A stretch of DNA of 64,000 bases from Candidatus Sericytochromatia bacterium (GTDB lineage Bacteria; Cyanobacteriota; Sericytochromatia; S15B-MN24; UBA4093), in NCBI GenBank assembly GCA_036676985.1, contig JAKFBU010000076.1, forward strand, positions 32,001-96,000, given 5' to 3'. Positions within the stretch are counted from its first letter, which is position 1, and every line of letters starts with the position of its first letter. Position numbers and translations under genes: made by a program. This document shows positions 1-64,000 of the stretch, piece by piece. The notes below the pieces were generated by a model. It did not search any database and was not told the origin of the DNA. It saw only the letters and a program-made list of their open reading frames with translations.

Positions 1-1
1 C

Positions 2-376
2 ATCCTGCAGGTGCTGGTCAACCTGGTCCAGAACGCCTCCAAGTTCTCGGCGGACGGCGCGGTCATCGAGGTCACAGCGGAGGTCGACGCCGAGGGCGTC
101 ACCACCCGCGTGTCGGATCAGGGCATCGGCATCCCCCCCGAGCAGCTCACGCGCATCTTCGAGGCCTTCTACCAGGTGGACAGCCACAGCACGCGGGTGC
201 ATGGCGGCATCGGGATGGGGCTGGCCATCGTGCGCAGCATGATCGAGGCCCACCGGGGACGCATCGAGGTCCGGAGTACCGAGGGCGAGGGCTCCACCTT
301 CACCTTCCGTCTGCCTTACCTGCCCTTCGAGGAGCGTCGGGGGACGACGGCTCAACTGCCGGAAACCACCGTCTGA
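2..376 (+). CDS. Sensor histidine kinase, C-terminal HATPase_c domain (5' truncated by window edge)
   Basis: N box (NLVQNASKF), G1 (DQGIGI), F (IFEAF) and G2 (GIGMGL) boxes; frame is open to the window start. Confidence 0.9.
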   Translation: MLQVLVNLVQNASKFSADGAVIEVTAEVDAEGVTTRVSDQGIGIPPEQLTRIFEAFYQVDSHSTRVHGGIGMGLAIVRSMIEAHRGRIEVRSTEGEGSTFTFRLPYLPFEERRGTTAQLPETTV

Positions 377-384
377 CCTGAAGT

Positions 385-401
385 TCGGTAGGTCCTACGG
401 A
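385..401. promoter_or_regulatory. Palindromic activator-like site TCGGTAG-GTC-CTACGGA
   Basis: Matches three other copies (51467, 53462, 53485); -10-like TATGGT at 424-429 starts 31 bp from its centre. Confidence 0.6.
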
Positions 402-435
402 TGATCCTCCCGTTGCCCGGAGCTATGGTGAGGAT

Positions 436-563
436 GCGAGGAGGGAAGCCTGAAACGAACGAAATCGGACGGTTGAACACCCTCGAGGCGACACCGCCGC
501 ACAGAAATCGCCACCAGGCGCACCCCTCCCCTGACCCCCGCTGCACCCGCGGGGGTCTTTCTA
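436..563 (+). ncRNA. Candidate small RNA of about 125 nt
   Basis: Between convergent genes, downstream of the motif plus -10 box, ending in a GC hairpin with a U-rich tail; no convincing ORF. Confidence 0.3.
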
Positions 564-565
564 TT
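533..565 (+). terminator. Intrinsic terminator
   Basis: GACCCCCGC / GCGGGGGTC stem followed by TTTCTATT. Confidence 0.7.
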
Positions 566-984
566 TAAGGCACTTGCAGCGTGACGCTGGCGGTCGTGTC
601 GGCGTCCACCTGGGCGCTCGCCGTCGCCGAGTCGTCGCTGAGCCGCACCTCGTAGGGGCCCGTCTTCATGCGCTCGAAGCGCACGACGCCCGAGGCGTCG
701 GTCGTGCCGCTGATGACCGACGGACAGCGCAGCCCCGTGTAAACCAGGCGAGTGGCCGAGACGCCGACGTTTGCCTTGCCGACTCCGCCCGCATCGACCA
801 CGCGGACCTGCAGGGTGCCGACCGGAATCTCCGTCTGGGTGCGGTAGCCTGCCGCGACCTGGGGGCTGCAGCCGCCGGAGTCGGCGGCCGGCGAGCCGAA
901 CATGGTGCCGAGGCTCGAGCAGCCCGCCGTGACGACGAGGGCGGCGACGGCGAGGCCGACGAGGGCGTAAGGCTGGCGTGGCAT
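565..984 (-). CDS. Lipoprotein with carboxypeptidase-regulatory-like (prealbumin-like) beta-sandwich
   Basis: AAGGAG RBS before ATG 984; lipobox TAGC; GTTDASGVVRFERMKTGPYEV pattern. Confidence 0.7.
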   Translation of the reverse strand: MPRQPYALVGLAVAALVVTAGCSSLGTMFGSPAADSGGCSPQVAAGYRTQTEIPVGTLQVRVVDAGGVGKANVGVSATRLVYTGLRCPSVISGTTDASGVVRFERMKTGPYEVRLSDDSATASAQVDADTTASVTLQVP

Positions 985-1112
985 GGGGCATCTCCTTCCG
1001 AGGGGACTCATACCCGCCCGGCGAGCGCCCAACCCCCGCATGATCCACCGGGCGATCGTGGCCATGCGCGGGCCCCGGCAGTACACTGGAGGGACACGCA
1101 AGAAAAGGAGTT

Positions 1113-1466
1113 GTGACCAAGATGGCCAAGTCGACCGTGATCGCCGAAGGAAAGGCGTGGCGCCTGCAGACCACGTGGGGCGAGTTCGCCGTGCCCGCCG
1201 GGACCGAGCAAGACTACGAGTCCACCTATGAGAAGCTGCGGGACCTGGTGGTCGAGCGCTTCGAGCAGATCGCCCAGGAGAACGGCGCCATGCTCGCCTG
1301 GATCCGTGAGACCGGCCAGGTGGTGGGCCCTCAGAACCCGGCCGCCGATCTGCTGAAGAACCTCGAGCCCTGGCGCCAGCAAGCCGAGCGCGAGGTGACG
1401 GAGAGCTGGCAGCGTGGGGAGATCGCCGCGGTCTACTCGGGCGGAGCCCCCAGCGAGGCCGAGTAG
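1113..1466 (+). CDS. Hypothetical protein
   Basis: AGGAG RBS before GTG; host-like codon usage. Confidence 0.7.
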   Translation: MTKMAKSTVIAEGKAWRLQTTWGEFAVPAGTEQDYESTYEKLRDLVVERFEQIAQENGAMLAWIRETGQVVGPQNPAADLLKNLEPWRQQAEREVTESWQRGEIAAVYSGGAPSEAE

Positions 1467-1584
1467 CGCCCGCTTCCTGGACCCTCGGACCCGCTTGCGT
1501 TAAGCTGAAGCCATCTGGCGACGATCTGTCGCTGTTTGGTCACGGCAGCCTCCCTGCGAGGCCGGCAAGCGCACCGAGGGTCTC

Positions 1585-1947
1585 ATGTCCAAGTCGTCGT
1601 TCGAGTTCCTGATGATGGTGGTCGGCGTCGCGGCCATCGTGATGACGTCCGCGACCCTGTACTACCTGGGGACGGCCTTCGTTCCGGGCGTCCTCCTCTT
1701 CGTGCCCCTGTTCGGCATGGCCGGGCTCGTGCTCGCGCCCTTCCATCGGCGCCACTACGATGCGGACTGGTGGGACCTGGGCACGCCCCGCCTGAGCGAA
1801 GAGGACCCGCCCCTCTGGCAGATCGCGAGCCTCTCGGTGGTGCTCGTGTGCCTCCTGCTCTGGGTCGCCAACCCCGTCGTGTACTACCCCGGCGAGGTCA
1901 GCCTCCCCATCCGCTACGTTACCGAGGGCCTGAGTCAGGAGCGCTGA
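1585..1947 (+). CDS. Hypothetical membrane protein (about 3 TM)
   Basis: Three hydrophobic segments; GAGG RBS. Confidence 0.7.
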   Translation: MSKSSFEFLMMVVGVAAIVMTSATLYYLGTAFVPGVLLFVPLFGMAGLVLAPFHRRHYDADWWDLGTPRLSEEDPPLWQIASLSVVLVCLLLWVANPVVYYPGEVSLPIRYVTEGLSQER

Positions 1948-1957
1948 GCCACGCGCC

Positions 1958-2398
1958 TCACGGCTCCAGGGAGACGAGGGACCAGTGGGGGTAGCGCTCG
2001 TTGGCGTAGGCGAGCGCCTCCTCCAGCCGGTTGAAGTCCCGCTGGTGGCGCGGCAGCTCCTGCTCCACCACCGTGAACCAGTCCGGGGTCTGGGCGATGT
2101 AGACCTGGATCCGGTCCTTCTGCTTGACCGAGTAGCTCCAGTTCGACTTGGAGAAGGCCCGATCCCCCAGCGTCGCCTTGCTCTTGGGCGCCGCCATGCG
2201 CGTGGGAACGGCCAGGTACGTGCGCTGTGCCTCCTCGTCCCAGCGGAGGGAGCCCGCGGATCCGGCGCTGCTCAGGGCGAGCGGCCGATAGATCGCCTTG
2301 GCCGTGTCCAGTGGCGGCCGGTCGGTGGGAAGGGAACTGCAGGCGCCAAGGGCGAGGGCGATCAGGGCGCCCCCGATATAGGGATGGCTCAGTCTCAT
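1958..2398 (-). CDS. Hypothetical lipoprotein
   Basis: GGAGG RBS; signal peptide with lipobox LGAC. Confidence 0.7.
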   Translation of the reverse strand: MRLSHPYIGGALIALALGACSSLPTDRPPLDTAKAIYRPLALSSAGSAGSLRWDEEAQRTYLAVPTRMAAPKSKATLGDRAFSKSNWSYSVKQKDRIQVYIAQTPDWFTVVEQELPRHQRDFNRLEEALAYANERYPHWSLVSLEP

Positions 2399-2527
2399 GG
2401 GGCCTCCTTCGAAAAGCAGATCAGTAACGATAATTCGTTTTCATATCAAGCTAGCAAGTTTTGTGCGAAATGAAAAGAGCGAGTACGATGAGGGCGTGCC
2501 CGCTTGATTCATGAAGGAGTCCTCCGC

Positions 2528-4243
2528 GTGTCCACCAAGTCGGTCGTTGCCTCGCTCACCCTCTCGGCCCTCTTACTCGTCTCCACGGTCGCCTCGGCTG
2601 CTCCCGTCCCCGCCCAGTGGGCCTTTCCGGCCGATGGCCCTCCCGTGAAGGCCAAGCACGGCATGGTCTCGAGCGTCTCACCCATCGCGAGCAAGGTCGG
2701 CGTCGAGATCCTCAAGCAGGGCGGCAACGCCATCGACGCGGCGGTCGCCGTGGCCTTCGCCATGGCCGTCACCTGGCCGGAGGCGGGCAACGTGGGCGGC
2801 GGCGGCTTCCTGGTCATGCGCGACAAGGAGGGCAAGAACTACGCCCTCGACTACCGCGAGACGGCCCCCGCCAAGGCCACGCGCGACATGTTCCTCGACG
2901 AGAAGGGCGAGGTGACCGACAAGGGCCTCGTCACGCGCCTCGGCGCCGGAACCCCCGGCACGGTCTGGGGCATGTACGAGGTGCACCGCAAGTTCGGGCG
3001 CATGGCATGGCCCGACCTCCTGGCCCCCGCCATCAAGCTCGCCCATGAGGGCTTCCTCGTGGACAAGGGCCTCGCGGCCTCGCTCGAGAAGTACCAGGCG
3101 GATCTGCGCCGGGACGACGAGGCGGCGCGCATCTTCCTCAAGGACGGTCAGCCCCTCAAGGTGGGCGATCGCCTCCAGCAGCCCGATCTGGCCCGCACGC
3201 TGCGCCTCGTCTCGAACCGCGGCCCCGAGGGCTTCTACCAGGGTCCCGTCGCCGAGGCGTTCGACGAGGACATGGCCGACAACGGCGGCATCATGACGGC
3301 AGCCGACCTCGCCGCCTACCGTCCCAAGTGGCGCGAGCCCATCGCCTTCACCTACCGCGGCCTCAAGGTCGTGAGCATGCCGCCTCCGAGCTCGGGCGGC
3401 TTCCTCCTGGCCTCCATCCTCAAGATGGTGGAGAAGGACGACGTCAAGAAGTTGGGCTGGCACAGCCCCGGCCACATCCACCTCATCGCCGAGGCCGAGC
3501 GGCGCGCCTTCGCGGATCGCAACGAGTACCTGGGCGACCCCGACCACCTCTCCATCCCGCTCAAGCGCATGCTCGATCCCACCTACCTCCAGCAGCGCCG
3601 CGCCACGGTGGATCCCGCCAAGGCGACCCCCGAGTTCTCCACCCAGCCGGGCCTCGCGGAGCGTGAGGAGACGACCCACTTCGTGGTGGCGGACGCCTTG
3701 GGCAACGTCGTGAGCAACACCTACACCCTCAACGGCGCCTACGGCAGCTGCATCGTCGTGCCCGGCACGGGCGTCCTGCTCAACAACGAGATGGACGACT
3801 TCACGGCCAAGCCCGGCTCCCCCAACCTGTTCGGGCTGGTGCAGGGCGAGAAGAACGCGATCGCCCCCAAGAAGCGCATGCTGAGCTCCATGTCGCCCAC
3901 GCTGGTGCTGGACGCCAAGGGCAACTTCCGCATGGCGGTGGGCTCGCCCGGCGGCTCCACCATCCCGACCACCACCCTCCAGGTCCTCATGAACTACTTC
4001 GACTTCGGCATGAACGTCCGCCAGGCCGTGGTCGCGCCGCGCTTCCACCATCAGGGGCTGCCCCAGTCCATCGACGTGGAGCCCGCCGGCTTCGATCCCG
4101 CCACGCTGAAGGCGCTGGAGGGCATGGGTCATCCCCTGCGCGAGCGCTACCTTGGAGACGCGCAGGCGATCGTCCGCAAGCCCGACGGCAGCTTCGAGGG
4201 CTGGGCCGATCCGCGCAAGGGCGGCCTCGCGGTCGGCTACTAA
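2528..4243 (+). CDS. ggt: Gamma-glutamyltransferase (secreted)
   Basis: GGNAIDAAVA, DYRETAP, catalytic ETTH, LNNEMDDF, LSSMSPT and GSPGG motifs; signal peptide; start chosen from AAGGAG RBS. Confidence 0.95.
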   Translation: MSTKSVVASLTLSALLLVSTVASAAPVPAQWAFPADGPPVKAKHGMVSSVSPIASKVGVEILKQGGNAIDAAVAVAFAMAVTWPEAGNVGGGGFLVMRDKEGKNYALDYRETAPAKATRDMFLDEKGEVTDKGLVTRLGAGTPGTVWGMYEVHRKFGRMAWPDLLAPAIKLAHEGFLVDKGLAASLEKYQADLRRDDEAARIFLKDGQPLKVGDRLQQPDLARTLRLVSNRGPEGFYQGPVAEAFDEDMADNGGIMTAADLAAYRPKWREPIAFTYRGLKVVSMPPPSSGGFLLASILKMVEKDDVKKLGWHSPGHIHLIAEAERRAFADRNEYLGDPDHLSIPLKRMLDPTYLQQRRATVDPAKATPEFSTQPGLAEREETTHFVVADALGNVVSNTYTLNGAYGSCIVVPGTGVLLNNEMDDFTAKPGSPNLFGLVQGEKNAIAPKKRMLSSMSPTLVLDAKGNFRMAVGSPGGSTIPTTTLQVLMNYFDFGMNVRQAVVAPRFHHQGLPQSIDVEPAGFDPATLKALEGMGHPLRERYLGDAQAIVRKPDGSFEGWADPRKGGLAVGY

Positions 4244-4262
4244 GCCCACCATTCGCCACTTC

Positions 4263-4290
4263 AGGCCCTCCTCTTGTTCGAGGAGGGCCT
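4263..4290 (+). terminator. Hairpin terminator after ggt
   Basis: AGGCCCTCCTC / GAGGAGGGCCT stem followed by TCTT. Confidence 0.6.
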
Positions 4291-4343
4291 TCTTGCTGGG
4301 CCCGGAGGGGCGAGAGCGGCGGAGATCGTGATAAAATGGGGGC

Positions 4344-4688
4344 ATGTACAGGCTCACCAAACGACTGAAATTCGAGGCCGCGCATCGCATCCCGGGGCAT
4401 CCCGGCAAGTGCGATCGCCTGCATGGCCACACCTACTTCGTGGACGTCGAGGTCAAGGGCACCGATCTCGACGCCCTGGGGATCCTGATCGACTTCAACC
4501 ACCTCAAGGAGCTCGAAGCGCTCCTGCCCGACCACACCTACCTCAACGAGACGCTGCCGGGCATCCAGACCACCGCGGAGGGGCTGTCCAGGCACTTCTT
4601 CCAGGTCTTCAAGGAGCGCCTCCCCGAGGTCGCGGCCGTGACCGTGCACGAGGGGCCCAACTCCTGGTGCCGCTTCGAGGAGGCGTAG
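4344..4688 (+). CDS. queD: 6-carboxy-5,6,7,8-tetrahydropterin synthase
   Basis: FEAAH, C-x3-HGH, DHTYLN, TAE motifs; clustered with queE and queC. Confidence 0.92.
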   Translation: MYRLTKRLKFEAAHRIPGHPGKCDRLHGHTYFVDVEVKGTDLDALGILIDFNHLKELEALLPDHTYLNETLPGIQTTAEGLSRHFFQVFKERLPEVAAVTVHEGPNSWCRFEEA

Positions 4689-4689
4689 G

Positions 4690-5394
4690 ATGGCCGTGGA
4701 AGCGAAGCCCGTGACCCTCGAGGTCTGCGAGATCTTCACCAGCATCCAGGGCGAGGGCACCCGCATCGGCGTGCCGAGCACCTTCGTGCGGCTCCTGCGC
4801 TGCAACCTGCACTGCGCCTGGTGCGACACCACCTATAGCTGGAAGGACGGCGAACGGGTCGAGGGCGTCCAGATGTCCCCCGAGGCCATCCTGCGCGAGG
4901 TCCACGCCCGCGACGTGGTGCTCACGGGTGGCGAGCCCATGTTGCAGGACTTGTCGCCCTTGCTCGCCCTCATGGGCGATCGCCACGTCACCGTCGAGAC
5001 CAACGGCACCATCTTCAAGGCCTACGACCGGGTCAACCTCTGGAGCATCAGCCCCAAGCTCGGCTCGAGCGGCCACAAGCCCAACAAGCGGGTCCTCGGC
5101 GAGTTCGTCGCGCACTACGGCCACAAGCTGCAGCTCAAGTTCGTCGTCGGCGGTCCTGCCGACCTCCAGGCCGTCAAGGACCTGCTCGAGGAGCTGCCCG
5201 AGGTGGCCGAGCGCGCCATTCCCGTCATCCTGCAGCCCGTCGGCAGCCCGACGCAGGGTGCGGGCGATTACCTGGAGGGCATGCGCCGCCTGATCGAGGA
5301 GGAGCTCCTGGTCGATGGCGCCTGGGCCAGGTACAACTGGCGCTTCCTGCCCCAGTTCCACCGTCTCCTCTGGGGAGACAAGCGAGGGATCTAA
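4690..5394 (+). CDS. queE: 7-carboxy-7-deazaguanine synthase (radical SAM)
   Basis: EIFTSIQGEG, CNLHCAWCDT, TGGEP, ETNG, SPK, LPQFH. Confidence 0.95.
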   Translation: MAVEAKPVTLEVCEIFTSIQGEGTRIGVPSTFVRLLRCNLHCAWCDTTYSWKDGERVEGVQMSPEAILREVHARDVVLTGGEPMLQDLSPLLALMGDRHVTVETNGTIFKAYDRVNLWSISPKLGSSGHKPNKRVLGEFVAHYGHKLQLKFVVGGPADLQAVKDLLEELPEVAERAIPVILQPVGSPTQGAGDYLEGMRRLIEEELLVDGAWARYNWRFLPQFHRLLWGDKRGI

Positions 5395-6074
5395 TGTCGA
5401 AGAAAGCCGTCGTCCTGCTGTCCGGTGGTCTGGACAGCACCACCTGCGCGTATCTCGCCAAGGCCCAGGGCTACGAGGTCTACGCCCTCTCCTTCGACTA
5501 CGGCCAGCGCCTCGCCCGCGAGCTCGACTCGGCCAAGGCCGTCGCCCAGGCCGTGGGGGCCGCCGAGCACATCGTCATGAAGTTCGACCTCACGCGCTGG
5601 GGTGGCTCGGCCCTCACGCAGGCGGACCTCGCGGTGCCGACGGGCCGCGAGACGGCCGAGATGGAGGAGAGCATCCCCGTCACCTACGTGCCGGGCCGCA
5701 ACATCCTCTTTTTGAGCTTCGGCGTCTCCTACGCCGAGGCCAAGGGTGCCGAGGCCATCTTCATCGGGGTGAACGCCCTCGACTACTCGGGCTATCCCGA
5801 CTGCCGCCCCGAGTTCATCGCCGCCTACCAGGAGGCCGTTCGCCTCGGGACCAAGGCGGGCGTCGAGGGCCGGCCCATCCGCATCGAGACGCCGCTTCTG
5901 CACTGGACCAAGGCCGAGATCATCCGGCATGGGCTCGAGGCGGGCGCCGACTACGGCCTCACGTGGTCCTGCTACCAGGGTGGGGCCGTGCCCTGCGGCG
6001 AGTGCGACTCCTGCAAGCTCAGGGCCAAGGGCTTCGCCGAGGCGGGCGTCCGGGACGCGGCCCTACCCGTCTAA
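5394..6074 (+). CDS. queC: 7-cyano-7-deazaguanine synthase
   Basis: SGGLDS, TYVPGRN, YPDCRPEF, TWSCY-x6-CGECDSC. Confidence 0.97.
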   Translation: MSKKAVVLLSGGLDSTTCAYLAKAQGYEVYALSFDYGQRLARELDSAKAVAQAVGAAEHIVMKFDLTRWGGSALTQADLAVPTGRETAEMEESIPVTYVPGRNILFLSFGVSYAEAKGAEAIFIGVNALDYSGYPDCRPEFIAAYQEAVRLGTKAGVEGRPIRIETPLLHWTKAEIIRHGLEAGADYGLTWSCYQGGAVPCGECDSCKLRAKGFAEAGVRDAALPV

Positions 6075-6086
6075 GGTCTCCCAGGA

Positions 6087-6120
6087 AAGAGGGCGCTTCC
6101 TGTTCAGGAAGCGCCCTCTT
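6087..6120. terminator. Bidirectional terminator
   Basis: 16-bp perfect stem AAGAGGGCGCTTCCTG between convergent queC and PLD genes. Confidence 0.75.
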
Positions 6121-6133
6121 GTCGTCTGTGCCG

Positions 6134-7537
6134 TTAGAACCCGAGCGATTCGAGCAGATCGGGCTTCTTGTCCGGGGTGATGCGGATGCCTCGCTGCCAG
6201 TCCTGGTCGAAGAGGGCCGCGTCGAGCTGGCGGGTCGCCGCGGCGTCGTCGATGCCGAGGCCCGCCTCGCGCGAGTACACGAAGGACTGCTTGTCCATGT
6301 TCTGCGAGCCCACGTAGGCCCACTGGCCGTCCACGGACATGTACTTGGTGTGGTTGTTGGCGAGCGTCTGGCCGTCCGGCGAGAACCAGCGCATCTCGAC
6401 GTTCTGCCGCGATCGCTCGGGCAGCTTGTCCAGGAACTGGCTGATGAAGAGCTCGTTGTTCGAGAAGTCGACCAGCGACGTCCGCTGGTTGAAGCCCTTG
6501 GGCACCACGAGCTTGATCTGGACGCCGCGGTCGGCGGCCGCCGCGAGGGCGCTCCAGACCTCGCGGTCCGTGATGTTGGGCGTCACGATCCGGATCTCGC
6601 GCTGGGCCGCGTGGAGGGCGGCCAGGATCCCCTGGTCGGCGTCGTTGGCGTAGGGCTTGCCGTGCAGCGAGGCCACCGCGATGCTGTCCCGGCTCAGGTA
6701 GGTCATGGGGATGGTGGGGCCCGTGGCGGGAGCGGCCTCGGCCTTGATGGCCGGAGGCAGCTTGAAGCCGTCCGCCGAACGGACCGCGCCGTCCTGGATC
6801 TGCACCTTGACCTTGGACTTGGCGAAGGCCTGGTCGAAGTCCGCGAGCATGGTGTCGACCACGTCGCCCTTGACCTTCACGAGCACGTCCTGGAAGTCCT
6901 TGTCCTGGATGTTGATGCCGCCGATGAGGCCGGTGTTGCCGTCAATCACGAACAGCTTCTCGTGGTCCATGCCCCGGTGCGGCGTCTTGAGGTAGCCCGC
7001 GATCACGGCGTCCACGCCGTGCTCCGTGAAGGCGTCGTTGACGGGATCCTTGAAGAGGGTGAAGTCGCCGCGGTGGATCAGATACACCTTGAAGTCGGGC
7101 GACAGCTTCTGCTTTTCGCTGAGGGCCTTGAGCAGGGTCTTGCCCGCCTCGCTGTCCGCCTCGAACTCGAAGTTCTGGATCCGGATCTCGTGCTTGGCAC
7201 CCTTGATGGCCTGGGCCAGGCGATCCATGGCCTCGTTGTGGAGGTCGTGGTCGTTGATCCACAGCTCCTCGATGGAGCCCTTGGTGAAGACCTTGTCCCG
7301 GGGGACCACGCCGCTGTTGGCCTTGGCGACGGCCTGGTTGACGGCCTTGCCGACGTCGGTGGCGCCCGCGATCTCGGTGGTGGCAGCCGCGGCGCTGGCG
7401 GCGGCCGTCGCGCTGAGCTCGAGGCGATCGCGCGCCACCGTCTTGGCAGCCAAGGCCGCACCCTGCGCGGCCTTGGTCTCTTGCCGGCGGAACAGGCGTC
7501 GGACGGCGCCCTTCAGTTCGGTTCCGATCGCGTCCAC
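6134..7537 (-). CDS. Phospholipase D superfamily protein
   Basis: Two HKD motifs (HEKLFVIDG...GGIN; HTKYMSVDG...GSQN); Ala-rich N-terminal extension, no TM anchor. Confidence 0.9.
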   Translation of the reverse strand: MDAIGTELKGAVRRLFRRQETKAAQGAALAAKTVARDRLELSATAAASAAAATTEIAGATDVGKAVNQAVAKANSGVVPRDKVFTKGSIEELWINDHDLHNEAMDRLAQAIKGAKHEIRIQNFEFEADSEAGKTLLKALSEKQKLSPDFKVYLIHRGDFTLFKDPVNDAFTEHGVDAVIAGYLKTPHRGMDHEKLFVIDGNTGLIGGINIQDKDFQDVLVKVKGDVVDTMLADFDQAFAKSKVKVQIQDGAVRSADGFKLPPAIKAEAAPATGPTIPMTYLSRDSIAVASLHGKPYANDADQGILAALHAAQREIRIVTPNITDREVWSALAAAADRGVQIKLVVPKGFNQRTSLVDFSNNELFISQFLDKLPERSRQNVEMRWFSPDGQTLANNHTKYMSVDGQWAYVGSQNMDKQSFVYSREAGLGIDDAAATRQLDAALFDQDWQRGIRITPDKKPDLLESLGF

Positions 7538-7638
7538 GGCGTTCCGTCTCCATGGGTAACGGCTGATTAACAGTTACCTTATAGGGGCGGGAAACCGGTG
7601 ACTTTCTTAAGCTTGGGCCAAGGTTCGAATCAAGTGTT

Positions 7639-8535
7639 TTAAGACCCGAGGTGGGTGCCGATCTGCTGCAGCAGCTGCTGGCGCAAAGCGGTCTCGTCGG
7701 CGGTGAAGGTGTGCCCGTCCACGTTGTCCGGCCAGATGGGGATGTGCATGGTGGAGGGCACCATTTGCACGCTCAGATCCGACTTGACGCCGTTGCGCAA
7801 CAGCTCGGCGCTCACCGGATCGACCGTGCCGTCCCCGTTGGCTTGGATGACGAGCGTGTTGGCGCCCTCTAGCCGGATGCCCGTGCGGAGGCGCGACTTT
7901 ACGATCTCGGTGAGGTCCACCAGGGACGTGATGGTGGACGCGGGCCGGAAGCGGTACCATTTGCCGACGCTCGCGCCCTCGGGGTTGGTGTCGAGGTACT
8001 TCACGCCGAGCCAGTCGAGCAGGCCCGCGTAGCCCGCGGCCTTGTTCTTGATCTCGACCAGGGGGGCGACGAGCGCGATGCGCCGCGGAGCCGGGCTGAT
8101 CTTGCCGCTCGAGAGGGCCTCGAGGATGAGCGTGCCGCCCGTCGAGGTGCCCAACAGCGCGATGTTGCGGTAGCCCTTGTCCTGCAGCGCCTGGTACTCG
8201 GCGACGATGGGCGCCTGCCAGGTCTTCCAGGTGGACTTCTCGAAGTCCTGGATGTTGGTGCCATGCGCGCCCAGGAGCACCTCGGAGACGAGCATGTTCT
8301 GGCTGCGCAGGTAGTCGACGGCGGGCTTGAGCTCGAAGGTGGTCGCCGTGTAGCCGTGGGCGGCCACCACCACGAGCTGGTCCTTCTGCAACTCGGTCGG
8401 CGCAGGGATCTCCTGGCTCACGAGCTTTGGCGTGACGGTCATGGTTCCGCCGTCGAGGTCCCCGGCCTGGATCGGGTAGGTGGTGCTGCAGCCGGTGAGC
8501 GCACCGATGAGAAGGGCGAAACCGAGACGTCGCAT
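7639..8535 (-). CDS. Alpha/beta hydrolase (esterase-like) lipoprotein
   Basis: Lipobox LTGC; AHGY oxyanion motif, GTSTGG nucleophile elbow, DGTVD and a C-terminal His. Confidence 0.85.
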   Translation of the reverse strand: MRRLGFALLIGALTGCSTTYPIQAGDLDGGTMTVTPKLVSQEIPAPTELQKDQLVVVAAHGYTATTFELKPAVDYLRSQNMLVSEVLLGAHGTNIQDFEKSTWKTWQAPIVAEYQALQDKGYRNIALLGTSTGGTLILEALSSGKISPAPRRIALVAPLVEIKNKAAGYAGLLDWLGVKYLDTNPEGASVGKWYRFRPASTITSLVDLTEIVKSRLRTGIRLEGANTLVIQANGDGTVDPVSAELLRNGVKSDLSVQMVPSTMHIPIWPDNVDGHTFTADETALRQQLLQQIGTHLGS

Positions 8536-8585
8536 GCCGGGTCCTTTCCTGCGCGGGGAGGGGATGCCGCTACTTTGTACCCGAA

Positions 8586-9077
8586 TTAGAGGGCGAATCC
8601 CGCCTGGATCAGCAGTCGCGGCACACTCCGGGCGTTGGTGACGAACAGGGGCTGGTTCAGGGCGTAGGGCATGGCGATGGGATTGAGCCCCACCCCCACG
8701 GTCGTGGAGTAGCGCCCGAACGTGATCTGGTAGCCCGCGCCCAGGAGGGCCATGGGGTTCCACTCCTGCGGGCTCTGGTCGGAGAGCGTCGTCATGCGGA
8801 TCATGGTGGCGCCCGCCTCCAGGTACGCGCCCAGCTCGTCCCAGGGGAAGTAGCGGAAGGTCCCCGTGATGTTGTTGGCCTGCACGAGCGTGCCCACGGT
8901 GATGGCGTAGCCCACGTTCCCGTAGCGGCTCGCGACGCCCAGGTGCAGCCACTCGGGGTTGCCGAGGCCGACGACCAGCTCGGTGGTGCGGACGGGGGCC
9001 GCAGGGGTCACGGCGGCCGTCACCGAAGCGGTCGCTGCGGGGGGCGTCGGGGGCATGTCGGCGGCTGCGAGCAACAT
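8586..9077 (-). CDS. Hypothetical protein, possible small outer-membrane beta-barrel
   Basis: Alternating beta-strand pattern (YLEAG, GAGYQITF, IQAGFAL); AAGGA RBS. Confidence 0.6.
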   Translation of the reverse strand: MLLAAADMPPTPPAATASVTAAVTPAAPVRTTELVVGLGNPEWLHLGVASRYGNVGYAITVGTLVQANNITGTFRYFPWDELGAYLEAGATMIRMTTLSDQSPQEWNPMALLGAGYQITFGRYSTTVGVGLNPIAMPYALNQPLFVTNARSVPRLLIQAGFAL

Positions 9078-9265
9078 CGTCCGGTCCTTTCGAACAACAG
9101 GAAACGACTCATCCTAGCCGAGCGAGCGCCCGTCGTCCAGCCAGCCCGATCCCTGCCGGGAAGGGGAGGTTAACCTTCGGGAAAGCTTCGGGAAAATGGC
9201 GCAGGGATCGGCTCCGGGGCGCCCATAACCATGGCGTACATCCTGATAACGGCAAGGAGGCGCCC

Positions 9266-10237
9266 ATGCTCGGTCATCGCAAGCTTTCCCTTCTTCTGCT
9301 CGCTGTTTCGCTCGCGTTGCCCGGCTGTGGTGCGGCCCCCGGCCTTCAGGCCTCGGTCGCGTCCGACGTCGCCCTCGATGCCAACGGCCTCCCGATGGAG
9401 GCCCGCACGATCAAGACCGAGATCGGCAACATCACGCTCGGCCTCCTGCCCAACAAGCGTCCCTCGTCCGAGGCCCTGGAAGAGGGCGTCACGGATTACG
9501 AGACGGAGCTTGGCCTCGGCCTGTCGATCCAGGGCACGACCCTGCCCGAGAAGGTCGATTTGAGCTCGTACTTCGGGGCCGTCCGCAACCAGGGAGCGCT
9601 CGGCTCGTGCGCGGCCTTCGCGACGACGAGCATCATGGAGGCGACCCTCAAGATCAAGGGCAAGAAGCGCGACACCCTAGCCCCCCTCTTCTTCTACTAT
9701 GCGACCCGCCAGGCCATGCAGGAGTCGGGCCGCATGGCCAAGGCGACCAAGCGTGACACCGGCTCGTTCATGGACCTCGCGGCCCGCACGGCGGTCAAGG
9801 TCGGCGCGCCCGGCGAGGACATGGTTCCCTATCGCGACGGCAAGCAGGGGCTCGCCTACGATCCGACCGACGACGAGTTCTCGGCGGCCAAGCAGTTCCA
9901 GATGCTCAAGACCAAGCGCGTCTCGACCGTGAAGGGCATGAAGTCGGCGCTGGCGAGCAAGCATCCCATCATCATCGGCGTGCCCCTCTACCAGTCGTTC
10001 ATGACCAAGGAGTTCGCCAAGAGCGGCGAGATGGTGCTGCCCCAGAAGGGCGAGCAGATCATCGGCGGCCACGCGATGGCGATGGTGGGCTACGACGACG
10101 CCAAGGAGTCGTTCATCGTCCGCAACTCGTGGGGCAAGGACTGGGGCAAGGGCGGTTACTTCTACATGCCCTACGAGTACTTCCAGCCCAAGTACATCGG
10201 ACAGCACGGCTACTTCTCGTGCTACATCTTCGACTAA
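9266..10237 (+). CDS. Papain-family (C1A) cysteine peptidase, lipoprotein
   Basis: Lipobox LPGC; NQGALGSCAAF, GGHAM, RNSWGKDWG. Confidence 0.92.
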   Translation: MLGHRKLSLLLLAVSLALPGCGAAPGLQASVASDVALDANGLPMEARTIKTEIGNITLGLLPNKRPSSEALEEGVTDYETELGLGLSIQGTTLPEKVDLSSYFGAVRNQGALGSCAAFATTSIMEATLKIKGKKRDTLAPLFFYYATRQAMQESGRMAKATKRDTGSFMDLAARTAVKVGAPGEDMVPYRDGKQGLAYDPTDDEFSAAKQFQMLKTKRVSTVKGMKSALASKHPIIIGVPLYQSFMTKEFAKSGEMVLPQKGEQIIGGHAMAMVGYDDAKESFIVRNSWGKDWGKGGYFYMPYEYFQPKYIGQHGYFSCYIFD

Positions 10238-10248
10238 GCTAGTCTCGG

Positions 10249-10278
10249 AGCCCCCGGCGGATCGCCGGGGGCTATTTT
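10249..10278 (+). terminator. Intrinsic terminator
   Basis: AGCCCCCGGCG / CGCCGGGGGCT followed by ATTTT. Confidence 0.75.
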
Positions 10279-10371
10279 CATGATTCGCCTCTCTTGGTTG
10301 CCCTCCCGCGCGATCCTCGGCATAATGAGGGTGGAATTGACCGTTTATCCACTCACGTCTAGAGGAATTCC

Positions 10372-10875
10372 ATGAATCAGTCTCAACGGGAACGCCTCGC
10401 GCTGGTGCTCAGCCGCGCGATGCAAGCAGCCTTGACCGAGAGCCCCGAGCGGGTGCGCGAGGTCCTGGAGGAGACGCTGCGCGAGCTGAGCGGTGGCGAG
10501 CGTCCGGCCCAGGCCCCCCGTCAGGGTCGCGGCGGCCGTCCCCCCCGCGAGCGCGAGCGCGAGCGGGAGTACGAGCCCGAGATCCCCTTCAACGAGGCCG
10601 AGAGCCGCAAGCAGCTCGCCGGCCTCCTGGACGTCCTGGTCATGGCCAGCGGGACCATCGGCCGCTATACTGCCGATCGCCTCGAGCGGAAGATCTTCGG
10701 CGATCGCGCCCGCGGCGCCGAGCGCTGGATGATCAACCAGGGCCTGATCCAGGCGACCGAGGACGGTGCGCTCCAGATCACCGAGGAGGGCCTGCGCTAC
10801 CTCGACAGCAACCGTGAAGGTCGCTTCAAGAGCTACGTCGGCTTCGAGGCCGAGCCCGCATCCCGCGGCGCCTAG
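10372..10875 (+). CDS. Hypothetical protein, possible C-terminal winged helix
   Basis: GAGGA RBS; GLI...LQITEEGLRYL resembles a wHTH wing. Confidence 0.65.
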   Translation: MNQSQRERLALVLSRAMQAALTESPERVREVLEETLRELSGGERPAQAPRQGRGGRPPREREREREYEPEIPFNEAESRKQLAGLLDVLVMASGTIGRYTADRLERKIFGDRARGAERWMINQGLIQATEDGALQITEEGLRYLDSNREGRFKSYVGFEAEPASRGA

Positions 10876-10896
10876 CTCTCCCAGCTCCAGAACCGT

Positions 10897-10926
10897 CGAC
10901 GCGCCCCCGGATCCGGGGGCGCGTCG
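10897..10926. terminator. Palindrome between convergent genes
   Basis: Perfect 30-bp palindrome CGACGCGCCCCCGGATCCGGGGGCGCGTCG. Confidence 0.6.
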
Positions 10927-10928
10927 TC

Positions 10929-11453
10929 TTATCCGTCGCTCGCTTTGTAGAAGAAGGTGAGCGTCAGGTTGGCCACGATCCGGTCGGGATCCTGCGGGTC
11001 GGTCTTGAGGGCCATGCGGTCGAGTCCCATGAGGACCTCCGGCCTCTCCAGCTCCGCGACGAGTTCGCCGATGGCCTCGTAGGACCCTTGCAGCTCGACC
11101 TCCACCCGGCAGGTCGACTCCTCCTGGGACAGGATGCTCGTTCCCACCGGAGTCACGGCATGACGGGTCGTCAGCTTTTCCAGGTAGCTCTGGATGGCGA
11201 GGCTGCTGTTCTCACCCGGCTTCAAGGCGAGGATGGGCGGCAGGGCCTCGCTCCCGGAGCTGCGCTCCGCCGTCACGGCCTCCTGCAGGGCGGCATGGGC
11301 CTCCTGCGACTTGGCGAGCTGCTGCCGCAGCTTGTGCGCCTGGGTGAGCGGGCCGTCGATCAAGAGCATGTAGCCGACGACGAGCTCCAGGAAGAACCCG
11401 AAGCCGATCATCAGGCGGATGTCGCGGGGAGTGAAGCCCGGGGTCTTACTCAT
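10929..11453 (-). CDS. PilO/GspM-like pilus alignment protein
   Basis: N-terminal TM, coiled coil, VELQGSYEAIGELVAELE signature; last gene of the pil operon. Confidence 0.75.
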   Translation of the reverse strand: MSKTPGFTPRDIRLMIGFGFFLELVVGYMLLIDGPLTQAHKLRQQLAKSQEAHAALQEAVTAERSSGSEALPPILALKPGENSSLAIQSYLEKLTTRHAVTPVGTSILSQEESTCRVEVELQGSYEAIGELVAELERPEVLMGLDRMALKTDPQDPDRIVANLTLTFFYKASDG

Positions 11454-12816
11454 GGGCGGCCTCCGCGACGATCTCGAAGCGGAAGACGCGCTGATCTCCC
11501 ACCTGCTGTGCCTCCAGGAGCGGCATGCCCACCTTGGTCAGCGTGGGCAGGTCCTCCAGGGCGCGGGCCATGTCCAGGGGCGACGTGCGGGAGAGGGCAA
11601 AGCCCTTGATCGAGAGCTTTTGATCCGGCTGGATCTCCGTCTCGGTCATCCACGCGTCTCCGGGCGTGACCTCCTGGAGGCTCCGATACAGGGAGCTGCC
11701 GGCACGGGACGAGCCGATCAGGGCGCGGGCCGCCTCGGTGTCGATGCCCTCGTGCCGGTGCTCGGTGACGGCGCTCTGTAGCTGCGCGGTCTCGGTGTCC
11801 AGCCTGATCATGGCCTCGCGGACCGCCCGGAGCTGGCCGTCCAGGAGGAGGCTCACCAGCATGAGCACGATGAGAATGCCCGAAAACGCCCCGATGAGCG
11901 CGAGCTGCCGGTTGCTGAGGCTGCGCTGCTTGGCCTTGGGCAGGGGCAGCACGTTCAGGTTGATCGGGAACTCGTCGCTGCCGAAGTCCGCGGCCCCGCG
12001 CGCGAGGGCCGTCTCCTTGCGATCGTCCAGCCGGGCGAACTCGTGCCCCGGCCAGAGCCGGAGCTGCTCCTCGAGCGTCTCGGGGACGTTGATCAGCTTC
12101 CACGCGGTCACGCCGGCGTCCAGCAAGGAGCGCTGCAGCTCCATGCGGGCGTCCGCGACGGCCTCCTGGTCGCCCTGGGCGATCGCCTCCAAGTCCACGT
12201 AGACCCGGCGCCAGCTGCCGAGGCGCTCCTCATGCCAGACGGAGACGTCGAGGCTATGCGGCAGGGCGAGGATGACGCCCAGGGAGCCCGCCGGCCGGAA
12301 GGCGGCCCGCTGCAGGGCGACGGCCGCGGGCTCGATGTTCAGGAGCTCGACTCCGACGCTCGCAAAGGTCGCGCCGATGGCGTCGATCAGGTCCTTGCGG
12401 AAGGCCGCGACCAGGAGCGCCAGCGAGTTGCCTTCCTGAGACACCACCGCGCAGTCGAAGAACACCTCGGTGCCGTGGAAGATGGTGTAGCGCTCGAGCT
12501 CCGTCAGGATGGCCGTCCGCAGCTCCTCGACCTCGGGCACGTAGGCGAGGGGCAGGTGCAGCTGGCGCAGGAGCCCCCCGTCCACCGCGAGGCGCGCGCG
12601 CACCTTCTTGGAGCCATGGCCGAGGGCCTGGCGGCAGCCTGTGATGGCGTCCTTGAGGGCCTGCTTGTCCAGAAGGTCGAAGCGCGCGGGCTCTTCGGCG
12701 CTCGAGGGGCCGAAGGTGGGGACCTCGAAGGCCTGGTACGAGCTGAGTCCCTCCGGATCGAGGGCCGAGAGCCCGCGGGAGGTCAGCGTGAAGGAGAGGA
12801 GGGGGCGTGTGATCAT
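11446..12816 (-). CDS. Fused PilM-like (actin fold) and PilN-like protein
   Basis: N-terminal LLVAAFRKDLID...GVELLNIEP PilM pattern; internal INLNVLP, TM, coiled coil, TPGDAWMTE...IKGFA PilN domain. Confidence 0.75.
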   Translation of the reverse strand: MITRPLLSFTLTSRGLSALDPEGLSSYQAFEVPTFGPSSAEEPARFDLLDKQALKDAITGCRQALGHGSKKVRARLAVDGGLLRQLHLPLAYVPEVEELRTAILTELERYTIFHGTEVFFDCAVVSQEGNSLALLVAAFRKDLIDAIGATFASVGVELLNIEPAAVALQRAAFRPAGSLGVILALPHSLDVSVWHEERLGSWRRVYVDLEAIAQGDQEAVADARMELQRSLLDAGVTAWKLINVPETLEEQLRLWPGHEFARLDDRKETALARGAADFGSDEFPINLNVLPLPKAKQRSLSNRQLALIGAFSGILIVLMLVSLLLDGQLRAVREAMIRLDTETAQLQSAVTEHRHEGIDTEAARALIGSSRAGSSLYRSLQEVTPGDAWMTETEIQPDQKLSIKGFALSRTSPLDMARALEDLPTLTKVGMPLLEAQQVGDQRVFRFEIVAEAAHE

Positions 12817-13760
12817 TTCGCCTTGAGCACGTAGGGCTTGGAATGCGTGGTGTCGGAGGCCTCGAACAGGGTCATGGTGAAGGACTCGATTTCCCGTTCG
12901 GCCATGAAGTGGAACTTGATGGTCGCGGACGTGCCCGCGCGGATGGTGAGCGGCCGGTCGAGCACCTCGGGAGCCCCGCCCGATCGGTACTCAGCCTGCC
13001 CGCCGCCCCACGAGCTCGCGTTGTCCGCCGAGAAGTCCATCGCCTTGATATACCCGCCGGCCTTGTGATCGTCCCAGGCGGCCGCAAAGGCGCCGATCTC
13101 GAGATCCTTGCCCGAGCCGTTCTCGAAGGAGAACGCTACGTGGACGGAGTGGTGCCAGTTCTGGTCGTCGCCCCAGGTCGTCCAGTCGGCGGTGGGCGTC
13201 AGGGCGCGTGCCGTGGCCGGCTCGCGCATCACGGCCGACACCGCCGGGGGTGTCTGGGTGGAGCCCGTGCTCTTGCTCTTCAGGCGCAGTTGCCCGAGCT
13301 CCAGCCGCCGGGCCTCGTCGTTGGTCTTGGGGACGCCGTTGTTGAGGGTGTAGTAGGCGAAGCGCCCGTCCTCGACCGTGAAGATCGCCGGATCGATCAC
13401 GTCCTGCCAGGTGCCGGGCGGGGTGGCCGCCGTCGCGCTCTCGCCGCGCTGGAGCTTGCCTTCGGCGATGCGCCAGGTGACGAAGGTGAAGGTCGTGAGC
13501 GACGTCGGCTGCCGCAAGGTGACTGCGGAGGCCTGGCTCAGGAGGCTCGTCATGTGGGTGGACGCGCGCACGTCCTCGGTGAAGCGCGAGAGCACCACGG
13601 CCCCGTCCTGCTGGCTGTAGAGGCTGTCCTGGCTGTCCCGACGCGCCATCTGGCTCTTGTAGACGAGCGCTCCGAGCGGCACGACCATGATGGCGAAGAT
13701 GCCGATGGCGACCATCAGCTCGAGGACGGTGACGCCGCGTTCATGGGGGCGAGGGCGCAT
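12813..13760 (-). CDS. Minor pilin/pseudopilin (PilW/GspJ-like) with extra C-terminal domain
   Basis: Class III signal ERG|VTVLELMVAIGIF; start overlaps the upstream stop (TGATG). Confidence 0.8.
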   Translation of the reverse strand: MRPRPHERGVTVLELMVAIGIFAIMVVPLGALVYKSQMARRDSQDSLYSQQDGAVVLSRFTEDVRASTHMTSLLSQASAVTLRQPTSLTTFTFVTWRIAEGKLQRGESATAATPPGTWQDVIDPAIFTVEDGRFAYYTLNNGVPKTNDEARRLELGQLRLKSKSTGSTQTPPAVSAVMREPATARALTPTADWTTWGDDQNWHHSVHVAFSFENGSGKDLEIGAFAAAWDDHKAGGYIKAMDFSADNASSWGGGQAEYRSGGAPEVLDRPLTIRAGTSATIKFHFMAEREIESFTMTLFEASDTTHSKPYVLKAK

Positions 13761-14143
13761 CAGGGGGCCTCCTTTGCGGTCAAGGACACCAGCTCGACGA
13801 TCGGGGCGTCGCCGCCACGGGGGGTGACCGTCACCACCGCGCGGCGCAAGCTGCTCGTCGTCAGAGGAGCGGGAAGGGGCTCGGGGGTGAGGGTGAGGGC
13901 GTACTGGAGCCCGGAGTCGACCTCGATGCCGCTGGTGGCGACCTGCTGGTCGTACGAGACGTCCCGCACGTTCGATTCGAGCACCCGCTGCGCCAGGGCC
14001 ATGGCCTTGGAGCGCTGCTCCGCGGCCGAGGTCGCCTGGGCGGCCGCGAGCCACATGTTGGCCGTGGGCACCAGCGCGATGCTCACGATGCCGAGGGCGA
14101 GGGTCACCTCGATCAGGGTCATGCCCGCTTGGCCCGTTCTCAT
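13760..14143 (-). CDS. Minor pilin/pseudopilin (PilV/GspI-like)
   Basis: QAG|MTLIEVTLALGIV. Confidence 0.85.
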   Translation of the reverse strand: MRTGQAGMTLIEVTLALGIVSIALVPTANMWLAAAQATSAAEQRSKAMALAQRVLESNVRDVSYDQQVATSGIEVDSGLQYALTLTPEPLPAPLTTSSLRRAVVTVTPRGGDAPIVELVSLTAKEAP

Positions 14144-14526
14144 GGGATCTCCCACATCAGGATCCGGCCGCCCGAGGTGAAGGCCCGGGCGGTGGCCTGG
14201 TAGGCGTCGCCCTTGACCACCGCGCTGCCGGTGCTCGAGATCCAGGAGTCCGAGCCGATCGTGGCCTCGTAGGTGATGAACATGCCGTTGGCATCTCGCA
14301 GCGCGGTGACGGGGACGTCGCTCTTGGCATCGAGCGCCGCGTAGATGCCGGACTCCGCCGCGTAGACGGCCTGCAGGCGGGCGTGCTCCGCTGTGAGGCG
14401 GTGGGCATGGCTGAGCTGGGCCGAGGCGAAGGCCACCGACGCGGACAGGAACACGAAAACGACCAGCGAGAGGAGCAGGAGGATCGACCCCTGCTCGGAG
14501 CGGCGATCGCGTGAGCGTTTGCTCAC
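14140..14526 (-). CDS. PilX/GspK-like minor pilin
   Basis: EQG|SILLLLSLVVFV lacking Glu5; QAVYAAESGI motif; only the C-terminal part of the 703-aa shadow ORF; GTG start inferred. Confidence 0.75.
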   Translation of the reverse strand: MSKRSRDRRSEQGSILLLLSLVVFVFLSASVAFASAQLSHAHRLTAEHARLQAVYAAESGIYAALDAKSDVPVTALRDANGMFITYEATIGSDSWISSTGSAVVKGDAYQATARAFTSGGRILMWEIP

Positions 14527-14661
14527 GACAGGCGATTGTTCTTCGGGGTGATGTGAAGAAATACTCACGATCGACGTTTCCGAGTGCAAAAACGGCTTAA
14601 AACGAGGCCTGCCAACGTATAATACCACCGCAACCGCTTGTTTGACGCATTGGAGCTCTAA

Positions 14662-16404
14662 ATGGACCCGGTTAAACCCCCCATTTTTCCAATCGCTCGT
14701 AAGCTTGGGGAATTGCTCATGGAGGCGGGGCTCATCGATGTCCCGCGGCTCGAGCGGGCGCTTTCCGAGAGCCGGCAGACCGGTGAGCCGGTGGGCAAGA
14801 TCCTGCTCAAGCACGGCTGGGTGACCGAAGAGCAGCTCGGACAGGCCCTCAGCGCCCAGGCCGGCACCAGCTACGTCAAGATCGGCGATCGCGAGTTCAA
14901 CCAGGATCTGCTCGGGCTCTTCCCGCACGAGTTCTGCGCCCGCCGCAAGGTCCTGCCCCTGAGCGTCCAGCAGGGCGTGCTGCTGGTCGCCATGGTGCAC
15001 CCCAACGACGTGCAGACGCTCGACGAGATCTACCTGCTCACGGGCCTCAAGCCCAAGCCGCTCGTCACCACGAGCAAGGAGTTCGACGACTCCTTCGCCG
15101 CGCTCATGAGCGGGGTGCAGGGGCAGGTCTCCGAGGTGATCGCGACGCTGCGGCAGGAGGTCGCCGAGGACAGCGCGACGCCTCCTCAGCAGCGCCTCGC
15201 CGACGAGCTCGCCGTCGAGGACCAGCCCGTCGTGCGCTTGCTCAACTCCATCCTGTCGGACGCGATCGCCCGCGGCGCCTCGGACGTCCACATGGAGGCG
15301 CGCGAGAAGTGCCTGCGGGTGCGGTTCCGGGTGGACGGCATCATGATCGACGCCACCGACATCCCCAAGGACCTGGAGGCCCTGACCCTCAGCCGCCTCA
15401 AGATCATGGCGAGCCTCGACATCGCCGAGAAGCGCAAGCCCCAGGACGGCCGCAGCCGGGTCTCGGTGGCGGGCCGCCAGTACGACCTGCGCGTCAACCT
15501 CATCCCCAACATCTGGGGCGAGAAGGCGGTCATCCGGATCCTGCGGCCGGCCATGCTCTTCGGCGGCATGCAGAACCTCGGCCTCTACCCGGACGTCTAC
15601 CAGCGCCTGCGCGGCCTCATCGAGGCGCCGCACGGCATCGTGCTCGCCACCGGCCCCACGGGCTCCGGCAAGACGACCACCCTCTACTCGGCCCTCTACG
15701 AGCTCAACTCGACCGAGCGCAACATCCTGACGGTCGAGGATCCGGTGGAGTACCCGCTGGAGGGCGTCTCCCAGACCCAGGTCCAGCCCAAGGCGGGCAT
15801 GTCCTTCGCCGATGCCCTGCGCGCCATGCTGCGCCAGGACCCGGACGTCATCATGGTCGGCGAGATCCGGGACCAGGAGACGCTCGACGCCGCGGTCTAC
15901 GCGGCCCTGACGGGCCACCTGGTGCTCTCGACCATCCATGCCAACGACGCCACCAGCACGCCCACCCGCATGATGGAGATGGGGCTCGCGCCCTACCTGC
16001 TCACCTCGGCGGTGCGGGGCATCATCGCGCAGCGCCTGATTCGCCGCCTCTGCCCCCATTGCCGGGAGCCCCATCGGATGGAGCACGGCCCGGCGCCGCT
16101 CGTCGGCCTCACCATGTACCGGGGCCGGGGCTGCGCGCGCTGCCGGGAGACGGGGTTCCATGGCCGGGTGCCGCTCTTCGAGGTCATGACCATGAACGAG
16201 GCCATCGAGGACCTGATCAACCAGGGCGCTCCCGCCCAGCGCATCCGGCATGCGGCCCTGCAGAGCGGCATGCTGGGGCTCGCCGACGACGCCCTGCGCA
16301 AGATCCAGGACGGCATCACGACGCCCGCCGAGGTGGCGCGCGCGCTCGGTCCCTTGTGGATAGACGATCTATGCCCAGCTTCCGTTACCGGGTCGTCGAC
16401 CTAG
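14662..16404 (+). CDS. pilB: Type IV pilus / T2SS assembly ATPase (PilB/GspE) with N-terminal MshEN
   Basis: ASDVHME, GPTGSGKTT, TVEDPVE, LRQDPDVIMVGEIRD, TGHLVLSTIH, two CxxC pairs; KLGELLMEAGLI motif. Confidence 0.92.
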   Translation: MDPVKPPIFPIARKLGELLMEAGLIDVPRLERALSESRQTGEPVGKILLKHGWVTEEQLGQALSAQAGTSYVKIGDREFNQDLLGLFPHEFCARRKVLPLSVQQGVLLVAMVHPNDVQTLDEIYLLTGLKPKPLVTTSKEFDDSFAALMSGVQGQVSEVIATLRQEVAEDSATPPQQRLADELAVEDQPVVRLLNSILSDAIARGASDVHMEAREKCLRVRFRVDGIMIDATDIPKDLEALTLSRLKIMASLDIAEKRKPQDGRSRVSVAGRQYDLRVNLIPNIWGEKAVIRILRPAMLFGGMQNLGLYPDVYQRLRGLIEAPHGIVLATGPTGSGKTTTLYSALYELNSTERNILTVEDPVEYPLEGVSQTQVQPKAGMSFADALRAMLRQDPDVIMVGEIRDQETLDAAVYAALTGHLVLSTIHANDATSTPTRMMEMGLAPYLLTSAVRGIIAQRLIRRLCPHCREPHRMEHGPAPLVGLTMYRGRGCARCRETGFHGRVPLFEVMTMNEAIEDLINQGAPAQRIRHAALQSGMLGLADDALRKIQDGITTPAEVARALGPLWIDDLCPASVTGSST

Positions 16405-17609
16405 AGTCTCAGCAGCCCCTCGAGGGCCACATCGAGGCGACCAACGAGCGCTCGGCCCGTGCGGCCCTGCGATCGCGGGGCCTCATGCCCATGGCGGTGC
16501 AGCCGGACGATCCGACGGCAGGCATTCCACGCCAGTTCCAGGTGCTCATCGAGCTGTTGACCTTCCGTCCGCTCAAGACCTCCGATCTGGCCATCTTCAT
16601 CCAGCAATTCTCGGCCCTCCTGGATGCCGGTCTGCCCATCGTCGAGGTCATGGTCATCCTCGAGGAGCAGACGACCCACCCCACGCTGCGGCGGGCCGTG
16701 GTGGAGATCCGCAAGGACCTCCTGGGCGGCTTGATGCTCAGCGAGGCGCTGGCCCGCCACCCGCGGATCTTCCCGCCCCTGCTCGTGAGCCTGACCGAGG
16801 CCGGCGAGCTGAGCGGGGCCCTGCCCGTCATGCTCAATCGCCTGGCGGAGATGCTCGACAAGAACCTCGAGATCGAGCGCAAGGTGAAGGGGGCCATGAC
16901 CTATCCGGGCGTGGTGCTGGTGACGGTGCTCGCGGTGCTCACGGTCATGCTCGTGTTCGTGGTGCCGACCTTCCAGGGGCTTTACGCCAAGAGCAGCGAG
17001 GCCTTGCCCCTGCCCACGCAGCTGCTCCTCTCGCTCAGCGACTTCGTACGATCGTCGGTGCTCGGGATCGCGGCGGGCATGGTCTTCGCCGTCGTGGGGT
17101 ACCACTGGTTCCGGCGCACGCCGGTGGGGCGCCCCATCGTCGACCGCCTCTGGCTCCGGCTCCCCCTGGTGGGGCCGGTGCTCATGGTGCAGGCGGCCAA
17201 CACCTTCACCCGGGCCTTCGGGACGGTGTACGGCTCGGGGGTGTCCATCGTGCCGGCGATCGCCACCTGTCGCAAGGTCATCACCAACCGGGCGGTCGCC
17301 GAGGTGCTCGAGGAGGCCGAGCGCGAGGTGGAGCTGGGCAACCCCTTCGCCTCCAGGTTGCGCGAGTCGCCCTACTTCCCGCGGATCCTGTCGCAGATGA
17401 TCTCGGTGGGCGAATCGTCGGGCAAGCTCGAGGACATGGCCGCGCGGGCCGTGGCCTTCTCGGACAAGGAAATCGACTACAAGATCAAGCAGATGACGAA
17501 CATGATCGAGCCCGTGCTCACGATCGTCATCGGGCTCATCGTCATGGCGATCGCCCTGGCGCTCTACCTGCCGCTCTTCGACCTCTCGAAGATCATGAGC
17601 GGTAGCTAG
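16371..17609 (+). CDS. pilC: Inner-membrane platform protein PilC/GspF
   Basis: MPSFRY start, LLDAGLPI, AGELSG, AMTYP, VGESSGKLE, IEP...ALYLPLF. Confidence 0.92.
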   Translation: MPSFRYRVVDLESQQPLEGHIEATNERSARAALRSRGLMPMAVQPDDPTAGIPRQFQVLIELLTFRPLKTSDLAIFIQQFSALLDAGLPIVEVMVILEEQTTHPTLRRAVVEIRKDLLGGLMLSEALARHPRIFPPLLVSLTEAGELSGALPVMLNRLAEMLDKNLEIERKVKGAMTYPGVVLVTVLAVLTVMLVFVVPTFQGLYAKSSEALPLPTQLLLSLSDFVRSSVLGIAAGMVFAVVGYHWFRRTPVGRPIVDRLWLRLPLVGPVLMVQAANTFTRAFGTVYGSGVSIVPAIATCRKVITNRAVAEVLEEAEREVELGNPFASRLRESPYFPRILSQMISVGESSGKLEDMAARAVAFSDKEIDYKIKQMTNMIEPVLTIVIGLIVMAIALALYLPLFDLSKIMSGS

Positions 17610-17630
17610 CGGTTCCAGCTTGTCTAGCGC

Positions 17631-17707
17631 GTCATCCCGGCGAAAGCCGGGATCCAGGGTCGGCTCTACGAGCGCATGCCCTGGCCCCCGGCTTTCGCCG
17701 GGGTGAC
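17631..17707. repeat. RPE-like palindromic element
   Basis: GTCATCCCGGCGAAAGCCGGGATCCAGGG ... CCCTGGCCCCCGGCTTTCGCCGGGGTGAC; nested hairpins in imperfect inverted repeats. Confidence 0.7.
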
Positions 17708-17758
17708 GGCCAACCCCATTCTTGGTCGCTACTAACCGTCCAGGCCCAACGGTGGGGC

Positions 17759-19384
17759 TTACGGCTGCACCTTCGGCGTCACGACGATCATCAGCTCGGT
17801 CTGCCGCGTCTCGTTGGCCGTGCTGCTGAACAGCGCCCCGATTAGGGGGATGTCGCCCAGGATCGGGAACTTGTTCCGGGTGCTGATCTGCGTGTTCTGC
17901 GTCAACCCACCCAGTGTCAGCGAGCCGCCCGAGGGCACCGTCACCTGCTGGGTCACCAGCTCCCGCCGACTCAAGAGCGAGATCGTGTTGTTGGCGCCGT
18001 CGCGCTGCGTCTCCCGGATGGTCGAGACCGTGGGGTGCAGGCGCAGGGTCACCGTGCCGTCGGCGCCGATCTTCGGCAGGATGTTGAGCGTCACGCCGGC
18101 CGCCCCGAAGATGGGCTCCACGACCACGAAGCTCTGGTTGCCGACGGTGACGGTCTGGTTCGTGATCTTCGTGCCCTTGATGACCTCGTCCACGATGTTG
18201 ATCTGCGACTCCGTGTTGTCGCTCGCCATGATCGTGGGATGGGCGAGGATGCGCGCCTTGCGGTCCTGGACCAGGGCGTTGAGCCGAGCCCGGAACGTTG
18301 CCGGGCTCACGATCGCCGGATCGTAGCTCACGCTCCAGCTCGGATTGGCCGAGGCCGGATCGAACGAGGAGCTGATGTTGCCGTTGGCGCCCGACAGGGC
18401 CACTCCGAGCTCGTGGGCGTCCAGCGTGCTGAGCTCCACCAGCTCCACGTCGATGGCCACCTGGCGCAGGGGTTGATCGAGCTCGGGGATCATGGCCTGA
18501 GCGAGGCGCAGGGTCTCGGCCGAGCCCGTCACGACCACCGAGTTGGTCCGGGTGTCGGGGACGGCCACGGACTGCTTGGCCTCGACGGGCAGGGCCTGGG
18601 TCTGGAGGGTCCGCGTGCGCACGCCCGACTGCGAGTTACCGATTTCCACGCCCGTGTTGGCGTTGTTGGCGCCGGTGCCCTCGGTGATGCTCTCGACGTC
18701 CGCGCGGACGGTCTCGGTGGTGGTCGCCTTGTTGCCGTTGTTGAAGATCGTGGCGTTGAGGACCGAGGCCACCTGGACCGCATTGGCGTGGCTGAGCTTG
18801 AAGATCCGGTGCTCGATGGGCTGATCCAGGCTCTCGATGGTCCGTTCGGCCAGCAACAGGTCGCCCGAGGTGCCGAACACCAGGACGCTGTTGGTCCGGG
18901 GATCGGCCTTCGCGAGCTCCAGCTGCTGATGTTGGGTGGTGTTCTGGTTGTTGAGCCCGCCCGAGTACGCGCTCGTCAGGGCCGAGGTGTTGAGGAACTC
19001 GGCCACCTTGGTGGCGCTCGCGTAGCGGAGCTTGAAGAGGCGGGCGTTGTTCGAGAGCAAGCCGCGCTCGTAGGCCTTCTTCTTGCCGATCACGGCGAAG
19101 ACGTTGCCACGCCACACGGCCTGGGCTCCGCCCATGGCAAAGAGCGTCTCCAGCGCGTCGCCCAGCCGCACGTCCTTGAACTCGACGTTGACCGACGACC
19201 TGAGGTCGTCCTCGATGACCAGGTTGAGGCGGCCCTTCTGCGCGACCAGCCGGATGGCGTCCTGCAGGGGCATGTCGCTGATGGACACCGAGATCGTCCG
19301 GTCCAGCGGCTTTTGTGGACTGGCCAGGGCCGGCATGGGGAGGCTCAGCGCGAGGCAGAGGGCGAGGGCGGAACGGAAGCTCAT
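17759..19384 (-). CDS. Secretin (PilQ/GspD family)
   Basis: Signal peptide, N0 domain, two N3 repeats (DPRTNSV / DTRTNSV), LAHPTI, GVTLNILPKI, PILGDIPLIGALF, ELMIVVTP. Confidence 0.93.
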   Translation of the reverse strand: MSFRSALALCLALSLPMPALASPQKPLDRTISVSISDMPLQDAIRLVAQKGRLNLVIEDDLRSSVNVEFKDVRLGDALETLFAMGGAQAVWRGNVFAVIGKKKAYERGLLSNNARLFKLRYASATKVAEFLNTSALTSAYSGGLNNQNTTQHQQLELAKADPRTNSVLVFGTSGDLLLAERTIESLDQPIEHRIFKLSHANAVQVASVLNATIFNNGNKATTTETVRADVESITEGTGANNANTGVEIGNSQSGVRTRTLQTQALPVEAKQSVAVPDTRTNSVVVTGSAETLRLAQAMIPELDQPLRQVAIDVELVELSTLDAHELGVALSGANGNISSSFDPASANPSWSVSYDPAIVSPATFRARLNALVQDRKARILAHPTIMASDNTESQINIVDEVIKGTKITNQTVTVGNQSFVVVEPIFGAAGVTLNILPKIGADGTVTLRLHPTVSTIRETQRDGANNTISLLSRRELVTQQVTVPSGGSLTLGGLTQNTQISTRNKFPILGDIPLIGALFSSTANETRQTELMIVVTPKVQP

Positions 19385-19845
19385 GGCGTGGCTCCTGGTA
19401 GGCGTTGCAGGGGACTTTCGAGGCGGCGTCCGTTCTTCTGCCAGACGAGCTTTTCCGGGGTGATGGTCATCAGCATCGCACCCTCGACGCGCTCGCCGCG
19501 CCGGACGAACCGGACCTTGCCGCGGATCTTCACGGCCGCGATCGACTCGTCGCCGTCGTAGGCGATGCCCATGTAGGTGAGCTTGACCGCGGGCGGCTTG
19601 GGGGCAGGTGCCATGGGGGCCGGCACCGCTACGGCGGGCGCCGAGGGGACGCTCGGCAAGGACGGTGCCTGGTCCGTGAGCACCAGGGGGCGGAAGGGAT
19701 TCTTGCGGCCGAGCGACATCACCCGGAGCGCCTCGTCCGGAGCGGGGTTCGCCGCCGCCTGAGCCAGGGCCGCCTGACCGACGATCAGGAGCACCGACAG
19801 CACGCCGGAGATCAGGGCGCTCGGTTTGGAAAGCGGTCTGGACAT
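19381..19845 (-). CDS. PilP/GspC-like protein
   Basis: RKNPFRP motif, Pro/Ala linker, LTYMGI...AAVK...VRRGERV; precedes and overlaps the secretin. Confidence 0.7.
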   Translation of the reverse strand: MSRPLSKPSALISGVLSVLLIVGQAALAQAAANPAPDEALRVMSLGRKNPFRPLVLTDQAPSLPSVPSAPAVAVPAPMAPAPKPPAVKLTYMGIAYDGDESIAAVKIRGKVRFVRRGERVEGAMLMTITPEKLVWQKNGRRLESPLQRLPGATP

Positions 19846-20203
19846 CGGTAATGAAGGAATGTGAGGACTCCCGGGAGGGTTATGCTCCGCTATTATGCCC
19901 ACGGGAGGGTAAATTTGCACGAAAATCCGTGGTTTTCGCGAATTTCGCTTCTGTTTTCCGGGCACTATTCTGGGGAGAGTGACTGATTTTTTTGAGGTGG
20001 GGAAGTTTTCGGCTCGTAGCGAAAAATTGACTCTTCACTCCCGAAAAAAATCCCGTGAAGGGAAGCTTCACGTTACCTTCACCAAAGACACGATGGGTTC
20101 AGCTAATTTTCAGCTTCAGCGGGTAGCTTAGTCATGCAGGGACGATCGCTCGGTCGGCTAGCTGGCATCGTTGCCCCGACACGATTTGGAGGAACAGGCA
20201 TTC

Positions 20204-20596
20204 ATGTTTGCGCAGGTACCCGAAAAGAAGAGTAAGCAGTCCGGCTTCACGCTCATCGAGCTGGCCATCATCATGGCCATCGTCGCCGTGCTCGGTGCGG
20301 TGGGCGCCGTGAAGTTCGCCTCCATGAAGGATGAGGCGGCCAAGGCAGCCGAGGCGAGCGCGCTGGCGAATGCCCGTTCGGCTCTGGCCATCGCGGTAGC
20401 CAAGGACAAGGACAACAAGGTCGAGGTGGCCGAGTTCGGCACCTACCTCGAGGGCACGCTCACCGGTACGATCCCGACCCTGACGTGGACCCCCAAGGCG
20501 GGCGGCACCGAATACACCGTCACGGTGACGGGCGCGGCGGCCACGGGCATCGAGTCGGTCACGAGCGTGGTCACCAAGGCCGCAGCCGGCGGCTAG
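20204..20596 (+). CDS. Major type IV pilin
   Basis: QSG|FTLIELAIIMAIVAVL; GGAGG RBS; long AT-rich upstream region and own downstream hairpin. Confidence 0.85.
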   Translation: MFAQVPEKKSKQSGFTLIELAIIMAIVAVLGAVGAVKFASMKDEAAKAAEASALANARSALAIAVAKDKDNKVEVAEFGTYLEGTLTGTIPTLTWTPKAGGTEYTVTVTGAAATGIESVTSVVTKAAAGG

Positions 20597-20767
20597 ACTC
20601 GTACGGCACGACTTCGGGGCCCGCCAGGCAGACGCCTGGCGGGCCCGTTCCGTTCTGAAAAGGAATTTGAGTTTAAGGGAAAATAATCGAATCTTAAATA
20701 TTGATTAACGTTTCCAGATCCGCTATAACCAGAACCACGGGAAGTCCTGCTTATCCAAAAGGAGATC

Positions 20768-21610
20768 ATGCGGATGAAGAACGCTCGCAGGTTCTGGCTC
20801 CTGGTGCTCACGCTCGTCATGTCGGTCAGCCTGACCGCCTGCGGCTACTCCAACACCACCCAGCCCATCAACCTCAACGCCGCCAGCACCGAGGCGGACA
20901 CCAGCGCCCTGGACTTCACGCAGGACGAGGCGAAGACCGCCTCCGACCTCAACCAGAGCGGCGCGCTCGACGGCAAGGACTTCACGGAGTTCGAGACCGT
21001 GGTCGGCCGGACGGCCACCGCGCTCAACCCCCCCAAGGTGAACGGCTCGGCCGCCACCGAGGGCCTGGACAGCGTGCTCGAGGGCAGCAGCGGCTTCTTC
21101 AACGTGAAGCGCACCACCAAGATCGGCTACGTCCGCTCCATCGAGGCCGACAAGTACCTGCTGGTCCTCAAGAATGACCAGACCAAGCTGTCGGTCATCG
21201 GCCAGGACGGCAAGCGCGATCGCCGCATCGCCAACTACCTGAACCGCAAGGTCATCCTGCGCGGCATCATGATGGCCAACGGCAACCTGATGGTCGAGCA
21301 CATCCTCGTCATCCCGACCTTCAAGTTCATCACCGACTTCTTCTTCAAGGGCCGCCTGGCCGGCACGGTCTACATGCCCGTGAACAACCAGGGCCTGGTG
21401 GGCGCGCTGGTGGTGGTCAAGGCCAACCGCACGGGCTACCTGTTCCGGACGCAGACCAACAAGAAGGGCGAGTTCTACTTCTCGGGCCTCGATCCCGACA
21501 CCTACACGGTGACGGTGGGCCTCGGCGGGTTCAAGGGCGTCACCCAGGAGGGCGTCGCGGTCCTCAAGGGCAAGAAGACGACCCTGATGCTCGGGATGAG
21601 CTCGAACTAG
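20768..21610 (+). CDS. Lipoprotein with C-terminal carboxypeptidase-regulatory-like domain
   Basis: Lipobox LTAC; TNKKGEFYFSGLDPDTYTVTV. Confidence 0.75.
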   Translation: MRMKNARRFWLLVLTLVMSVSLTACGYSNTTQPINLNAASTEADTSALDFTQDEAKTASDLNQSGALDGKDFTEFETVVGRTATALNPPKVNGSAATEGLDSVLEGSSGFFNVKRTTKIGYVRSIEADKYLLVLKNDQTKLSVIGQDGKRDRRIANYLNRKVILRGIMMANGNLMVEHILVIPTFKFITDFFFKGRLAGTVYMPVNNQGLVGALVVVKANRTGYLFRTQTNKKGEFYFSGLDPDTYTVTVGLGGFKGVTQEGVAVLKGKKTTLMLGMSSN

Positions 21611-21624
21611 TCCTCAACACCATC

Positions 21625-21651
21625 GCCCCCCGCTGCGGCGGGGGGCTTTTT
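21625..21651 (+). terminator. Intrinsic terminator
   Basis: GCCCCCCGC / GCGGGGGGC followed by TTTTT. Confidence 0.75.
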
Positions 21652-21691
21652 CGTGCTGTGGCGACTCCTTCTACCTCCCCATCCCCCCCTG

Positions 21692-22957
21692 CTAGGGGGG
21701 GGAGGGGGGGTAGAGCGAGTCCACCCCCCGTAGCTCCAGCCGAAACGTCACCCCGCCGGGCCCGTTATCGAGCAACTCGATGGACCCACCCATCGCCACC
21801 AGGTAGTCCCGGCAGATGGCGAGCCCGAAGCCCGTCGAGGTGGGATCCTCCGGGTTCGGCGGCTGCACGCCGAAGAGCCCCGCGAGCCGGGCCGGCGGAA
21901 TGCCGGGACCGTCGTCGGACACGTCCAGCCGGATGCGATCGCCGATCCGCGCCGCCGCGAGTCCGAGCCGCCCCCCTTCGGGCAGCACCTTGAGCGCGTT
22001 GCCGATGAGGTTGTCGAGCACGATCTCGAGCCGCGGCCCATCCGCCAGCACCTGGAGGTCCGGCGCCACGTGCACCTCGGTGCTCGCGCCTCGCTTGCCG
22101 AGCACATAGCGCACCTCGTCCAGGCAGCGCTCAATGAGCGGCGAGAGCTCGGTCGGCGCCACCTCCAGCTCGAAGGGCCCTTCCGCCAGCCGGTGGCGGT
22201 CCAGGTTCTGGATGACGTTGCGCTCGAAGCGCGCCAAGGCCGCGGCGATCTTGTCCAGCCGCTTGGCGACCCGCTTGCGGTTCGACACCGAGCGACGGGC
22301 GTCGGTGAGCATGCTCTGGCCGAGCAGGAGGGGCGTCTTGAGCTGGTGCGAGACCACCGCATTCACGCGCTCCTGCAAGATGCGGTCCTCGTCGGCCTTG
22401 TGGGCGGCCAGTTGCTCGTCGATGAGGGTGCGGCCGAGCCACCGGTTTTCGAGCACCAGCGTCAACTGCTCGCATGTCTGCTGCAGCATGCCGCGATCGC
22501 GCATCGGCAGCGGTTTTCCATCGGGGCGCCCGCCCAGGATCAGGTAGCCGACGACTCCGGTGCGCCCGGTGAGCACCAGTCCGGTGGCATAGCCCTCCAC
22601 CAGGGCCGTGCCGGTCTCGGCACGCTCGAGAGAAAGGCGCTCGCGGTTCGGGCGATGGGTCCCCGATTGCCACCGGAGCTCCTCGGCCCTGGGCTCACGG
22701 GCGTACAACCCTGCGCGTTCGATGCCCAGCGCGGTGGCCAGCGTCTCCAGCAACAGGGTTTCTTCGCCCGGCAGGCCTTCGAGCTCGTTCAAGAGGTCTA
22801 ACAGGTGGCGCCTGGCTTTACGTCGGGCGTACCGTTCCGGAAAGTAGCGGCGCTGCAGCGAGCGGGTCGCCCCGATGACCACGGGGCGCCCGATCAGCGT
22901 GATCGCCGCGAACACGGCGGCATCGAGGAACGGCTGCGAACTCCAGGCGCTGGCCAT
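21692..22957 (-). CDS. Membrane-anchored sensor histidine kinase with GAF-like region
   Basis: VSHQLKTPL H box, DNLIGNALK, DDGPGI, GFGLAI; AAGGAG RBS before ATG 22957. Confidence 0.88.
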   Translation of the reverse strand: MASAWSSQPFLDAAVFAAITLIGRPVVIGATRSLQRRYFPERYARRKARRHLLDLLNELEGLPGEETLLLETLATALGIERAGLYAREPRAEELRWQSGTHRPNRERLSLERAETGTALVEGYATGLVLTGRTGVVGYLILGGRPDGKPLPMRDRGMLQQTCEQLTLVLENRWLGRTLIDEQLAAHKADEDRILQERVNAVVSHQLKTPLLLGQSMLTDARRSVSNRKRVAKRLDKIAAALARFERNVIQNLDRHRLAEGPFELEVAPTELSPLIERCLDEVRYVLGKRGASTEVHVAPDLQVLADGPRLEIVLDNLIGNALKVLPEGGRLGLAAARIGDRIRLDVSDDGPGIPPARLAGLFGVQPPNPEDPTSTGFGLAICRDYLVAMGGSIELLDNGPGGVTFRLELRGVDSLYPPSPP

Positions 22958-23012
22958 GGGATCTCCTTTCGGATCCCTTGTACCCGCGGGCGGCTTGTCG
23001 TAGGCTGGTCCC

Positions 23013-23771
23013 ATGTCCCGCGAGTATCTGCGTTTCCTGGTGTTGGTCGTCCTCCTCTCGGTCGTCGTCTATCTCATCGATGGCCTTCTGGTCGGCGGAC
23101 TTGGCGGCGGCCTGATGCGAGGCCTCGTCGTCGTGGCGGGGATCGTGACGGCGGTCCTCTTGCCGCCGGCTTGGAACTGGCTCGCTCGGTTCCGGCGCCG
23201 CACCCGTCCGCCCGTCCTCGAGGCCATGACGGCCGAGCTGGCCGTGCAGGCGAGTGCCCGGGGGGTCGCGGCGGTGCTCGTCGAGCACGTGCGTCAGCTC
23301 ACCGGCGCTACGACGGTGGCCCTCTTCCTCGGTGACGACCTCTACATCGCCGTTCCCCGGCCGCCCGAGGGCGAACCCTCGGCGATCTACGCGCTCGGAC
23401 CTCCCGATCGAGCGGGGGGAGAGATCCGCTGTCACGGGGACGTCCGGGACGAGCGCCTGGTGGCCAGGCTGTTGCGCGTCGGGGCCCTGGCCTTCCAGAA
23501 TGCCCTCCTGGCCGAGCGTGCCGCCGCGGCCGAGCAGGTGCGCAGCAAGGCGCAGGCCCAACGAGACCTCCAGCACCGCCTGACCTGGACCGTCACGACG
23601 CAGCTCTGCACCCTGCTCGAGGAGACGCGCGACGAGCTCGAGACCGTCCGGCTCTGTGCCGCCACCTTGCCGGCCGATCTGCTCGCCAGGGATCTCGAGG
23701 CCCTGGCCGATCGCCTGCGCCGCCTCGAGGCCTTCGTGCAAGACAACTTAAGAAACGCTAACGCCGTCTAG
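23013..23771 (+). CDS. Membrane protein with degenerate GAF region and coiled coil
   Basis: Two N-terminal TMs, ALAFQNALL GAF-end motif, helical tail without H box or ATPase domain. Confidence 0.65.
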   Translation: MSREYLRFLVLVVLLSVVVYLIDGLLVGGLGGGLMRGLVVVAGIVTAVLLPPAWNWLARFRRRTRPPVLEAMTAELAVQASARGVAAVLVEHVRQLTGATTVALFLGDDLYIAVPRPPEGEPSAIYALGPPDRAGGEIRCHGDVRDERLVARLLRVGALAFQNALLAERAAAAEQVRSKAQAQRDLQHRLTWTVTTQLCTLLEETRDELETVRLCAATLPADLLARDLEALADRLRRLEAFVQDNLRNANAV

Positions 23772-23843
23772 CCTTCGTTTTTCTGTTAGTCCCCTTGCCG
23801 CGGCCCCGCATCCTGGGTAGCATGGCAGGACCAGGAGGAGCCA

Positions 23844-24209
23844 ATGAACAAGACCATTCTGATCGTGGAGGATCACCCGGACGCCCTCGAGTACATCGAA
23901 GAGTTACTCGAAGAGAACGGCTACTCCGTACGGACGGCGGACAACGGCCGCAAGGGCCTCGATCTCGCCCGCTCCAGCCGTCCGGATGCCCTGATCCTCG
24001 ACGTGGTGCTGCCCCAGATGAACGGGCGCCAGATCCATGAGTCGCTCAGGGGTGACGAGGCGTTTCGCGAGGTGCCCATCCTGTTCATCACGGCGGAACA
24101 GGGTGAAGACGTCTCCGACCTGGTCGATGACCGCCACACCTTCTACATGAAAAAGGCCCTCGACGCCCAACAGCTCCTGGGGCTGCTGGAGCGGGCCCTC
24201 TCCTCTTAG
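23844..24209 (+). CDS. Single-domain response regulator
   Basis: ILIVEDH, LILDVVLPQMNG, PILFITA. Confidence 0.92.
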   Translation: MNKTILIVEDHPDALEYIEELLEENGYSVRTADNGRKGLDLARSSRPDALILDVVLPQMNGRQIHESLRGDEAFREVPILFITAEQGEDVSDLVDDRHTFYMKKALDAQQLLGLLERALSS

Positions 24210-24215
24210 CAGGGC

Positions 24216-25529
24216 ATGCGCACCGGGGGTGCGACCTGGGGCAACGAGGTCGTCTACCACGTCTTCGTGGATCGCTTCCGCAACGGCAATCCCGCCCGTG
24301 ACGTGCGCGCGGGCGAGTTCGCCTTCCATGGCCACCCGGTCGCATCCTCGACCGACAAGCGGCTGTTGACCGGGCGTCACTCCCACCAGCGGACGTTCTA
24401 CAACGGCGACCTGCCGGGCATCCGCGAGGCCGTGCCCTACCTGCACGATCTGGGCGTCACGGTGCTGCTGCTGACGCCCATCTTCGCGAGCCGCTCCTCC
24501 CATCGCTACGACACCGACGACTACCTGAGCCTGGATCCGCACCTGGGCTCCGACGAGGACTTCCGGGGCCTCCTGGACGACCTGCATGCCCGCGGCATGA
24601 AGCTCGTGCTGGACGGCGTCTTCGGCCACACCAGCTTCGAGCACCCCTGGTACGCGGATCCCGACCTGAGGCGCCGCCACTACCTGTTGAAGCCCGACGG
24701 CCGTCCCGAGACATGGCTCAACTGGGGGGTGCTGCCCAAGCTCGACACCGAGAAGGCCGAGACCCAGGAGCGCCTCATGGAGGTCGTGGATCGGTGGGCC
24801 GGGGTCGACGGCTGGCGCCTCGACGCGGCCCAGCACCTCCCGGCCTCCTTCCTGAAGCGCTTCAAGGAGCGCCTCAGGAGCCATCACCCGGAAGCCGTCG
24901 TCATCGGCGAGGAGTGGGAGCCCGTGTTCAGCCAGCTGCGCGACGGGCTCTACGACGGAGTGCTCAACTTCCAGTTCCGGCGTCCGCTCGCGGACTTCTT
25001 CCGGTTCGAGATCTCGGCCGAGACCTTCGCCCGGCGCCTGTCGCACTACATCGAGGGCTACCCTGCCGCGAGCCTGAAGCACTGCTGGAACCTCCTCGAC
25101 AACCACGACACCGAGCGCTTCTACGGCACGCATGCCAAGGACGCGCGGAGCATGCGGCTCGCGATCGCCCTCCAGACCCTGCTGCCGGGCTCACCGCAGC
25201 TCTACTACGGGGACGAGATCGGCATGCAGGCCAAGCACGCCGACGAGGCCCGCAGCCCGATGATCTGGGACCAGAAGCGCTGGAGCCGGCCCGTCCTGGG
25301 GGCGTACCGCGAGTTCCTGCGGCTGCGCCGCGCGCACCCGGTGTTCGCCGAGGGGAGCTTCGCCTGGCGCCACGTCTCGAACCGCGCCAAGCTCGTGGCC
25401 TTCGAGCGCCGTACGGCCGAGGAGCAGGCCCTGGTCGTCGTCAATGCAGGGGACTACGCGCAGCGTTTGACCCTCGACGGTTGCTCAATCGAGCTTCCGG
25501 CGCACGATGTCCGGGTGATCTTCCGCTAG
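24216..25529 (+). CDS. GH13 neopullulanase / maltodextrin glucosidase-like enzyme
   Basis: YHVFVDRF, SHRYDT, LDGVFGH, DGWRLDAA, IGEEW, LDNHDTER, YYGDEIG. Confidence 0.92.
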   Translation: MRTGGATWGNEVVYHVFVDRFRNGNPARDVRAGEFAFHGHPVASSTDKRLLTGRHSHQRTFYNGDLPGIREAVPYLHDLGVTVLLLTPIFASRSSHRYDTDDYLSLDPHLGSDEDFRGLLDDLHARGMKLVLDGVFGHTSFEHPWYADPDLRRRHYLLKPDGRPETWLNWGVLPKLDTEKAETQERLMEVVDRWAGVDGWRLDAAQHLPASFLKRFKERLRSHHPEAVVIGEEWEPVFSQLRDGLYDGVLNFQFRRPLADFFRFEISAETFARRLSHYIEGYPAASLKHCWNLLDNHDTERFYGTHAKDARSMRLAIALQTLLPGSPQLYYGDEIGMQAKHADEARSPMIWDQKRWSRPVLGAYREFLRLRRAHPVFAEGSFAWRHVSNRAKLVAFERRTAEEQALVVVNAGDYAQRLTLDGCSIELPAHDVRVIFR

Positions 25530-25584
25530 AGGGCTGATATAATCCTAAAATGCTCGTTTGGTTGGCATTTGCCGAGGAGCCCGC

Positions 25585-26220
25585 ATGATGTCCCGGATCC
25601 GTTTCCGGCTGGTGGCCCTGGTGGCCGCGGCCGTCCTCACCTCGACCCTCAATGCCTGCGTGGTCGTCACCCCCTGGCGTATGCTCTGGGGCGGCTGGCA
25701 GGAAGGCATTCCCCACGATCCCTTGATCTTCAAGAAGCTCCCCGAGCCCAAGGCTCGCCAGGCGGCCGCCGCGGCGCTGGTCGGCCTGCGGGAGAAGCCG
25801 TACCGCCTCAAGGACGTGCGGGTGCTGCCGGGTCCTGCGACCAACTCGGTGCTCCTGATGGGCTCGTTGCCCTTCAACCCGCCCGAGCCGCCCAAGGAGT
25901 TCGAGGAGGACGTTCCGGCCAACTACCGGAGCGCGGTCTTTCCGGTCTTCGTGAAGGTGACCTGGCACGAGGGCTCGCTGACCCACTTCGACGTCCACGC
26001 GCGGATCATCCGCACGCCCTTCCGGGCGGGCTGGTCGGACGCCTATGACGCCACCGGCAGCGCGGACGCCACCCCGGCCTACCTGCTGCAGCGCGCGAGC
26101 GACATGCGCACCCGGGACCAGATCCGCCAGATGGACGCGGAGCTCGACCGGCTCAACGAGACCCTGGCCAACCATGTCCGTGCCGACCTGCCCTGGGTGG
26201 TCGAGGAGGTGTCCAAGTGA
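25585..26220 (+). CDS. Hypothetical lipoprotein
   Basis: GAGGAG RBS; lipobox LNAC; stop overlaps next start. Confidence 0.65.
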   Translation: MMSRIRFRLVALVAAAVLTSTLNACVVVTPWRMLWGGWQEGIPHDPLIFKKLPEPKARQAAAAALVGLREKPYRLKDVRVLPGPATNSVLLMGSLPFNPPEPPKEFEEDVPANYRSAVFPVFVKVTWHEGSLTHFDVHARIIRTPFRAGWSDAYDATGSADATPAYLLQRASDMRTRDQIRQMDAELDRLNETLANHVRADLPWVVEEVSK

Positions 26221-26996
26221 AGCGTCTCTGGGCGATCGCCCTCGCCACCCTTTCCGTCGCCGCTCCGGCGTTCGCCAACGACACCCTGCCCTCCTCCGAA
26301 GAGCTCGACCCCTACATGCTCGAGCTGAGGCCCGAGCTGCGCCACCGCATGCAGGCCACCCACTTCATGGGCCTGGCGGGCATCGGGCAGGTCGAAGGCG
26401 AGCCGGCCTACGCCCTGGACCTGGCGGGATGGTCCTACTGGGACCGTCGCTTCTACGCGGCGGCGAGCCTCGGGGGCGTCTTCTTCTCGCCCAAGACCTT
26501 CGGCATCCAGAAGGATCCCCAGAAGCCGGACGACCGGGGCAACTTGCTGCTTCCGGCGGGTGAGGCCGCGGTCGGCTTCAATCTGGTCGGCATCAAGGAG
26601 CCCTCGAACGAGCTCGAGCCGCTGTTCAACCTCAACGATCGGGCGTACCTGACGGTGGGCGCGGGCGTTGCGGCGGGCTTCACGTATACCAAGGCCGATC
26701 AGTACGGCTTCGGCATGACGGTCGGGCCCATGGTGGCCACTCGCTACAAGCTCATGGACTGGCACAACCTGAACGTCTACGGGCGTTACCTCTACGGTTT
26801 GAACCGGGCGGCGGACTCCTACGAGGCGGCCCTGCATACGAGCTTCGGGTCCAACGTCATCGAGTTCGGGTACCGCGGCGGCCAGTCGGCCTCCTACCTC
26901 AAGCGCGACGTGGCGAGCGGACAGGACACGCTGCTCGCGGTGCCTGCGGCCGTGCCCTACGGGGCGTGGTTCGTGCGGTTCTCGCAGGGTTATTGA
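26217..26996 (+). CDS. Hypothetical outer-membrane beta-barrel protein
   Basis: Signal peptide APAFA; aromatic alternating strands; C-terminal Tyr. Confidence 0.65.
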   Translation: MKRLWAIALATLSVAAPAFANDTLPSSEELDPYMLELRPELRHRMQATHFMGLAGIGQVEGEPAYALDLAGWSYWDRRFYAAASLGGVFFSPKTFGIQKDPQKPDDRGNLLLPAGEAAVGFNLVGIKEPSNELEPLFNLNDRAYLTVGAGVAAGFTYTKADQYGFGMTVGPMVATRYKLMDWHNLNVYGRYLYGLNRAADSYEAALHTSFGSNVIEFGYRGGQSASYLKRDVASGQDTLLAVPAAVPYGAWFVRFSQGY

Positions 26997-26997
26997 C

Positions 26998-27173
26998 GAG
27001 GAGAACCCCCCCAGCCCCCCCTCTAGAGGGGGGGTAAGGATTATTGGTGGGGGAAAGCAGGGCTTCCAATGGATCATGGGTTGGGGAAAGCAGAGCTGCT
27101 CCAATGGATCCTGGATGTAGCTACTCCTCCCAAGAGCTCCCCCCCTCTAGAGGGGGGGTAGGGGGGGTCCTCC
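26998..27173. repeat. MITE-like element with inverted repeats containing CCCCCCCTCTAGAGGGGGGG
   Basis: About 37-bp imperfect terminal inverted repeats; internal direct repeat GGGGAAAGCAG..TCCAATGGATC twice; related palindrome at 21671-21713. Confidence 0.65.
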
Positions 27174-27262
27174 TTATTCCTCCCCCGCCTCTCGTCCACC
27201 ATGTCCAACCCCCCGCTGCACCTTTCCAGCTACCATAGGGGCTGACCGAAAGGAGGCTGGAC

Positions 27263-28240
27263 ATGGAGACGTTTCGAGCGGTCGTCCTGGACGAGTCCGG
27301 AGCCAGCCTCAAGGACCTGCCCCTCTCGACCCTGCCGCCCGGCGAGGTGCTCGTCGACGTCGCCTACTCCAGCCTCAACTACAAGGACGGCCTCGCCCTC
27401 ATGGGCCGCAACAAGGTCGTCCGCCAGTACCCCATGGTCCCGGGCGTCGACCTCGCGGGCATCGTCCGCGAGTCGAGCGATCCCCGCTACGAGCCGGGCG
27501 ATCGCGTCGTCCTGACGGGCTGGGGCGTCGGCGAGCGCCACTGGGGCGGCTTTGCCCAGATGGCCCGGGTCTCGGCCGACTGGCTCGTCCCCCTGCCCCA
27601 GGGCCTTGACCTCCTGGAGGCCATGGCCATTGGCTCGGCCGGCCTCACGGCCATGCTCTGCGTGCTCGCCCTCGAGGACCGCGGCCTCGGGCGCGATCGC
27701 GAGGTCCTCGTCACCGGGGCCGCGGGTGGGGTGGGGAGCGTCGCGGTGGCCGTCCTCTCGCGCCTCGGCTACCCCGTCGCGGCCGCGACCGGCCGCCCCG
27801 AGGAGGAGTCCTTTTTGCGGAGCCTCGGCGCCCAGACCGTCCTCGACCGCCGGGAGCTCTCGGCCCCCTCCGACAAGCCCCTCGAGACCGAGCGCTTTGG
27901 AGGGGCCGTGGACGTGGTGGGCGGCGAGCTGCTCGCGGGGATCCTGCGCCAGATGGCCTACGGCACGAGCGTGGCCGCCACGGGCCTCGCGGGCGGGCGC
28001 GAGCTCCACACCACCGTCCTGCCCTTCATCCTGCGCGGTGTGAGCCTGCTCGGGGTCGACTCGGTCCGTACCCCCCTCGCCCTGAGGCGCCGTGCCTGGG
28101 AGCGGCTCTCCACGGACCTGCCGCGCGAGCTATTGGCCCGGCTCATGCAGGTGGTTCCCCTCGGCGCGACCTTGACCCTCGGCCCCGCGATCCTTGCGGG
28201 GCGCGTCAAGGGACGGACCGTCGTCGACGTCAACGCCTGA
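27263..28240 (+). CDS. acuI: Acryloyl-CoA reductase AcuI/YhdH family (MDR oxidoreductase)
   Basis: YSSLNYKDGLA, GWGVGERHWGG, VTGAAGGVGS, LPFILRGVSLLGVDSV. Confidence 0.9.
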   Translation: METFRAVVLDESGASLKDLPLSTLPPGEVLVDVAYSSLNYKDGLALMGRNKVVRQYPMVPGVDLAGIVRESSDPRYEPGDRVVLTGWGVGERHWGGFAQMARVSADWLVPLPQGLDLLEAMAIGSAGLTAMLCVLALEDRGLGRDREVLVTGAAGGVGSVAVAVLSRLGYPVAAATGRPEEESFLRSLGAQTVLDRRELSAPSDKPLETERFGGAVDVVGGELLAGILRQMAYGTSVAATGLAGGRELHTTVLPFILRGVSLLGVDSVRTPLALRRRAWERLSTDLPRELLARLMQVVPLGATLTLGPAILAGRVKGRTVVDVNA

Positions 28241-28499
28241 CCGGCTGACTTTTAGCGCCGGAAGACGTCAGTTTTGGCGCCGGACACGCCATAACTTCTG
28301 AACGGTCCGGCCGCTGAGTCAGCCGGGAAGCCGAGTTTGCTCACCACAAAGCTTAACGTCCACGCAGCAGATTGATCATGACGACGTCGCACTCACCGCG
28401 CATCCTAACACCTGACGAAAGGCCTTGTTTCACGGCAGCCGGGGCTCTCCGGCGTTCGGGACCGGGGGAGGCCGGCCGTTCCATGCCGGGGATGACGCC

Positions 28500-28871
28500 G
28501 TGAGCCACCGCCTCCTGGTCGTCGAGGACGACCCCTCCAACTCCCGCCTGTTCCGCCTCATCTGCGAGGCGGCCGGCTACCAGGTCTCCGAGGCCACCAA
28601 CGGCTACCGGGCCCTCGAGATGGTCCAGTCGGAGCCGTTCGACGTGGTCCTCATGGATCTCCAGATCCCGGGGGTGGACGGCCTGAGCGTGACCCGGGCG
28701 ATCAAGGCGCGGGCCGAGACGGCCCACCTGCCGGTGATCATCGCGACGGCCCGGGTGGAGGACGCCGCGCGGGCCAGCCTCAAGGAGGCCGGTGCGGTGG
28801 CCGTCCTCCTCAAGCCGTTCACGCGCCGGGTGCTGATCGATTGTCTGGATCGGGTGCTCAGAGGCTCCTAG
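28500..28871 (+). CDS. Single-domain response regulator
   Basis: LLVVEDD, VLMDLQIPGVDG, IATA, LKPF; GTG start inferred. Confidence 0.88.
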   Translation: MSHRLLVVEDDPSNSRLFRLICEAAGYQVSEATNGYRALEMVQSEPFDVVLMDLQIPGVDGLSVTRAIKARAETAHLPVIIATARVEDAARASLKEAGAVAVLLKPFTRRVLIDCLDRVLRGS

Positions 28872-29940
28872 AGGCAAGGTGGGGGGCCAGGAGCTCTCCT
28901 ACGGCCGACACCCAGCTCGGATGGGAGTTGAGGGACGGCACCAGCCGCAGGTCCTCGCCGCCATGGGCGCGGAAGGTCTCCCGGGCGCGCAACCCGATCT
29001 CCTCGAGCGTCTCGAGGCAATCCGCCGTGAAGGCCGGGCACATGACGGCCAGGCGCTTGACGCCCGCCTGGGCGAGCTCTGCGAGCCGCTCGTCGGTGTA
29101 GGGTCGGATCCAGGGCGTGCGCCCCAGGCGCGACTGGAAGGAGACGCTGTGGGCGCCCTCCGGCAAGTCCATGGAGCGGGCGAGGGCCCGGGCGGTGGCG
29201 AAGCACTGGGCCCGGTAGCAGCTCCGGTTGACGTCCGTGAGGGTATCGCAGCACCCGGCCGAGGCCAGGCAGTGGGATCGCGTGTCGTCGCCCTTTTTCA
29301 GGTGGCGCTCGGGCAGCCCGTGGAAGCTGAAGAGCACGTGATCGGGCCGGAACTCGGTGAGCGTCGGGGCGGCCACCTCCGCAAAGGCCCGCAGGAAGGC
29401 CGGGTGATCGTAGAAGGGCTCCACCACCTGGACCGAGGGCATCGTCCACCAGGTGCCGAGCACCCGGTAGACCTCGGCTACGGCCGTGCCCGTGGTCGAC
29501 GTGGCGAACTGGGGAAAGAGGGGCAGGACGATCAGGCGCTCGACGCCACGGGTGCGCAACCGCCAGAGGGCATTGGGCAGCGAGGGCGCGCCGTAGCGCA
29601 TGCCGAGCTCCACCGGGACGTCCGGCCCGAGGGCCGCCTGGACCTGCCGCGCCAACTCCTGCGCGTGCACCATGAGGGGCGAGCCCGCCTCCGTCCAGAT
29701 CTGGCGGTAGGCCTCGGCGGACTTGCGCGGCCGGAAGGGCAGGATGACGAGGTTCAAGAGGAGCCAGCGCCCGAAGGCCGGCATGTCGAGCACCCGGGGG
29801 TCGCCGAGGAACTGCCGCAGGTAGTCCCGGACCTTGCCGGACGTGGGGGCCTCGGGGGTGCCGAGGTTGATGAGCAGGCAGCCTGTCTTTCCGGGTCGGG
29901 GGTCCATCGTCTCCAGCCAGTCGCGAGGGGTCGGCGTCAT
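28858..29940 (-). CDS. hemH: Ferrochelatase
   Basis: LINLGTP, MRYG, PLFPQF, FSFHGLP, FQSRLG, FTADCLETLEEI, SLN. Confidence 0.96.
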   Translation of the reverse strand: MTPTPRDWLETMDPRPGKTGCLLINLGTPEAPTSGKVRDYLRQFLGDPRVLDMPAFGRWLLLNLVILPFRPRKSAEAYRQIWTEAGSPLMVHAQELARQVQAALGPDVPVELGMRYGAPSLPNALWRLRTRGVERLIVLPLFPQFATSTTGTAVAEVYRVLGTWWTMPSVQVVEPFYDHPAFLRAFAEVAAPTLTEFRPDHVLFSFHGLPERHLKKGDDTRSHCLASAGCCDTLTDVNRSCYRAQCFATARALARSMDLPEGAHSVSFQSRLGRTPWIRPYTDERLAELAQAGVKRLAVMCPAFTADCLETLEEIGLRARETFRAHGGEDLRLVPSLNSHPSWVSAVGELLAPHLASRSL

Positions 29941-30027
29941 GCCGATCTTACGCGCCGGATCCCGGGGCGTCCAGTCGCCAAGAGCCCGGGGCGACGCCTC
30001 GCGCCGCCCCGGGCCTCGCGGGTGCGC

Positions 30028-30357
30028 CTATTGGATGCGCACCAGGGCCTGGTACCGGTTGTCTCCGGTCTTGATGTAGAGGATGTCGCCTTGGGGTGCG
30101 CCGCCGGCACCGCCGCCCGAGAGCCGGAACAGCGTGTAGCCTTCGGCGTTGCCGACCTGGGTCAGTTGGTCGTTACGCAGGGGCAGGGCCTCGCCGCGGG
30201 TCTGGTAGATCCCGTTGTTGAACGCGATCGTCTCCGCGCCCATGCTCGGCTCGTAGACGACCTCGGTCGCCTTCTCGCCGCGCATGCCCGCGCAGCCCGC
30301 CAACAGTGCTCCCGCCAGGCCTGCCACGAGGGCGAGACCGAACAGCTTCGAACGCAT
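30028..30357 (-). CDS. Small hypothetical lipoprotein
   Basis: GGAGGA RBS; lipobox LAGC. Confidence 0.7.
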   Translation of the reverse strand: MRSKLFGLALVAGLAGALLAGCAGMRGEKATEVVYEPSMGAETIAFNNGIYQTRGEALPLRNDQLTQVGNAEGYTLFRLSGGGAGGAPQGDILYIKTGDNRYQALVRIQ

Positions 30358-30582
30358 GCAGAGTCCTCCTCCCGTTGGGTTTTGAGCGTCTAGAGCATAG
30401 ATCGACTTCCCGGGGCTGGCATGGGCCCCCGTACCAAAAGGCCTTGGTCGTTTCGAACAGCCCGGGGCGGCCACGCTTGGCCGCTTTCCGGGCGATCGCC
30501 TCTCGAGGGCTTGTAGGTTAAGGGGTATTTAAGGTAAAATTAACGCAGCTATCCTAGCCTTACCAGCGAAGCGAGGTAGATC

Positions 30583-32055
30583 GTGTCCATGCGCTCGTTC
30601 AAGCCGCTGTTGGCCCTGTTCTCCGCCGCCGTGGTGGCGAGCTGCGGCCTGATGCCCGGCTCCAACCCCCTGGGTGGCGATGAGGGCAAGCCCATCGTCT
30701 TTGGCAACCCCAACCAGATCGTCGCCGTCGAGATGACCTTCACGGATCGCAAGCAGGTCCAGGGGCTCGCGGACGCGGGGGTGGACTTCTGGGCCATCGA
30801 CCGCAAGGGCAAGCGCATCAAGGCCGCCCTCGACCAGGCGCAGTACGAAGCCGCCGTGAAGCTCGGCCTCAAGATCACGCGCCGGAGCGATCGCTACCTC
30901 AAGAACACCTTCGACAAGGGCTACCACACCTACGACACCATGCTCGCCGAGCTCAAGGACGTGGCCGCCAAGTACCCGCAGCTCGTGGAGCTGGTCGACA
31001 TCGGCGACGGCTGGGAGAAGACCCAGGGCCAGGCCAACCGCGACCTGTGGGCCGTCCACTTCAAGAAGGCCGGCGCCGGCAAGCCCACCGTCATGTTCGC
31101 GGGCTGCCACCATGCCCGCGAGCTCGTGACGCCCGAGATGGTGCTCGGCATGGTCCACCACCTCGCCAACGGTTACGGCAAGGACGCCGAGGTGACGGCG
31201 GCCGTGGACAACCGCGACATCTGGCTGGTGCCCATGGTCAACCCGGACGGGCATGCGCTCGCCGCCAAGGGCGCCAACCAGCGCAAGAACACCAACAACG
31301 TCACGGGCGGCAAGAGCCGCCGGGGCGTGGACCTGAACCGCAACTACGACGCCTCGTGGGGCACGGCGGGCGACTCCGGCAACGCCGAGTCGGACACCTT
31401 CCGCGGCACCAAGGCCTTCTCGGAGCCCGAGACCCAGGCCATCCGCGACCTCATGACCCGCATCAAGCCGGTCATGTACCTCACCTTCCACTCCTTCGCC
31501 AACTCGGTCATGTGGAGCTGGGACAAGACCACCGCCCCCCCTCCGGACAAGCGTCTCGAGCCCATCGGCAAGGCGCTCGGCAAGCTCTCGGGCTACGACG
31601 CCTACCAGGGCAGCCAGATGTACGTCAACAGCGGTGACGACGTGGACTGGGCCTTCGAGAAGCTGGGCACGCTCGCCTACACCGTCGAGATCGGCGGCTA
31701 CAGCGACGGCTTCGATCCCCCCTACTCGCGCGTCGCCCAGTTCTGGAACGAGAACCGGCCCATGATGCTCTACACGCTCAAGATCGCGGACAACCCGAGC
31801 GCGGTCTTCGGCCCCGAGGTCACCGCCGCCGCGGTGGCGGGCGGTCGCCTCTCGATCGCGGGCAAGAGCCCGGTCGCTGCGGCCGAGTACTTCGTCGGCA
31901 AGCCCGGCGTGGCCGGCTCCGGAACGCCCCTGCGGGTGGACGGCCTGACGGCCACGGGGCTCGCCCCCGTCACCGAGGGTCGCCACCTCCTCTACGTCCA
32001 CGCCAAGGGCCCGAACGGCGCCTGGGGACCGTGGGAGACGACCTGGACCCGCTAA
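30583..32055 (+). CDS. M14 zinc carboxypeptidase (carboxypeptidase T-like), lipoprotein
   Basis: Lipobox VASC; HHARE, NPDG, RKN, GVDLNRNY, FSEPET, TFHSF, YTVE. Confidence 0.93.
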   Translation: MSMRSFKPLLALFSAAVVASCGLMPGSNPLGGDEGKPIVFGNPNQIVAVEMTFTDRKQVQGLADAGVDFWAIDRKGKRIKAALDQAQYEAAVKLGLKITRRSDRYLKNTFDKGYHTYDTMLAELKDVAAKYPQLVELVDIGDGWEKTQGQANRDLWAVHFKKAGAGKPTVMFAGCHHARELVTPEMVLGMVHHLANGYGKDAEVTAAVDNRDIWLVPMVNPDGHALAAKGANQRKNTNNVTGGKSRRGVDLNRNYDASWGTAGDSGNAESDTFRGTKAFSEPETQAIRDLMTRIKPVMYLTFHSFANSVMWSWDKTTAPPPDKRLEPIGKALGKLSGYDAYQGSQMYVNSGDDVDWAFEKLGTLAYTVEIGGYSDGFDPPYSRVAQFWNENRPMMLYTLKIADNPSAVFGPEVTAAAVAGGRLSIAGKSPVAAAEYFVGKPGVAGSGTPLRVDGLTATGLAPVTEGRHLLYVHAKGPNGAWGPWETTWTR

Positions 32056-32116
32056 CCCGTCCCTTGACCCGGGCCCCCCTGTTTCGGCAGGGGGGCCCGT
32101 CGGTATAACTCCCTAG

Positions 32117-32650
32117 ATGAGCAACGTCGCGATCGATGACCGGAAACTGGGGCAGTACCTCCGTCGGACCCGCAAGCTGGACCAGGCCACCCTGGAGAAG
32201 GCGCTGCGGATCCAGGAGGACTTGCCGTTCTTGCGCCTGGGCGAGATCCTGCTCGGCCTCAAGGCGATCACCTTCCGGGACCTCACCGAGGCCCTCTACA
32301 GCCAATTCTCGGAGGCCCTCTTCGGGCATGTGATCGTGCGGCGCAAGATCACGACCCCCGAGCGGGTCCAGGAGGCCCTCGAGCGCCAGATCAACGAGCC
32401 GCAGCGCCGCCTGGGGGAGATCCTCGTCGAGCTGGGCTACGCCACCGCGATCCAGGTCGAGGAGGCGCTCGCCGAGCGCGAGCTCTACAACGAGTACAAG
32501 TTCCGCCTCGGCTTCAACCGCTACTTCGAGGACGAGCCCGATCCGCTCGCCCAAGAGGCGGCTCTCCTGGACACTCCGCCCGGCTGGGCGGCCGAGATCC
32601 AGGGCCTCCAGTCCGAAACGCCCCGCTGGCTGCCGACCGATCCCACGTGA
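32117..32650 (+). CDS. Stand-alone MshEN-repeat protein (putative c-di-GMP receptor)
   Basis: Four RLGxxL-like repeats: KLGQYL, RLGEIL, LFGHVI, RLGEILVELG. Confidence 0.75.
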   Translation: MSNVAIDDRKLGQYLRRTRKLDQATLEKALRIQEDLPFLRLGEILLGLKAITFRDLTEALYSQFSEALFGHVIVRRKITTPERVQEALERQINEPQRRLGEILVELGYATAIQVEEALAERELYNEYKFRLGFNRYFEDEPDPLAQEAALLDTPPGWAAEIQGLQSETPRWLPTDPT

Positions 32651-33132
32651 TGAAAACCAACGCCGTCCGACTGCTCGACCAGGCCAAGATCCCCTACCGG
32701 TTGGTGGACTACGAGGTCGACGAGAGCGACCTTTCCGCCGAGTCCGTGGCCCGCAAGATCCAGATGCCCGAGGCCCAGGTCTTCAAGACCCTGGCCCTCA
32801 AGGGCGACAAGACGGGCGTGCTCCTGGTGCTCGTGCCGGCGGGCACGGAGCTGGATCTCAAGGCGATCGCCGCAGCGAGCGGCAACAAGAGCTGCGAGAT
32901 GCTGCCCCTCAAGGAGGTGCAGCCGGTCACGGGCTACATCCGCGGGGGCGTCTCGCCCATCGGCACCAAGAAGCGGTTTCCGGTCTACCTCGACGCGAGC
33001 GCCGGGTCCCACGACACGATCAGCATCAGCGCGGGGACGCGCGGGACGCAGATCCTGCTCGATCCGGCGCGCCTCCAGGCCATGCTCCAGGCCAAGCTCG
33101 GCGCCTTCGCGCGCCCGGTGACGGCGGGCTAG
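32650..33132 (+). CDS. ybaK: Cys-tRNA(Pro) deacylase YbaK/EbsC
   Basis: MKTNAVRLLD, VFKTL, TGYIRGGVSPIG, SAGTRG. Confidence 0.93.
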   Translation: MKTNAVRLLDQAKIPYRLVDYEVDESDLSAESVARKIQMPEAQVFKTLALKGDKTGVLLVLVPAGTELDLKAIAAASGNKSCEMLPLKEVQPVTGYIRGGVSPIGTKKRFPVYLDASAGSHDTISISAGTRGTQILLDPARLQAMLQAKLGAFARPVTAG

Positions 33133-33144
33133 GCGCCCCTCACC

Positions 33145-33184
33145 ACACCAGGCATGGGCCGCCGATGGCCGCCTACCGGCGGCT
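33145..33184. repeat. 40-bp intergenic repeat, copy 1
   Basis: 36/40 identical to 52024-52063; contains hairpin GCCGCC-TACC-GGCGGC. Confidence 0.7.
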
Positions 33185-33257
33185 AGGCGGAACAGTTTTG
33201 TGAGGCACTCTGGTAGAATCAAGGAACGTCCAACATTTCCTGGAGGAGACCTCAGTC

Positions 33258-33428
33258 ATGGCCACGACTTGTACGGTTTGCAAAGGCGAGGGCATCGTCA
33301 GCTGCCGGAAGTGCTTCGGGACCGGTAAGATGGACCATCCCGCCGGATACGGCTCGACCGTTTGCGACCAGTGCGAGGGTGAGCTCGAAGTCGATTGCTC
33401 GCGCTGCGAGGGGACCGGAGAGGTCTAG
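33258..33428 (+). CDS. 56-aa stand-alone DnaJ-type zinc-finger protein (not in ORF track)
   Basis: GGAGGAG RBS; MATTCTVCKGEGIVSCRKCFGTGKMDHPAGYGSTVCDQCEGELEVDCSRCEGTGEV with four CxxCxGx(G) motifs; downstream hairpin. Confidence 0.85.
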   Translation: MATTCTVCKGEGIVSCRKCFGTGKMDHPAGYGSTVCDQCEGELEVDCSRCEGTGEV

Positions 33429-33552
33429 CCCGCGGCGCATCGGCTCGGGCCCCCGATCCGCAGATCCGGGGGCCCGTTCGTCTTCGGGGGGAACCTTTCC
33501 TCGCCCTTACGGGTCGAAGATCACGTCACCATATGCATAGATAGGAGGAGCG

Positions 33553-34248
33553 GTGGACTCCCAGTTCTGGATATCCCTCGTCAACATCATCATCATCGAC
33601 CTGGTGCTCTCGGGCGACAACGCCGTGGTCATCGCCATGGCCGTGCAGCACCTGCCGGCCGAGATGCGCACCAAGGCCGCCATCATCGGCGCGGCGGGCG
33701 CGGTCGGCCTGCGCGTCATCTTCGCGGCTCTGGTGGCCCTCCTGACCGGTATCCCGCTCCTTCAGGCGGCGGGTGCGCTGGCGCTCTTCTGGATCGCCTA
33801 CAAGCTCCTGGTCGAGCAGGAAGAGGACGTCCACTCGCACAAGGAGGTCCACGGCTTCTGGGAGGCCGTGAAGATCATCATCCTGGCGGACGTGGTCATG
33901 AGCCTGGACAACGTGCTCGCCATCGGCGGGGCGGCCCACGGCAACATCGGCCTCTTGCTCTTCGGCCTGGCGCTCAGCATTCCGCTGGTGCTCTTCGGCA
34001 GCTCCATGCTGACGACGCTGCTCAAGAAGTGGCCCGTGCTCTCGTACGTGGGCTCGGGCGTGCTCGCCTGGACGGCCGGCAAGATGCTCATGCACGACAA
34101 GATCGTGCATGCCTGGGTCGAGCGCTCGGGTCTCACGGCGGTCGACGACTTCGTCCCGTTCGTGGCGACGGTCGCGGTGGTCGGGGCGGGCTACTTCTTC
34201 GGCCACAAGAAGCAGGAACAGCGCGAGCCGGGCGACGTGCACGCCTAG
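33553..34248 (+). CDS. TerC family (YjbE-like) membrane protein
   Basis: IDLVLSGDNAVVIA and ADVVMSLDNVLAI motifs. Confidence 0.92.
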   Translation: MDSQFWISLVNIIIIDLVLSGDNAVVIAMAVQHLPAEMRTKAAIIGAAGAVGLRVIFAALVALLTGIPLLQAAGALALFWIAYKLLVEQEEDVHSHKEVHGFWEAVKIIILADVVMSLDNVLAIGGAAHGNIGLLLFGLALSIPLVLFGSSMLTTLLKKWPVLSYVGSGVLAWTAGKMLMHDKIVHAWVERSGLTAVDDFVPFVATVAVVGAGYFFGHKKQEQREPGDVHA

Positions 34249-34380
34249 GGGCGCGCCCAAACGACTCCAAACCAAGATTTGACCAAGTCCAAACACGCGG
34301 CCAACAGAAACCCGCACCCCGCGCGGTATAAGAGTCCCAGCGGAACGTCCGTAGGCGTTCGATTGAGAAAGGGCCCGGAG

Positions 34381-34536
34381 ATGGACGAGCAGAAGATCGA
34401 CGAAATTCAGGAGCTCTCGCTGGAAGAAGCCGCGGAAGTCAAGGGTGGTGGGTTCTGGTCCTGGCTGTTCGGCGGCTCCAAGGGCAAGAACTACGCGGCC
34501 GGTAGGGCTGCCTACTCCTCCAGCCGCCTGGCCTAG
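34381..34536 (+). CDS. Double-glycine-leader peptide precursor (bacteriocin/signal peptide-like), 51 aa
   Basis: MDEQKIDEIQELSLEEAAEVKGG|GFWSWLFGGSKGKNYAAGRAAYSSSRLA; ELSxEExxxVxGG leader; directly upstream of a C39-ABC transporter. Confidence 0.85.
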   Translation: MDEQKIDEIQELSLEEAAEVKGGGFWSWLFGGSKGKNYAAGRAAYSSSRLA

Positions 34537-34550
34537 GCGGCAAAGACATC

Positions 34551-34581
34551 GGCCGGTCCGGGATTCCCGGGCCGGCTTTTT
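34551..34581 (+). terminator. Intrinsic terminator after the precursor gene
   Basis: GCCGGTCCGGGA / TCCCGGGCCGGC followed by TTTTT. Confidence 0.7.
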
Positions 34582-34584
34582 CGT

Positions 34585-34621
34585 CGCTGGGCGGCCCGCA
34601 AGCCTTGCGGGCCGCCCAGCG
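34585..34621. repeat. Perfect 18-1-18 palindrome
   Basis: CGCTGGGCGGCCCGCAAG-C-CTTGCGGGCCGCCCAGCG. Confidence 0.7.
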
Positions 34622-34697
34622 TTTGATAACCGAGGGTTTGCGGTACAGTGACCTGACTCAACACGGGGCCAAACCACCCTTCCCGGTCAGGAGCGCC

Positions 34698-37600
34698 ATG
34701 GTCGCCAGCGACGTCATCGAGCGGCTGATTGCCGAGATCAGCGAGATCTCGGTCTTCTCCATGCTCTCCCGACCGCAGATCCAGGCCCTGCTCGACCACC
34801 TCACGATCGTGCCCCATGCCTTCGGCGACGAGGTGTGCGCGGAGGGCCAGGCGGCCGACACCCTCTACCTGGTCGTCAAGGGCTCGCTCAAGCAGTTCTC
34901 CGTCGCCGGCGGGGAAGAACGGACCGTCGGCGAGGTGCGGCGCGGCCAGACGGCCAACCTCCGCTCGGTGCTCGTCGACGGCATCAACGTCTGCGGTCTG
35001 CGGGCCGCCGAGGACACCTCGCTGATCCAGGTCCCCGCCGGGGTCTTCCTGGAGACCCTGGACCAGGATCCCATGCTGCGGCGCTACCTCGAGCGCCTTA
35101 CCATCGAGCGATCGCTCCAGAAGTTCCGTCGCCTGCTCCAGGCCAACGACATCCCCTTTCCCGTCGTCAAGGAGCTGATCGCCTCGCTCGAGGAGCAACG
35201 GACGAGCGCCGGAGAGGTCATCGTCGCCCAGGGATCCGTCCCGGACGGCTTCTACATCGTCCGGAGCGGCCGCTGCCGGATCTCGGTCGAGACCAGCGCC
35301 GACCACGAGCAGCGGGTGGGCCTGTACGAGGAAGGCCAATTCTTCGGTACCGAGTGCCTGCTCGAGCGCCTGCAGGCCCTGCAGACGGTCACGGCCGACC
35401 GCGACACCACCCTCTACCGCCTGCACCCGGACATCTTCCGCAAGAACGCCGTCGAGGCCCCCGTCCTGCTCAAGCTCTTCCAGCGCAAGGAGCTCATGCG
35501 CTCCCGCGAAGGTGGAGGCGAGGCCACGGCCACCAGCGAGCAGCTCCTGGAGCGCTGGATCCAGCAGGGCGGCGCTTCGGAGTCGGGTGACTCGGCGAGC
35601 CTCGTCGAGGCCGTTCTCGGGCGCATGGACGAGCTGGCGGAGGCGGCCGAGGCCCCCGCACCACTTGCGGCCCCGGAGCCTGAAGGCGCCGCTTCGCCCG
35701 AGCCCGCAGCCCCCCAGCGGCGGGCTCGGCGGAGGACCCGCTCTCGCCCGGATCCGCAGCTCGAGTACGAGCGTCAGCAGGCCCGCAAGAAGCGCTACGT
35801 CCACGTTCGCCAGCGGGACGAGATGGACTGCGGGGCGGCATGTCTGACGATGATCGCGCAGTACCACGGGCAGGAGCTGAGCCTGCGCTACTTCCGCGAT
35901 GCCGCCCACGTCTCGCGGGAGGGGACCTCGCTCCTGGCGCTCGCCGGGGCGGCCGAGCAGGCGGGCTTCACGACCAAGGGCGTGCGCCTTGCTGCCAGCG
36001 CCCTGCACAAGGTGCCCCTGCCGGCCGTCGCCCACTTCGGCTACCACTTCGTGGTCCTCTACGCCGTCGACGCCAAGGGCGTCACCATCGCCGATCCGGC
36101 CAAGACGATCGAGCACCTGACGTTCGAGGAGCTCGAGCAGCGCTGGGATGGCATCCTGCTGCTGCTCGAGCCGACGCCGCGCCTCTACGCCCACCGCCCG
36201 GAGAAGCGGTCCACGTACGGACGCTACCTCGCCATCGTGCGGCCCTACATGGGCCTGGTGCGCGACGCCTTCCTCGCCTCCTTCCTGCTCAGCCTGCTGG
36301 CGCTCTCGGTGCCGCTCTTCAGCCAGGTCATCCTCGACAAGGTCGTGGTGCACCAGTCCAGGGATCTGCTCAACCTCATCGGGCTGGGCATGCTGGTGGC
36401 GGTCGTGTTCCAGATGCTCGCCGAGGCGAGCCGCACCTACCTGGTCGGCTACGTGTCCATGAAGCTGGACGTGGCCCTGTCCAAGTACTTCTACCGCCAC
36501 GTCCTGCGCCTGCCGATGCGGTTCTTCGCCAATCACCGGGTCGGCGACATCACCACGCGCATGGGGGAGGTGGAGGGGATCCGCACGTTCCTGACCCAGG
36601 GGGCCGTGGGCACGGTCCTCGACGCGGTCATGCTGGTCCTCTACGTCGGCATCCTCGCCTACTACGACTGGCGGCTGCTCCTCCTGGTCGTGGGCTTCGC
36701 CGGCCCCCTCTTCCTCCTGGTCCGCCTCCTCACCCCCAGGCTCCAGAGCACCTACCTGCGCATGGCCGAGCAGCAGGGACTGGCCTCCTCCCGCCTGGTC
36801 GAGCAGGTCTCCGCGATCGGCGTCATCAAGTCCCTGGGCGCGGAGGACATCGCGCGCTGGCGGTGGGAAAAGGCGTTCGAGGGCGTGGCCCGCATGGAGT
36901 TCAAGCTGATCAAGCTGGGGCTCGTCATGACCACGGCGGGGCACGGGCTGATGCAGGTCGGCAACCTGGCCGTCCTGTACGTCGGGGCCCAGATGGTCCT
37001 CGCGGGCACCCTCTCGGTGGGTCAGCTCATCGCGCTGGTCTCGATCTTCGGCTCGATCATGCAGCCGGTCTTCCGCATCACCTCGCAATGGAGCGAGTTC
37101 CAGGAGCTCAAGGTGCGGCTGCAGCGCCTGGATGACGTCTTCGACACCCCGCCCGAGAGCGGCCCGCGCCGCTCGCCGATCCGGGCCTCGGTCCTCAAGG
37201 GCCATGTGCGCTTCGAGAACGTCTCCTTCTCCTACCAGGGTTCGAGCGGCCCCATGGTCCTCAAGGACCTCAGCATGGAGGTCTTCCCCGGCCAGCTGAT
37301 CGCCGTGGTGGGTCGCAGCGGCTCCGGCAAGACCACCCTCGCTCAGCTCGTCAACCGCCTCTTCGATCCGAGCGACGGGCGCATCCTCCTGGACGGCTTC
37401 GACGCGAAGGAGATCCCGCTTTCCCTGTTACGGCGCCACGTCGGCATCGTCATGCAGGACAGCACCCTCTTCAGCGGGTCGATCCTCGAGAACATCGCCT
37501 ACGGAGACGACGACCCCGATCTCGCGCGCGTCATCGAGGCCGCCACGCTCGCCAACGCCCATGGCTTCATCGTCAAGCTGCCGTCCGGCTACGGCACCCA

Positions 37601-37931
37601 GCTCGCCGAAGGGGGCCTCGGGCTCTCGGGTGGCCAGAAGCAGCGCATCGCCATCGCGCGGGCCCTCTACCACGACCCCCGGGTGCTCATCATGGACGAG
37701 GCGACCAGCGCCCTGGACGCCGAGTCCGAGCAGGCGATCATGGCCAACTTCAAGGCCATCGTGCAGGGGCGCACGGCCCTCCTGATCGCGCACCGCCTCA
37801 ACACCATCATGAACGCCGACCAGGTCTTCGTCCTGGACGAGGGGCGGATCGTCGAGGCCGGCACCCACCGCCAGCTGATGCAGAAGCACGGCATGTACTA
37901 CAACCTGTTCAGCCAGCAGCTCAACCTGTGA
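34698..37931 (+). CDS. Peptidase-containing ABC exporter (2 cNMP-binding-like domains + C39 + TMD + NBD; HetC/HlyB-like)
   Basis: QRDEMDCGAACL, HFVV, IADP catalytic C39 residues; GRSGSGKT, LSGGQKQR, DEATSALD; N-terminal cNMP-fold patterns; AGGAG RBS before ATG 34698. Confidence 0.93.
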   Translation: MVASDVIERLIAEISEISVFSMLSRPQIQALLDHLTIVPHAFGDEVCAEGQAADTLYLVVKGSLKQFSVAGGEERTVGEVRRGQTANLRSVLVDGINVCGLRAAEDTSLIQVPAGVFLETLDQDPMLRRYLERLTIERSLQKFRRLLQANDIPFPVVKELIASLEEQRTSAGEVIVAQGSVPDGFYIVRSGRCRISVETSADHEQRVGLYEEGQFFGTECLLERLQALQTVTADRDTTLYRLHPDIFRKNAVEAPVLLKLFQRKELMRSREGGGEATATSEQLLERWIQQGGASESGDSASLVEAVLGRMDELAEAAEAPAPLAAPEPEGAASPEPAAPQRRARRRTRSRPDPQLEYERQQARKKRYVHVRQRDEMDCGAACLTMIAQYHGQELSLRYFRDAAHVSREGTSLLALAGAAEQAGFTTKGVRLAASALHKVPLPAVAHFGYHFVVLYAVDAKGVTIADPAKTIEHLTFEELEQRWDGILLLLEPTPRLYAHRPEKRSTYGRYLAIVRPYMGLVRDAFLASFLLSLLALSVPLFSQVILDKVVVHQSRDLLNLIGLGMLVAVVFQMLAEASRTYLVGYVSMKLDVALSKYFYRHVLRLPMRFFANHRVGDITTRMGEVEGIRTFLTQGAVGTVLDAVMLVLYVGILAYYDWRLLLLVVGFAGPLFLLVRLLTPRLQSTYLRMAEQQGLASSRLVEQVSAIGVIKSLGAEDIARWRWEKAFEGVARMEFKLIKLGLVMTTAGHGLMQVGNLAVLYVGAQMVLAGTLSVGQLIALVSIFGSIMQPVFRITSQWSEFQELKVRLQRLDDVFDTPPESGPRRSPIRASVLKGHVRFENVSFSYQGSSGPMVLKDLSMEVFPGQLIAVVGRSGSGKTTLAQLVNRLFDPSDGRILLDGFDAKEIPLSLLRRHVGIVMQDSTLFSGSILENIAYGDDDPDLARVIEAATLANAHGFIVKLPSGYGTQLAEGGLGLSGGQKQRIAIARALYHDPRVLIMDEATSALDAESEQAIMANFKAIVQGRTALLIAHRLNTIMNADQVFVLDEGRIVEAGTHRQLMQKHGMYYNLFSQQLNL

Positions 37932-37941
37932 CCGAGGACCC

Positions 37942-39480
37942 ATGAGCCAGAGCCCGACCGATGCCAAGCCTCCCGATCAGCAGCTGCCTCCCGGCAAGCT
38001 GCCGGCGGACCGCGTCGGCTACTACTTCGAGCCCTCCGAGGGCTCCTTCGAGGAGATTCCGCTCGCCGTGGCGCGGGCCCCGCTCTACCTCATGGTCGGG
38101 CTCCTGCTGATCGGTGGCCTCTTCGCCTGGTTCGGCAAGATCGACCAAATCGTGGACGGCCGCGCGACCCTCATGCCGCAGGGCAAGGTCTGGAACCTCC
38201 AGACCCAGGCCGGCGGCAAGGTGACGGGAATCCTGGTCCAGGAGGGCGACGTGGTGACGCGCGGCCAGCTCATGGTGCGCTTCGACAAGGAGCTCTCCCC
38301 CGAGAGCCTGCAGCTCCTGCGCCAGGAGGTACAGGCCGCGAGCCGGGCCATCATGCAGACGGAGGGCGGCACCCCCGGAGCCCTGGAGCTGGAGCGCAGC
38401 TTCGACCTCATCCATGCGACGGTCCTCTCGGCCTCCCTGCAGGAGCTGCTCGTGCAGTATAGCAAGGCGCGGCTCGCCTTCATCGAGGCCAACCGGACCC
38501 TGCTCTCGACGATCCCGCAGGAGGAAAGGGCCCTCGGCGCCCAGCGCAGGGCCCTCAGCGACAAGCTCTCCATCACCGGCGAGATGCAGGCGAAGAACCG
38601 CCTCATCCAGTCGGCGCGCTCCCGGGAGCTCGCGGCCCAGGTCTCCGCCCGGGAGCTCGAGATCGCGCGGATGCGGCGGGAGCTGGCGACGGCCCGCCAG
38701 CGCCTGAGGCACTACGAGACCCTGCGGACCAAGAAGCTCATCCGCGAGGAGGAGGTCGCCGCGGCCGAGCGCGAGCTCGACCAGCTCGAGACCGGCCTCC
38801 AGGTGGCCCTGAAGGACACCGAGCGCCTGCGCAAGGCCGAGGCCATCGCCCGGACGGAGTCCTCGACCCAGATCGACACCTTGCGCATCGACGCGGCCGA
38901 TACCCAGGCCTCATTGCACGAGGCGGAGAGCCGCCTGACCCGCTTCAAGGGCGAGGCGCGGGGCGACTTCGAGCGGGCGCGCACCGACTTCTCCAACCTG
39001 GTCTTCCTGCTCAAGCAACGCCTCGATCTGCTCAACCGGCAGGCGGACTTCACCGCGCCGGTGGACGGCGTGCTCACCTCCTTGAAGGTGCGCAACGCCG
39101 GCGAGTTCGTGAGCCCGGGCCAGCTGCTCGCGACCCTCGCCCCCAAGAACGCGGGGCTCGGGGCCGAGGTCACCATCGCCAACAAGAACATCGGCCTGAT
39201 CCGGGAGGGGATGCCGGTGAAGTTCAAGCTGAACGCCTTCCCGTACCAGGATTACGGCATCCTCACGGGCCGGATCGTCCAGATGCCCCAGGACATCGAC
39301 GAGAAGCAGGGGGACTACCAGGTGCTCGCGGCACTGGATCGAGACACCGTCCGGACCGAGCAAGGGGAGGTGCCCCTGCGCTACGGCATGGTCGCGACCG
39401 CCGAGGTCGTGACCGAGCGGCGGCGCCTGCTCGCCATCATGCTCGAGCCCTTCCGGAAGAAGGCCAAGTATGCCCCTTGA
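37942..39480 (+). CDS. HlyD-family membrane fusion protein
   Basis: TM anchor, ILVQEGDVV, long coiled coil, APVDG, AFPYQDYG, LRYGM. Confidence 0.92.
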   Translation: MSQSPTDAKPPDQQLPPGKLPADRVGYYFEPSEGSFEEIPLAVARAPLYLMVGLLLIGGLFAWFGKIDQIVDGRATLMPQGKVWNLQTQAGGKVTGILVQEGDVVTRGQLMVRFDKELSPESLQLLRQEVQAASRAIMQTEGGTPGALELERSFDLIHATVLSASLQELLVQYSKARLAFIEANRTLLSTIPQEERALGAQRRALSDKLSITGEMQAKNRLIQSARSRELAAQVSARELEIARMRRELATARQRLRHYETLRTKKLIREEEVAAAERELDQLETGLQVALKDTERLRKAEAIARTESSTQIDTLRIDAADTQASLHEAESRLTRFKGEARGDFERARTDFSNLVFLLKQRLDLLNRQADFTAPVDGVLTSLKVRNAGEFVSPGQLLATLAPKNAGLGAEVTIANKNIGLIREGMPVKFKLNAFPYQDYGILTGRIVQMPQDIDEKQGDYQVLAALDRDTVRTEQGEVPLRYGMVATAEVVTERRRLLAIMLEPFRKKAKYAP

Positions 39481-40939
39481 GCGCTGGATGGCCTGCGGCC
39501 TGGCGCTCCTCTTGGCCCTCGGTCCGGCCAGTGCCGTCCGGGCGGCGGATCTGGGCATGGCCGCGGCCCGGACCCTCTTGAACGAGCATTCGGCCAGGCT
39601 GCGGAGCGATCGCGAGGCCCTGGCCATGGCCGAGGCCGGCCTCGAGGCGGCCTTCGGCGCCTTCGTCCCGCGCTGGAGCGCCGCCTACGGCCTGCCCCAG
39701 GGCGAGGACGTCTCGCTCGACGCCCGGCTCACCACGGGACTGGTGAGCAACTCCCTCCGGATGCCGCTGCCCGTCGGGGGCGGAGAGCTCTCCCTTTCGA
39801 CGGCGGCCCTGACGCCCTTCAATCCGCTGGGAACGGCCGCCACCCCCTCGGTGGAGCTGGACCGCAGCGGCGCGCTCCAGCTGCTCTGGAAGCAGCCTCT
39901 GCTGCGCGGCGGGCGGTGGAGCGGGCTGGCGGATCGCTGGCAGCTGGCGTCGTGGCTGCGGGAGGTCCATGCGGCACGCCTGGAGGCCGCCTACTGGCGC
40001 GAGCTCCTGAGCCTTGAGCAGGCGTACTGGAACCTGGTGCTACGCCAGGCGAGCGTCAGGCTCCTCGAAGAGGAGGTCGAGCGGGCCCGCACCAACCACC
40101 GGGCGGTGGGCGAGCGGATCAAGGCGCGCCTCGCCGCGGAGTTCGAGCTGTTCGAGACCGAGCAGACCATCGCCCAGTTCCAGGCTCAGCTCTCCGAGGC
40201 CCGGCAGGAGGAGGATGCCGCCGAGGCGGCCCTCGTGACGGTCCTGGGCGTCCGCCCCGCCTCGGACCGGATTCGCCCGACCGAGCCGCTCGGCTCGGCG
40301 GAGGCGACGGCCTCCCTGGATCTCGAGGCCCTCTCGGCCGAGGCTCTGCGCCTCAGGCCCGAGCTGCGCGAGCGACGGGCCCAGCTCGAGGCGGACCGCC
40401 TGGAGGCCGAGCTCGCCGGTCGCGATCGCCTGCCGGAGCTCAGCCTCCAGCTCGGTCTGGACTGGGTGGGGACGAGCAAGATCGCCGCGGTGTTACCCCA
40501 CCCGCAGGGCAACGCCAACGTGGGCGTGGGCATGGTCTTCGAGACGCCGCTTGGCGTCAGCCCCGAGTCGGCGACCGTCCGGGAGGCCGAGGCCAAGCGG
40601 CGGACCTCGGCGATCGAGCTCCACCAGACGGAGCTGGTGGTCCGCGAGGAGATCCGTCAGCTCGTCTCCCAGGTCCGGCATCAGCTGGACCAGCAGCGCT
40701 TCGCCTTCCAGGCCCTGACGGCGGCGGAGCGGCGCTACCAGGCCGAATGGGGCCGCTATCAGGCGGGCCTGGTCGACGTCCAGGAGCTGTTGCGCTACCA
40801 CCGGGCCCTCTCCCTGTCTCGCCTCGACCATGCCAAGGCCCAGGCCGGGCTCCGGATCGCATGGGCCAGGCTCCGCTCGGCCACCCATCCGGCCCCCATG
40901 CCACCGTCCAGCCCGAAAACAGGGAGAGAAGCGCCATGA
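39470..40939 (+). CDS. TolC-family outer-membrane efflux protein
   Basis: Signal peptide, QPLLRG, YWNLV, ALRLRPEL, LPELSL, RYQAGL. Confidence 0.88.
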   Translation: MPLERWMACGLALLLALGPASAVRAADLGMAAARTLLNEHSARLRSDREALAMAEAGLEAAFGAFVPRWSAAYGLPQGEDVSLDARLTTGLVSNSLRMPLPVGGGELSLSTAALTPFNPLGTAATPSVELDRSGALQLLWKQPLLRGGRWSGLADRWQLASWLREVHAARLEAAYWRELLSLEQAYWNLVLRQASVRLLEEEVERARTNHRAVGERIKARLAAEFELFETEQTIAQFQAQLSEARQEEDAAEAALVTVLGVRPASDRIRPTEPLGSAEATASLDLEALSAEALRLRPELRERRAQLEADRLEAELAGRDRLPELSLQLGLDWVGTSKIAAVLPHPQGNANVGVGMVFETPLGVSPESATVREAEAKRRTSAIELHQTELVVREEIRQLVSQVRHQLDQQRFAFQALTAAERRYQAEWGRYQAGLVDVQELLRYHRALSLSRLDHAKAQAGLRIAWARLRSATHPAPMPPSSPKTGREAP

Positions 40940-41652
40940 CCCCGCCCAATCCGCAGAACCGCCGTCGCCATGAGCGCTTCTTCCTCCTGGCCTCGGCCAC
41001 CCTGACGAGCGGCGGCCGGCAGTCTGCCGTCCAGGTCATCAACCGCAGCAAGGGCGGAGCCTATGTCCTCTCGCCCTTGACCCTGCCCCTGCAAGCGGAG
41101 GCGGAGCTCGTCTTCGCGCTGCCGGGGGAGGGCCGGTCTGCCCACCTCGCGTGCCGCGTCGCGCGGGTCGATCGCTTCGAGGAGGCCTTTCCCTACCAGA
41201 GCGGGGTGCGGCTGGGCCTGGCCCGCGCGGAGGCCCGCTCGCGCGAGCGCTGGCTCGAGTTCAGCCGGGAGCTGAGCGAGGGCGTGATCTATGGGCAGCC
41301 CATGCCGGAGGGCGAGGACTCGGTGACCGGTCGGACCTCCCGGCGCCCGGAGCTGCTCCTGGAGGCCCGGCTCGAGGTTGGTCGGGAGCGCCTTGCGGCG
41401 AAGGTCACCAACGTCGGCGGGCACGGGGTCAGCCTGTTGGTGCCGCGAGCCCTCGCGGAGGGCGCTAAGGGCCTCTTGGATATCCATCTGCCGGACATCC
41501 CGCAGCCGGCCCGCTTTCCGGCCGAGCTCACCTGGAGTCGCCCCTCGACCGATCGGCGCGTCGGGCTGGGCCTCGAGATCGTGCGTTTCGAGGGGGAGGC
41601 GCAGGCGCTCTGGGAGAGCCACGTGCAGGAGGACATCATCACCCTGTTTTAG
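40936..41652 (+). CDS. Tandem PilZ-domain protein
   Basis: RRHER + NRSKGG (canonical) and RTSRR + NVGGHG (degenerate); ATGA overlap with the TolC stop. Confidence 0.82.
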   Translation: MTPPNPQNRRRHERFFLLASATLTSGGRQSAVQVINRSKGGAYVLSPLTLPLQAEAELVFALPGEGRSAHLACRVARVDRFEEAFPYQSGVRLGLARAEARSRERWLEFSRELSEGVIYGQPMPEGEDSVTGRTSRRPELLLEARLEVGRERLAAKVTNVGGHGVSLLVPRALAEGAKGLLDIHLPDIPQPARFPAELTWSRPSTDRRVGLGLEIVRFEGEAQALWESHVQEDIITLF

Positions 41653-41707
41653 CCATGCGCACGACGAGGGCCGGTCTTTCGACCGGCCCTCGTTGCGCGG
41701 GGAGTGG

Positions 41708-42613
41708 TTACTGCGCGCTGGCTTCGACCTCGGTGGTGTTGGTGACGGTCGTGCTGCCGGCGGCCTGGCCATCGGCCTCGACGTCGACCTCGGCCTGGGT
41801 GGAGCCCTCGGGCTGGGTGATCTCGGCCTCGATCTTGACCTTGCTGTCCACGGTGGTGGTGGTCGTGGTGCCGTCCGCGTTACGGACGATGGTCACGGTG
41901 ACCGTCGAGCCGTCGAAGCGGGTGATGATCCCGGAGCCGGTGACGGTGCCGTCCACGGCCTCGACGGTGTTCCACTCGATGGTGCGGACCTTGCCGTCCT
42001 TGCGGGTGAAGGTGCTCTTGAAGGAGACGGCGTAGCTGCCGTCGGCCTGCAGGGTCCGCTCGCGGTCCCGGACGACGGTGAGGCCGTTCTTCTGCTGGGC
42101 CTCCATGTGGAACTTGGCGTTGATCACCGTGTTGTCGGCGGTCTGGTAGGTACGCTCGACGACCTGCTTCATCACGCGGTTCTTGTGGTTGATCTCGACG
42201 GTAATCGTGGCGGTCTTGGTGCCGTCGCCGTTGTCGACCTCGGTCTTGACCACGTTGCGGGCGCCGGCCTTGATCTCGTCGATGTGCTTCTTGCCCTTCT
42301 CCTTGAAGCGGTTCTCGCGCTTCTCGTAGCCGATGCGAGCCTCGGCGCTGGCGCTCGCCTTGGCGGCGACCTCCAGGTGCTGGGTCGAGCGGAAGGTGGG
42401 ATCCTGGATGAGGGTGCCCGAGGCGTCCATGTCCATCTCGGCCTGCATGGTCGAGACGGCGTCGGCGACCATCGACTGCACGGCGAGGCGCTGGGTGGAG
42501 CTCAGGTTGGCGCCGAGACCGTCGAGCACGCCGGTGGGCAAGCCGGAGCAGCCCGCGAGCGAGGCCCCGATGGTGGCGGCGAGGACGGTCTGGATGAAGG
42601 TCTTGCGGATCAT
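41708..42613 (-). CDS. Hypothetical lipoprotein with Thr/Val-rich beta-hairpin repeats
   Basis: Lipobox LAGC; recurring DG(T/S/K) turns. Confidence 0.75.
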   Translation of the reverse strand: MIRKTFIQTVLAATIGASLAGCSGLPTGVLDGLGANLSSTQRLAVQSMVADAVSTMQAEMDMDASGTLIQDPTFRSTQHLEVAAKASASAEARIGYEKRENRFKEKGKKHIDEIKAGARNVVKTEVDNGDGTKTATITVEINHKNRVMKQVVERTYQTADNTVINAKFHMEAQQKNGLTVVRDRERTLQADGSYAVSFKSTFTRKDGKVRTIEWNTVEAVDGTVTGSGIITRFDGSTVTVTIVRNADGTTTTTTVDSKVKIEAEITQPEGSTQAEVDVEADGQAAGSTTVTNTTEVEASAQ

Positions 42614-42811
42614 GAGGGTGGTCCTTTCTCAAGCGAACTCGAATCCCGGTCGTTGAGGTTACTGTAGCGGGAGGGGCCCCTCGCTCGGCACCGCTAGAAC
42701 CGCGATCGGGCGATAGGCAATTTGGCGTAGCGGCGAGAGACGTGTGGGGCCGCCGTTTCCAAAAGCCGGCCCCCCTTCAGCGAAGGGGGGCTAGGTGAGG
42801 GGCTGAAGCCG

Positions 42812-42946
42812 CTAGGCCTCCTGCTTGTCCTTCCGGGCCTTCTTGGCCAAGGTCCAGACGGTGGCGGCGGCGATGCCGATGATCGCGACGCCCACCATGA
42901 GCGCGGCGTTATAGCTGGCAACCAAAAGGGTGGCTTGCTCGAGCAC
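42812..42946 (-). CDS. 44-aa single-TM protein (not in ORF track)
   Basis: GGAAAGGAG RBS; MLEQATLLVASYNAALMVGVAIIGIAAATVWTLAKKARKDKQEA; hairpin at 42769-42791. Confidence 0.65.
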   Translation of the reverse strand: MLEQATLLVASYNAALMVGVAIIGIAAATVWTLAKKARKDKQEA

Positions 42947-42976
42947 GTGAGAGGTCTCCTTTCCAGGAATAAACGA

Positions 42977-43007
42977 ACGATCCGGCCTACATCGTAGGCC
43001 GGATCGT
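42977..43007 (-). terminator. Hairpin terminator after the 2OG oxygenase
   Basis: ACGATCCGGCCTAC-ATC-GTAGGCCGGATCGT. Confidence 0.65.
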
Positions 43008-43046
43008 GTTGCGGAAAAGCTTACGGCTGCTTAAGCCGCTGCAAAC

Positions 43047-44006
43047 TTACTTGAGTAGGCCAATTTCGCGCAGGCGCTGGTTGAGGTACTCGCCCGCCGT
43101 GATGGGGTCGTCCTGGCGGGGACGGTCCTCGGTCACGAAGCAGTCGAGGGCCGTCAGGTCGCAGGCCGAGTACGGGTGCACGAAGAAGGGCAGCGAGTAG
43201 CGCGGCTCGTTGGTGTCGCCCGCCGGGTTGACGACTCGGTGGGTGGTCGAGGGGATGACATGGTTGGTCACGCGCTGGAGCATGTCGCCCGCGTCCACCA
43301 CGATCTGCCCCTCGAGGGCCGTGATGGGCATCCACTCGCCCTGGCGGGTGAGGAGCTCGAGGCCGGACGAGGTCGCCTCCACGAGCATCGTGATCATGTT
43401 GATGTCCTCGTGGGCGGCAGCACGGACGGCGCGGGGATCGGCGTCCGCCGGCAGGGGCGGGTAGTGGATGGCGCGCAGGATGCTGTTGCCGTCCTTGACC
43501 ATGTCCGCGAAGGTCCGCTGGGGCAGGTCGAAGTACTCGGCCAGGGCGATCAGGAAGGTGTCGACGCAGGCGTCGAGCTGCTGGTAGAGGGAGCTGACGG
43601 TGGGCTGGAGCTCGGCGATCTCGGTGGGCCACACGTTGTCCGGGTACTCGGCGCGGAACGGGTGGTCGGCGGCGAGCTCGCGGCCGGTGTGCCAGAACTC
43701 CTTGAGGTCGGCGATGGGGTTGCCTTTGGCGTTCTCCGAGCCGAACTCGGTGTAGCCGCGCTGGCCGCCCTTGATCTTGCCGTACTTGCGCTTGGTCTCG
43801 ACGTCCAGGGCGAAGAACTCCTGGAACCGTGAGTAGGTCCTGCGGATCAAGTCCTGATCGATGCCGTGGTTCTCGACGGCGATGAAGCCGAACTCCTTGA
43901 GTCCTTCGCCGAGCGTCCGGATGAAGCGCGCCCGCTCGGCGGGGCCGCCGTGCGTGAAGTCCTGCATGTTGACGACCGGAATGCCCACAGGGGTGCTGAC
44001 TGCCAT
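43047..44006 (-). CDS. 2OG-Fe(II) oxygenase, isopenicillin N synthase family
   Basis: GFIAVENHG, DLKEFW, HEDIN, GDMLQR, THRVV, RYSLPFF. Confidence 0.93.
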   Translation of the reverse strand: MAVSTPVGIPVVNMQDFTHGGPAERARFIRTLGEGLKEFGFIAVENHGIDQDLIRRTYSRFQEFFALDVETKRKYGKIKGGQRGYTEFGSENAKGNPIADLKEFWHTGRELAADHPFRAEYPDNVWPTEIAELQPTVSSLYQQLDACVDTFLIALAEYFDLPQRTFADMVKDGNSILRAIHYPPLPADADPRAVRAAAHEDINMITMLVEATSSGLELLTRQGEWMPITALEGQIVVDAGDMLQRVTNHVIPSTTHRVVNPAGDTNEPRYSLPFFVHPYSACDLTALDCFVTEDRPRQDDPITAGEYLNQRLREIGLLK

Positions 44007-44022
44007 GTTCTCCTCCCTAGGT

Positions 44023-44044
44023 AGTATGAGAAAGCTCTAATACT
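44023..44044. promoter_or_regulatory. 22-bp palindromic operator AGTATGAGA-AAGC-TCTAATACT
   Basis: Near-identical to the perfect palindrome at 51408-51429. Confidence 0.6.
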
Positions 44045-44123
44045 TCTTCGTGAGGAGGGGAGCCGATCTTGCGTGAAAAGATCGATCGGATGATGTGATG
44101 ACGTGGGTTTCGGCGAACGGTCC

Positions 44124-44261
44124 CTAGTCCTCGAACAGGATCCGGTGCTTCTCACCCTCGAGGTCGTCGAACTGCCCCGACCGGATGCTCCAGATCAGGA
44201 ACCCAAGCATGATGAGCCCGATGAAGAGCGTGCAGGGCAACATCAGAAACAGGACGTCCAT
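44124..44261 (-). CDS. ccoS: cbb3 oxidase maturation protein CcoS (not in ORF track)
   Basis: 45 aa with WSIRSGQFDDLEG and RILFED; follows ccoI. Confidence 0.92.
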   Translation of the reverse strand: MDVLFLMLPCTLFIGLIMLGFLIWSIRSGQFDDLEGEKHRILFED

Positions 44262-44264
44262 CGC

Positions 44265-46646
44265 TTACCTCGCCAATCTCAGCGCGTTCCCGAGCACCAG
44301 AAGGGAGCTCAGGGGCATCAGCACGGCCGCCCAGGTCGGCGGCACGAGCCCCATGGCCGCAAACGGCACCACCAGGGCATTATACAGGGCCGACAGCATG
44401 AAGTTCTCGCGGATGACCCGCACCGTGCGCTGCGACAGCCCCACGGCCTCCGCCAGCTGCGCGAACCGATCCCCCAAGAGCACCACGCCCGCGGCCGAGG
44501 CCGAGATGGCGGCCCCCTGCCCCATGGCGATCCCGATGTCCGCCGCGGCCAAGGCCGGCGCGTCGTTCACGCCGTCGCCCACCATCGCCACCACCCGGCC
44601 GGGGGCCTTCATGGCGAGCACGTGCTCCCGCTTGCCCTCGGGCAACACGCCCGCCCGGACCTCGCCGATGCCGAGCTTGTCGGCCACCGCCGTGGCGATC
44701 GCCGCGCGATCCCCCGACAACAGCGTCGTCGCCACCCCGAGCCGCGCCAGGGTCTCGGCCGCATCCGGCCTCAGCTGGTCCGAGACCTCGATGGCCCCGA
44801 TGATCCGGTCCGTCTCGGCCACGTAGACCGTCGTCGCCTCCGCCCCCGGCTCGGGCAGCTCGGCCGGGGCCTCGCCCGCGCACCAGGCGATCGAGCCGAT
44901 GGCCACCCGGCGGCCGTCGATGTGGCCCGTGACGCCGTGACCCGCCTGGGCCCGGAAGCCGTCCACCGCGTGGACCACGAGGTTGCGCTCCTGGCCATGG
45001 GCCGCGATCGCCCGCGCCAAGGGATGCTCCGAGAGGCTCTCGAGCGAGGCCGCGAGGCTCAGGACCCGCGCGGGCTCGTGGCCCCGGGCGGCCGAGACGC
45101 GCTCGACCCGCATCTTGCCCGTGGTCACGGTCCCCGTCTTGTCCACCACCAGGTGCGTGAGCTTGCCGAGCTCCTCGAGCTCCGTGCCGCCCTTGAAGAG
45201 GATCCCGTCCTTGGCGCCGCGGGCCATGGCCACCGCGATGGCCGCCGGCGTCGCGAGCCCGAGGGCGCAGGGGCAGGTCACGATGAGCACCGACACCGTA
45301 CGGTTGATGGCGGCCTCCAGCCCAGCGCCCAGGTTGAGCAGGAAGGTCGCCGCCGCCACGAGCAGCAGCACGGGCAGGAACCAGGTCGAGATCCGGTCCG
45401 CCAGGCGCTGGCTCGGGGCCCGGGCCGCGTCGGCCTCGGTCACCCAGCGCACGATCTGGGAGAGCGTCGTCTCGTCGCCCACCCGCTCGGCCCGCATGCG
45501 CAGGGCACCTTCCAGGTTCAGGGTTCCCGCCGTGAGGGCGCTGCCCGGGGCCTTGGCCACCGGCGCCGACTCGCCGGTGAGCATGGACTCGTCCACGTGG
45601 CCAGCGCCCGTCTCGAGCACGCCGTCCACCGGGATCCGCTCGCCCGGGCGCACCAGGAGCCGATCGCCTCGGCGGATGGAGGCCGTCGCGACGACCTCCT
45701 CGCCGTCCTCCGACAGACGGGTCGCGGACGGCGCCTCCAGGCGCCAGTGGCGCTCGGCCTGGGAGAAGACCTTCCGACGCGCCGCGCCCTCGACGCTCCG
45801 CCCGACCAGAAGGGCGAACAGGAGCACCAGGAGGCAGTCGAAGTACACAGCGCCGCGGCCGGTCATGACGGCCACGGCGCTCGCCGTGTAGGCGACCAGG
45901 GAAGCCAGGGTGATGGTGGCGTCCATCGTGAGCATGCGGGCCTTGAGGCCGGTCCAGGCGCCCTTGAAGAAGGGCCAGCCCACGTAGAGGGCCGTCGGCG
46001 TCGAGACCGCGAGCAGGGTCCACGACAGCAGGGTCTGCAGGTGCCCCTCGCTCTCGTCGAAGCCGCCGACGTTGAGGGGATCGCCGAGGAACCACGCGCC
46101 CAGGGCGGCGAGGCCCGCCACGCTCATGCGCAGGAGCAGCGAGCGGTTGCGCTCGACGGCCTTGCGATCGTTGCCGGACGGGTCGTACGGGGAGGCCTGG
46201 TAACCCAGGGAGCCCAGCAGGTTCACGACCTCCGAGAGGTCCACGACCTCGGGGTTCCACTGGAGGCTCACCCGGCGCGACGTGAGGTTGACGCGGGCCT
46301 CAAAGACCCCCGCCGTGCGCCCGAGGATGCGCTCGATGAGCCAGACGCAGGCCGCGCAGTGCAGGCCCTCCAGCTCGAGGGTGATGGCGCGCCCGGCGGC
46401 CGTGGGCGTCGAGAGCGACGCCTGGAAGTCCGGGTCGTGGAAGGGGAAGTCGCTCTTCTCGGCGGGCCGGGCGCCGAAGCCCTCACGCCGGGCGTAGAAG
46501 GCCTCGAGGCCGTTGGCGCCGATGAGCTCGCAGGCGAGCCGGCAGCCCTGGCAGCAGAAGGCGCGCTCGGCGCCGGCGACCAGCGCCGTGACGGGGCGCG
46601 GAGCGGCGAGCCCGCACTGGTAGCAGCTGGCCGCCTGGACGGTCAC
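44265..46646 (-). CDS. ccoI: Copper P1B-type ATPase CcoI/FixI
   Basis: CYQCG, FCCQGC, GLHCAAC, TGES, CPC, DKTGT, GDGVND; in the cco operon. Confidence 0.93.
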   Translation of the reverse strand: MTVQAASCYQCGLAAPRPVTALVAGAERAFCCQGCRLACELIGANGLEAFYARREGFGARPAEKSDFPFHDPDFQASLSTPTAAGRAITLELEGLHCAACVWLIERILGRTAGVFEARVNLTSRRVSLQWNPEVVDLSEVVNLLGSLGYQASPYDPSGNDRKAVERNRSLLLRMSVAGLAALGAWFLGDPLNVGGFDESEGHLQTLLSWTLLAVSTPTALYVGWPFFKGAWTGLKARMLTMDATITLASLVAYTASAVAVMTGRGAVYFDCLLVLLFALLVGRSVEGAARRKVFSQAERHWRLEAPSATRLSEDGEEVVATASIRRGDRLLVRPGERIPVDGVLETGAGHVDESMLTGESAPVAKAPGSALTAGTLNLEGALRMRAERVGDETTLSQIVRWVTEADAARAPSQRLADRISTWFLPVLLLVAAATFLLNLGAGLEAAINRTVSVLIVTCPCALGLATPAAIAVAMARGAKDGILFKGGTELEELGKLTHLVVDKTGTVTTGKMRVERVSAARGHEPARVLSLAASLESLSEHPLARAIAAHGQERNLVVHAVDGFRAQAGHGVTGHIDGRRVAIGSIAWCAGEAPAELPEPGAEATTVYVAETDRIIGAIEVSDQLRPDAAETLARLGVATTLLSGDRAAIATAVADKLGIGEVRAGVLPEGKREHVLAMKAPGRVVAMVGDGVNDAPALAAADIGIAMGQGAAISASAAGVVLLGDRFAQLAEAVGLSQRTVRVIRENFMLSALYNALVVPFAAMGLVPPTWAAVLMPLSSLLVLGNALRLAR

Positions 46647-47119
46647 GACCGGGGCGCCTCGACGCGGATCCGTTCGCGGTGGTCGTAACGGTCCGAGCCC
46701 TTCTCGACGGCGATGGTGGCGTCCCACAGCCCGTCCAGGGGCAGGTCGACGTCGGCCTCGAAGCGGCCCTGCTCGGTCTCACGCATGGGCAGGGACTGGT
46801 CGTAGCCCGCCAGCGTCGGCCGGTAGAGCTTGAGCGTGACCTTGGCGCCCGACAGGGGAGCCGCCGACTTGTCGGCGAGGGTCACGACGACCGGGCCCTT
46901 GGCGGCCTTGGGGGCCGTGAGGGAGACCTTCCAGCCGGGCGTGTTGAGCTCGCGCGCGCGCTCCTCGCCGTAGCGCAGGCCGTGCCGGTAGTAGTTCTCG
47001 GTCACCAGGCCGTCGTAGGTGGTGCTCGCGAGCACGATGCTGGTCACCAGACCGGCCACCGTCAGACCGAGCAGCCCGATCATGCCTCCGATGAACTTCT
47101 GGGCGTAGGTGAGTTTCAT
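46643..47119 (-). CDS. ccoH: CcoH/FixH
   Basis: TM followed by GLVTENYYRHGL; LYRPT, GLWD; operon position. Confidence 0.85.
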   Translation of the reverse strand: MKLTYAQKFIGGMIGLLGLTVAGLVTSIVLASTTYDGLVTENYYRHGLRYGEERARELNTPGWKVSLTAPKAAKGPVVVTLADKSAAPLSGAKVTLKLYRPTLAGYDQSLPMRETEQGRFEADVDLPLDGLWDATIAVEKGSDRYDHRERIRVEAPRS

Positions 47120-47138
47120 AGCAGCCGCCTTTCTGAGC

Positions 47139-48539
47139 CTAGACCTTGGGCCGTTCGTCCCGCTTCACTTGCCCCTTGTCGGGCATGACGAAGGTGCTCT
47201 TCGCCTCGGCGAGACGCTTGCCCGACTCCTCGTCCACCAGGGCGAAGGTGAAGCGGTTGACGTGATGCCCGTCGTCGTTCGTGGGCCGGACCGCGAGCGC
47301 CACGCTCGCCTGCACCACCTCGCCGCTCTTGGCCGTGATCACGGGAGCTGGCCCCATGAACTGGGCCTCGAGGCCGTCGATCACCACCTTGTAGGTGTGG
47401 GCCCGGTTGTCCATGTTGATGGCCTTGACCGTGTAGACGTTCGCGATGCGGCCGTCCTCCAGCTCCCGGTAGACGAAGCTGCGGTTGCGCAGGACGTCCA
47501 CCTGGGTGATGGGGTGGGTCACGACGCGGTAGCCGATGAGCGAGATCATGGCGACCAGCACCGCCGCGTAGACGTAGAGGCGCGGGTGCGTCTTCTGCGG
47601 CTTGCCGGCGATCTGGTTCTCGCTGACGATCTCGATCAGGTTCGGCTTGAAGCCCACCTTGGGCATGACCGTGTTGCAGGCGTCCACGCAGCGCATGCAG
47701 GAGATGCACTCGAACTGCGGGCCCTTGCGGATGTCGATGCCCGCCGGGCACACGTCCACGCACAGCTTGCAGTCCACGCAGTCACCGGCGTCCCGCTCCT
47801 GCTCCTTGCGGAAGAATTGGCGGGGCTCGCCGCGCTCCACGTTGAAGGTGACCACCAGGGAGTTGGGGTCGAGCATGACGCCCTGGAAGCGCCCGTAGGG
47901 GCAGGGACCGTGGCACAGCTGCTCGCGGAAGCGCCCGAAGTCGCTGTAGGCGAGCCCGAAGAAGAAGAGCAGCCAGAACCAGTTGCTCGGCGTGAGGCCC
48001 AGGGTCGCCGTCCGGTTCAGGAGGTCCGGCATGGGGACGAAGTAGGCCACCACGTTGAAGCTGAAGAGGAGGGAGATGAGGATGAAGAGCGCGTGCTTGG
48101 ACACGCGCTTGCGGATCTTCTCGGCGGTCCAGGGGGACTTGGCCAGCTTCATCTGCTGGTTGCGGTCCCCCTCGATCCACCGCTCGATCTCGAGGTAGAT
48201 GCTCGTGCCGACCGTCTGCGGGCAGGCGAAGCCGCACCACAGGCGTCCCCAGATGGCCGTGACCAGGAACAGGCCGAGGGCCATGGAGATGAGCAGGAGC
48301 GCCAGGAGGTAGGTGTCCTGGGGCCAGAAGGTCATCCAGAGGATGTGGAACTTCCGGGCCGGGATGTCGAAGAGCACTGCCGGGCGATCGCCGATCCGCA
48401 GCCAGGGCAGCAGGAAGAACCCGCCGAGCAGCACCGCGAAGACCATCCAGCGCTTGGCTTGAAGGCTTCCCCAGATGTGCTTGACGAAGATCCGCTGACG
48501 CTTGGCGTACAGATCGTGGCCCGGCATGCGCTCCAACAT
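47139..48539 (-). CDS. ccoG: CcoG/FixG 4Fe-4S protein
   Basis: GRLWCGFACPQT, CHGPCPYGRFQ, CVDCKLCVDVCP, CISCMRCVDAC. Confidence 0.95.
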   Translation of the reverse strand: MLERMPGHDLYAKRQRIFVKHIWGSLQAKRWMVFAVLLGGFFLLPWLRIGDRPAVLFDIPARKFHILWMTFWPQDTYLLALLLISMALGLFLVTAIWGRLWCGFACPQTVGTSIYLEIERWIEGDRNQQMKLAKSPWTAEKIRKRVSKHALFILISLLFSFNVVAYFVPMPDLLNRTATLGLTPSNWFWLLFFFGLAYSDFGRFREQLCHGPCPYGRFQGVMLDPNSLVVTFNVERGEPRQFFRKEQERDAGDCVDCKLCVDVCPAGIDIRKGPQFECISCMRCVDACNTVMPKVGFKPNLIEIVSENQIAGKPQKTHPRLYVYAAVLVAMISLIGYRVVTHPITQVDVLRNRSFVYRELEDGRIANVYTVKAINMDNRAHTYKVVIDGLEAQFMGPAPVITAKSGEVVQASVALAVRPTNDDGHHVNRFTFALVDEESGKRLAEAKSTFVMPDKGQVKRDERPKV

Positions 48540-48547
48540 GGGTGTCC

Positions 48548-49102
48548 CTACTTTCCTTGCAGGCTATGCACGTAGGCCGTGACCTGCTGGATCTTGGTGG
48601 TTCCCAGCTGGCTCCAGGCCGGCATGCCGCCCTTGGCTTCCGGGTTCAGGCCCGGCGTGCCGTTGGTCCCCTTGGTGATGATGAACTCGATGTCCTCGGC
48701 CGAGCCCTTGCCGTACGCCCAGTAGGGCGGGTGCGAGAGGCTGGGACCGATGCCGCCCTCGGCGTTGGCGCCGTGGCATGCCGCGCAGTTCTGCGTGAAG
48801 ATGGCCTTGCCCGCCTCGAGCGCCTTGGGATCCGCGAGCATGGCCTGCAGGCCGCCGGCGGTCGCCTGGGTGCTGGCCAGCTTGGCCGTCTGCTCGGCGG
48901 CCACCTTGACCTCGTTGTCGTAGCGCTTGTTCTGGCTCCACTTCATGGAGCCGTCCCAGAACCAGAAGCTCGGCATCAGCACCCAGTAGATGAGCGCCCA
49001 GACGATGGTCCCGTAGAACATGGTGAGCCACCAGCCCGGCAGCGGATTGTCGTATTCCTCGATGCCATCGCAGGAATGGATGATTTCAGGTTCTTTGGCC
49101 AT
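48548..49102 (-). CDS. ccoP: cbb3 oxidase subunit III (short, monoheme)
   Basis: DGIEEYDNPLPGWW; single CAACH; GMPAW. Confidence 0.9.
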   Translation of the reverse strand: MAKEPEIIHSCDGIEEYDNPLPGWWLTMFYGTIVWALIYWVLMPSFWFWDGSMKWSQNKRYDNEVKVAAEQTAKLASTQATAGGLQAMLADPKALEAGKAIFTQNCAACHGANAEGGIGPSLSHPPYWAYGKGSAEDIEFIITKGTNGTPGLNPEAKGGMPAWSQLGTTKIQQVTAYVHSLQGK

Positions 49103-49105
49103 CGT

Positions 49106-49255
49106 TTAGTCCTCTTGCAGCGGCATGTGGGCGTAGGCTTCCAGGGTCGCCTTGTTCTTGCGGCGATAGGCCCAGAAGGTCACGCCCAGGAAGATCGGGA
49201 AGAACATGAGCAGCGAGACGATCTTGCTCGCCGTCACCAGCGTGTCGAAATCCAT
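49106..49255 (-). CDS. ccoQ: cbb3 oxidase subunit IV (not in ORF track)
   Basis: 49 aa, FLGVTFWAY...AHMPLQED, between ccoO and ccoP; GGAGG RBS. Confidence 0.9.
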   Translation of the reverse strand: MDFDTLVTASKIVSLLMFFPIFLGVTFWAYRRKNKATLEAYAHMPLQED

Positions 49256-49264
49256 GGCGTCCTC

Positions 49265-49867
49265 CTACTTCACGGCCGTGCCGAGGCTCTGGAGATAGGC
49301 GATCAGAGCGTCGAGCTCCGTCTTGCCCTCCACCTGCGCGGGTGCTGCGGCGATCTCCTCGTCGGTGTACGGGGTGCCGAGCATCCGCAGCCGCTCCATC
49401 TTGGTCTGGGTCGTGCTGGTGTCGAGCGCGTTCTTCTCCAGCCAGGGGTACCGCGGCATGACCGACTCGGGCACCATCGACTTGGGGTCGCGCATGTGCT
49501 GCACGTGCCACGAGTCGGGGTACTTGCCGCCCACGCGGGCCAGGTCCGGACCCGTGCGCTTGGAGCCCCACTGGAACGGGCGGTCGTAGATGGACTCACC
49601 TGCCAGGCTGTAGTGCCCGTAGCGCTCGGTCTCCGAGCGGAAGGGGCGGATCTGCTGGCTGTGGCAGTTGTAGCAACCTTCCTTGACGTAGATGTCGCGT
49701 CCCTCGAGCGCCAGGGGGGCGTAGGGCTTCACGCCCTCGACCGGCGGCACCGAGCTCTTGACGAAGTACAGGGGAAGGATCTCGACGAGACCGCCGATGC
49801 TGACGGTGATCGTCACGAAGAGCGCCATCTTCAGGGTCTTGGTTTCGATGTCTTTGAACAAAGGCAT
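49265..49867 (-). CDS. ccoO: cbb3 oxidase subunit II
   Basis: [29 protein letters not shown]. Confidence 0.97.
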
Positions 49868-49878
49868 TTACGTCACTC

Positions 49879-51339
49879 CTACGAGGCGAGGCCAGGCGCG
49901 GTGGCCGGACGGGCCTGCGGCTGCGTGCGGATGGTCATGTAGGTGTTGTAGGCCATCACGAGCATGCCGGCGAGGAAGAGGCCGCCGCCGATCATGCGGA
50001 TGACGTAGAAGGGGTGCATCGCCGCGACGGACTCGGCGAAGGTGTAGGTCAGGCTGCCGTCAGCGTTGGTGGCGCGCCACATGAGGCCCTGGCTGATGCC
50101 GGCCATCCACATGGCGGCGACGTAGAGCACCACGCCGATGGTCGACATCCAGAAGTGGGTGTTGATCAGCTTGACGCTGTACATCTCGGTGCCCTTGTTC
50201 CAGAGGCGCGGAATCATGAAGTAGAGCGAGCCGATCGAGATCATGGCGACCCAGCCGAGCGCCCCGGAGTGCACGTGGCCGACGGTCCAGTCGGTGTAGT
50301 GGCTGAGCGCGTTGAGCGATCGCACGGCCAGGGCCGAGCCCTCGAAGGTCGACATGCCGTAGAAGGTGACGGCCGTGAACATGAACTTGATGATGGGGTC
50401 CGTGCGCAGCTTGTCCCAGGCGCCCTTGAGCGTGAGCATGCCGTTGAGCATGCCGCCCCACGACGGGGCGATCAGGACCACCGAGAAGGTCATGCCGAGG
50501 GTCTGGGCCCACTCGGGCAAAGACGTGTAGAGCAAGTGGTGCGGGCCGGCCCAAATGTAGATGAAGACGAGCGCCCAGAAGTGGATGATCGACAGGCGGT
50601 AGCTGAAGATCGGCCGCTGGGCCTGCTTGGGCAGGAAGTAGTACATGAGGGCGAGGAAGCCCGTGGTCAGGAAGAAGCCGACCGCGTTGTGGCCGTACCA
50701 CCACTGGATGAGGGCATCCTGGACGCCCGAGTAGAGCGAGTAGGACTTGGTCCAGCTGACGGGCATGCTCGACATGCCGTTGAAGAGGTAGAGGACCAAG
50801 GTGGCGATGTAGAGCCCCATGGCGAACCAGTTGGCGACGAAGATGTGCTTTTCCTTACGCTTGGCGAGCGTACCGAAGAAGTTGATCATCGAGGCGATCC
50901 AGACCACGCCGATGATGATCGAGATGGGCCACTCCATCTCGGCGTACTCCTTGCCGCGGGTGAAGCCCAGGGGCAGGAAGATGGCGTCGAGCACGATCGC
51001 GAGCTGCCAGCCCCAGAAGTTGATCTTGGAGAGGGCGTCGCTGAACATGCGGGTCCGGCAGGTGCGCTGGACCATGTAGTAGATGGAGGCGAAGAGCACG
51101 TTGCCGCCGAAGGCGAAGATGACGGCGTTGGTGTGCAGGGGGCGGAGGCGACCGAAGGTCAGCCAGGGTTGATCGAAGTTGAGCGCCGGGAAGGCGAGCT
51201 CGGCGGCGATGTAGACCCCGACCAGCATGCCGACGATGCCCCAGAAGATCGAGGCGATCGTGAACAGGCGGACGCTTTCGTCGTCGTAGACGGGAGGCGT
51301 TTCCGCCACGCCCTGGGGGGTGCTAAGAGTGTGTTGCAT
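49879..51339 (-). CDS. ccoN: cbb3 oxidase subunit I
   Basis: [40 protein letters not shown]. Confidence 0.98.
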
Positions 51340-51407
51340 AGCGCTTGTCTCTCCTCAAATGCGCGCGAGGGGCCTGCAGCCGAGACGGGCCAGGATACCG
51401 ATGAATC

Positions 51408-51429
51408 ATTATGAGAAAGCTCTCATAAT
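51408..51429. promoter_or_regulatory. Perfect palindromic operator ATTATGAGA-AAGC-TCTCATAAT
   Basis: 9-4-9 inverted repeat just downstream of the putative cco -10 (TACAAT, 51444-51439, minus strand). Confidence 0.65.
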
Positions 51430-51466
51430 CCCGTCGCCATTGTAGGAAGCGCGCTTCCTGGGCAGA

Positions 51467-51483
51467 TCCGTAGTAAGTACCTA
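51467..51483. promoter_or_regulatory. Activator-like site TCCGTAG-TAA-GTACCTA at the cco promoter
   Basis: Centre is 31 bp from minus-strand TACAAT. Confidence 0.6.
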
Positions 51484-51571
51484 AAGGTGGCAAAGATCAG
51501 TAGTTCACACGGACCCACGTTGAGCGGATCAGACGTAGGATGACCCGCACAAAGTGGCTCAAGGAGACCCC

Positions 51572-52012
51572 ATGTCCTCTAACGACTCCCGGCCCTCGCC
51601 TGCCAAGCGCGGTTGGGGCCTCTGGCTGTTGCTCGTGCTGCTCGTCGCGGGCGTTCTGGGCTCGCGCGCCTGGATCGGCGCCCAGCGATCGGTGCCCGTC
51701 ACGGGAGCGAGCGCCTGGCGCATGACGGTCCTGCCGCCCTCGGGCCGCGTGATCCACGAGCCGACCCGCTTCGAGGTCGAGATCGTCGGCTCCGACGGGC
51801 GCCCCGTGGAGGGGGCTGCTGTCGAGTTCGACCTGACGATGCCCGCCATGGAGATGCCGCTCAACCGCTTCGCCGCGCCGGCCGTGCCCGGCGCTCCTGG
51901 CCGCTACCGCGGCGAGGGCACCTTCACCATGAAGGGCGAGTGGCGGATCGAGGCCATCGCGCGCCTGGGCGACGCCGGCGCCCGGGCCGACCGGATCGAG
52001 CAGGTGCGGTGA
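51572..52012 (+). CDS. YtkA/FixH-like membrane-anchored protein
   Basis: TM anchor; DLTMPAMEM, GRY, FTMKGEW; AAGGAG RBS. Confidence 0.8.
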   Translation: MSSNDSRPSPAKRGWGLWLLLVLLVAGVLGSRAWIGAQRSVPVTGASAWRMTVLPPSGRVIHEPTRFEVEIVGSDGRPVEGAAVEFDLTMPAMEMPLNRFAAPAVPGAPGRYRGEGTFTMKGEWRIEAIARLGDAGARADRIEQVR

Positions 52013-52023
52013 TGCACCCAACA

Positions 52024-52063
52024 ACACCAGGCATGTGTCGCCTGTGGCCGCCTACCGGCGGCT
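52024..52063. repeat. 40-bp intergenic repeat, copy 2
   Basis: 36/40 identical to 33145-33184. Confidence 0.7.
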
Positions 52064-52073
52064 TGGAGGAACA

Positions 52074-52745
52074 GTGTTGTTAGGCGCATTGCCCTACTGG
52101 GCGGCCATTTCCCTCGGCTTCTTCTTCAGCTTCGCGCACTGCCTGGGCATGTGCGGCGGGATCGTCGCGGCCTACGCGTCGACGCTGCCCTCGGGCGGTC
52201 GGGGCGACGTCTGGCCCCATGTCCTCTACAGCCTCGGCCGGACCGTGACCTACGCGCTCATCGGGGCCTTGGTGGGCGGGCTCGGCTCGGCCGTCGAGGT
52301 CGGAGCGCGGCTCGCGGGGGCGCAGGGCGCCATGAGCGTGCTGGCGGGCGGCGTGATGATCCTCCTGGGGGTCGGCATGCTGGGGTGGAAGCTGCCGGGG
52401 ATTGGCCGGTTGCCGACGTTCGCGTCGAGTCCGCGCTTCCAGGGGGCGTTTCAGCGGGTGCTGCGGACGGATGCCCGGTGGCGGACCTTCGGGATCGGGG
52501 TGCTGAACGGCTTTCTGCCGTGCGGGATGGTGTACAGCGGGGCGGCCCTGGCGCTCTCGAGCGCGCATCCATTGACCGGGGCGCTGACGATGGCGAGCTT
52601 CGGGCTCGGGACGCTGCCGGCCATGCTCATGCTCGGGCTTTTGGCCTACCGGCTGGGCACGCAGCTGCGCGAGCGGCTGCAGCAGGTGGGGGCGCTGGTG
52701 CTGATCGGGGTGGGGGTCATGACCATCTGGCGCGGGGTGGCTTGA
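52074..52745 (+). CDS. DsbD_2 / TauE-SafE-like membrane protein associated with cbb3 biogenesis
   Basis: HCLGMCGG, YSLGR, GFLPCGMVY, FGLGT. Confidence 0.88.
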   Translation: MLLGALPYWAAISLGFFFSFAHCLGMCGGIVAAYASTLPSGGRGDVWPHVLYSLGRTVTYALIGALVGGLGSAVEVGARLAGAQGAMSVLAGGVMILLGVGMLGWKLPGIGRLPTFASSPRFQGAFQRVLRTDARWRTFGIGVLNGFLPCGMVYSGAALALSSAHPLTGALTMASFGLGTLPAMLMLGLLAYRLGTQLRERLQQVGALVLIGVGVMTIWRGVA

Positions 52746-52746
52746 C

Positions 52747-53394
52747 TCAGGCCGGAGCGATGCGGCCGTTCGTGCAGCAGGTCTCGATGAGCGGACAGGG
52801 CGGCGGCACGGCCTGGTGGCTCGCCCGCTCCCGGGCGATCGCCCGCCCCACCGCCTCGCCGACGACCGGCGCGAGGCTCGCCGCGATCGCCACGTGCGTC
52901 GCCTCGTACGCGTCCGGCGCTTCGCTGGTGACAAACAGGAAGCCCACCGGAGCCCCCGCGGCGTAGAGCGGCAACGTCAGGCTGCTGCGCATGCCCTCCG
53001 CGATGAGCCGCTGAGTCGGCAAGGACGACGGACGCAGCGACAGGTAGAGCCGGAGGTCGTGGAGAATCCGGACCGCCCCCTCCGCCAGGAGGGGCTCCAG
53101 GCTGGACCCCAGGAGCGGCCGCGTCTCGCCCACCCCCCACTTGAGCGCCGGTCGGCGGGAGCACACGCCGTGCGCGACCACGCTCGCGCCGTCCTCGCTC
53201 AACAGCGCGAGCCCCAGGCGATCGAAGGGCAGCTCGTCCGGCATGTGCCCCGCGAGCTCCTCGAAGACCTCCGCGACCGTCGTCGCCGACCGCAAGGCCG
53301 CGGCCACCCGGTCGAGGCGCGTCCGGGACAGGGCGTTCGGGCTCTCGGCGAGCCGTTCGTCGTCCAGCGGGTGGATGAACTCGATCGCTTCCAT
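52747..53394 (-). CDS. Stand-alone GAF-domain protein
   Basis: PFDRLGLAL, EGMRSSLTLPL, VGFLFV; Cys-rich tail (CPLIETCC). Confidence 0.8.
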   Translation of the reverse strand: MEAIEFIHPLDDERLAESPNALSRTRLDRVAAALRSATTVAEVFEELAGHMPDELPFDRLGLALLSEDGASVVAHGVCSRRPALKWGVGETRPLLGSSLEPLLAEGAVRILHDLRLYLSLRPSSLPTQRLIAEGMRSSLTLPLYAAGAPVGFLFVTSEAPDAYEATHVAIAASLAPVVGEAVGRAIARERASHQAVPPPCPLIETCCTNGRIAPA

Positions 53395-53461
53395 GGCCCC
53401 CTCCTCGCGATGCTTTCGCTCGTTTGTAACGTCATGTTAAGCCCGGGCGCCGGGGAGGGGA

Positions 53462-53501
53462 TCCGGAAGAACTACGGACTCCGTTACGCAAAAACTACGG
53501 A
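53462..53501. promoter_or_regulatory. Two tandem activator-like sites serving divergent promoters
   Basis: TCCGGAA-GAA-CTACGGA (53462-53478) and TACGCAA-AAA-CTACGGA (53485-53501); TAACAT (minus) and TAGACT (plus) each start 31 bp from a centre. Confidence 0.6.
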
Positions 53502-53617
53502 TTCGTTCCCAGGTTCGGACCGCTAGACTGGCGGCCGAGGCTGCGTGTATGTATTCTTCACAATCTCCGGCGGTGGCAGCATCGCCGTCCAATTGGTATG
53601 ACGGTATAATGGCTCGT

Positions 53618-54964
53618 ATGAACGAGTTCCAGACCGAGCTGCCTGCCAGCTTGGAGCGCCGTCACCAACTGCTGACCGAGGCCCTGAACGCGATTGCCGT
53701 CGCGATCACGGCCGAATCGGACCTGGACAAGATCTTCCAGGTCATCGTGGACGCCGCCCGCCTGCTGGTCAACGCCAAGGCCGCCATCATCTACCAGGTC
53801 AACGACGACCTCACGGGGCTCGTCTCGGCCGCCTTCTCGTACGAGCACGTGGGCGATCGCCGTGACCCCGGCCACGGCAGCTTCATGATCCCGCTCGGCC
53901 GCGGCCTCATCTCGGACATCTTCTACGGCGGCAAGCCCGTGCGCCTCACGGACGTCTCGTCCTACCAGGGCCGCCGCGGGTTCCCGAGCGACCACATCCG
54001 CATCGACAAGCTGCTCGGCGTGCCCCTCCTGGACAAGACCGGCAAGAGCATCGGCCTGCTCATGGCCTCGGACAAGCTCGACGGCACCGACTTCGCGCTC
54101 GAGGACGAGGAGATCTTCCTCTCGTTGGCGCGCCAGGGCGGCATCGCCGTCGAGAACGCGCGTCTCTATCGCCAGCTCAAGGAGACCAACGAGAACCTCG
54201 AGGCCCTCGTCGCCGCCCGCACCGCGGAGCTTGCCCAGAAGAACGAGGAGCTCGAGACCGCGAGCCGCCTCAAGAGCGAGTTCCTCGCCAAGATGAGCCA
54301 CGAGCTCCGCACGCCGCTCAACTCGATCATCGGCTTCTCCGACATGCTCCTCAAGCAGCTCTACGGCCCGCTCAACCAGCAGCAGTCGGACGGCCTGGAG
54401 CGCGTGCTGCGCAACGGCAAGCACCTCTTGGCGCTCATCAACGACGTGCTCGACATCTCCAAGATCGAGGCCTCCCGCATGCCCGTGCGCATCGAGTGCT
54501 TCAACCCGCGCGAGGCCCTCATGCAGGCCCTGAGCGCCGTGGAGCCGCTCGCCCGCAAGCGCGGCCACACGCTCTCGCACGACCTCTCCGCGGCCCCCCT
54601 CGAGGTCGCGTCGGACGCCACCAAGGTGCGCCAGATCGTCCTCAATCTGTTGACCAACGCCATCAACTTCACGGACACCGGCGAGATCCGGCTCACGGCC
54701 GAGTCCGCCGGGGACTGCTGGAAGGTCGTCGTCTCCGACACGGGCATCGGCATCCCCGACGAGGAGCTCACCCGCATCTTCGACGAGTTCTACCAGGTCG
54801 ACAGCTCCAGCACCCGCAAGGTCGGGGGGACGGGCCTGGGCCTGCCCATCTGCGCCAAGATGGCCCGCCTGCTGGGCGGCGAGCTCGCGGTCGAGAGCGC
54901 CCTGGACCAGGGCAGCACGTTCACCGTGACCCTCCCCCTCACCTCGGATCCCGTGGAGGCCTGA
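53618..54964 (+). CDS. Cytoplasmic GAF sensor histidine kinase
   Basis: GAF (LLGVPL, AVENARLY), MSHELRTPL, NLLTNA, DTGIGI, GTGLGL; alternative starts at 53549 and 53609. Confidence 0.93.
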   Translation: MNEFQTELPASLERRHQLLTEALNAIAVAITAESDLDKIFQVIVDAARLLVNAKAAIIYQVNDDLTGLVSAAFSYEHVGDRRDPGHGSFMIPLGRGLISDIFYGGKPVRLTDVSSYQGRRGFPSDHIRIDKLLGVPLLDKTGKSIGLLMASDKLDGTDFALEDEEIFLSLARQGGIAVENARLYRQLKETNENLEALVAARTAELAQKNEELETASRLKSEFLAKMSHELRTPLNSIIGFSDMLLKQLYGPLNQQQSDGLERVLRNGKHLLALINDVLDISKIEASRMPVRIECFNPREALMQALSAVEPLARKRGHTLSHDLSAAPLEVASDATKVRQIVLNLLTNAINFTDTGEIRLTAESAGDCWKVVVSDTGIGIPDEELTRIFDEFYQVDSSSTRKVGGTGLGLPICAKMARLLGGELAVESALDQGSTFTVTLPLTSDPVEA

Positions 54965-55332
54965 TGCGTCGCGTGCTGTTGGTCGAGGACGTCGAGGACA
55001 ACCGCAAGCTGGCGGGCGACCTGCTGCGCTTCGGGGGATGGGACGTGACGGAGGCCGTCAACGGCGAGGAGGCCGTCCTCAAGGCGCGCGCCGAGGCCTT
55101 CGACCTCATCCTCATGGACCTCTCGCTGCCCGGCGCCATCGACGGCTGGGGGGCCACCGAGGTCATCAAGTCGGAGCGCCCGGCCCTCATCGTCGCCCTC
55201 ACGGCCCATGCGATGGCCGGTGATGCGGAGCGGGCCATGGCCGCCGGCTTCGACGGGTACATCACCAAGCCCATCGAGATCGACACGTTCCTGCCCTTGG
55301 TCGAGGAGGTGGTCTCCCGTGTCCGCGCCTGA
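54964..55332 (+). CDS. Single-domain response regulator (DivK-like)
   Basis: VLLVED, ILMDLSLP, ALTAHAMAGD, YITKPI. Confidence 0.92.
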   Translation: MRRVLLVEDVEDNRKLAGDLLRFGGWDVTEAVNGEEAVLKARAEAFDLILMDLSLPGAIDGWGATEVIKSERPALIVALTAHAMAGDAERAMAAGFDGYITKPIEIDTFLPLVEEVVSRVRA

Positions 55333-56416
55333 TATCCGCGTCCTGGTCGTCGACGACCACGAGGACAACCTCGCCCTGCTCAAGCTGATCCTGGAGGCTC
55401 GCTCGCTCGGCTACATCGGCGCCTCGGACGGCTACCAGGGCCTCGAGCTGGCCAAGACGGAGCGGCCCGACCTCATCCTCCTGGACCTCGAGATGCCCGG
55501 CATGGACGGCTTCACGATGCTCGAGGCCCTCAAGGCCAACGGCCTCACCCGCCACATCCCCGTCATCATCCTCACGGCGACCTACCTGGAGCCCAAGAGC
55601 GTCGAGCGCGGCCTCTCCCTGGGCGCGGACGAATACCTCACCAAGCCCATCAACCCCGAGGAGCTGCTGGTCCGGATCCGCTCGGTGATCCGGGTGCGCA
55701 AGGCGGAGAAGGAGCTCAACCAGCTGCGCAAGGACTTCACGTCCATGCTCGTCCATGACCTGCGATCGCCCCTCGAAGGCGTCGGCATCGCCCTCAACCT
55801 CGTCCTGACCCAGGAGCTGCCCGAGAAGGACGCCAAGCAGCTGGTGGGCATGGCGCGCGACCAGATCCTCGACCTGTCTCACCTGGTGGGCGACCTTCTG
55901 GAGCTGCACCGCGCCGAGGCCGGCATGACGGTGGTGACCGAGGCCATGAACCCGCACTACCTGATCGCGGACGTGACGAACGAGTGCGAGCTGGTGGCCA
56001 AGGATCGGGACCTGACGCTAAGGTGCGAGGCGCCCGACGCCATGCCGCACATCCTGGGCGATCGCCGCATCCTCAAGCGCGTGCTCGTCAACCTGGTCTC
56101 CAACGCCCTCAAGTTCACGGTCCAGGGCGAGGTCGTCATCCGGGTCTCCCCGCAGGACGCCTTTCTGCGCCTCGAGGTGCAGGACACGGGCCCGGGCATC
56201 CCGCCCGAGGAGCTGGATCGGCTCTTCGACAAGTACTTCCACATCAAGCGCCGCAAGGAGAAGCCCGAGCACGGCTTCGGCCTGGGGCTGGCCTTCTGCA
56301 AGGCCGCCATCGAGGAGCACGGCGGCCGGATCGGCGTGGCAAGCGAGCTCGGCCAGGGTTCGACCTTCTGGATCGAGGTCCCGCTCGCCCAGTCGGAAGT
56401 CTCGGTCGCGAGCTAG
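55319..56416 (+). CDS. Hybrid receiver-histidine kinase
   Basis: VLVVDD, LLDLEMP, TKP; VHDLRSPL, NLVSNA, DTGPGI, GFGLGL; GAGGAGG RBS. Confidence 0.92.
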   Translation: MSAPDIRVLVVDDHEDNLALLKLILEARSLGYIGASDGYQGLELAKTERPDLILLDLEMPGMDGFTMLEALKANGLTRHIPVIILTATYLEPKSVERGLSLGADEYLTKPINPEELLVRIRSVIRVRKAEKELNQLRKDFTSMLVHDLRSPLEGVGIALNLVLTQELPEKDAKQLVGMARDQILDLSHLVGDLLELHRAEAGMTVVTEAMNPHYLIADVTNECELVAKDRDLTLRCEAPDAMPHILGDRRILKRVLVNLVSNALKFTVQGEVVIRVSPQDAFLRLEVQDTGPGIPPEELDRLFDKYFHIKRRKEKPEHGFGLGLAFCKAAIEEHGGRIGVASELGQGSTFWIEVPLAQSEVSVAS

Positions 56417-56994
56417 CCTATCCCATTGAACAATCGCTCTTTCAGAGCGACGGCTTCACCGCGCGTACGTATATTGGCTTTCTTGTAGATATGCTTGATA
56501 TGCGAACGCACGGTTTCATCACCGACAACCAAAGTTGCGGCAATTTCTCGCGTCGATAGGTGTATCAAGGACAGCACGCGCAGTTCGGTGAGGCTAAGGC
56601 CGCTTTTCAGTTCATCATTGGCCCGTCTGCAGACTCTATGAGCGATCTCTTCCAGACAAGTCTCAACAAGTGCCATGTCGGATAGGGGGAGATGGCAATT
56701 TGGCATGCATGCAACGACCATTACCCCAAATTCCCTGCCGTCCAATGTAATTGGGAAGGTGCAAGAGGTGGAGCGATTACGCTCTTCTAGTCTGCACTCG
56801 CCAACGAGCAATCGAGGGCTATATAATTCTATATAAATATTGGTTGCGTTAAGCAGTTGATCAAGGAGATCGTGAACAAAGTTCAGCAAGTCTGGAATGG
56901 ACGGCTGATTGGAGAGGCGCCTTGCAAGGGCGGCCGCGAATCGAAAGGAGCCAACACTACATAACGAGGCGGAAGTGGACGTGGTGTTCACCAT
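56413..56994 (-). CDS. LuxR-family HTH regulator with GAF-like N-terminus
   Basis: LSLTELRVL...STREIAATLVVGDETVRSHIKHIYKK; start uncertain. Confidence 0.8.
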   Translation of the reverse strand: MVNTTSTSASLCSVGSFRFAAALARRLSNQPSIPDLLNFVHDLLDQLLNATNIYIELYSPRLLVGECRLEERNRSTSCTFPITLDGREFGVMVVACMPNCHLPLSDMALVETCLEEIAHRVCRRANDELKSGLSLTELRVLSLIHLSTREIAATLVVGDETVRSHIKHIYKKANIRTRGEAVALKERLFNGIG

Positions 56995-57133
56995 TTATTA
57001 TTCACCCGAAATTCACCCTTGCTTTATGGATGGCTCAACAATACTATCACAATCGTGCGCACTATTATGTCAGTAAATCGTGCTTATTATTCACATCCGT
57101 CGACATTTGCATGTCGAACAAGCAGGAGGATAC

Positions 57134-57805
57134 ATGCGCGTTCAAACTTTGGGGCTTACGTCGTTGGCCCTAGTAACTGTTGTGCTCAATGCCGGACAAG
57201 CATATGCCGATATCTGGAATGGTCTCAAAACCCACAGTATTCGTGGAACTTCCGTTAGGGTTACGACGACCGTTCCTGACGGCAATGCCCAGGGCGTCAT
57301 TGATTGGTGGGGTGGGCGTAACTACTACTATGTTCAGATCGGTGGAGGATCGATAGGCTTCCAGTACGGCCTAACTGAGGGTAAGAACGTAGGAAACTAC
57401 TTCCGGGAGTTTTTCTACAGCAAGATTGATGCGAATACAGGTCAGGGTGAATATAAGGCAATAACGGGAACGCCTGGACCTCAAACGGAGATCGGTCTGC
57501 AGATTCATTATGCAGGAAATGGGAACTGGTATGGTCTAACCCCTGGCTATTGCCAGTCCCCGACTATTGCCGTCGGTGTGTCGGAGTTCGATCGGGCCGG
57601 AACCTACGTGAAGGCAGCCCGCTCAAGGATCGCGGTGGATGACACCACTTACAAGCGATTCTGGAACTTTAATTACGACGATATCGTTGCTGGTGCCAAC
57701 CGTTCAGCTCAGTATTCCCAGCGGGATTCAAACTACCTCAGCAAGAGTGCGATTGATGGAGGCCTTTACAGCTATGCTCGTTTCGGCCTGTATGCGTGGG
57801 AATAA
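57134..57805 (+). CDS. Secreted hypothetical protein, Gly/Tyr-rich and beta-rich
   Basis: AGGAGGA RBS; signal peptide ending AYA. Confidence 0.75.
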   Translation: MRVQTLGLTSLALVTVVLNAGQAYADIWNGLKTHSIRGTSVRVTTTVPDGNAQGVIDWWGGRNYYYVQIGGGSIGFQYGLTEGKNVGNYFREFFYSKIDANTGQGEYKAITGTPGPQTEIGLQIHYAGNGNWYGLTPGYCQSPTIAVGVSEFDRAGTYVKAARSRIAVDDTTYKRFWNFNYDDIVAGANRSAQYSQRDSNYLSKSAIDGGLYSYARFGLYAWE

Positions 57806-57818
57806 GGAGGGAATTCGG

Positions 57819-58211
57819 ATGAAAAAGCTTTTTCTGTTGGGTTTGATCCCTCTCTCTCTCGTCGGCTGTGTCGCGCCCAAAGTCGATTCTGTGTCTTCGG
57901 TACAAGCGTCTCAGAGTCAGGCGGCTACGCCACTCGATCAGGCTCGAGGCCTTTTCGGTAACTCCAACATATCGAGTGCGACCGTAGTCGAAGATGTTTC
58001 AACTCTCCACGGTTCGCGGGCAATTCAATCCGCTGGCGAAATCGATGGTGACAAGGTCGTTGCCGTCCGCCTTGAGGGGGATTTGGAATGGCCGCTTCCA
58101 TATGACAAGAATGACCTCCGAGGCGAGGTCCGCGGTAAATATGCGCTCATTTTAATCGATCGAGAGACTAAGCGATTTACGTATGTCAAAATGAGCAGAG
58201 AAGCCCTCTAG
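57819..58211 (+). CDS. Hypothetical lipoprotein
   Basis: AAGGAGG RBS; MKKLFLLGLIPLSLVGC lipobox. Confidence 0.75.
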   Translation: MKKLFLLGLIPLSLVGCVAPKVDSVSSVQASQSQAATPLDQARGLFGNSNISSATVVEDVSTLHGSRAIQSAGEIDGDKVVAVRLEGDLEWPLPYDKNDLRGEVRGKYALILIDRETKRFTYVKMSREAL

Positions 58212-58370
58212 CAGGAAGCTCGAGCGGAATTATGAAGCCCGCTTGTCCCTCGGATTTCGGCATGAGGGCTGATATTCGATCAAACGGGCTTCAAGCCTTG
58301 TTGCGGTATTTACAATGGTGGGCCGGTCAGGGCTCTGGTGTCGGCCCCACAATCACCGGAAAGGACATGT

Positions 58371-58787
58371 ATGAAGCGCCTTGCGACTCTGGTGAGCCTG
58401 TTAATCAGCGCCTGCTCATTGCCTGGCTCCGCGTCATTTGACACCTATATGTTCAATTACGACCTTAGTCCCTCGAAGCCTAGCTTCACTGATGCGGTTA
58501 CCGTCAAGCTTCAGAAGCTCCCAAAGTCTCGTTTCGAGACTAAGCTTTTGATCATAAAACTCGATGCCGCGCGGTCCCCACATTCTGCCCAAACGCATGA
58601 AATCGATTTTGACACGTTTGTAACCAACGCGGAGAACTCGACGCACGACGTCCGGATCGACCTTTCCTCCACCTATTCGGATTCTAACAACCAGTCGGTC
58701 AAGGCTGGCGCCAATGACTCGGTTGCGTTGCGCGTTCTAATGGTTGATGGACGTCCGAGAGGACAGGAAATCGGCATCTATCAATAG
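58371..58787 (+). CDS. Hypothetical lipoprotein
   Basis: AAGGA RBS; MKRLATLVSLLISAC lipobox. Confidence 0.65.
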   Translation: MKRLATLVSLLISACSLPGSASFDTYMFNYDLSPSKPSFTDAVTVKLQKLPKSRFETKLLIIKLDAARSPHSAQTHEIDFDTFVTNAENSTHDVRIDLSSTYSDSNNQSVKAGANDSVALRVLMVDGRPRGQEIGIYQ

Positions 58788-58926
58788 CTGGCGCAAGAAG
58801 CTCGACGCAGAGGCCGCCCTCTGGGCGAGCGGGCGCTACCTCATTGGTCTTTTCTAATTCCTGCCTCGCTGGTTAGAATGGCGGGGGCTCGGTGCGAGCC
58901 CGCCGATCGACCCACCCCGAGGCCGT

Positions 58927-61900
58927 ATGCTCTCCATCCTCTCGACCGCCGCCAGCTACGTCCCCGGGCTCATGGCCCGGCGCTGGCTCCAGGAGCCCGC
59001 GTCCTTCGATCGTCCCGACCACGATCGCATCGAGGCCGCCCTCCTGTTCGCGGACCTCTCGGGCTTCACGATCCTGGCCGAGCGCCAGGCACGGGCAGGA
59101 GCCGCCGGCACCGAGGTCCTCACGCGCATGCTCAACGCGGTCTTCGGGCCGCTCATCGAGACGGTGAGCGCCCATGGCGGCGACGTGGTCAAGTTCGCGG
59201 GCGACGCCCTGCTCGCCGTGTGGCCGGTGGCGGCCGCGGATCCCGCTCGGGCGACCCTGCGCGCGGCTCAGGCGGGCCTCGCCATCCAGCGCTTGCTCCA
59301 GGAGGCGGCCGCGCAGGGCGACGCGCCGCTCTCCCTGCGGGTCGGCATCGGGGCAGGCGAGGTCGAGGCCTACCAGATCGGGGGCCTGAACGGCGAATGG
59401 GAGACCTACCTCGCCGGAGACGTCTTGCTCGCGACGGGCCGCGCCGAACATGCCGCCGCTCCCGGTCAGGTCGTCCTCACGCCTACGGCCTGGGAGCACG
59501 TTCGCGAACAGGCGGTGGGCTCGCCGCTGTCCGAGGGTGGGGTCCTGCTCGAGTCCTTGCTCGACTCTCGTGCGCCCGAAGCGGAGCCACCGGCCGATCT
59601 GCCGCCGGAGGCCGAAAAGGCGCTCTTGAGTCGCGTTCCCCGTGCCGTCCGGGCGCGTCTGGTGGCCGGACAGACCGACTGGCTCGCCGAGCTGCGCCAG
59701 ATCACGGTGGTCTTCGCCAACATCCCCGAGCTGGGGCGCGCTCCGTCCCTGGACCGGGCGCAGGAGGTCATGCGTGCCCTCCAGCACGCCGTCGATCGCT
59801 TCGAGGGCAGCATCAACAAGCTGAGCGTCGACGAGAAGGGCGTCTCCCTGCTCGCGGCCTTCGGCCTCCCGCCGCGTTCTCACGAGGACGACCCCGTGCG
59901 GGCCGTACAGGCGGCCCTTTCGCTGCGCGCGAGGCTCCAGGAGCTAGGCGTCGAGGTCTCCGTCGGCGTGGCGAGCGGCCGGGTCTTCTGCGGCGAGATC
60001 GGCAACGACCGCCGCCGGGAGTACACCGTCATCGGGGACACGGTGAACCTCGCCGCCCGCCTGATGCAGCAGGCACAGGACGACCTCTGGTGCGACGCTT
60101 CGACCTTCGAGGCGACCCAGGACCGCATCCGTTACGAGGTGGTGGCCCCCGTCCAGGCCAAGGGCAAGACGGGATTCTTGAGCGTCTTTCGCCCGCAGGT
60201 CGAGCTCAAGCCGGCCGCCGCTGCGACGTCTGAGCTCATCGGCCGCCATGCGGAGAAGGGGCAGCTGCGCGCGGCCTTGCGGCAGCTCACGGAGTTCGGG
60301 GCGGGCGGCGTGCTCGTCCTGGAGGGCGAGGCGGGCCTCGGCAAGTCGCGGCTTCTGGGCTACGCGGTGGACGAGGCCCGGGCCCTGGGCCTCCGGTGCC
60401 TGCAGGGCTCCGGGGAGGCCATCGAGCGCTCCACGCCCTACCATGCATGGCGCCCCATCTTCCACCAGCTCCTCTCGCCCGACGGCGAAGGCGATCCCGA
60501 CCTGCTGGTGCAGGCCATCGTCAAGGCCCTCGCGGACGAGCCGGAGCTCTTGCGCCTCGCGCCCTTGCTGGGCACGGTCCTGCCCTTGAACCTGCCGGAC
60601 AACGTGGTGACCGAGCAGATGGTCGGCCAGGTGCGGGCGGACAACACCAACGACGTGCTCCTGCGCCTCCTGCGCTCGGCGGCTCCCCTCGTGATCGCCC
60701 TGGAGGACTTCCACTGGCTCGACACGGCGTCGTGGACCCTCCTGCGGACGTTGTGCCTGCGAGGGCTTCCGATTCTCCTGGTGACGACCAGCCGCCCCCT
60801 GAGCGATCCGCAGCTTAGCGAGCTGCGCCAGATCCTGGAATTGCCGGGCGTCCAGCGGATGACCCTCGAGGCCATGCCCATCGCCGAGGCCCTGGAGCTG
60901 GTATGCCGACAGCTGGGGGTCCGGAGCCTGCCCGAGCCCGTGGCGGAGCTCATCCGCACCAAGGCCGAAGGGCACCCCTTCTTCAGCGAGGAGCTCGCCC
61001 TGGCGCTCCGGGACGCGGGCTTCATCCGGATCGAGGGCGGGGAGTGCGTGCTCACGCCCAAGGCGGGAGACCTGAGCGACCTGGACCTGCCCAACACGGT
61101 CGAGGGCCTCATCACCAGCCGCGTGGACCGCCTGCCGCCCTCCCAGCAGCTCTCCTTGAAGGTGGCGAGCGTCATCGGGCGCGTGTTCGCCTACGGCACC
61201 CTGCGCGACATCTACCCCATCGACGCCGACCGCCCGCACCTCATGGCCCACCTGCAGTCCATGGAAGAGCTGGACCTCACGCTCCTGGCGGTGCAGGAGC
61301 CGGACTCCATCTACGTCTTCAAGCACATCATCACCCAGGAGGTCGTCTACAACCTGCTCCTCTTCGCCCAGCGGGAGCAGCTGCACCGCGCGGTGGCCGT
61401 GTGGTACGAGAACGCGCACCAGGGGAACCTCGCCCCCTTCTACCCGCTCCTGGCTCACCACTGGGAGCAGGTCGGCGAGGTCGAGAAGGCCACGGCCTAT
61501 CTCGAGAAGTCCGGGGTGCAGGCGCTGCGGACGGGCGCCTACCGGGAGGCCATCGGCTTCTTCGAGAAGGCGCTCGCCAAGGACTCGTCGGGCGATCGCC
61601 GGCGCCGCGGCTACTGGGAGCACAGCCTCGGGGAGGCCCACCTGGGCCTGGGGCGCCTTGAGGACGCCGCCCGGCACGTGCGCCGGGCCATGGTCCTTCA
61701 GGACGTCCCGGCGCCCGAGGGCAAGCTCGCCATGGGCCTCGAGATCGTCGGGCTGCTGCTCGACGAGGTGCGTCATTACCGGAGCAACGAGTTGCCCATC
61801 CCCGGGTCGGCCGAGCGCGATCGCCTCCTGGAGCAGGCGCGCCTCTACCGCTCGCTCGGCATGGTCCACTACTACGGCAACGACACCCTGGGCTCCATCC

Positions 61901-62973
61901 ACTCCATCCTCAAGTCCAAGAGTCTCGCCTCGAAGGCCGGTCCTTCGGCGGAGCTCGCCGTTGCGACGGGCGGGCTCGCCATCGCAGCAGGCCTGGTGCC
62001 GGCCCATGGCCTGGCCGCGGCCTACGTCGAGAAGGCCCTCCAGGTCGTCGAAGGGGTCGAGGACCTGAACCTCAGGGCCCAGACCCTCATCCGGGCGAGC
62101 CTCAGCCAGGTATCGGTCGGGCGCTGGGAGAACGTGCGCCGCATCGCCGAGGAGGCGGTGTCCATCTGCGAGCGACTGGGCGATCGCCGCCAGTTCGGCG
62201 AGAGCATCGTCCAGCTCGCCCTCGCCTACCGCTACCCGGGCGATTTCCGGGCAGCCCAGGACAAGTACCAGCGCCTTTACGACGCGGCCTCGAGCTTCGG
62301 CAACGACCACCACCGCAGCTGGGCGCTCGACGGTCAGGCCATCATGCGGATCCGCGAGGGCGAGTTCGAGACGGCCGAGCGCCTGCTCGCCGAGGCGGCG
62401 GCCCTCACGGCGAGCAACCCGGACCCCACCGAGCGCACGAACCACCTGAGCCAGGAGGCCCTCCTGCACCTGCGCCGGGGCAAGGTCGCCGAGGCCTGGC
62501 AGGCGGCGAGGGAGGCCGCGGGGATGATCGCCCAGTCCCCGCCGTCGGCGGTCTATGCCATCGACGGCGTGGCCACGGTCGTCGAAGTCTTCCTCAGTCT
62601 GCGGGAGGACCATGGCGTCGAGCTGGCCCTTCCGGCGCGCGAGGTCGAGCGGACGATCCGCCAGTCCCTGCGGGCCCTGCACGCGTTCTCCAAGCCCTTC
62701 CCCATCGCCCAGCCCCGCACCTGGCTCTACCAGGGCTGGTACGAGTGGCTCATGGGCAACCGCTCCAAGGCGGAGCGGGCCTGGCTCAAGGCCCAGGCGG
62801 CGGCCGAGCGTCTCGACATGCGCTTCGAGGCGGGGCTCGTCCAGCTGGAGCGTGCCCGGCAAGGGCTTGCGAGCCAGGCGGACATGGACCGGGGGATCGA
62901 CCTCCTGGAGCGGGTGGGAGCGACCCATGAGGCGCTCAGGTTGCGAGCTCTGAGGGATCGCACCGCCCCCTAG
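58927..62973 (+). CDS. Soluble-adenylyl-cyclase-like protein: two class III cyclase domains, P-loop (STAND) ATPase, TPR
   Basis: FADLSGFT, GDVVKFAGDALL, INKLSVDEKG, EYTVIGDTVNLAARL, GEAGLGKS, LEDFHW, helical repeats. Confidence 0.92.
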   Translation: MLSILSTAASYVPGLMARRWLQEPASFDRPDHDRIEAALLFADLSGFTILAERQARAGAAGTEVLTRMLNAVFGPLIETVSAHGGDVVKFAGDALLAVWPVAAADPARATLRAAQAGLAIQRLLQEAAAQGDAPLSLRVGIGAGEVEAYQIGGLNGEWETYLAGDVLLATGRAEHAAAPGQVVLTPTAWEHVREQAVGSPLSEGGVLLESLLDSRAPEAEPPADLPPEAEKALLSRVPRAVRARLVAGQTDWLAELRQITVVFANIPELGRAPSLDRAQEVMRALQHAVDRFEGSINKLSVDEKGVSLLAAFGLPPRSHEDDPVRAVQAALSLRARLQELGVEVSVGVASGRVFCGEIGNDRRREYTVIGDTVNLAARLMQQAQDDLWCDASTFEATQDRIRYEVVAPVQAKGKTGFLSVFRPQVELKPAAAATSELIGRHAEKGQLRAALRQLTEFGAGGVLVLEGEAGLGKSRLLGYAVDEARALGLRCLQGSGEAIERSTPYHAWRPIFHQLLSPDGEGDPDLLVQAIVKALADEPELLRLAPLLGTVLPLNLPDNVVTEQMVGQVRADNTNDVLLRLLRSAAPLVIALEDFHWLDTASWTLLRTLCLRGLPILLVTTSRPLSDPQLSELRQILELPGVQRMTLEAMPIAEALELVCRQLGVRSLPEPVAELIRTKAEGHPFFSEELALALRDAGFIRIEGGECVLTPKAGDLSDLDLPNTVEGLITSRVDRLPPSQQLSLKVASVIGRVFAYGTLRDIYPIDADRPHLMAHLQSMEELDLTLLAVQEPDSIYVFKHIITQEVVYNLLLFAQREQLHRAVAVWYENAHQGNLAPFYPLLAHHWEQVGEVEKATAYLEKSGVQALRTGAYREAIGFFEKALAKDSSGDRRRRGYWEHSLGEAHLGLGRLEDAARHVRRAMVLQDVPAPEGKLAMGLEIVGLLLDEVRHYRSNELPIPGSAERDRLLEQARLYRSLGMVHYYGNDTLGSIHSILKSKSLASKAGPSAELAVATGGLAIAAGLVPAHGLAAAYVEKALQVVEGVEDLNLRAQTLIRASLSQVSVGRWENVRRIAEEAVSICERLGDRRQFGESIVQLALAYRYPGDFRAAQDKYQRLYDAASSFGNDHHRSWALDGQAIMRIREGEFETAERLLAEAAALTASNPDPTERTNHLSQEALLHLRRGKVAEAWQAAREAAGMIAQSPPSAVYAIDGVATVVEVFLSLREDHGVELALPAREVERTIRQSLRALHAFSKPFPIAQPRTWLYQGWYEWLMGNRSKAERAWLKAQAAAERLDMRFEAGLVQLERARQGLASQADMDRGIDLLERVGATHEALRLRALRDRTAP

Positions 62974-63054
62974 CGGCCTCTCGCCAGGACCTAGCTGCCG
63001 CCTGTGCGGCGGCCGGACGTGTTAAGATTAACGTTTGCTAGATCCGAGGGACGC

Positions 63055-64000
63055 ATGACCTTTATCGAACTGATTCGCAGCAATCTGATCTCCCCCTTCG
63101 TGCTGGCCTTCATGCTGGGCGGGATCGCCACCGTCGTGAAGAGCGACCTGGAGTTTCCCGAGCAGGTTTACGCCGCCCTGTCGATCTACCTCCTCTTGGC
63201 GATCGGCATGAAGGGCGGCGTGGAGCTCTCCTCCACGCCGCTCTCGGTGATCTGGGCGCCGGCCCTGGCGACCCTGGCGCTGGGCATCTGCATCCCCATC
63301 TGGTGCTACTTCATCCTGCGCAAGTTCGGCAAGTTCGACAACGCCAACGCGGCGGCGATCGCGGCCCACTACGGGTCGGTCTCGGCCGTGACCTTCACGG
63401 CGACCATGACCTTCCTCGATCTGGTGAACGTGCCCTTCGAGGGCTTCATGCCGACGCTGGTGGCCATCCTGGAGGTGCCCGCCATCATCGTGGCCCTGCT
63501 CATCGCGCGCATGAAGGAGGAGGACTCCAAGGCCTCCTGGGGGCCGGTGTTGCACGAGGTGATCACGGGCAAGAGCATTCTCTTGATGGTCGGCGGGGTG
63601 ATCATCGGCTTGCTGGTCGGCCACCAGGGTCTCGAGAGCGTGGCTCCGGTCTTCGTGGATCCCTTCAAGGGCGTGCTGATGCTCTTCCTGTTGGAGCTCG
63701 GCATGGTCACGGGCCACCGGATCCGGGATCTGGGCCGGGCCGGCTGGTTCCTGGTGGGCTTCGGCGTCGTCATGCCCATCCTGCACGGGGTGATCGGGGC
63801 GGTCCTGGGCACGATCGTGGGGCTGTCCATGGGCGGCTCGACGGTGCTCGGCGTCATGGCGGCCAGTGCCTCCTACATCGCGGCGCCCGCGGCCGTGCGC
63901 GTGGCCTTGCCCTCGGCCAATCCGGGGTACTACCTGACGGCGACGCTCGCCATCACCTTCCCGTTCAACCTGGCGCTGGGCATCCCGCTGTACTACTTCG
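63055..64000 (+). CDS. sbtA: SbtA-family sodium-dependent bicarbonate transporter (3' truncated; not in ORF track)
   Basis: KSDLEFP, SIYLLLAIGMKGG, HYGSVSAVTF, LEVPAII, FLLELG, SASYIAAPAA, ITFPFN. Confidence 0.92.
   Translation, partial: MTFIELIRSNLISPFVLAFMLGGIATVVKSDLEFPEQVYAALSIYLLLAIGMKGGVELSSTPLSVIWAPALATLALGICIPIWCYFILRKFGKFDNANAAAIAAHYGSVSAVTFTATMTFLDLVNVPFEGFMPTLVAILEVPAIIVALLIARMKEEDSKASWGPVLHEVITGKSILLMVGGVIIGLLVGHQGLESVAPVFVDPFKGVLMLFLLELGMVTGHRIRDLGRAGWFLVGFGVVMPILHGVIGAVLGTIVGLSMGGSTVLGVMAASASYIAAPAAVRVALPSANPGYYLTATLAITFPFNLALGIPLYYF

Follow-up and report, generated by a model that had tools for sequence, protein, structure and literature searches.

Near the right-hand end of the window, by which we mean the whole 64,000-nucleotide stretch of DNA that was analysed, a gene for a protein resembling soluble adenylyl cyclase (sAC) is followed on the same strand by a gene for an SbtA-family transporter (Table 1). 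The last base of the cyclase stop codon is 62973 and the sbtA ATG lies at 63055, which leaves a gap of exactly 81 bp. A sequence-only reading of this locus had described tandem class III cyclase domains followed by a P-loop and TPRs, the architecture of mammalian sAC, with a co-oriented sbtA 81 bp downstream, and profile and structure searches bear out each of these points. The reading had further proposed a compact module in which bicarbonate, cAMP, SbtB and SbtA act together, and this part finds no support, either in the source genome or in comparison with others. Below, G000 is the source genome and G001 a relative from the same genus.

Table 1. Features of the cyclase-sbtA locus, in window positions.
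Feature	Position	Strand	Description
2.5-kb low-GC block directly upstream of cyclase	56389..58914		LuxR-type gene and family-less ORFs; 180 bp instead in G001
sAC-like adenylyl cyclase gene	58927..62973	+	1348 aa; C1-C2 class III cyclase tandem, STAND-type P-loop NTPase, TPR region
Cyclase domain C1	59035..59505	+	residues ~37-193; metal Asp D43 and D93 (= human D47, D99); K89 (= human K95); G171/R172 around human R176 position
Cyclase domain C2	59695..60084	+	residues ~257-386; K298, T367, N374, R378 (= human K334, T405, N412, R416)
AAA_16 (STAND-type) P-loop NTPase domain	60232..60762	+	residues 436-612; Pfam E 2.5e-17
Top-scoring TPR stretch	62206..62406	+	residues ~1094-1160, inside C-terminal helical region; TPR_12, TPR_7
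Left part of 2.6-kb G000-only block	62923..64000		whole block G000:C76:94923-97548: cyclase 3' tip, sbtA, repeats, convergent SDR; 41 bp in G001
Spacer	62974..63054	+	81 bp; GC hairpin without T-run; AT-rich palindrome GTTAAGATTAAC (63021-63032); GAGGGA ahead of ATG
sbtA, SbtA-family (Sbt_1) transporter gene, short type	63055..64000	+	325 aa in full; ends 32 bases past window, G000:C76:96032

The cyclase and its active site

The cyclase reading frame is uninterrupted over its full length. Its top matches in the PDB, with E 6e-40 by phmmer, are the catalytic domains of human ADCY10 (4cm2/4clf), aligned over C1 (query 26-191) as well as C2 (query 227-397), and besides the AAA_16 domain, with its Walker A motif GEAGLGKS at about residues 466-473, Pfam recognises Guanylate_cyc in two stretches (E 9.1e-24), TPR_12 in three stretches and TPR_7. 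NCBIfam TIGR03903 gives a weak match spanning the C2-STAND region. The C1 and C2 coordinates in Table 1 come from a six-frame search of the genome. By alignment with human sAC, for which the roles of these residues are set out in Table 1 of PMC12867704 (excerpted text), a single active site is complete, with two metal Asp from C1 and the Lys, Thr, Asn and Arg from C2, and all of these catalytic residues are kept in 12 of 12 aligned family members. We would expect C1 and C2 to pair within the chain as a pseudo-heterodimer with a single active site, producing cAMP. The resemblance to ADCY10 takes in the tandem C1-C2, all the catalytic residues, a Lys95 equivalent, and a P-loop and TPRs C-terminal to the catalytic domains (at 516-523, and putatively between 870 and 1098, in the human enzyme, according to the excerpted text of PMC3475452), but the bacterial protein is shorter.

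Of the two bicarbonate-site residues of mammalian sAC, the lysine is there, as K89 in the motif DVVKFAGDALL, whereas the column of the human Arg176 'switch' is occupied by Gly171, in a gapless stretch of high posterior probability, and an Arg follows one residue on, Arg172, at the canonical cyclase Arg position. K89 is found in 11 of the 12 aligned family members and is thus nothing special to this copy; the R172 position varies across the same 12. Animal sACs without Lys95 or without Arg176 are described as HCO3--insensitive, Lys95 without Arg176 not being enough, and those without Arg176 as pH sensors rather than bicarbonate sensors (PMC12867704, in the part drawn on here). The Thr marker in EYTVIG, which the sequence-only reading had picked out, is T367, and replacement of the substrate-binding Asp by Thr defines class IIIb (PMC2613629, excerpted text). 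The same Thr occurs in the sAC-like cyclase of Chloroflexus aurantiacus, Anabaena CyaB1, Synechocystis Cya1 (Slr1991) and Spirulina CyaC; unlike the protein here, with its predicted pseudo-heterodimer and STAND/TPR tail, CyaB1, Cya1 and CyaC carry a single cyclase domain per chain, pair as homodimers and are joined to other kinds of sensor. As far as the excerpted text of PMC2613629 goes, every prokaryotic class IIIb cyclase that had been tested by 2009 was responsive to inorganic carbon, and bicarbonate-activated bacterial sAC homologs have already been published (Kobayashi et al., cited in parts of PMC11006738 and PMC2613629). By analogy with other class IIIb enzymes, the cyclase is likely to respond to inorganic carbon or pH, and the P-loop/TPR part may add further control.

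A different comparison is offered by the mycobacterial CHD-AAA-TPR(-LuxR) cyclases, such as Rv0386, which combine a single cyclase domain with a STAND-type ATPase, TPR and a DNA-binding end. What the protein here shares with them is the linkage of class III cyclase, STAND-type ATPase and TPR in one chain, and its weak TIGR03903 match falls on this C2-STAND part; what sets it apart is its second cyclase domain and the lack of an HTH. Nor does it stand by itself in its genome: G000 has 18 CHD matches, counted as 16 cyclase-domain genes, full-length homologs are present in relatives, several per genome, and G001 carries an ortholog at 74% identity with collinear flanks. On these sequence comparisons the cyclase is one of a paralog-rich C1-C2-STAND-TPR 'sAC-like' class IIIb family found throughout the host's class.

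The transporter and its host

The in-window part of SbtA (315 aa) matches Pfam Sbt_1 with E 6.4e-119 over profile positions 1-304 of 308, and matches the Synechocystis SbtA structure 7cye (E 2e-35) in two stretches that align both halves. It is similar in size to the short class of the phylum sample (about 313-333 aa) and 39-46% identical to it, whereas full-length matches to long SbtA1 proteins give 28-30% (40% in two partial ones); in SbtA1 the central cytoplasmic loop is about 40 residues longer. Its closest relatives, at 63-64% identity, are from Chloroflexota and other phyla. In the SbtA tree it joins sequences from Chloroflexota, Myxococcota and Planctomycetota, the best of them 64% identical, in a group that lacks resolution, and stands apart from the copies of its family-mates, those of G005 and G007 falling in a different, starred clade and that of G030 in a Bacteroidota clade. 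This placement suggests that sbtA was probably acquired horizontally.

According to the excerpted text of PMC13187645, HCO3- is transported in E. coli by cyanobacterial SbtA2 proteins of the short type, which show an apparent chloride dependence. Genes near SbtB-less SbtA homologs include those for beta-carbonic anhydrase, Sua5, AccA and LysR regulators. Since the first three of these adjoin Sbt_1 homologs elsewhere, and in view of the work on SbtA1 and SbtA2, HCO3- is the predicted substrate. The protein shares the Sbt_1 fold family with the cyanobacterial SbtA-SbtB systems (SbtA1/SbtB1, SbtA2/SbtB2), but unlike them it has no SbtB partner and resides in a host without RuBisCO and photosystem II genes. 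The absence of carbon-fixation genes that the sequence-only reading had noticed within the window extends, for the RuBisCO large subunit, to the whole genome, where Photo_RC is absent as well; judged by its genes, the host does not photosynthesise and belongs to what appears to be Cyanobacteriota.

The sequence-only reading had advised a look past position 64000 for an sbtB. The 326 bp 3' of sbtA hold no PII-like ORF, only a repeat-bearing spacer that gives way to a convergent SDR gene, and across the whole genome, which is estimated to be 100% complete, an SbtB-type profile built from SbtA-linked PII-like genes reaches E 0.82 at best. Two weak genome-wide P-II matches were rejected as sbtB; their neighbours are a DUF1538 gene and a Na/H exchanger. 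Elsewhere a PII-like sbtB does lie 3' of sbtA, in other phyla at 52 of 80 loci and in the phylum sample at 27 of 40, the latter count coming from an HMM search, as tblastn undercounts the PII-like genes beside short-type cyanobacterial SbtA (11/40). SbtB is lost or absent in many SbtA lineages, and its distribution requires at least 9 changes on the SbtA tree. In cyanobacteria, SbtB binds cAMP and cAMP signals high inorganic carbon (PMC10117731, excerpted text). The SbtA described here would be a short-type, SbtA2-like transporter that works without SbtB, most likely importing HCO3- for carboxylation in a RuBisCO-less, non-photosynthetic host.

The junction and how widely it is kept

Contigs from two other studies (X7 record 20, X9 record 29), from strains about 97% identical, bridge the cyclase-sbtA junction, which shows that the adjacency does not stem from misassembly. 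A scan of 58400-64000, spacer included, found no consensus promoter or terminator, and the spacer does not fold better than shuffled sequences (z -0.64). The palindrome GTTAAGATTAAC has 2 copies genome-wide, against 0.27 expected from base composition, and with only two copies no regulon can be inferred from it; a CRP-type site, TGTGA-N6-TCACA, was found neither upstream of sbtA nor near it. Read-through co-transcription over the 81-bp spacer is possible.

By blastn, G000 and G001 are collinear (HK, cyclase, Glycos_transf_3, cd1 nitrite reductase) save for two G000-only blocks that flank the cyclase, one of which contains sbtA (Table 1). The SDR gene at the right edge of the 2.6-kb block has high-copy repeats on either side, which give 119 and 116 BLAST hits in G000. 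In G001, which is 87% complete, sbtA was not found, whereas 4 of 40 relatives turned out to carry it. In three of these (G005, G007, G030) the sbtA matches are full-length and located elsewhere, and their annotated flanks show no adjoining cyclase; the fragmentary matches of G015 were left out of flank annotation. Taking the three together with the 80 loci from other phyla and the 40 of the phylum sample, which were hand-picked from about 190 matches, none of 123 other SbtA-family loci has an adjacent cyclase. A CHD lies within 6 kb of sbtA at 0 of the 80 and at 1 of the 40 (L121), in the latter case with three unrelated genes between. Because tblastn with divergent cyclase domains might miss canonical cyclases, the search was redone with an HMM built from 16 of the 18 G000 domain matches, the strongest ones (the two on the C77 paralog being left out), and the outcome was unchanged, with only the G000 locus and L121 recovered. 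A metagenome scan with SbtA alone as query returned one distant locus, at 41%, and was uninformative. The cyclase-sbtA synteny that the sequence-only reading had proposed to check in other genomes is thus seen neither in G001 nor at the 123 other loci, and judging from these comparisons the two genes came together recently, at strain level, and do not form a conserved sense-and-import module.

Why the two genes are neighbours

We favour, with moderate confidence, the view that two ordinary genes were made neighbours by a lineage-specific insertion, an event that we place in G000, rather than a deletion in G001, by parsimony and not from a rooted reconstruction. Several observations sit uneasily with accidental neighbours. 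A priori, a cyclase would adjoin the single sbtA with a chance of about 0.8% (2 x 16 / ~4000 genes, with the number of genes assumed from genome size), and the pair is co-oriented, closely spaced, free of a recognisable terminator and retained in the ~97%-identical strains of the two other studies. Moreover, the tested class IIIb cyclases respond to inorganic carbon (PMC2613629, as excerpted), K89 and R172 could form an anion pocket, and the 19 cNMP-binding domain matches in G000 could relay cAMP without SbtB.

Several of these observations lend themselves to a lineage-specific operon of co-transcribed genes, in which the cyclase would sense cytoplasmic HCO3-/CO2 or pH and cAMP would feed back on the expression or activity of sbtA through a receptor other than SbtB, CRP-like or some other cNMP-binding protein. 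The lack of a consensus promoter in the spacer, the class IIIb Thr alongside K89 and the role of cAMP as a high-inorganic-carbon signal in cyanobacteria (PMC10117731, as excerpted) all suit this idea, but the pairing is missing from the same-genus G001 and from the 123 other SbtA loci, sbtA has no CRP-type site 5' of it, the spacer palindrome has just two genomic copies and a Gly fills the Arg176 column; we regard such an operon as unlikely, if worth keeping in mind.

It is also conceivable, and in our estimation rather improbable, that neither gene concerns inorganic carbon, the cyclase answering pH or another ligand through its STAND/TPR part and the Sbt_1 protein carrying another anion. The pH sensing of animal sACs without Arg176 (PMC12867704, as excerpted), the variability of the R172 position and the apparent chloride dependence of SbtA2 proteins (PMC13187645, as excerpted) are consistent with this, whereas the beta-carbonic anhydrase, Sua5 and AccA genes beside Sbt_1 homologs elsewhere point to HCO3-, and prokaryotic class IIIb enzymes assayed up to 2009 all responded to inorganic carbon (PMC2613629, as excerpted). 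To a more specific scenario we give less credence again: an SbtB-less SbtA, captured behind an sAC-like cyclase and co-transcribed with it, might form an SbtB-independent circuit in which imported HCO3-, or the pH shift it brings about, tunes cAMP through a K89/R172 pocket and cAMP acts on uptake through a cNMP-binding protein. Were this true, the locus would show a sense-and-import module beginning to assemble. The full module of the sequence-only reading, with a bicarbonate-activated cyclase whose cAMP binds SbtB, which in turn gates SbtA, we consider highly implausible: SbtA-SbtB pairing is common and cyanobacterial SbtB binds cAMP (PMC10117731, as excerpted), but the SbtB search of this genome, estimated as complete, came back empty 3' of sbtA and genome-wide, with the weak P-II matches adjoining the DUF1538 gene and the exchanger already named, and a dedicated bicarbonate-cAMP-SbtB-SbtA circuit is absent.

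Our preferred explanation, insertion beside an ordinary cyclase, bears on what the locus can be used for. Both the sAC-like architecture and SbtA-family transporters are already known in bacteria, and the potential novelty lay in a hard-wired genomic link from a bicarbonate sensor to a bicarbonate importer. As that link is limited to one species-level lineage and comes without the cAMP receptor SbtB, it cannot serve as comparative evidence for a cAMP-SbtA circuit. The cyclase would nevertheless be a handy bacterial protein in which to ask whether Lys95 and a shifted Arg suffice for bicarbonate sensing. Still of interest, too, is that a non-photosynthetic cyanobacterial relative has numerous sAC-like cyclases together with an SbtA that lacks SbtB and was apparently acquired horizontally.

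The cyclase-sbtA junction

The sequence-only reading had placed a sAC-like cyclase 81 bp upstream of sbtA, and this observation is borne out by coordinates, Pfam and PDB matches. The cyclase stop codon ends at 62973 and the sbtA ATG, preceded by GAGGGA, lies at 63055. The 315 sbtA residues inside the window match Pfam Sbt_1 (E 6.4e-119); the gene extends 32 bases past the window end, and its complete product of 325 aa matches Synechocystis SbtA (7cye; E 2e-35) but is about 40 residues short in the central loop. In the cyclase, Pfam marks two stretches as Guanylate_cyc and residues 436-612 as an AAA_16 P-loop domain of the STAND type, and it also finds TPRs. Among all PDB sequences the protein best matches the two catalytic domains of the human soluble adenylyl cyclase ADCY10 (sAC; E 6e-40), with residues 26-191 aligned to C1 and 227-397 to C2.

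The adjacency is real DNA and no chimera, because contigs from the public metagenome runs of two other studies, representing strains about 97% identical, bridge the junction (X7 record 20, X9 record 29); a third contig that bridges it (X2 record 5) may derive from the source study. Since a promoter/terminator scan recognised neither element in the spacer, read-through transcription and a local functional link between cyclase and sbtA may both occur. The spacer also holds an AT-rich perfect palindrome, GTTAA-GA-TTAAC, 23 bp before the sbtA start, which could be a regulator site; its pattern, GTTAANNTTAAC, occurs twice in the 4.7-Mb genome vs 0.27 expected.

Features of the locus and of compared loci, and cyclase residues with their human sAC equivalents (G000, host genome, in which the window is C76:32001-96000; G001, same-genus relative; L numbers, fetched loci, L003 including DNA just beyond the window end)
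Feature	Position or equivalent	Strand	Remark
sAC-like cyclase ORF, 1348 aa	window 58927-62973	+	single open frame
Cyclase domain C1	window 59035-59505		six-frame genome search
Cyclase domain C2	window 59695-60084		six-frame genome search
Spacer palindrome	window 63021-63032
Low-GC block, 2.5 kb, upstream of cyclase	window 56389-58914		180 bp in G001
LuxR-type gene	window 56413-56994	-
Two cNMP-binding domains	window 34824-35444
2.6-kb block with sbtA and SDR, downstream of cyclase	C76:94923-97548		41 bp in G001
Palindrome-rich interspersed repeats flanking SDR	L003 6118-6318, 7324-7524 = G000:C76:96117-96317, 97323-97523		beyond window
cd1 nitrite reductase cluster	L003 8278-11718, L026		downstream
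Second full-length cyclase paralog	G000:C77:95871-99932
PII-like gene, 113 aa	L004 295-636	-	adjoins DUF1538 membrane protein gene
PII-like gene, 124 aa	L005 1483-1857	+	precedes Na/H exchanger gene
Locus with FHA-GAF-cyclase gene and short-type SbtA	L121 (G315:C40) 1804-7234	cyclase and SbtA on the same strand	cyclase three genes upstream of SbtA; photosynthetic member of the phylum
D43, D93	human sAC D47, D99		metal ligands
K298	human sAC K334		ATP base recognition
T367	human sAC T405		adenine contact; class IIIb Thr
N374, R378	human sAC N412, R416		product release; alpha-phosphate
K89	human sAC K95		bicarbonate site
G171 (R172 next)	human sAC R176		bicarbonate site, 'switch'

A region of indels and repeats

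The host lineage has long carried the cyclase, which has homologs in 41 of 41 genomes searched (the host counted), where multiple full-length copies within one genome are common; a six-frame search of the host genome gave 18 cyclase-domain matches, counted as 16 genes. The second full-length C1-C2-STAND-TPR copy is 38% identical and carries one in-frame TAG; it may be a pseudogene or misassembled. A 1141-aa open frame some 24 kb upstream of the cyclase holds two cNMP-binding domains and is one of the genome's 19 cNMP-binding domain matches.

SbtA occurs in 4 of 40 relatives and was not found in the same-genus genome (87% complete). By blastn the two contigs are collinear through a histidine kinase, the cyclase (78% DNA identity), Glycos_transf_3 and cd1 nitrite reductase, and this collinearity is broken by two blocks found only in the host. 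The upstream block separates the cyclase from the hybrid histidine kinase. Its GC is 0.50-0.57 vs about 0.70 around it, it contains the LuxR-type gene and three ORFs without a Pfam family, and it probably represents a small island. The other contains sbtA and the convergent SDR gene, so that the same-genus relative, which has no such block, does not conserve the adjacency. Both SDR-flanking spacers carry high-copy repeats (119 and 116 BLAST hits within the host genome), at which four metagenome runs show large spikes of depth. Because one X3 metagenome contig runs from the sbtA stop straight into the sequence on the other side of SDR, SDR looks like a separate indel, and the data suggest that it was gained or lost through the repeats. 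The downstream cluster comprises Cytochrom_D1, a sirohaem-synthase-like gene and a Glycos_transf_3 gene; since it is conserved in the same-genus relative too, the host lineage probably denitrifies.

Elsewhere among the relatives, G005 and G007 have sbtA at another site, with an unambiguous P-II gene after it (E 2e-22 and 5e-23) and, in G007, a beta-carbonic anhydrase upstream; the gene after sbtA in G030 encodes a rifampin ADP-ribosyltransferase. Profile searches of the flanks found no cyclase near sbtA in these three genomes. In a tree of 83 SbtA rows (L058, with an internal stop, left out), the host protein shares an unresolved cluster with sequences from Chloroflexota, Myxococcota and Planctomycetota (best identity 64%). 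The proteins of G005 and G007 belong to a separate starred clade and that of G030 to one of Bacteroidota, and the with/without-SbtB label requires at least nine changes. The gene sbtA is patchy in occurrence and was, it appears, acquired horizontally; it stands behind the cyclase in the host species only, within a region of indels and repeats.

The candidate bicarbonate site of the cyclase

Residue equivalences were numbered from the printed alignment of the query with human sAC, and residue roles are those of Table 1 in PMC12867704, together with PMC12250328. Judged by its matching residues, which are invariant among 12 aligned family members, the cyclase should be catalytically competent, and Thr at the adenine-contact position is the class IIIb mark (PMC2613629). 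The bicarbonate-site Lys is kept in 11 of the 12 members. The column of human Arg176 holds Gly171, within an ungapped stretch aligned at high posterior probability, and Arg172, one residue on, sits at the canonical cyclase Arg position, which is variable in the family and retained in the same-genus ortholog. According to PMC12867704, animal sACs missing either K95 or R176 show no bicarbonate response and sense pH instead, so the Lys by itself is weak evidence for bicarbonate sensing. By contrast, PMC2613629 describes every prokaryotic class IIIb cyclase studied up to its date as responsive to inorganic carbon, including one Chloroflexus enzyme, also mentioned in PMC11006738. Bicarbonate-activated bacterial sAC-like cyclases are already published (Kobayashi et al., cited in both).

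SbtB and the neighbourhoods of SbtA

The proposed module ran from bicarbonate through the cyclase and cAMP to SbtB and SbtA, and the cyanobacterial scheme in PMC10117731 requires SbtB as the cAMP receptor. Beyond position 64000 no sbtB follows sbtA: 326 bp separate it from the convergent SDR. A six-frame Pfam P-II search of the whole host genome (completeness 100%, contamination 5.09%, tool figures) gave two weak matches, the better at 29.9 bits, and no canonical PII (GlnB/GlnK); both PII-like genes may belong to regulator/transporter pairs of other kinds. A profile built from PII-like genes that follow SbtA genes in other genomes scored no better than E 0.82 with all filters off, and no SbtB receptor was found in the host genome.

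SbtA families both with and without SbtB are already known. Across 80 SbtA loci from many phyla (flanks up to 6 kb per side; 65 with at least 1.3 kb upstream), a PII-like gene adjoins SbtA in 50 by tblastn and is found in 52 by profile searches, and either method finds a cyclase domain in none. Neighbours at SbtB-less loci are varied: LysR regulators, beta-carbonic anhydrase, Sua5, AccA, response regulator/kinase pairs. Three SbtB-less homologs from Flavobacteriaceae (L093, L097, L101) directly follow Sua5 (threonylcarbamoyl-AMP synthase) and a DUF6671 gene, with a convergent beta-carbonic anhydrase after SbtA in L097 and L101 and a YkuD-type transpeptidase gene there in L093; L094 follows AccA. 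These are conserved associations with bicarbonate-using enzymes.

Sbt_1 occurs in 151 of 401 genomes of a phylum sample, in two size classes; many of the sampled genomes measure 1.6-1.7 Mb and consist of one contig. Of 40 hand-picked, non-random loci (31 short-type, 9 long-type), 27 have a PII-like gene close to SbtA, with SbtB at all 9 long-type loci, and one, L121, has a cyclase within 6 kb, the sole other case among 123 loci. There, isochorismatase, cupin and Coq4 genes intervene, and a divergent PII-like gene accompanies SbtA.

The chance of a cyclase as immediate neighbour of a single sbtA is about 0.8% (an estimate from 16 cyclase genes and an assumed ~4000 genes), which is low, but the pair was chosen after the fact from a many-window scan. 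Both genes belong to kinds already described in bacteria; we found no published description of the pair, within incomplete literature coverage. Neither RuBisCO large subunit nor Photo_RC was found in searches of the host genome, which has one beta-carbonic anhydrase, and the SbtA product would most simply provide the carboxylases of a heterotroph with bicarbonate. In E. coli, SbtA2 proteins of the short type carry HCO3- (PMC13187645). Photo_RC occurs in 39 of 121 sampled genomes of the phylum, all in families outside the host's class, and in 0 of 40 genomes of that class (f1-f7) and 0 of 40 of family f9; from these and the SbtA and genome-size patterns we infer a Cyanobacteriota phylum with non-photosynthetic classes. 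Runs in which the stretch occurs carry soil and groundwater metagenome labels.
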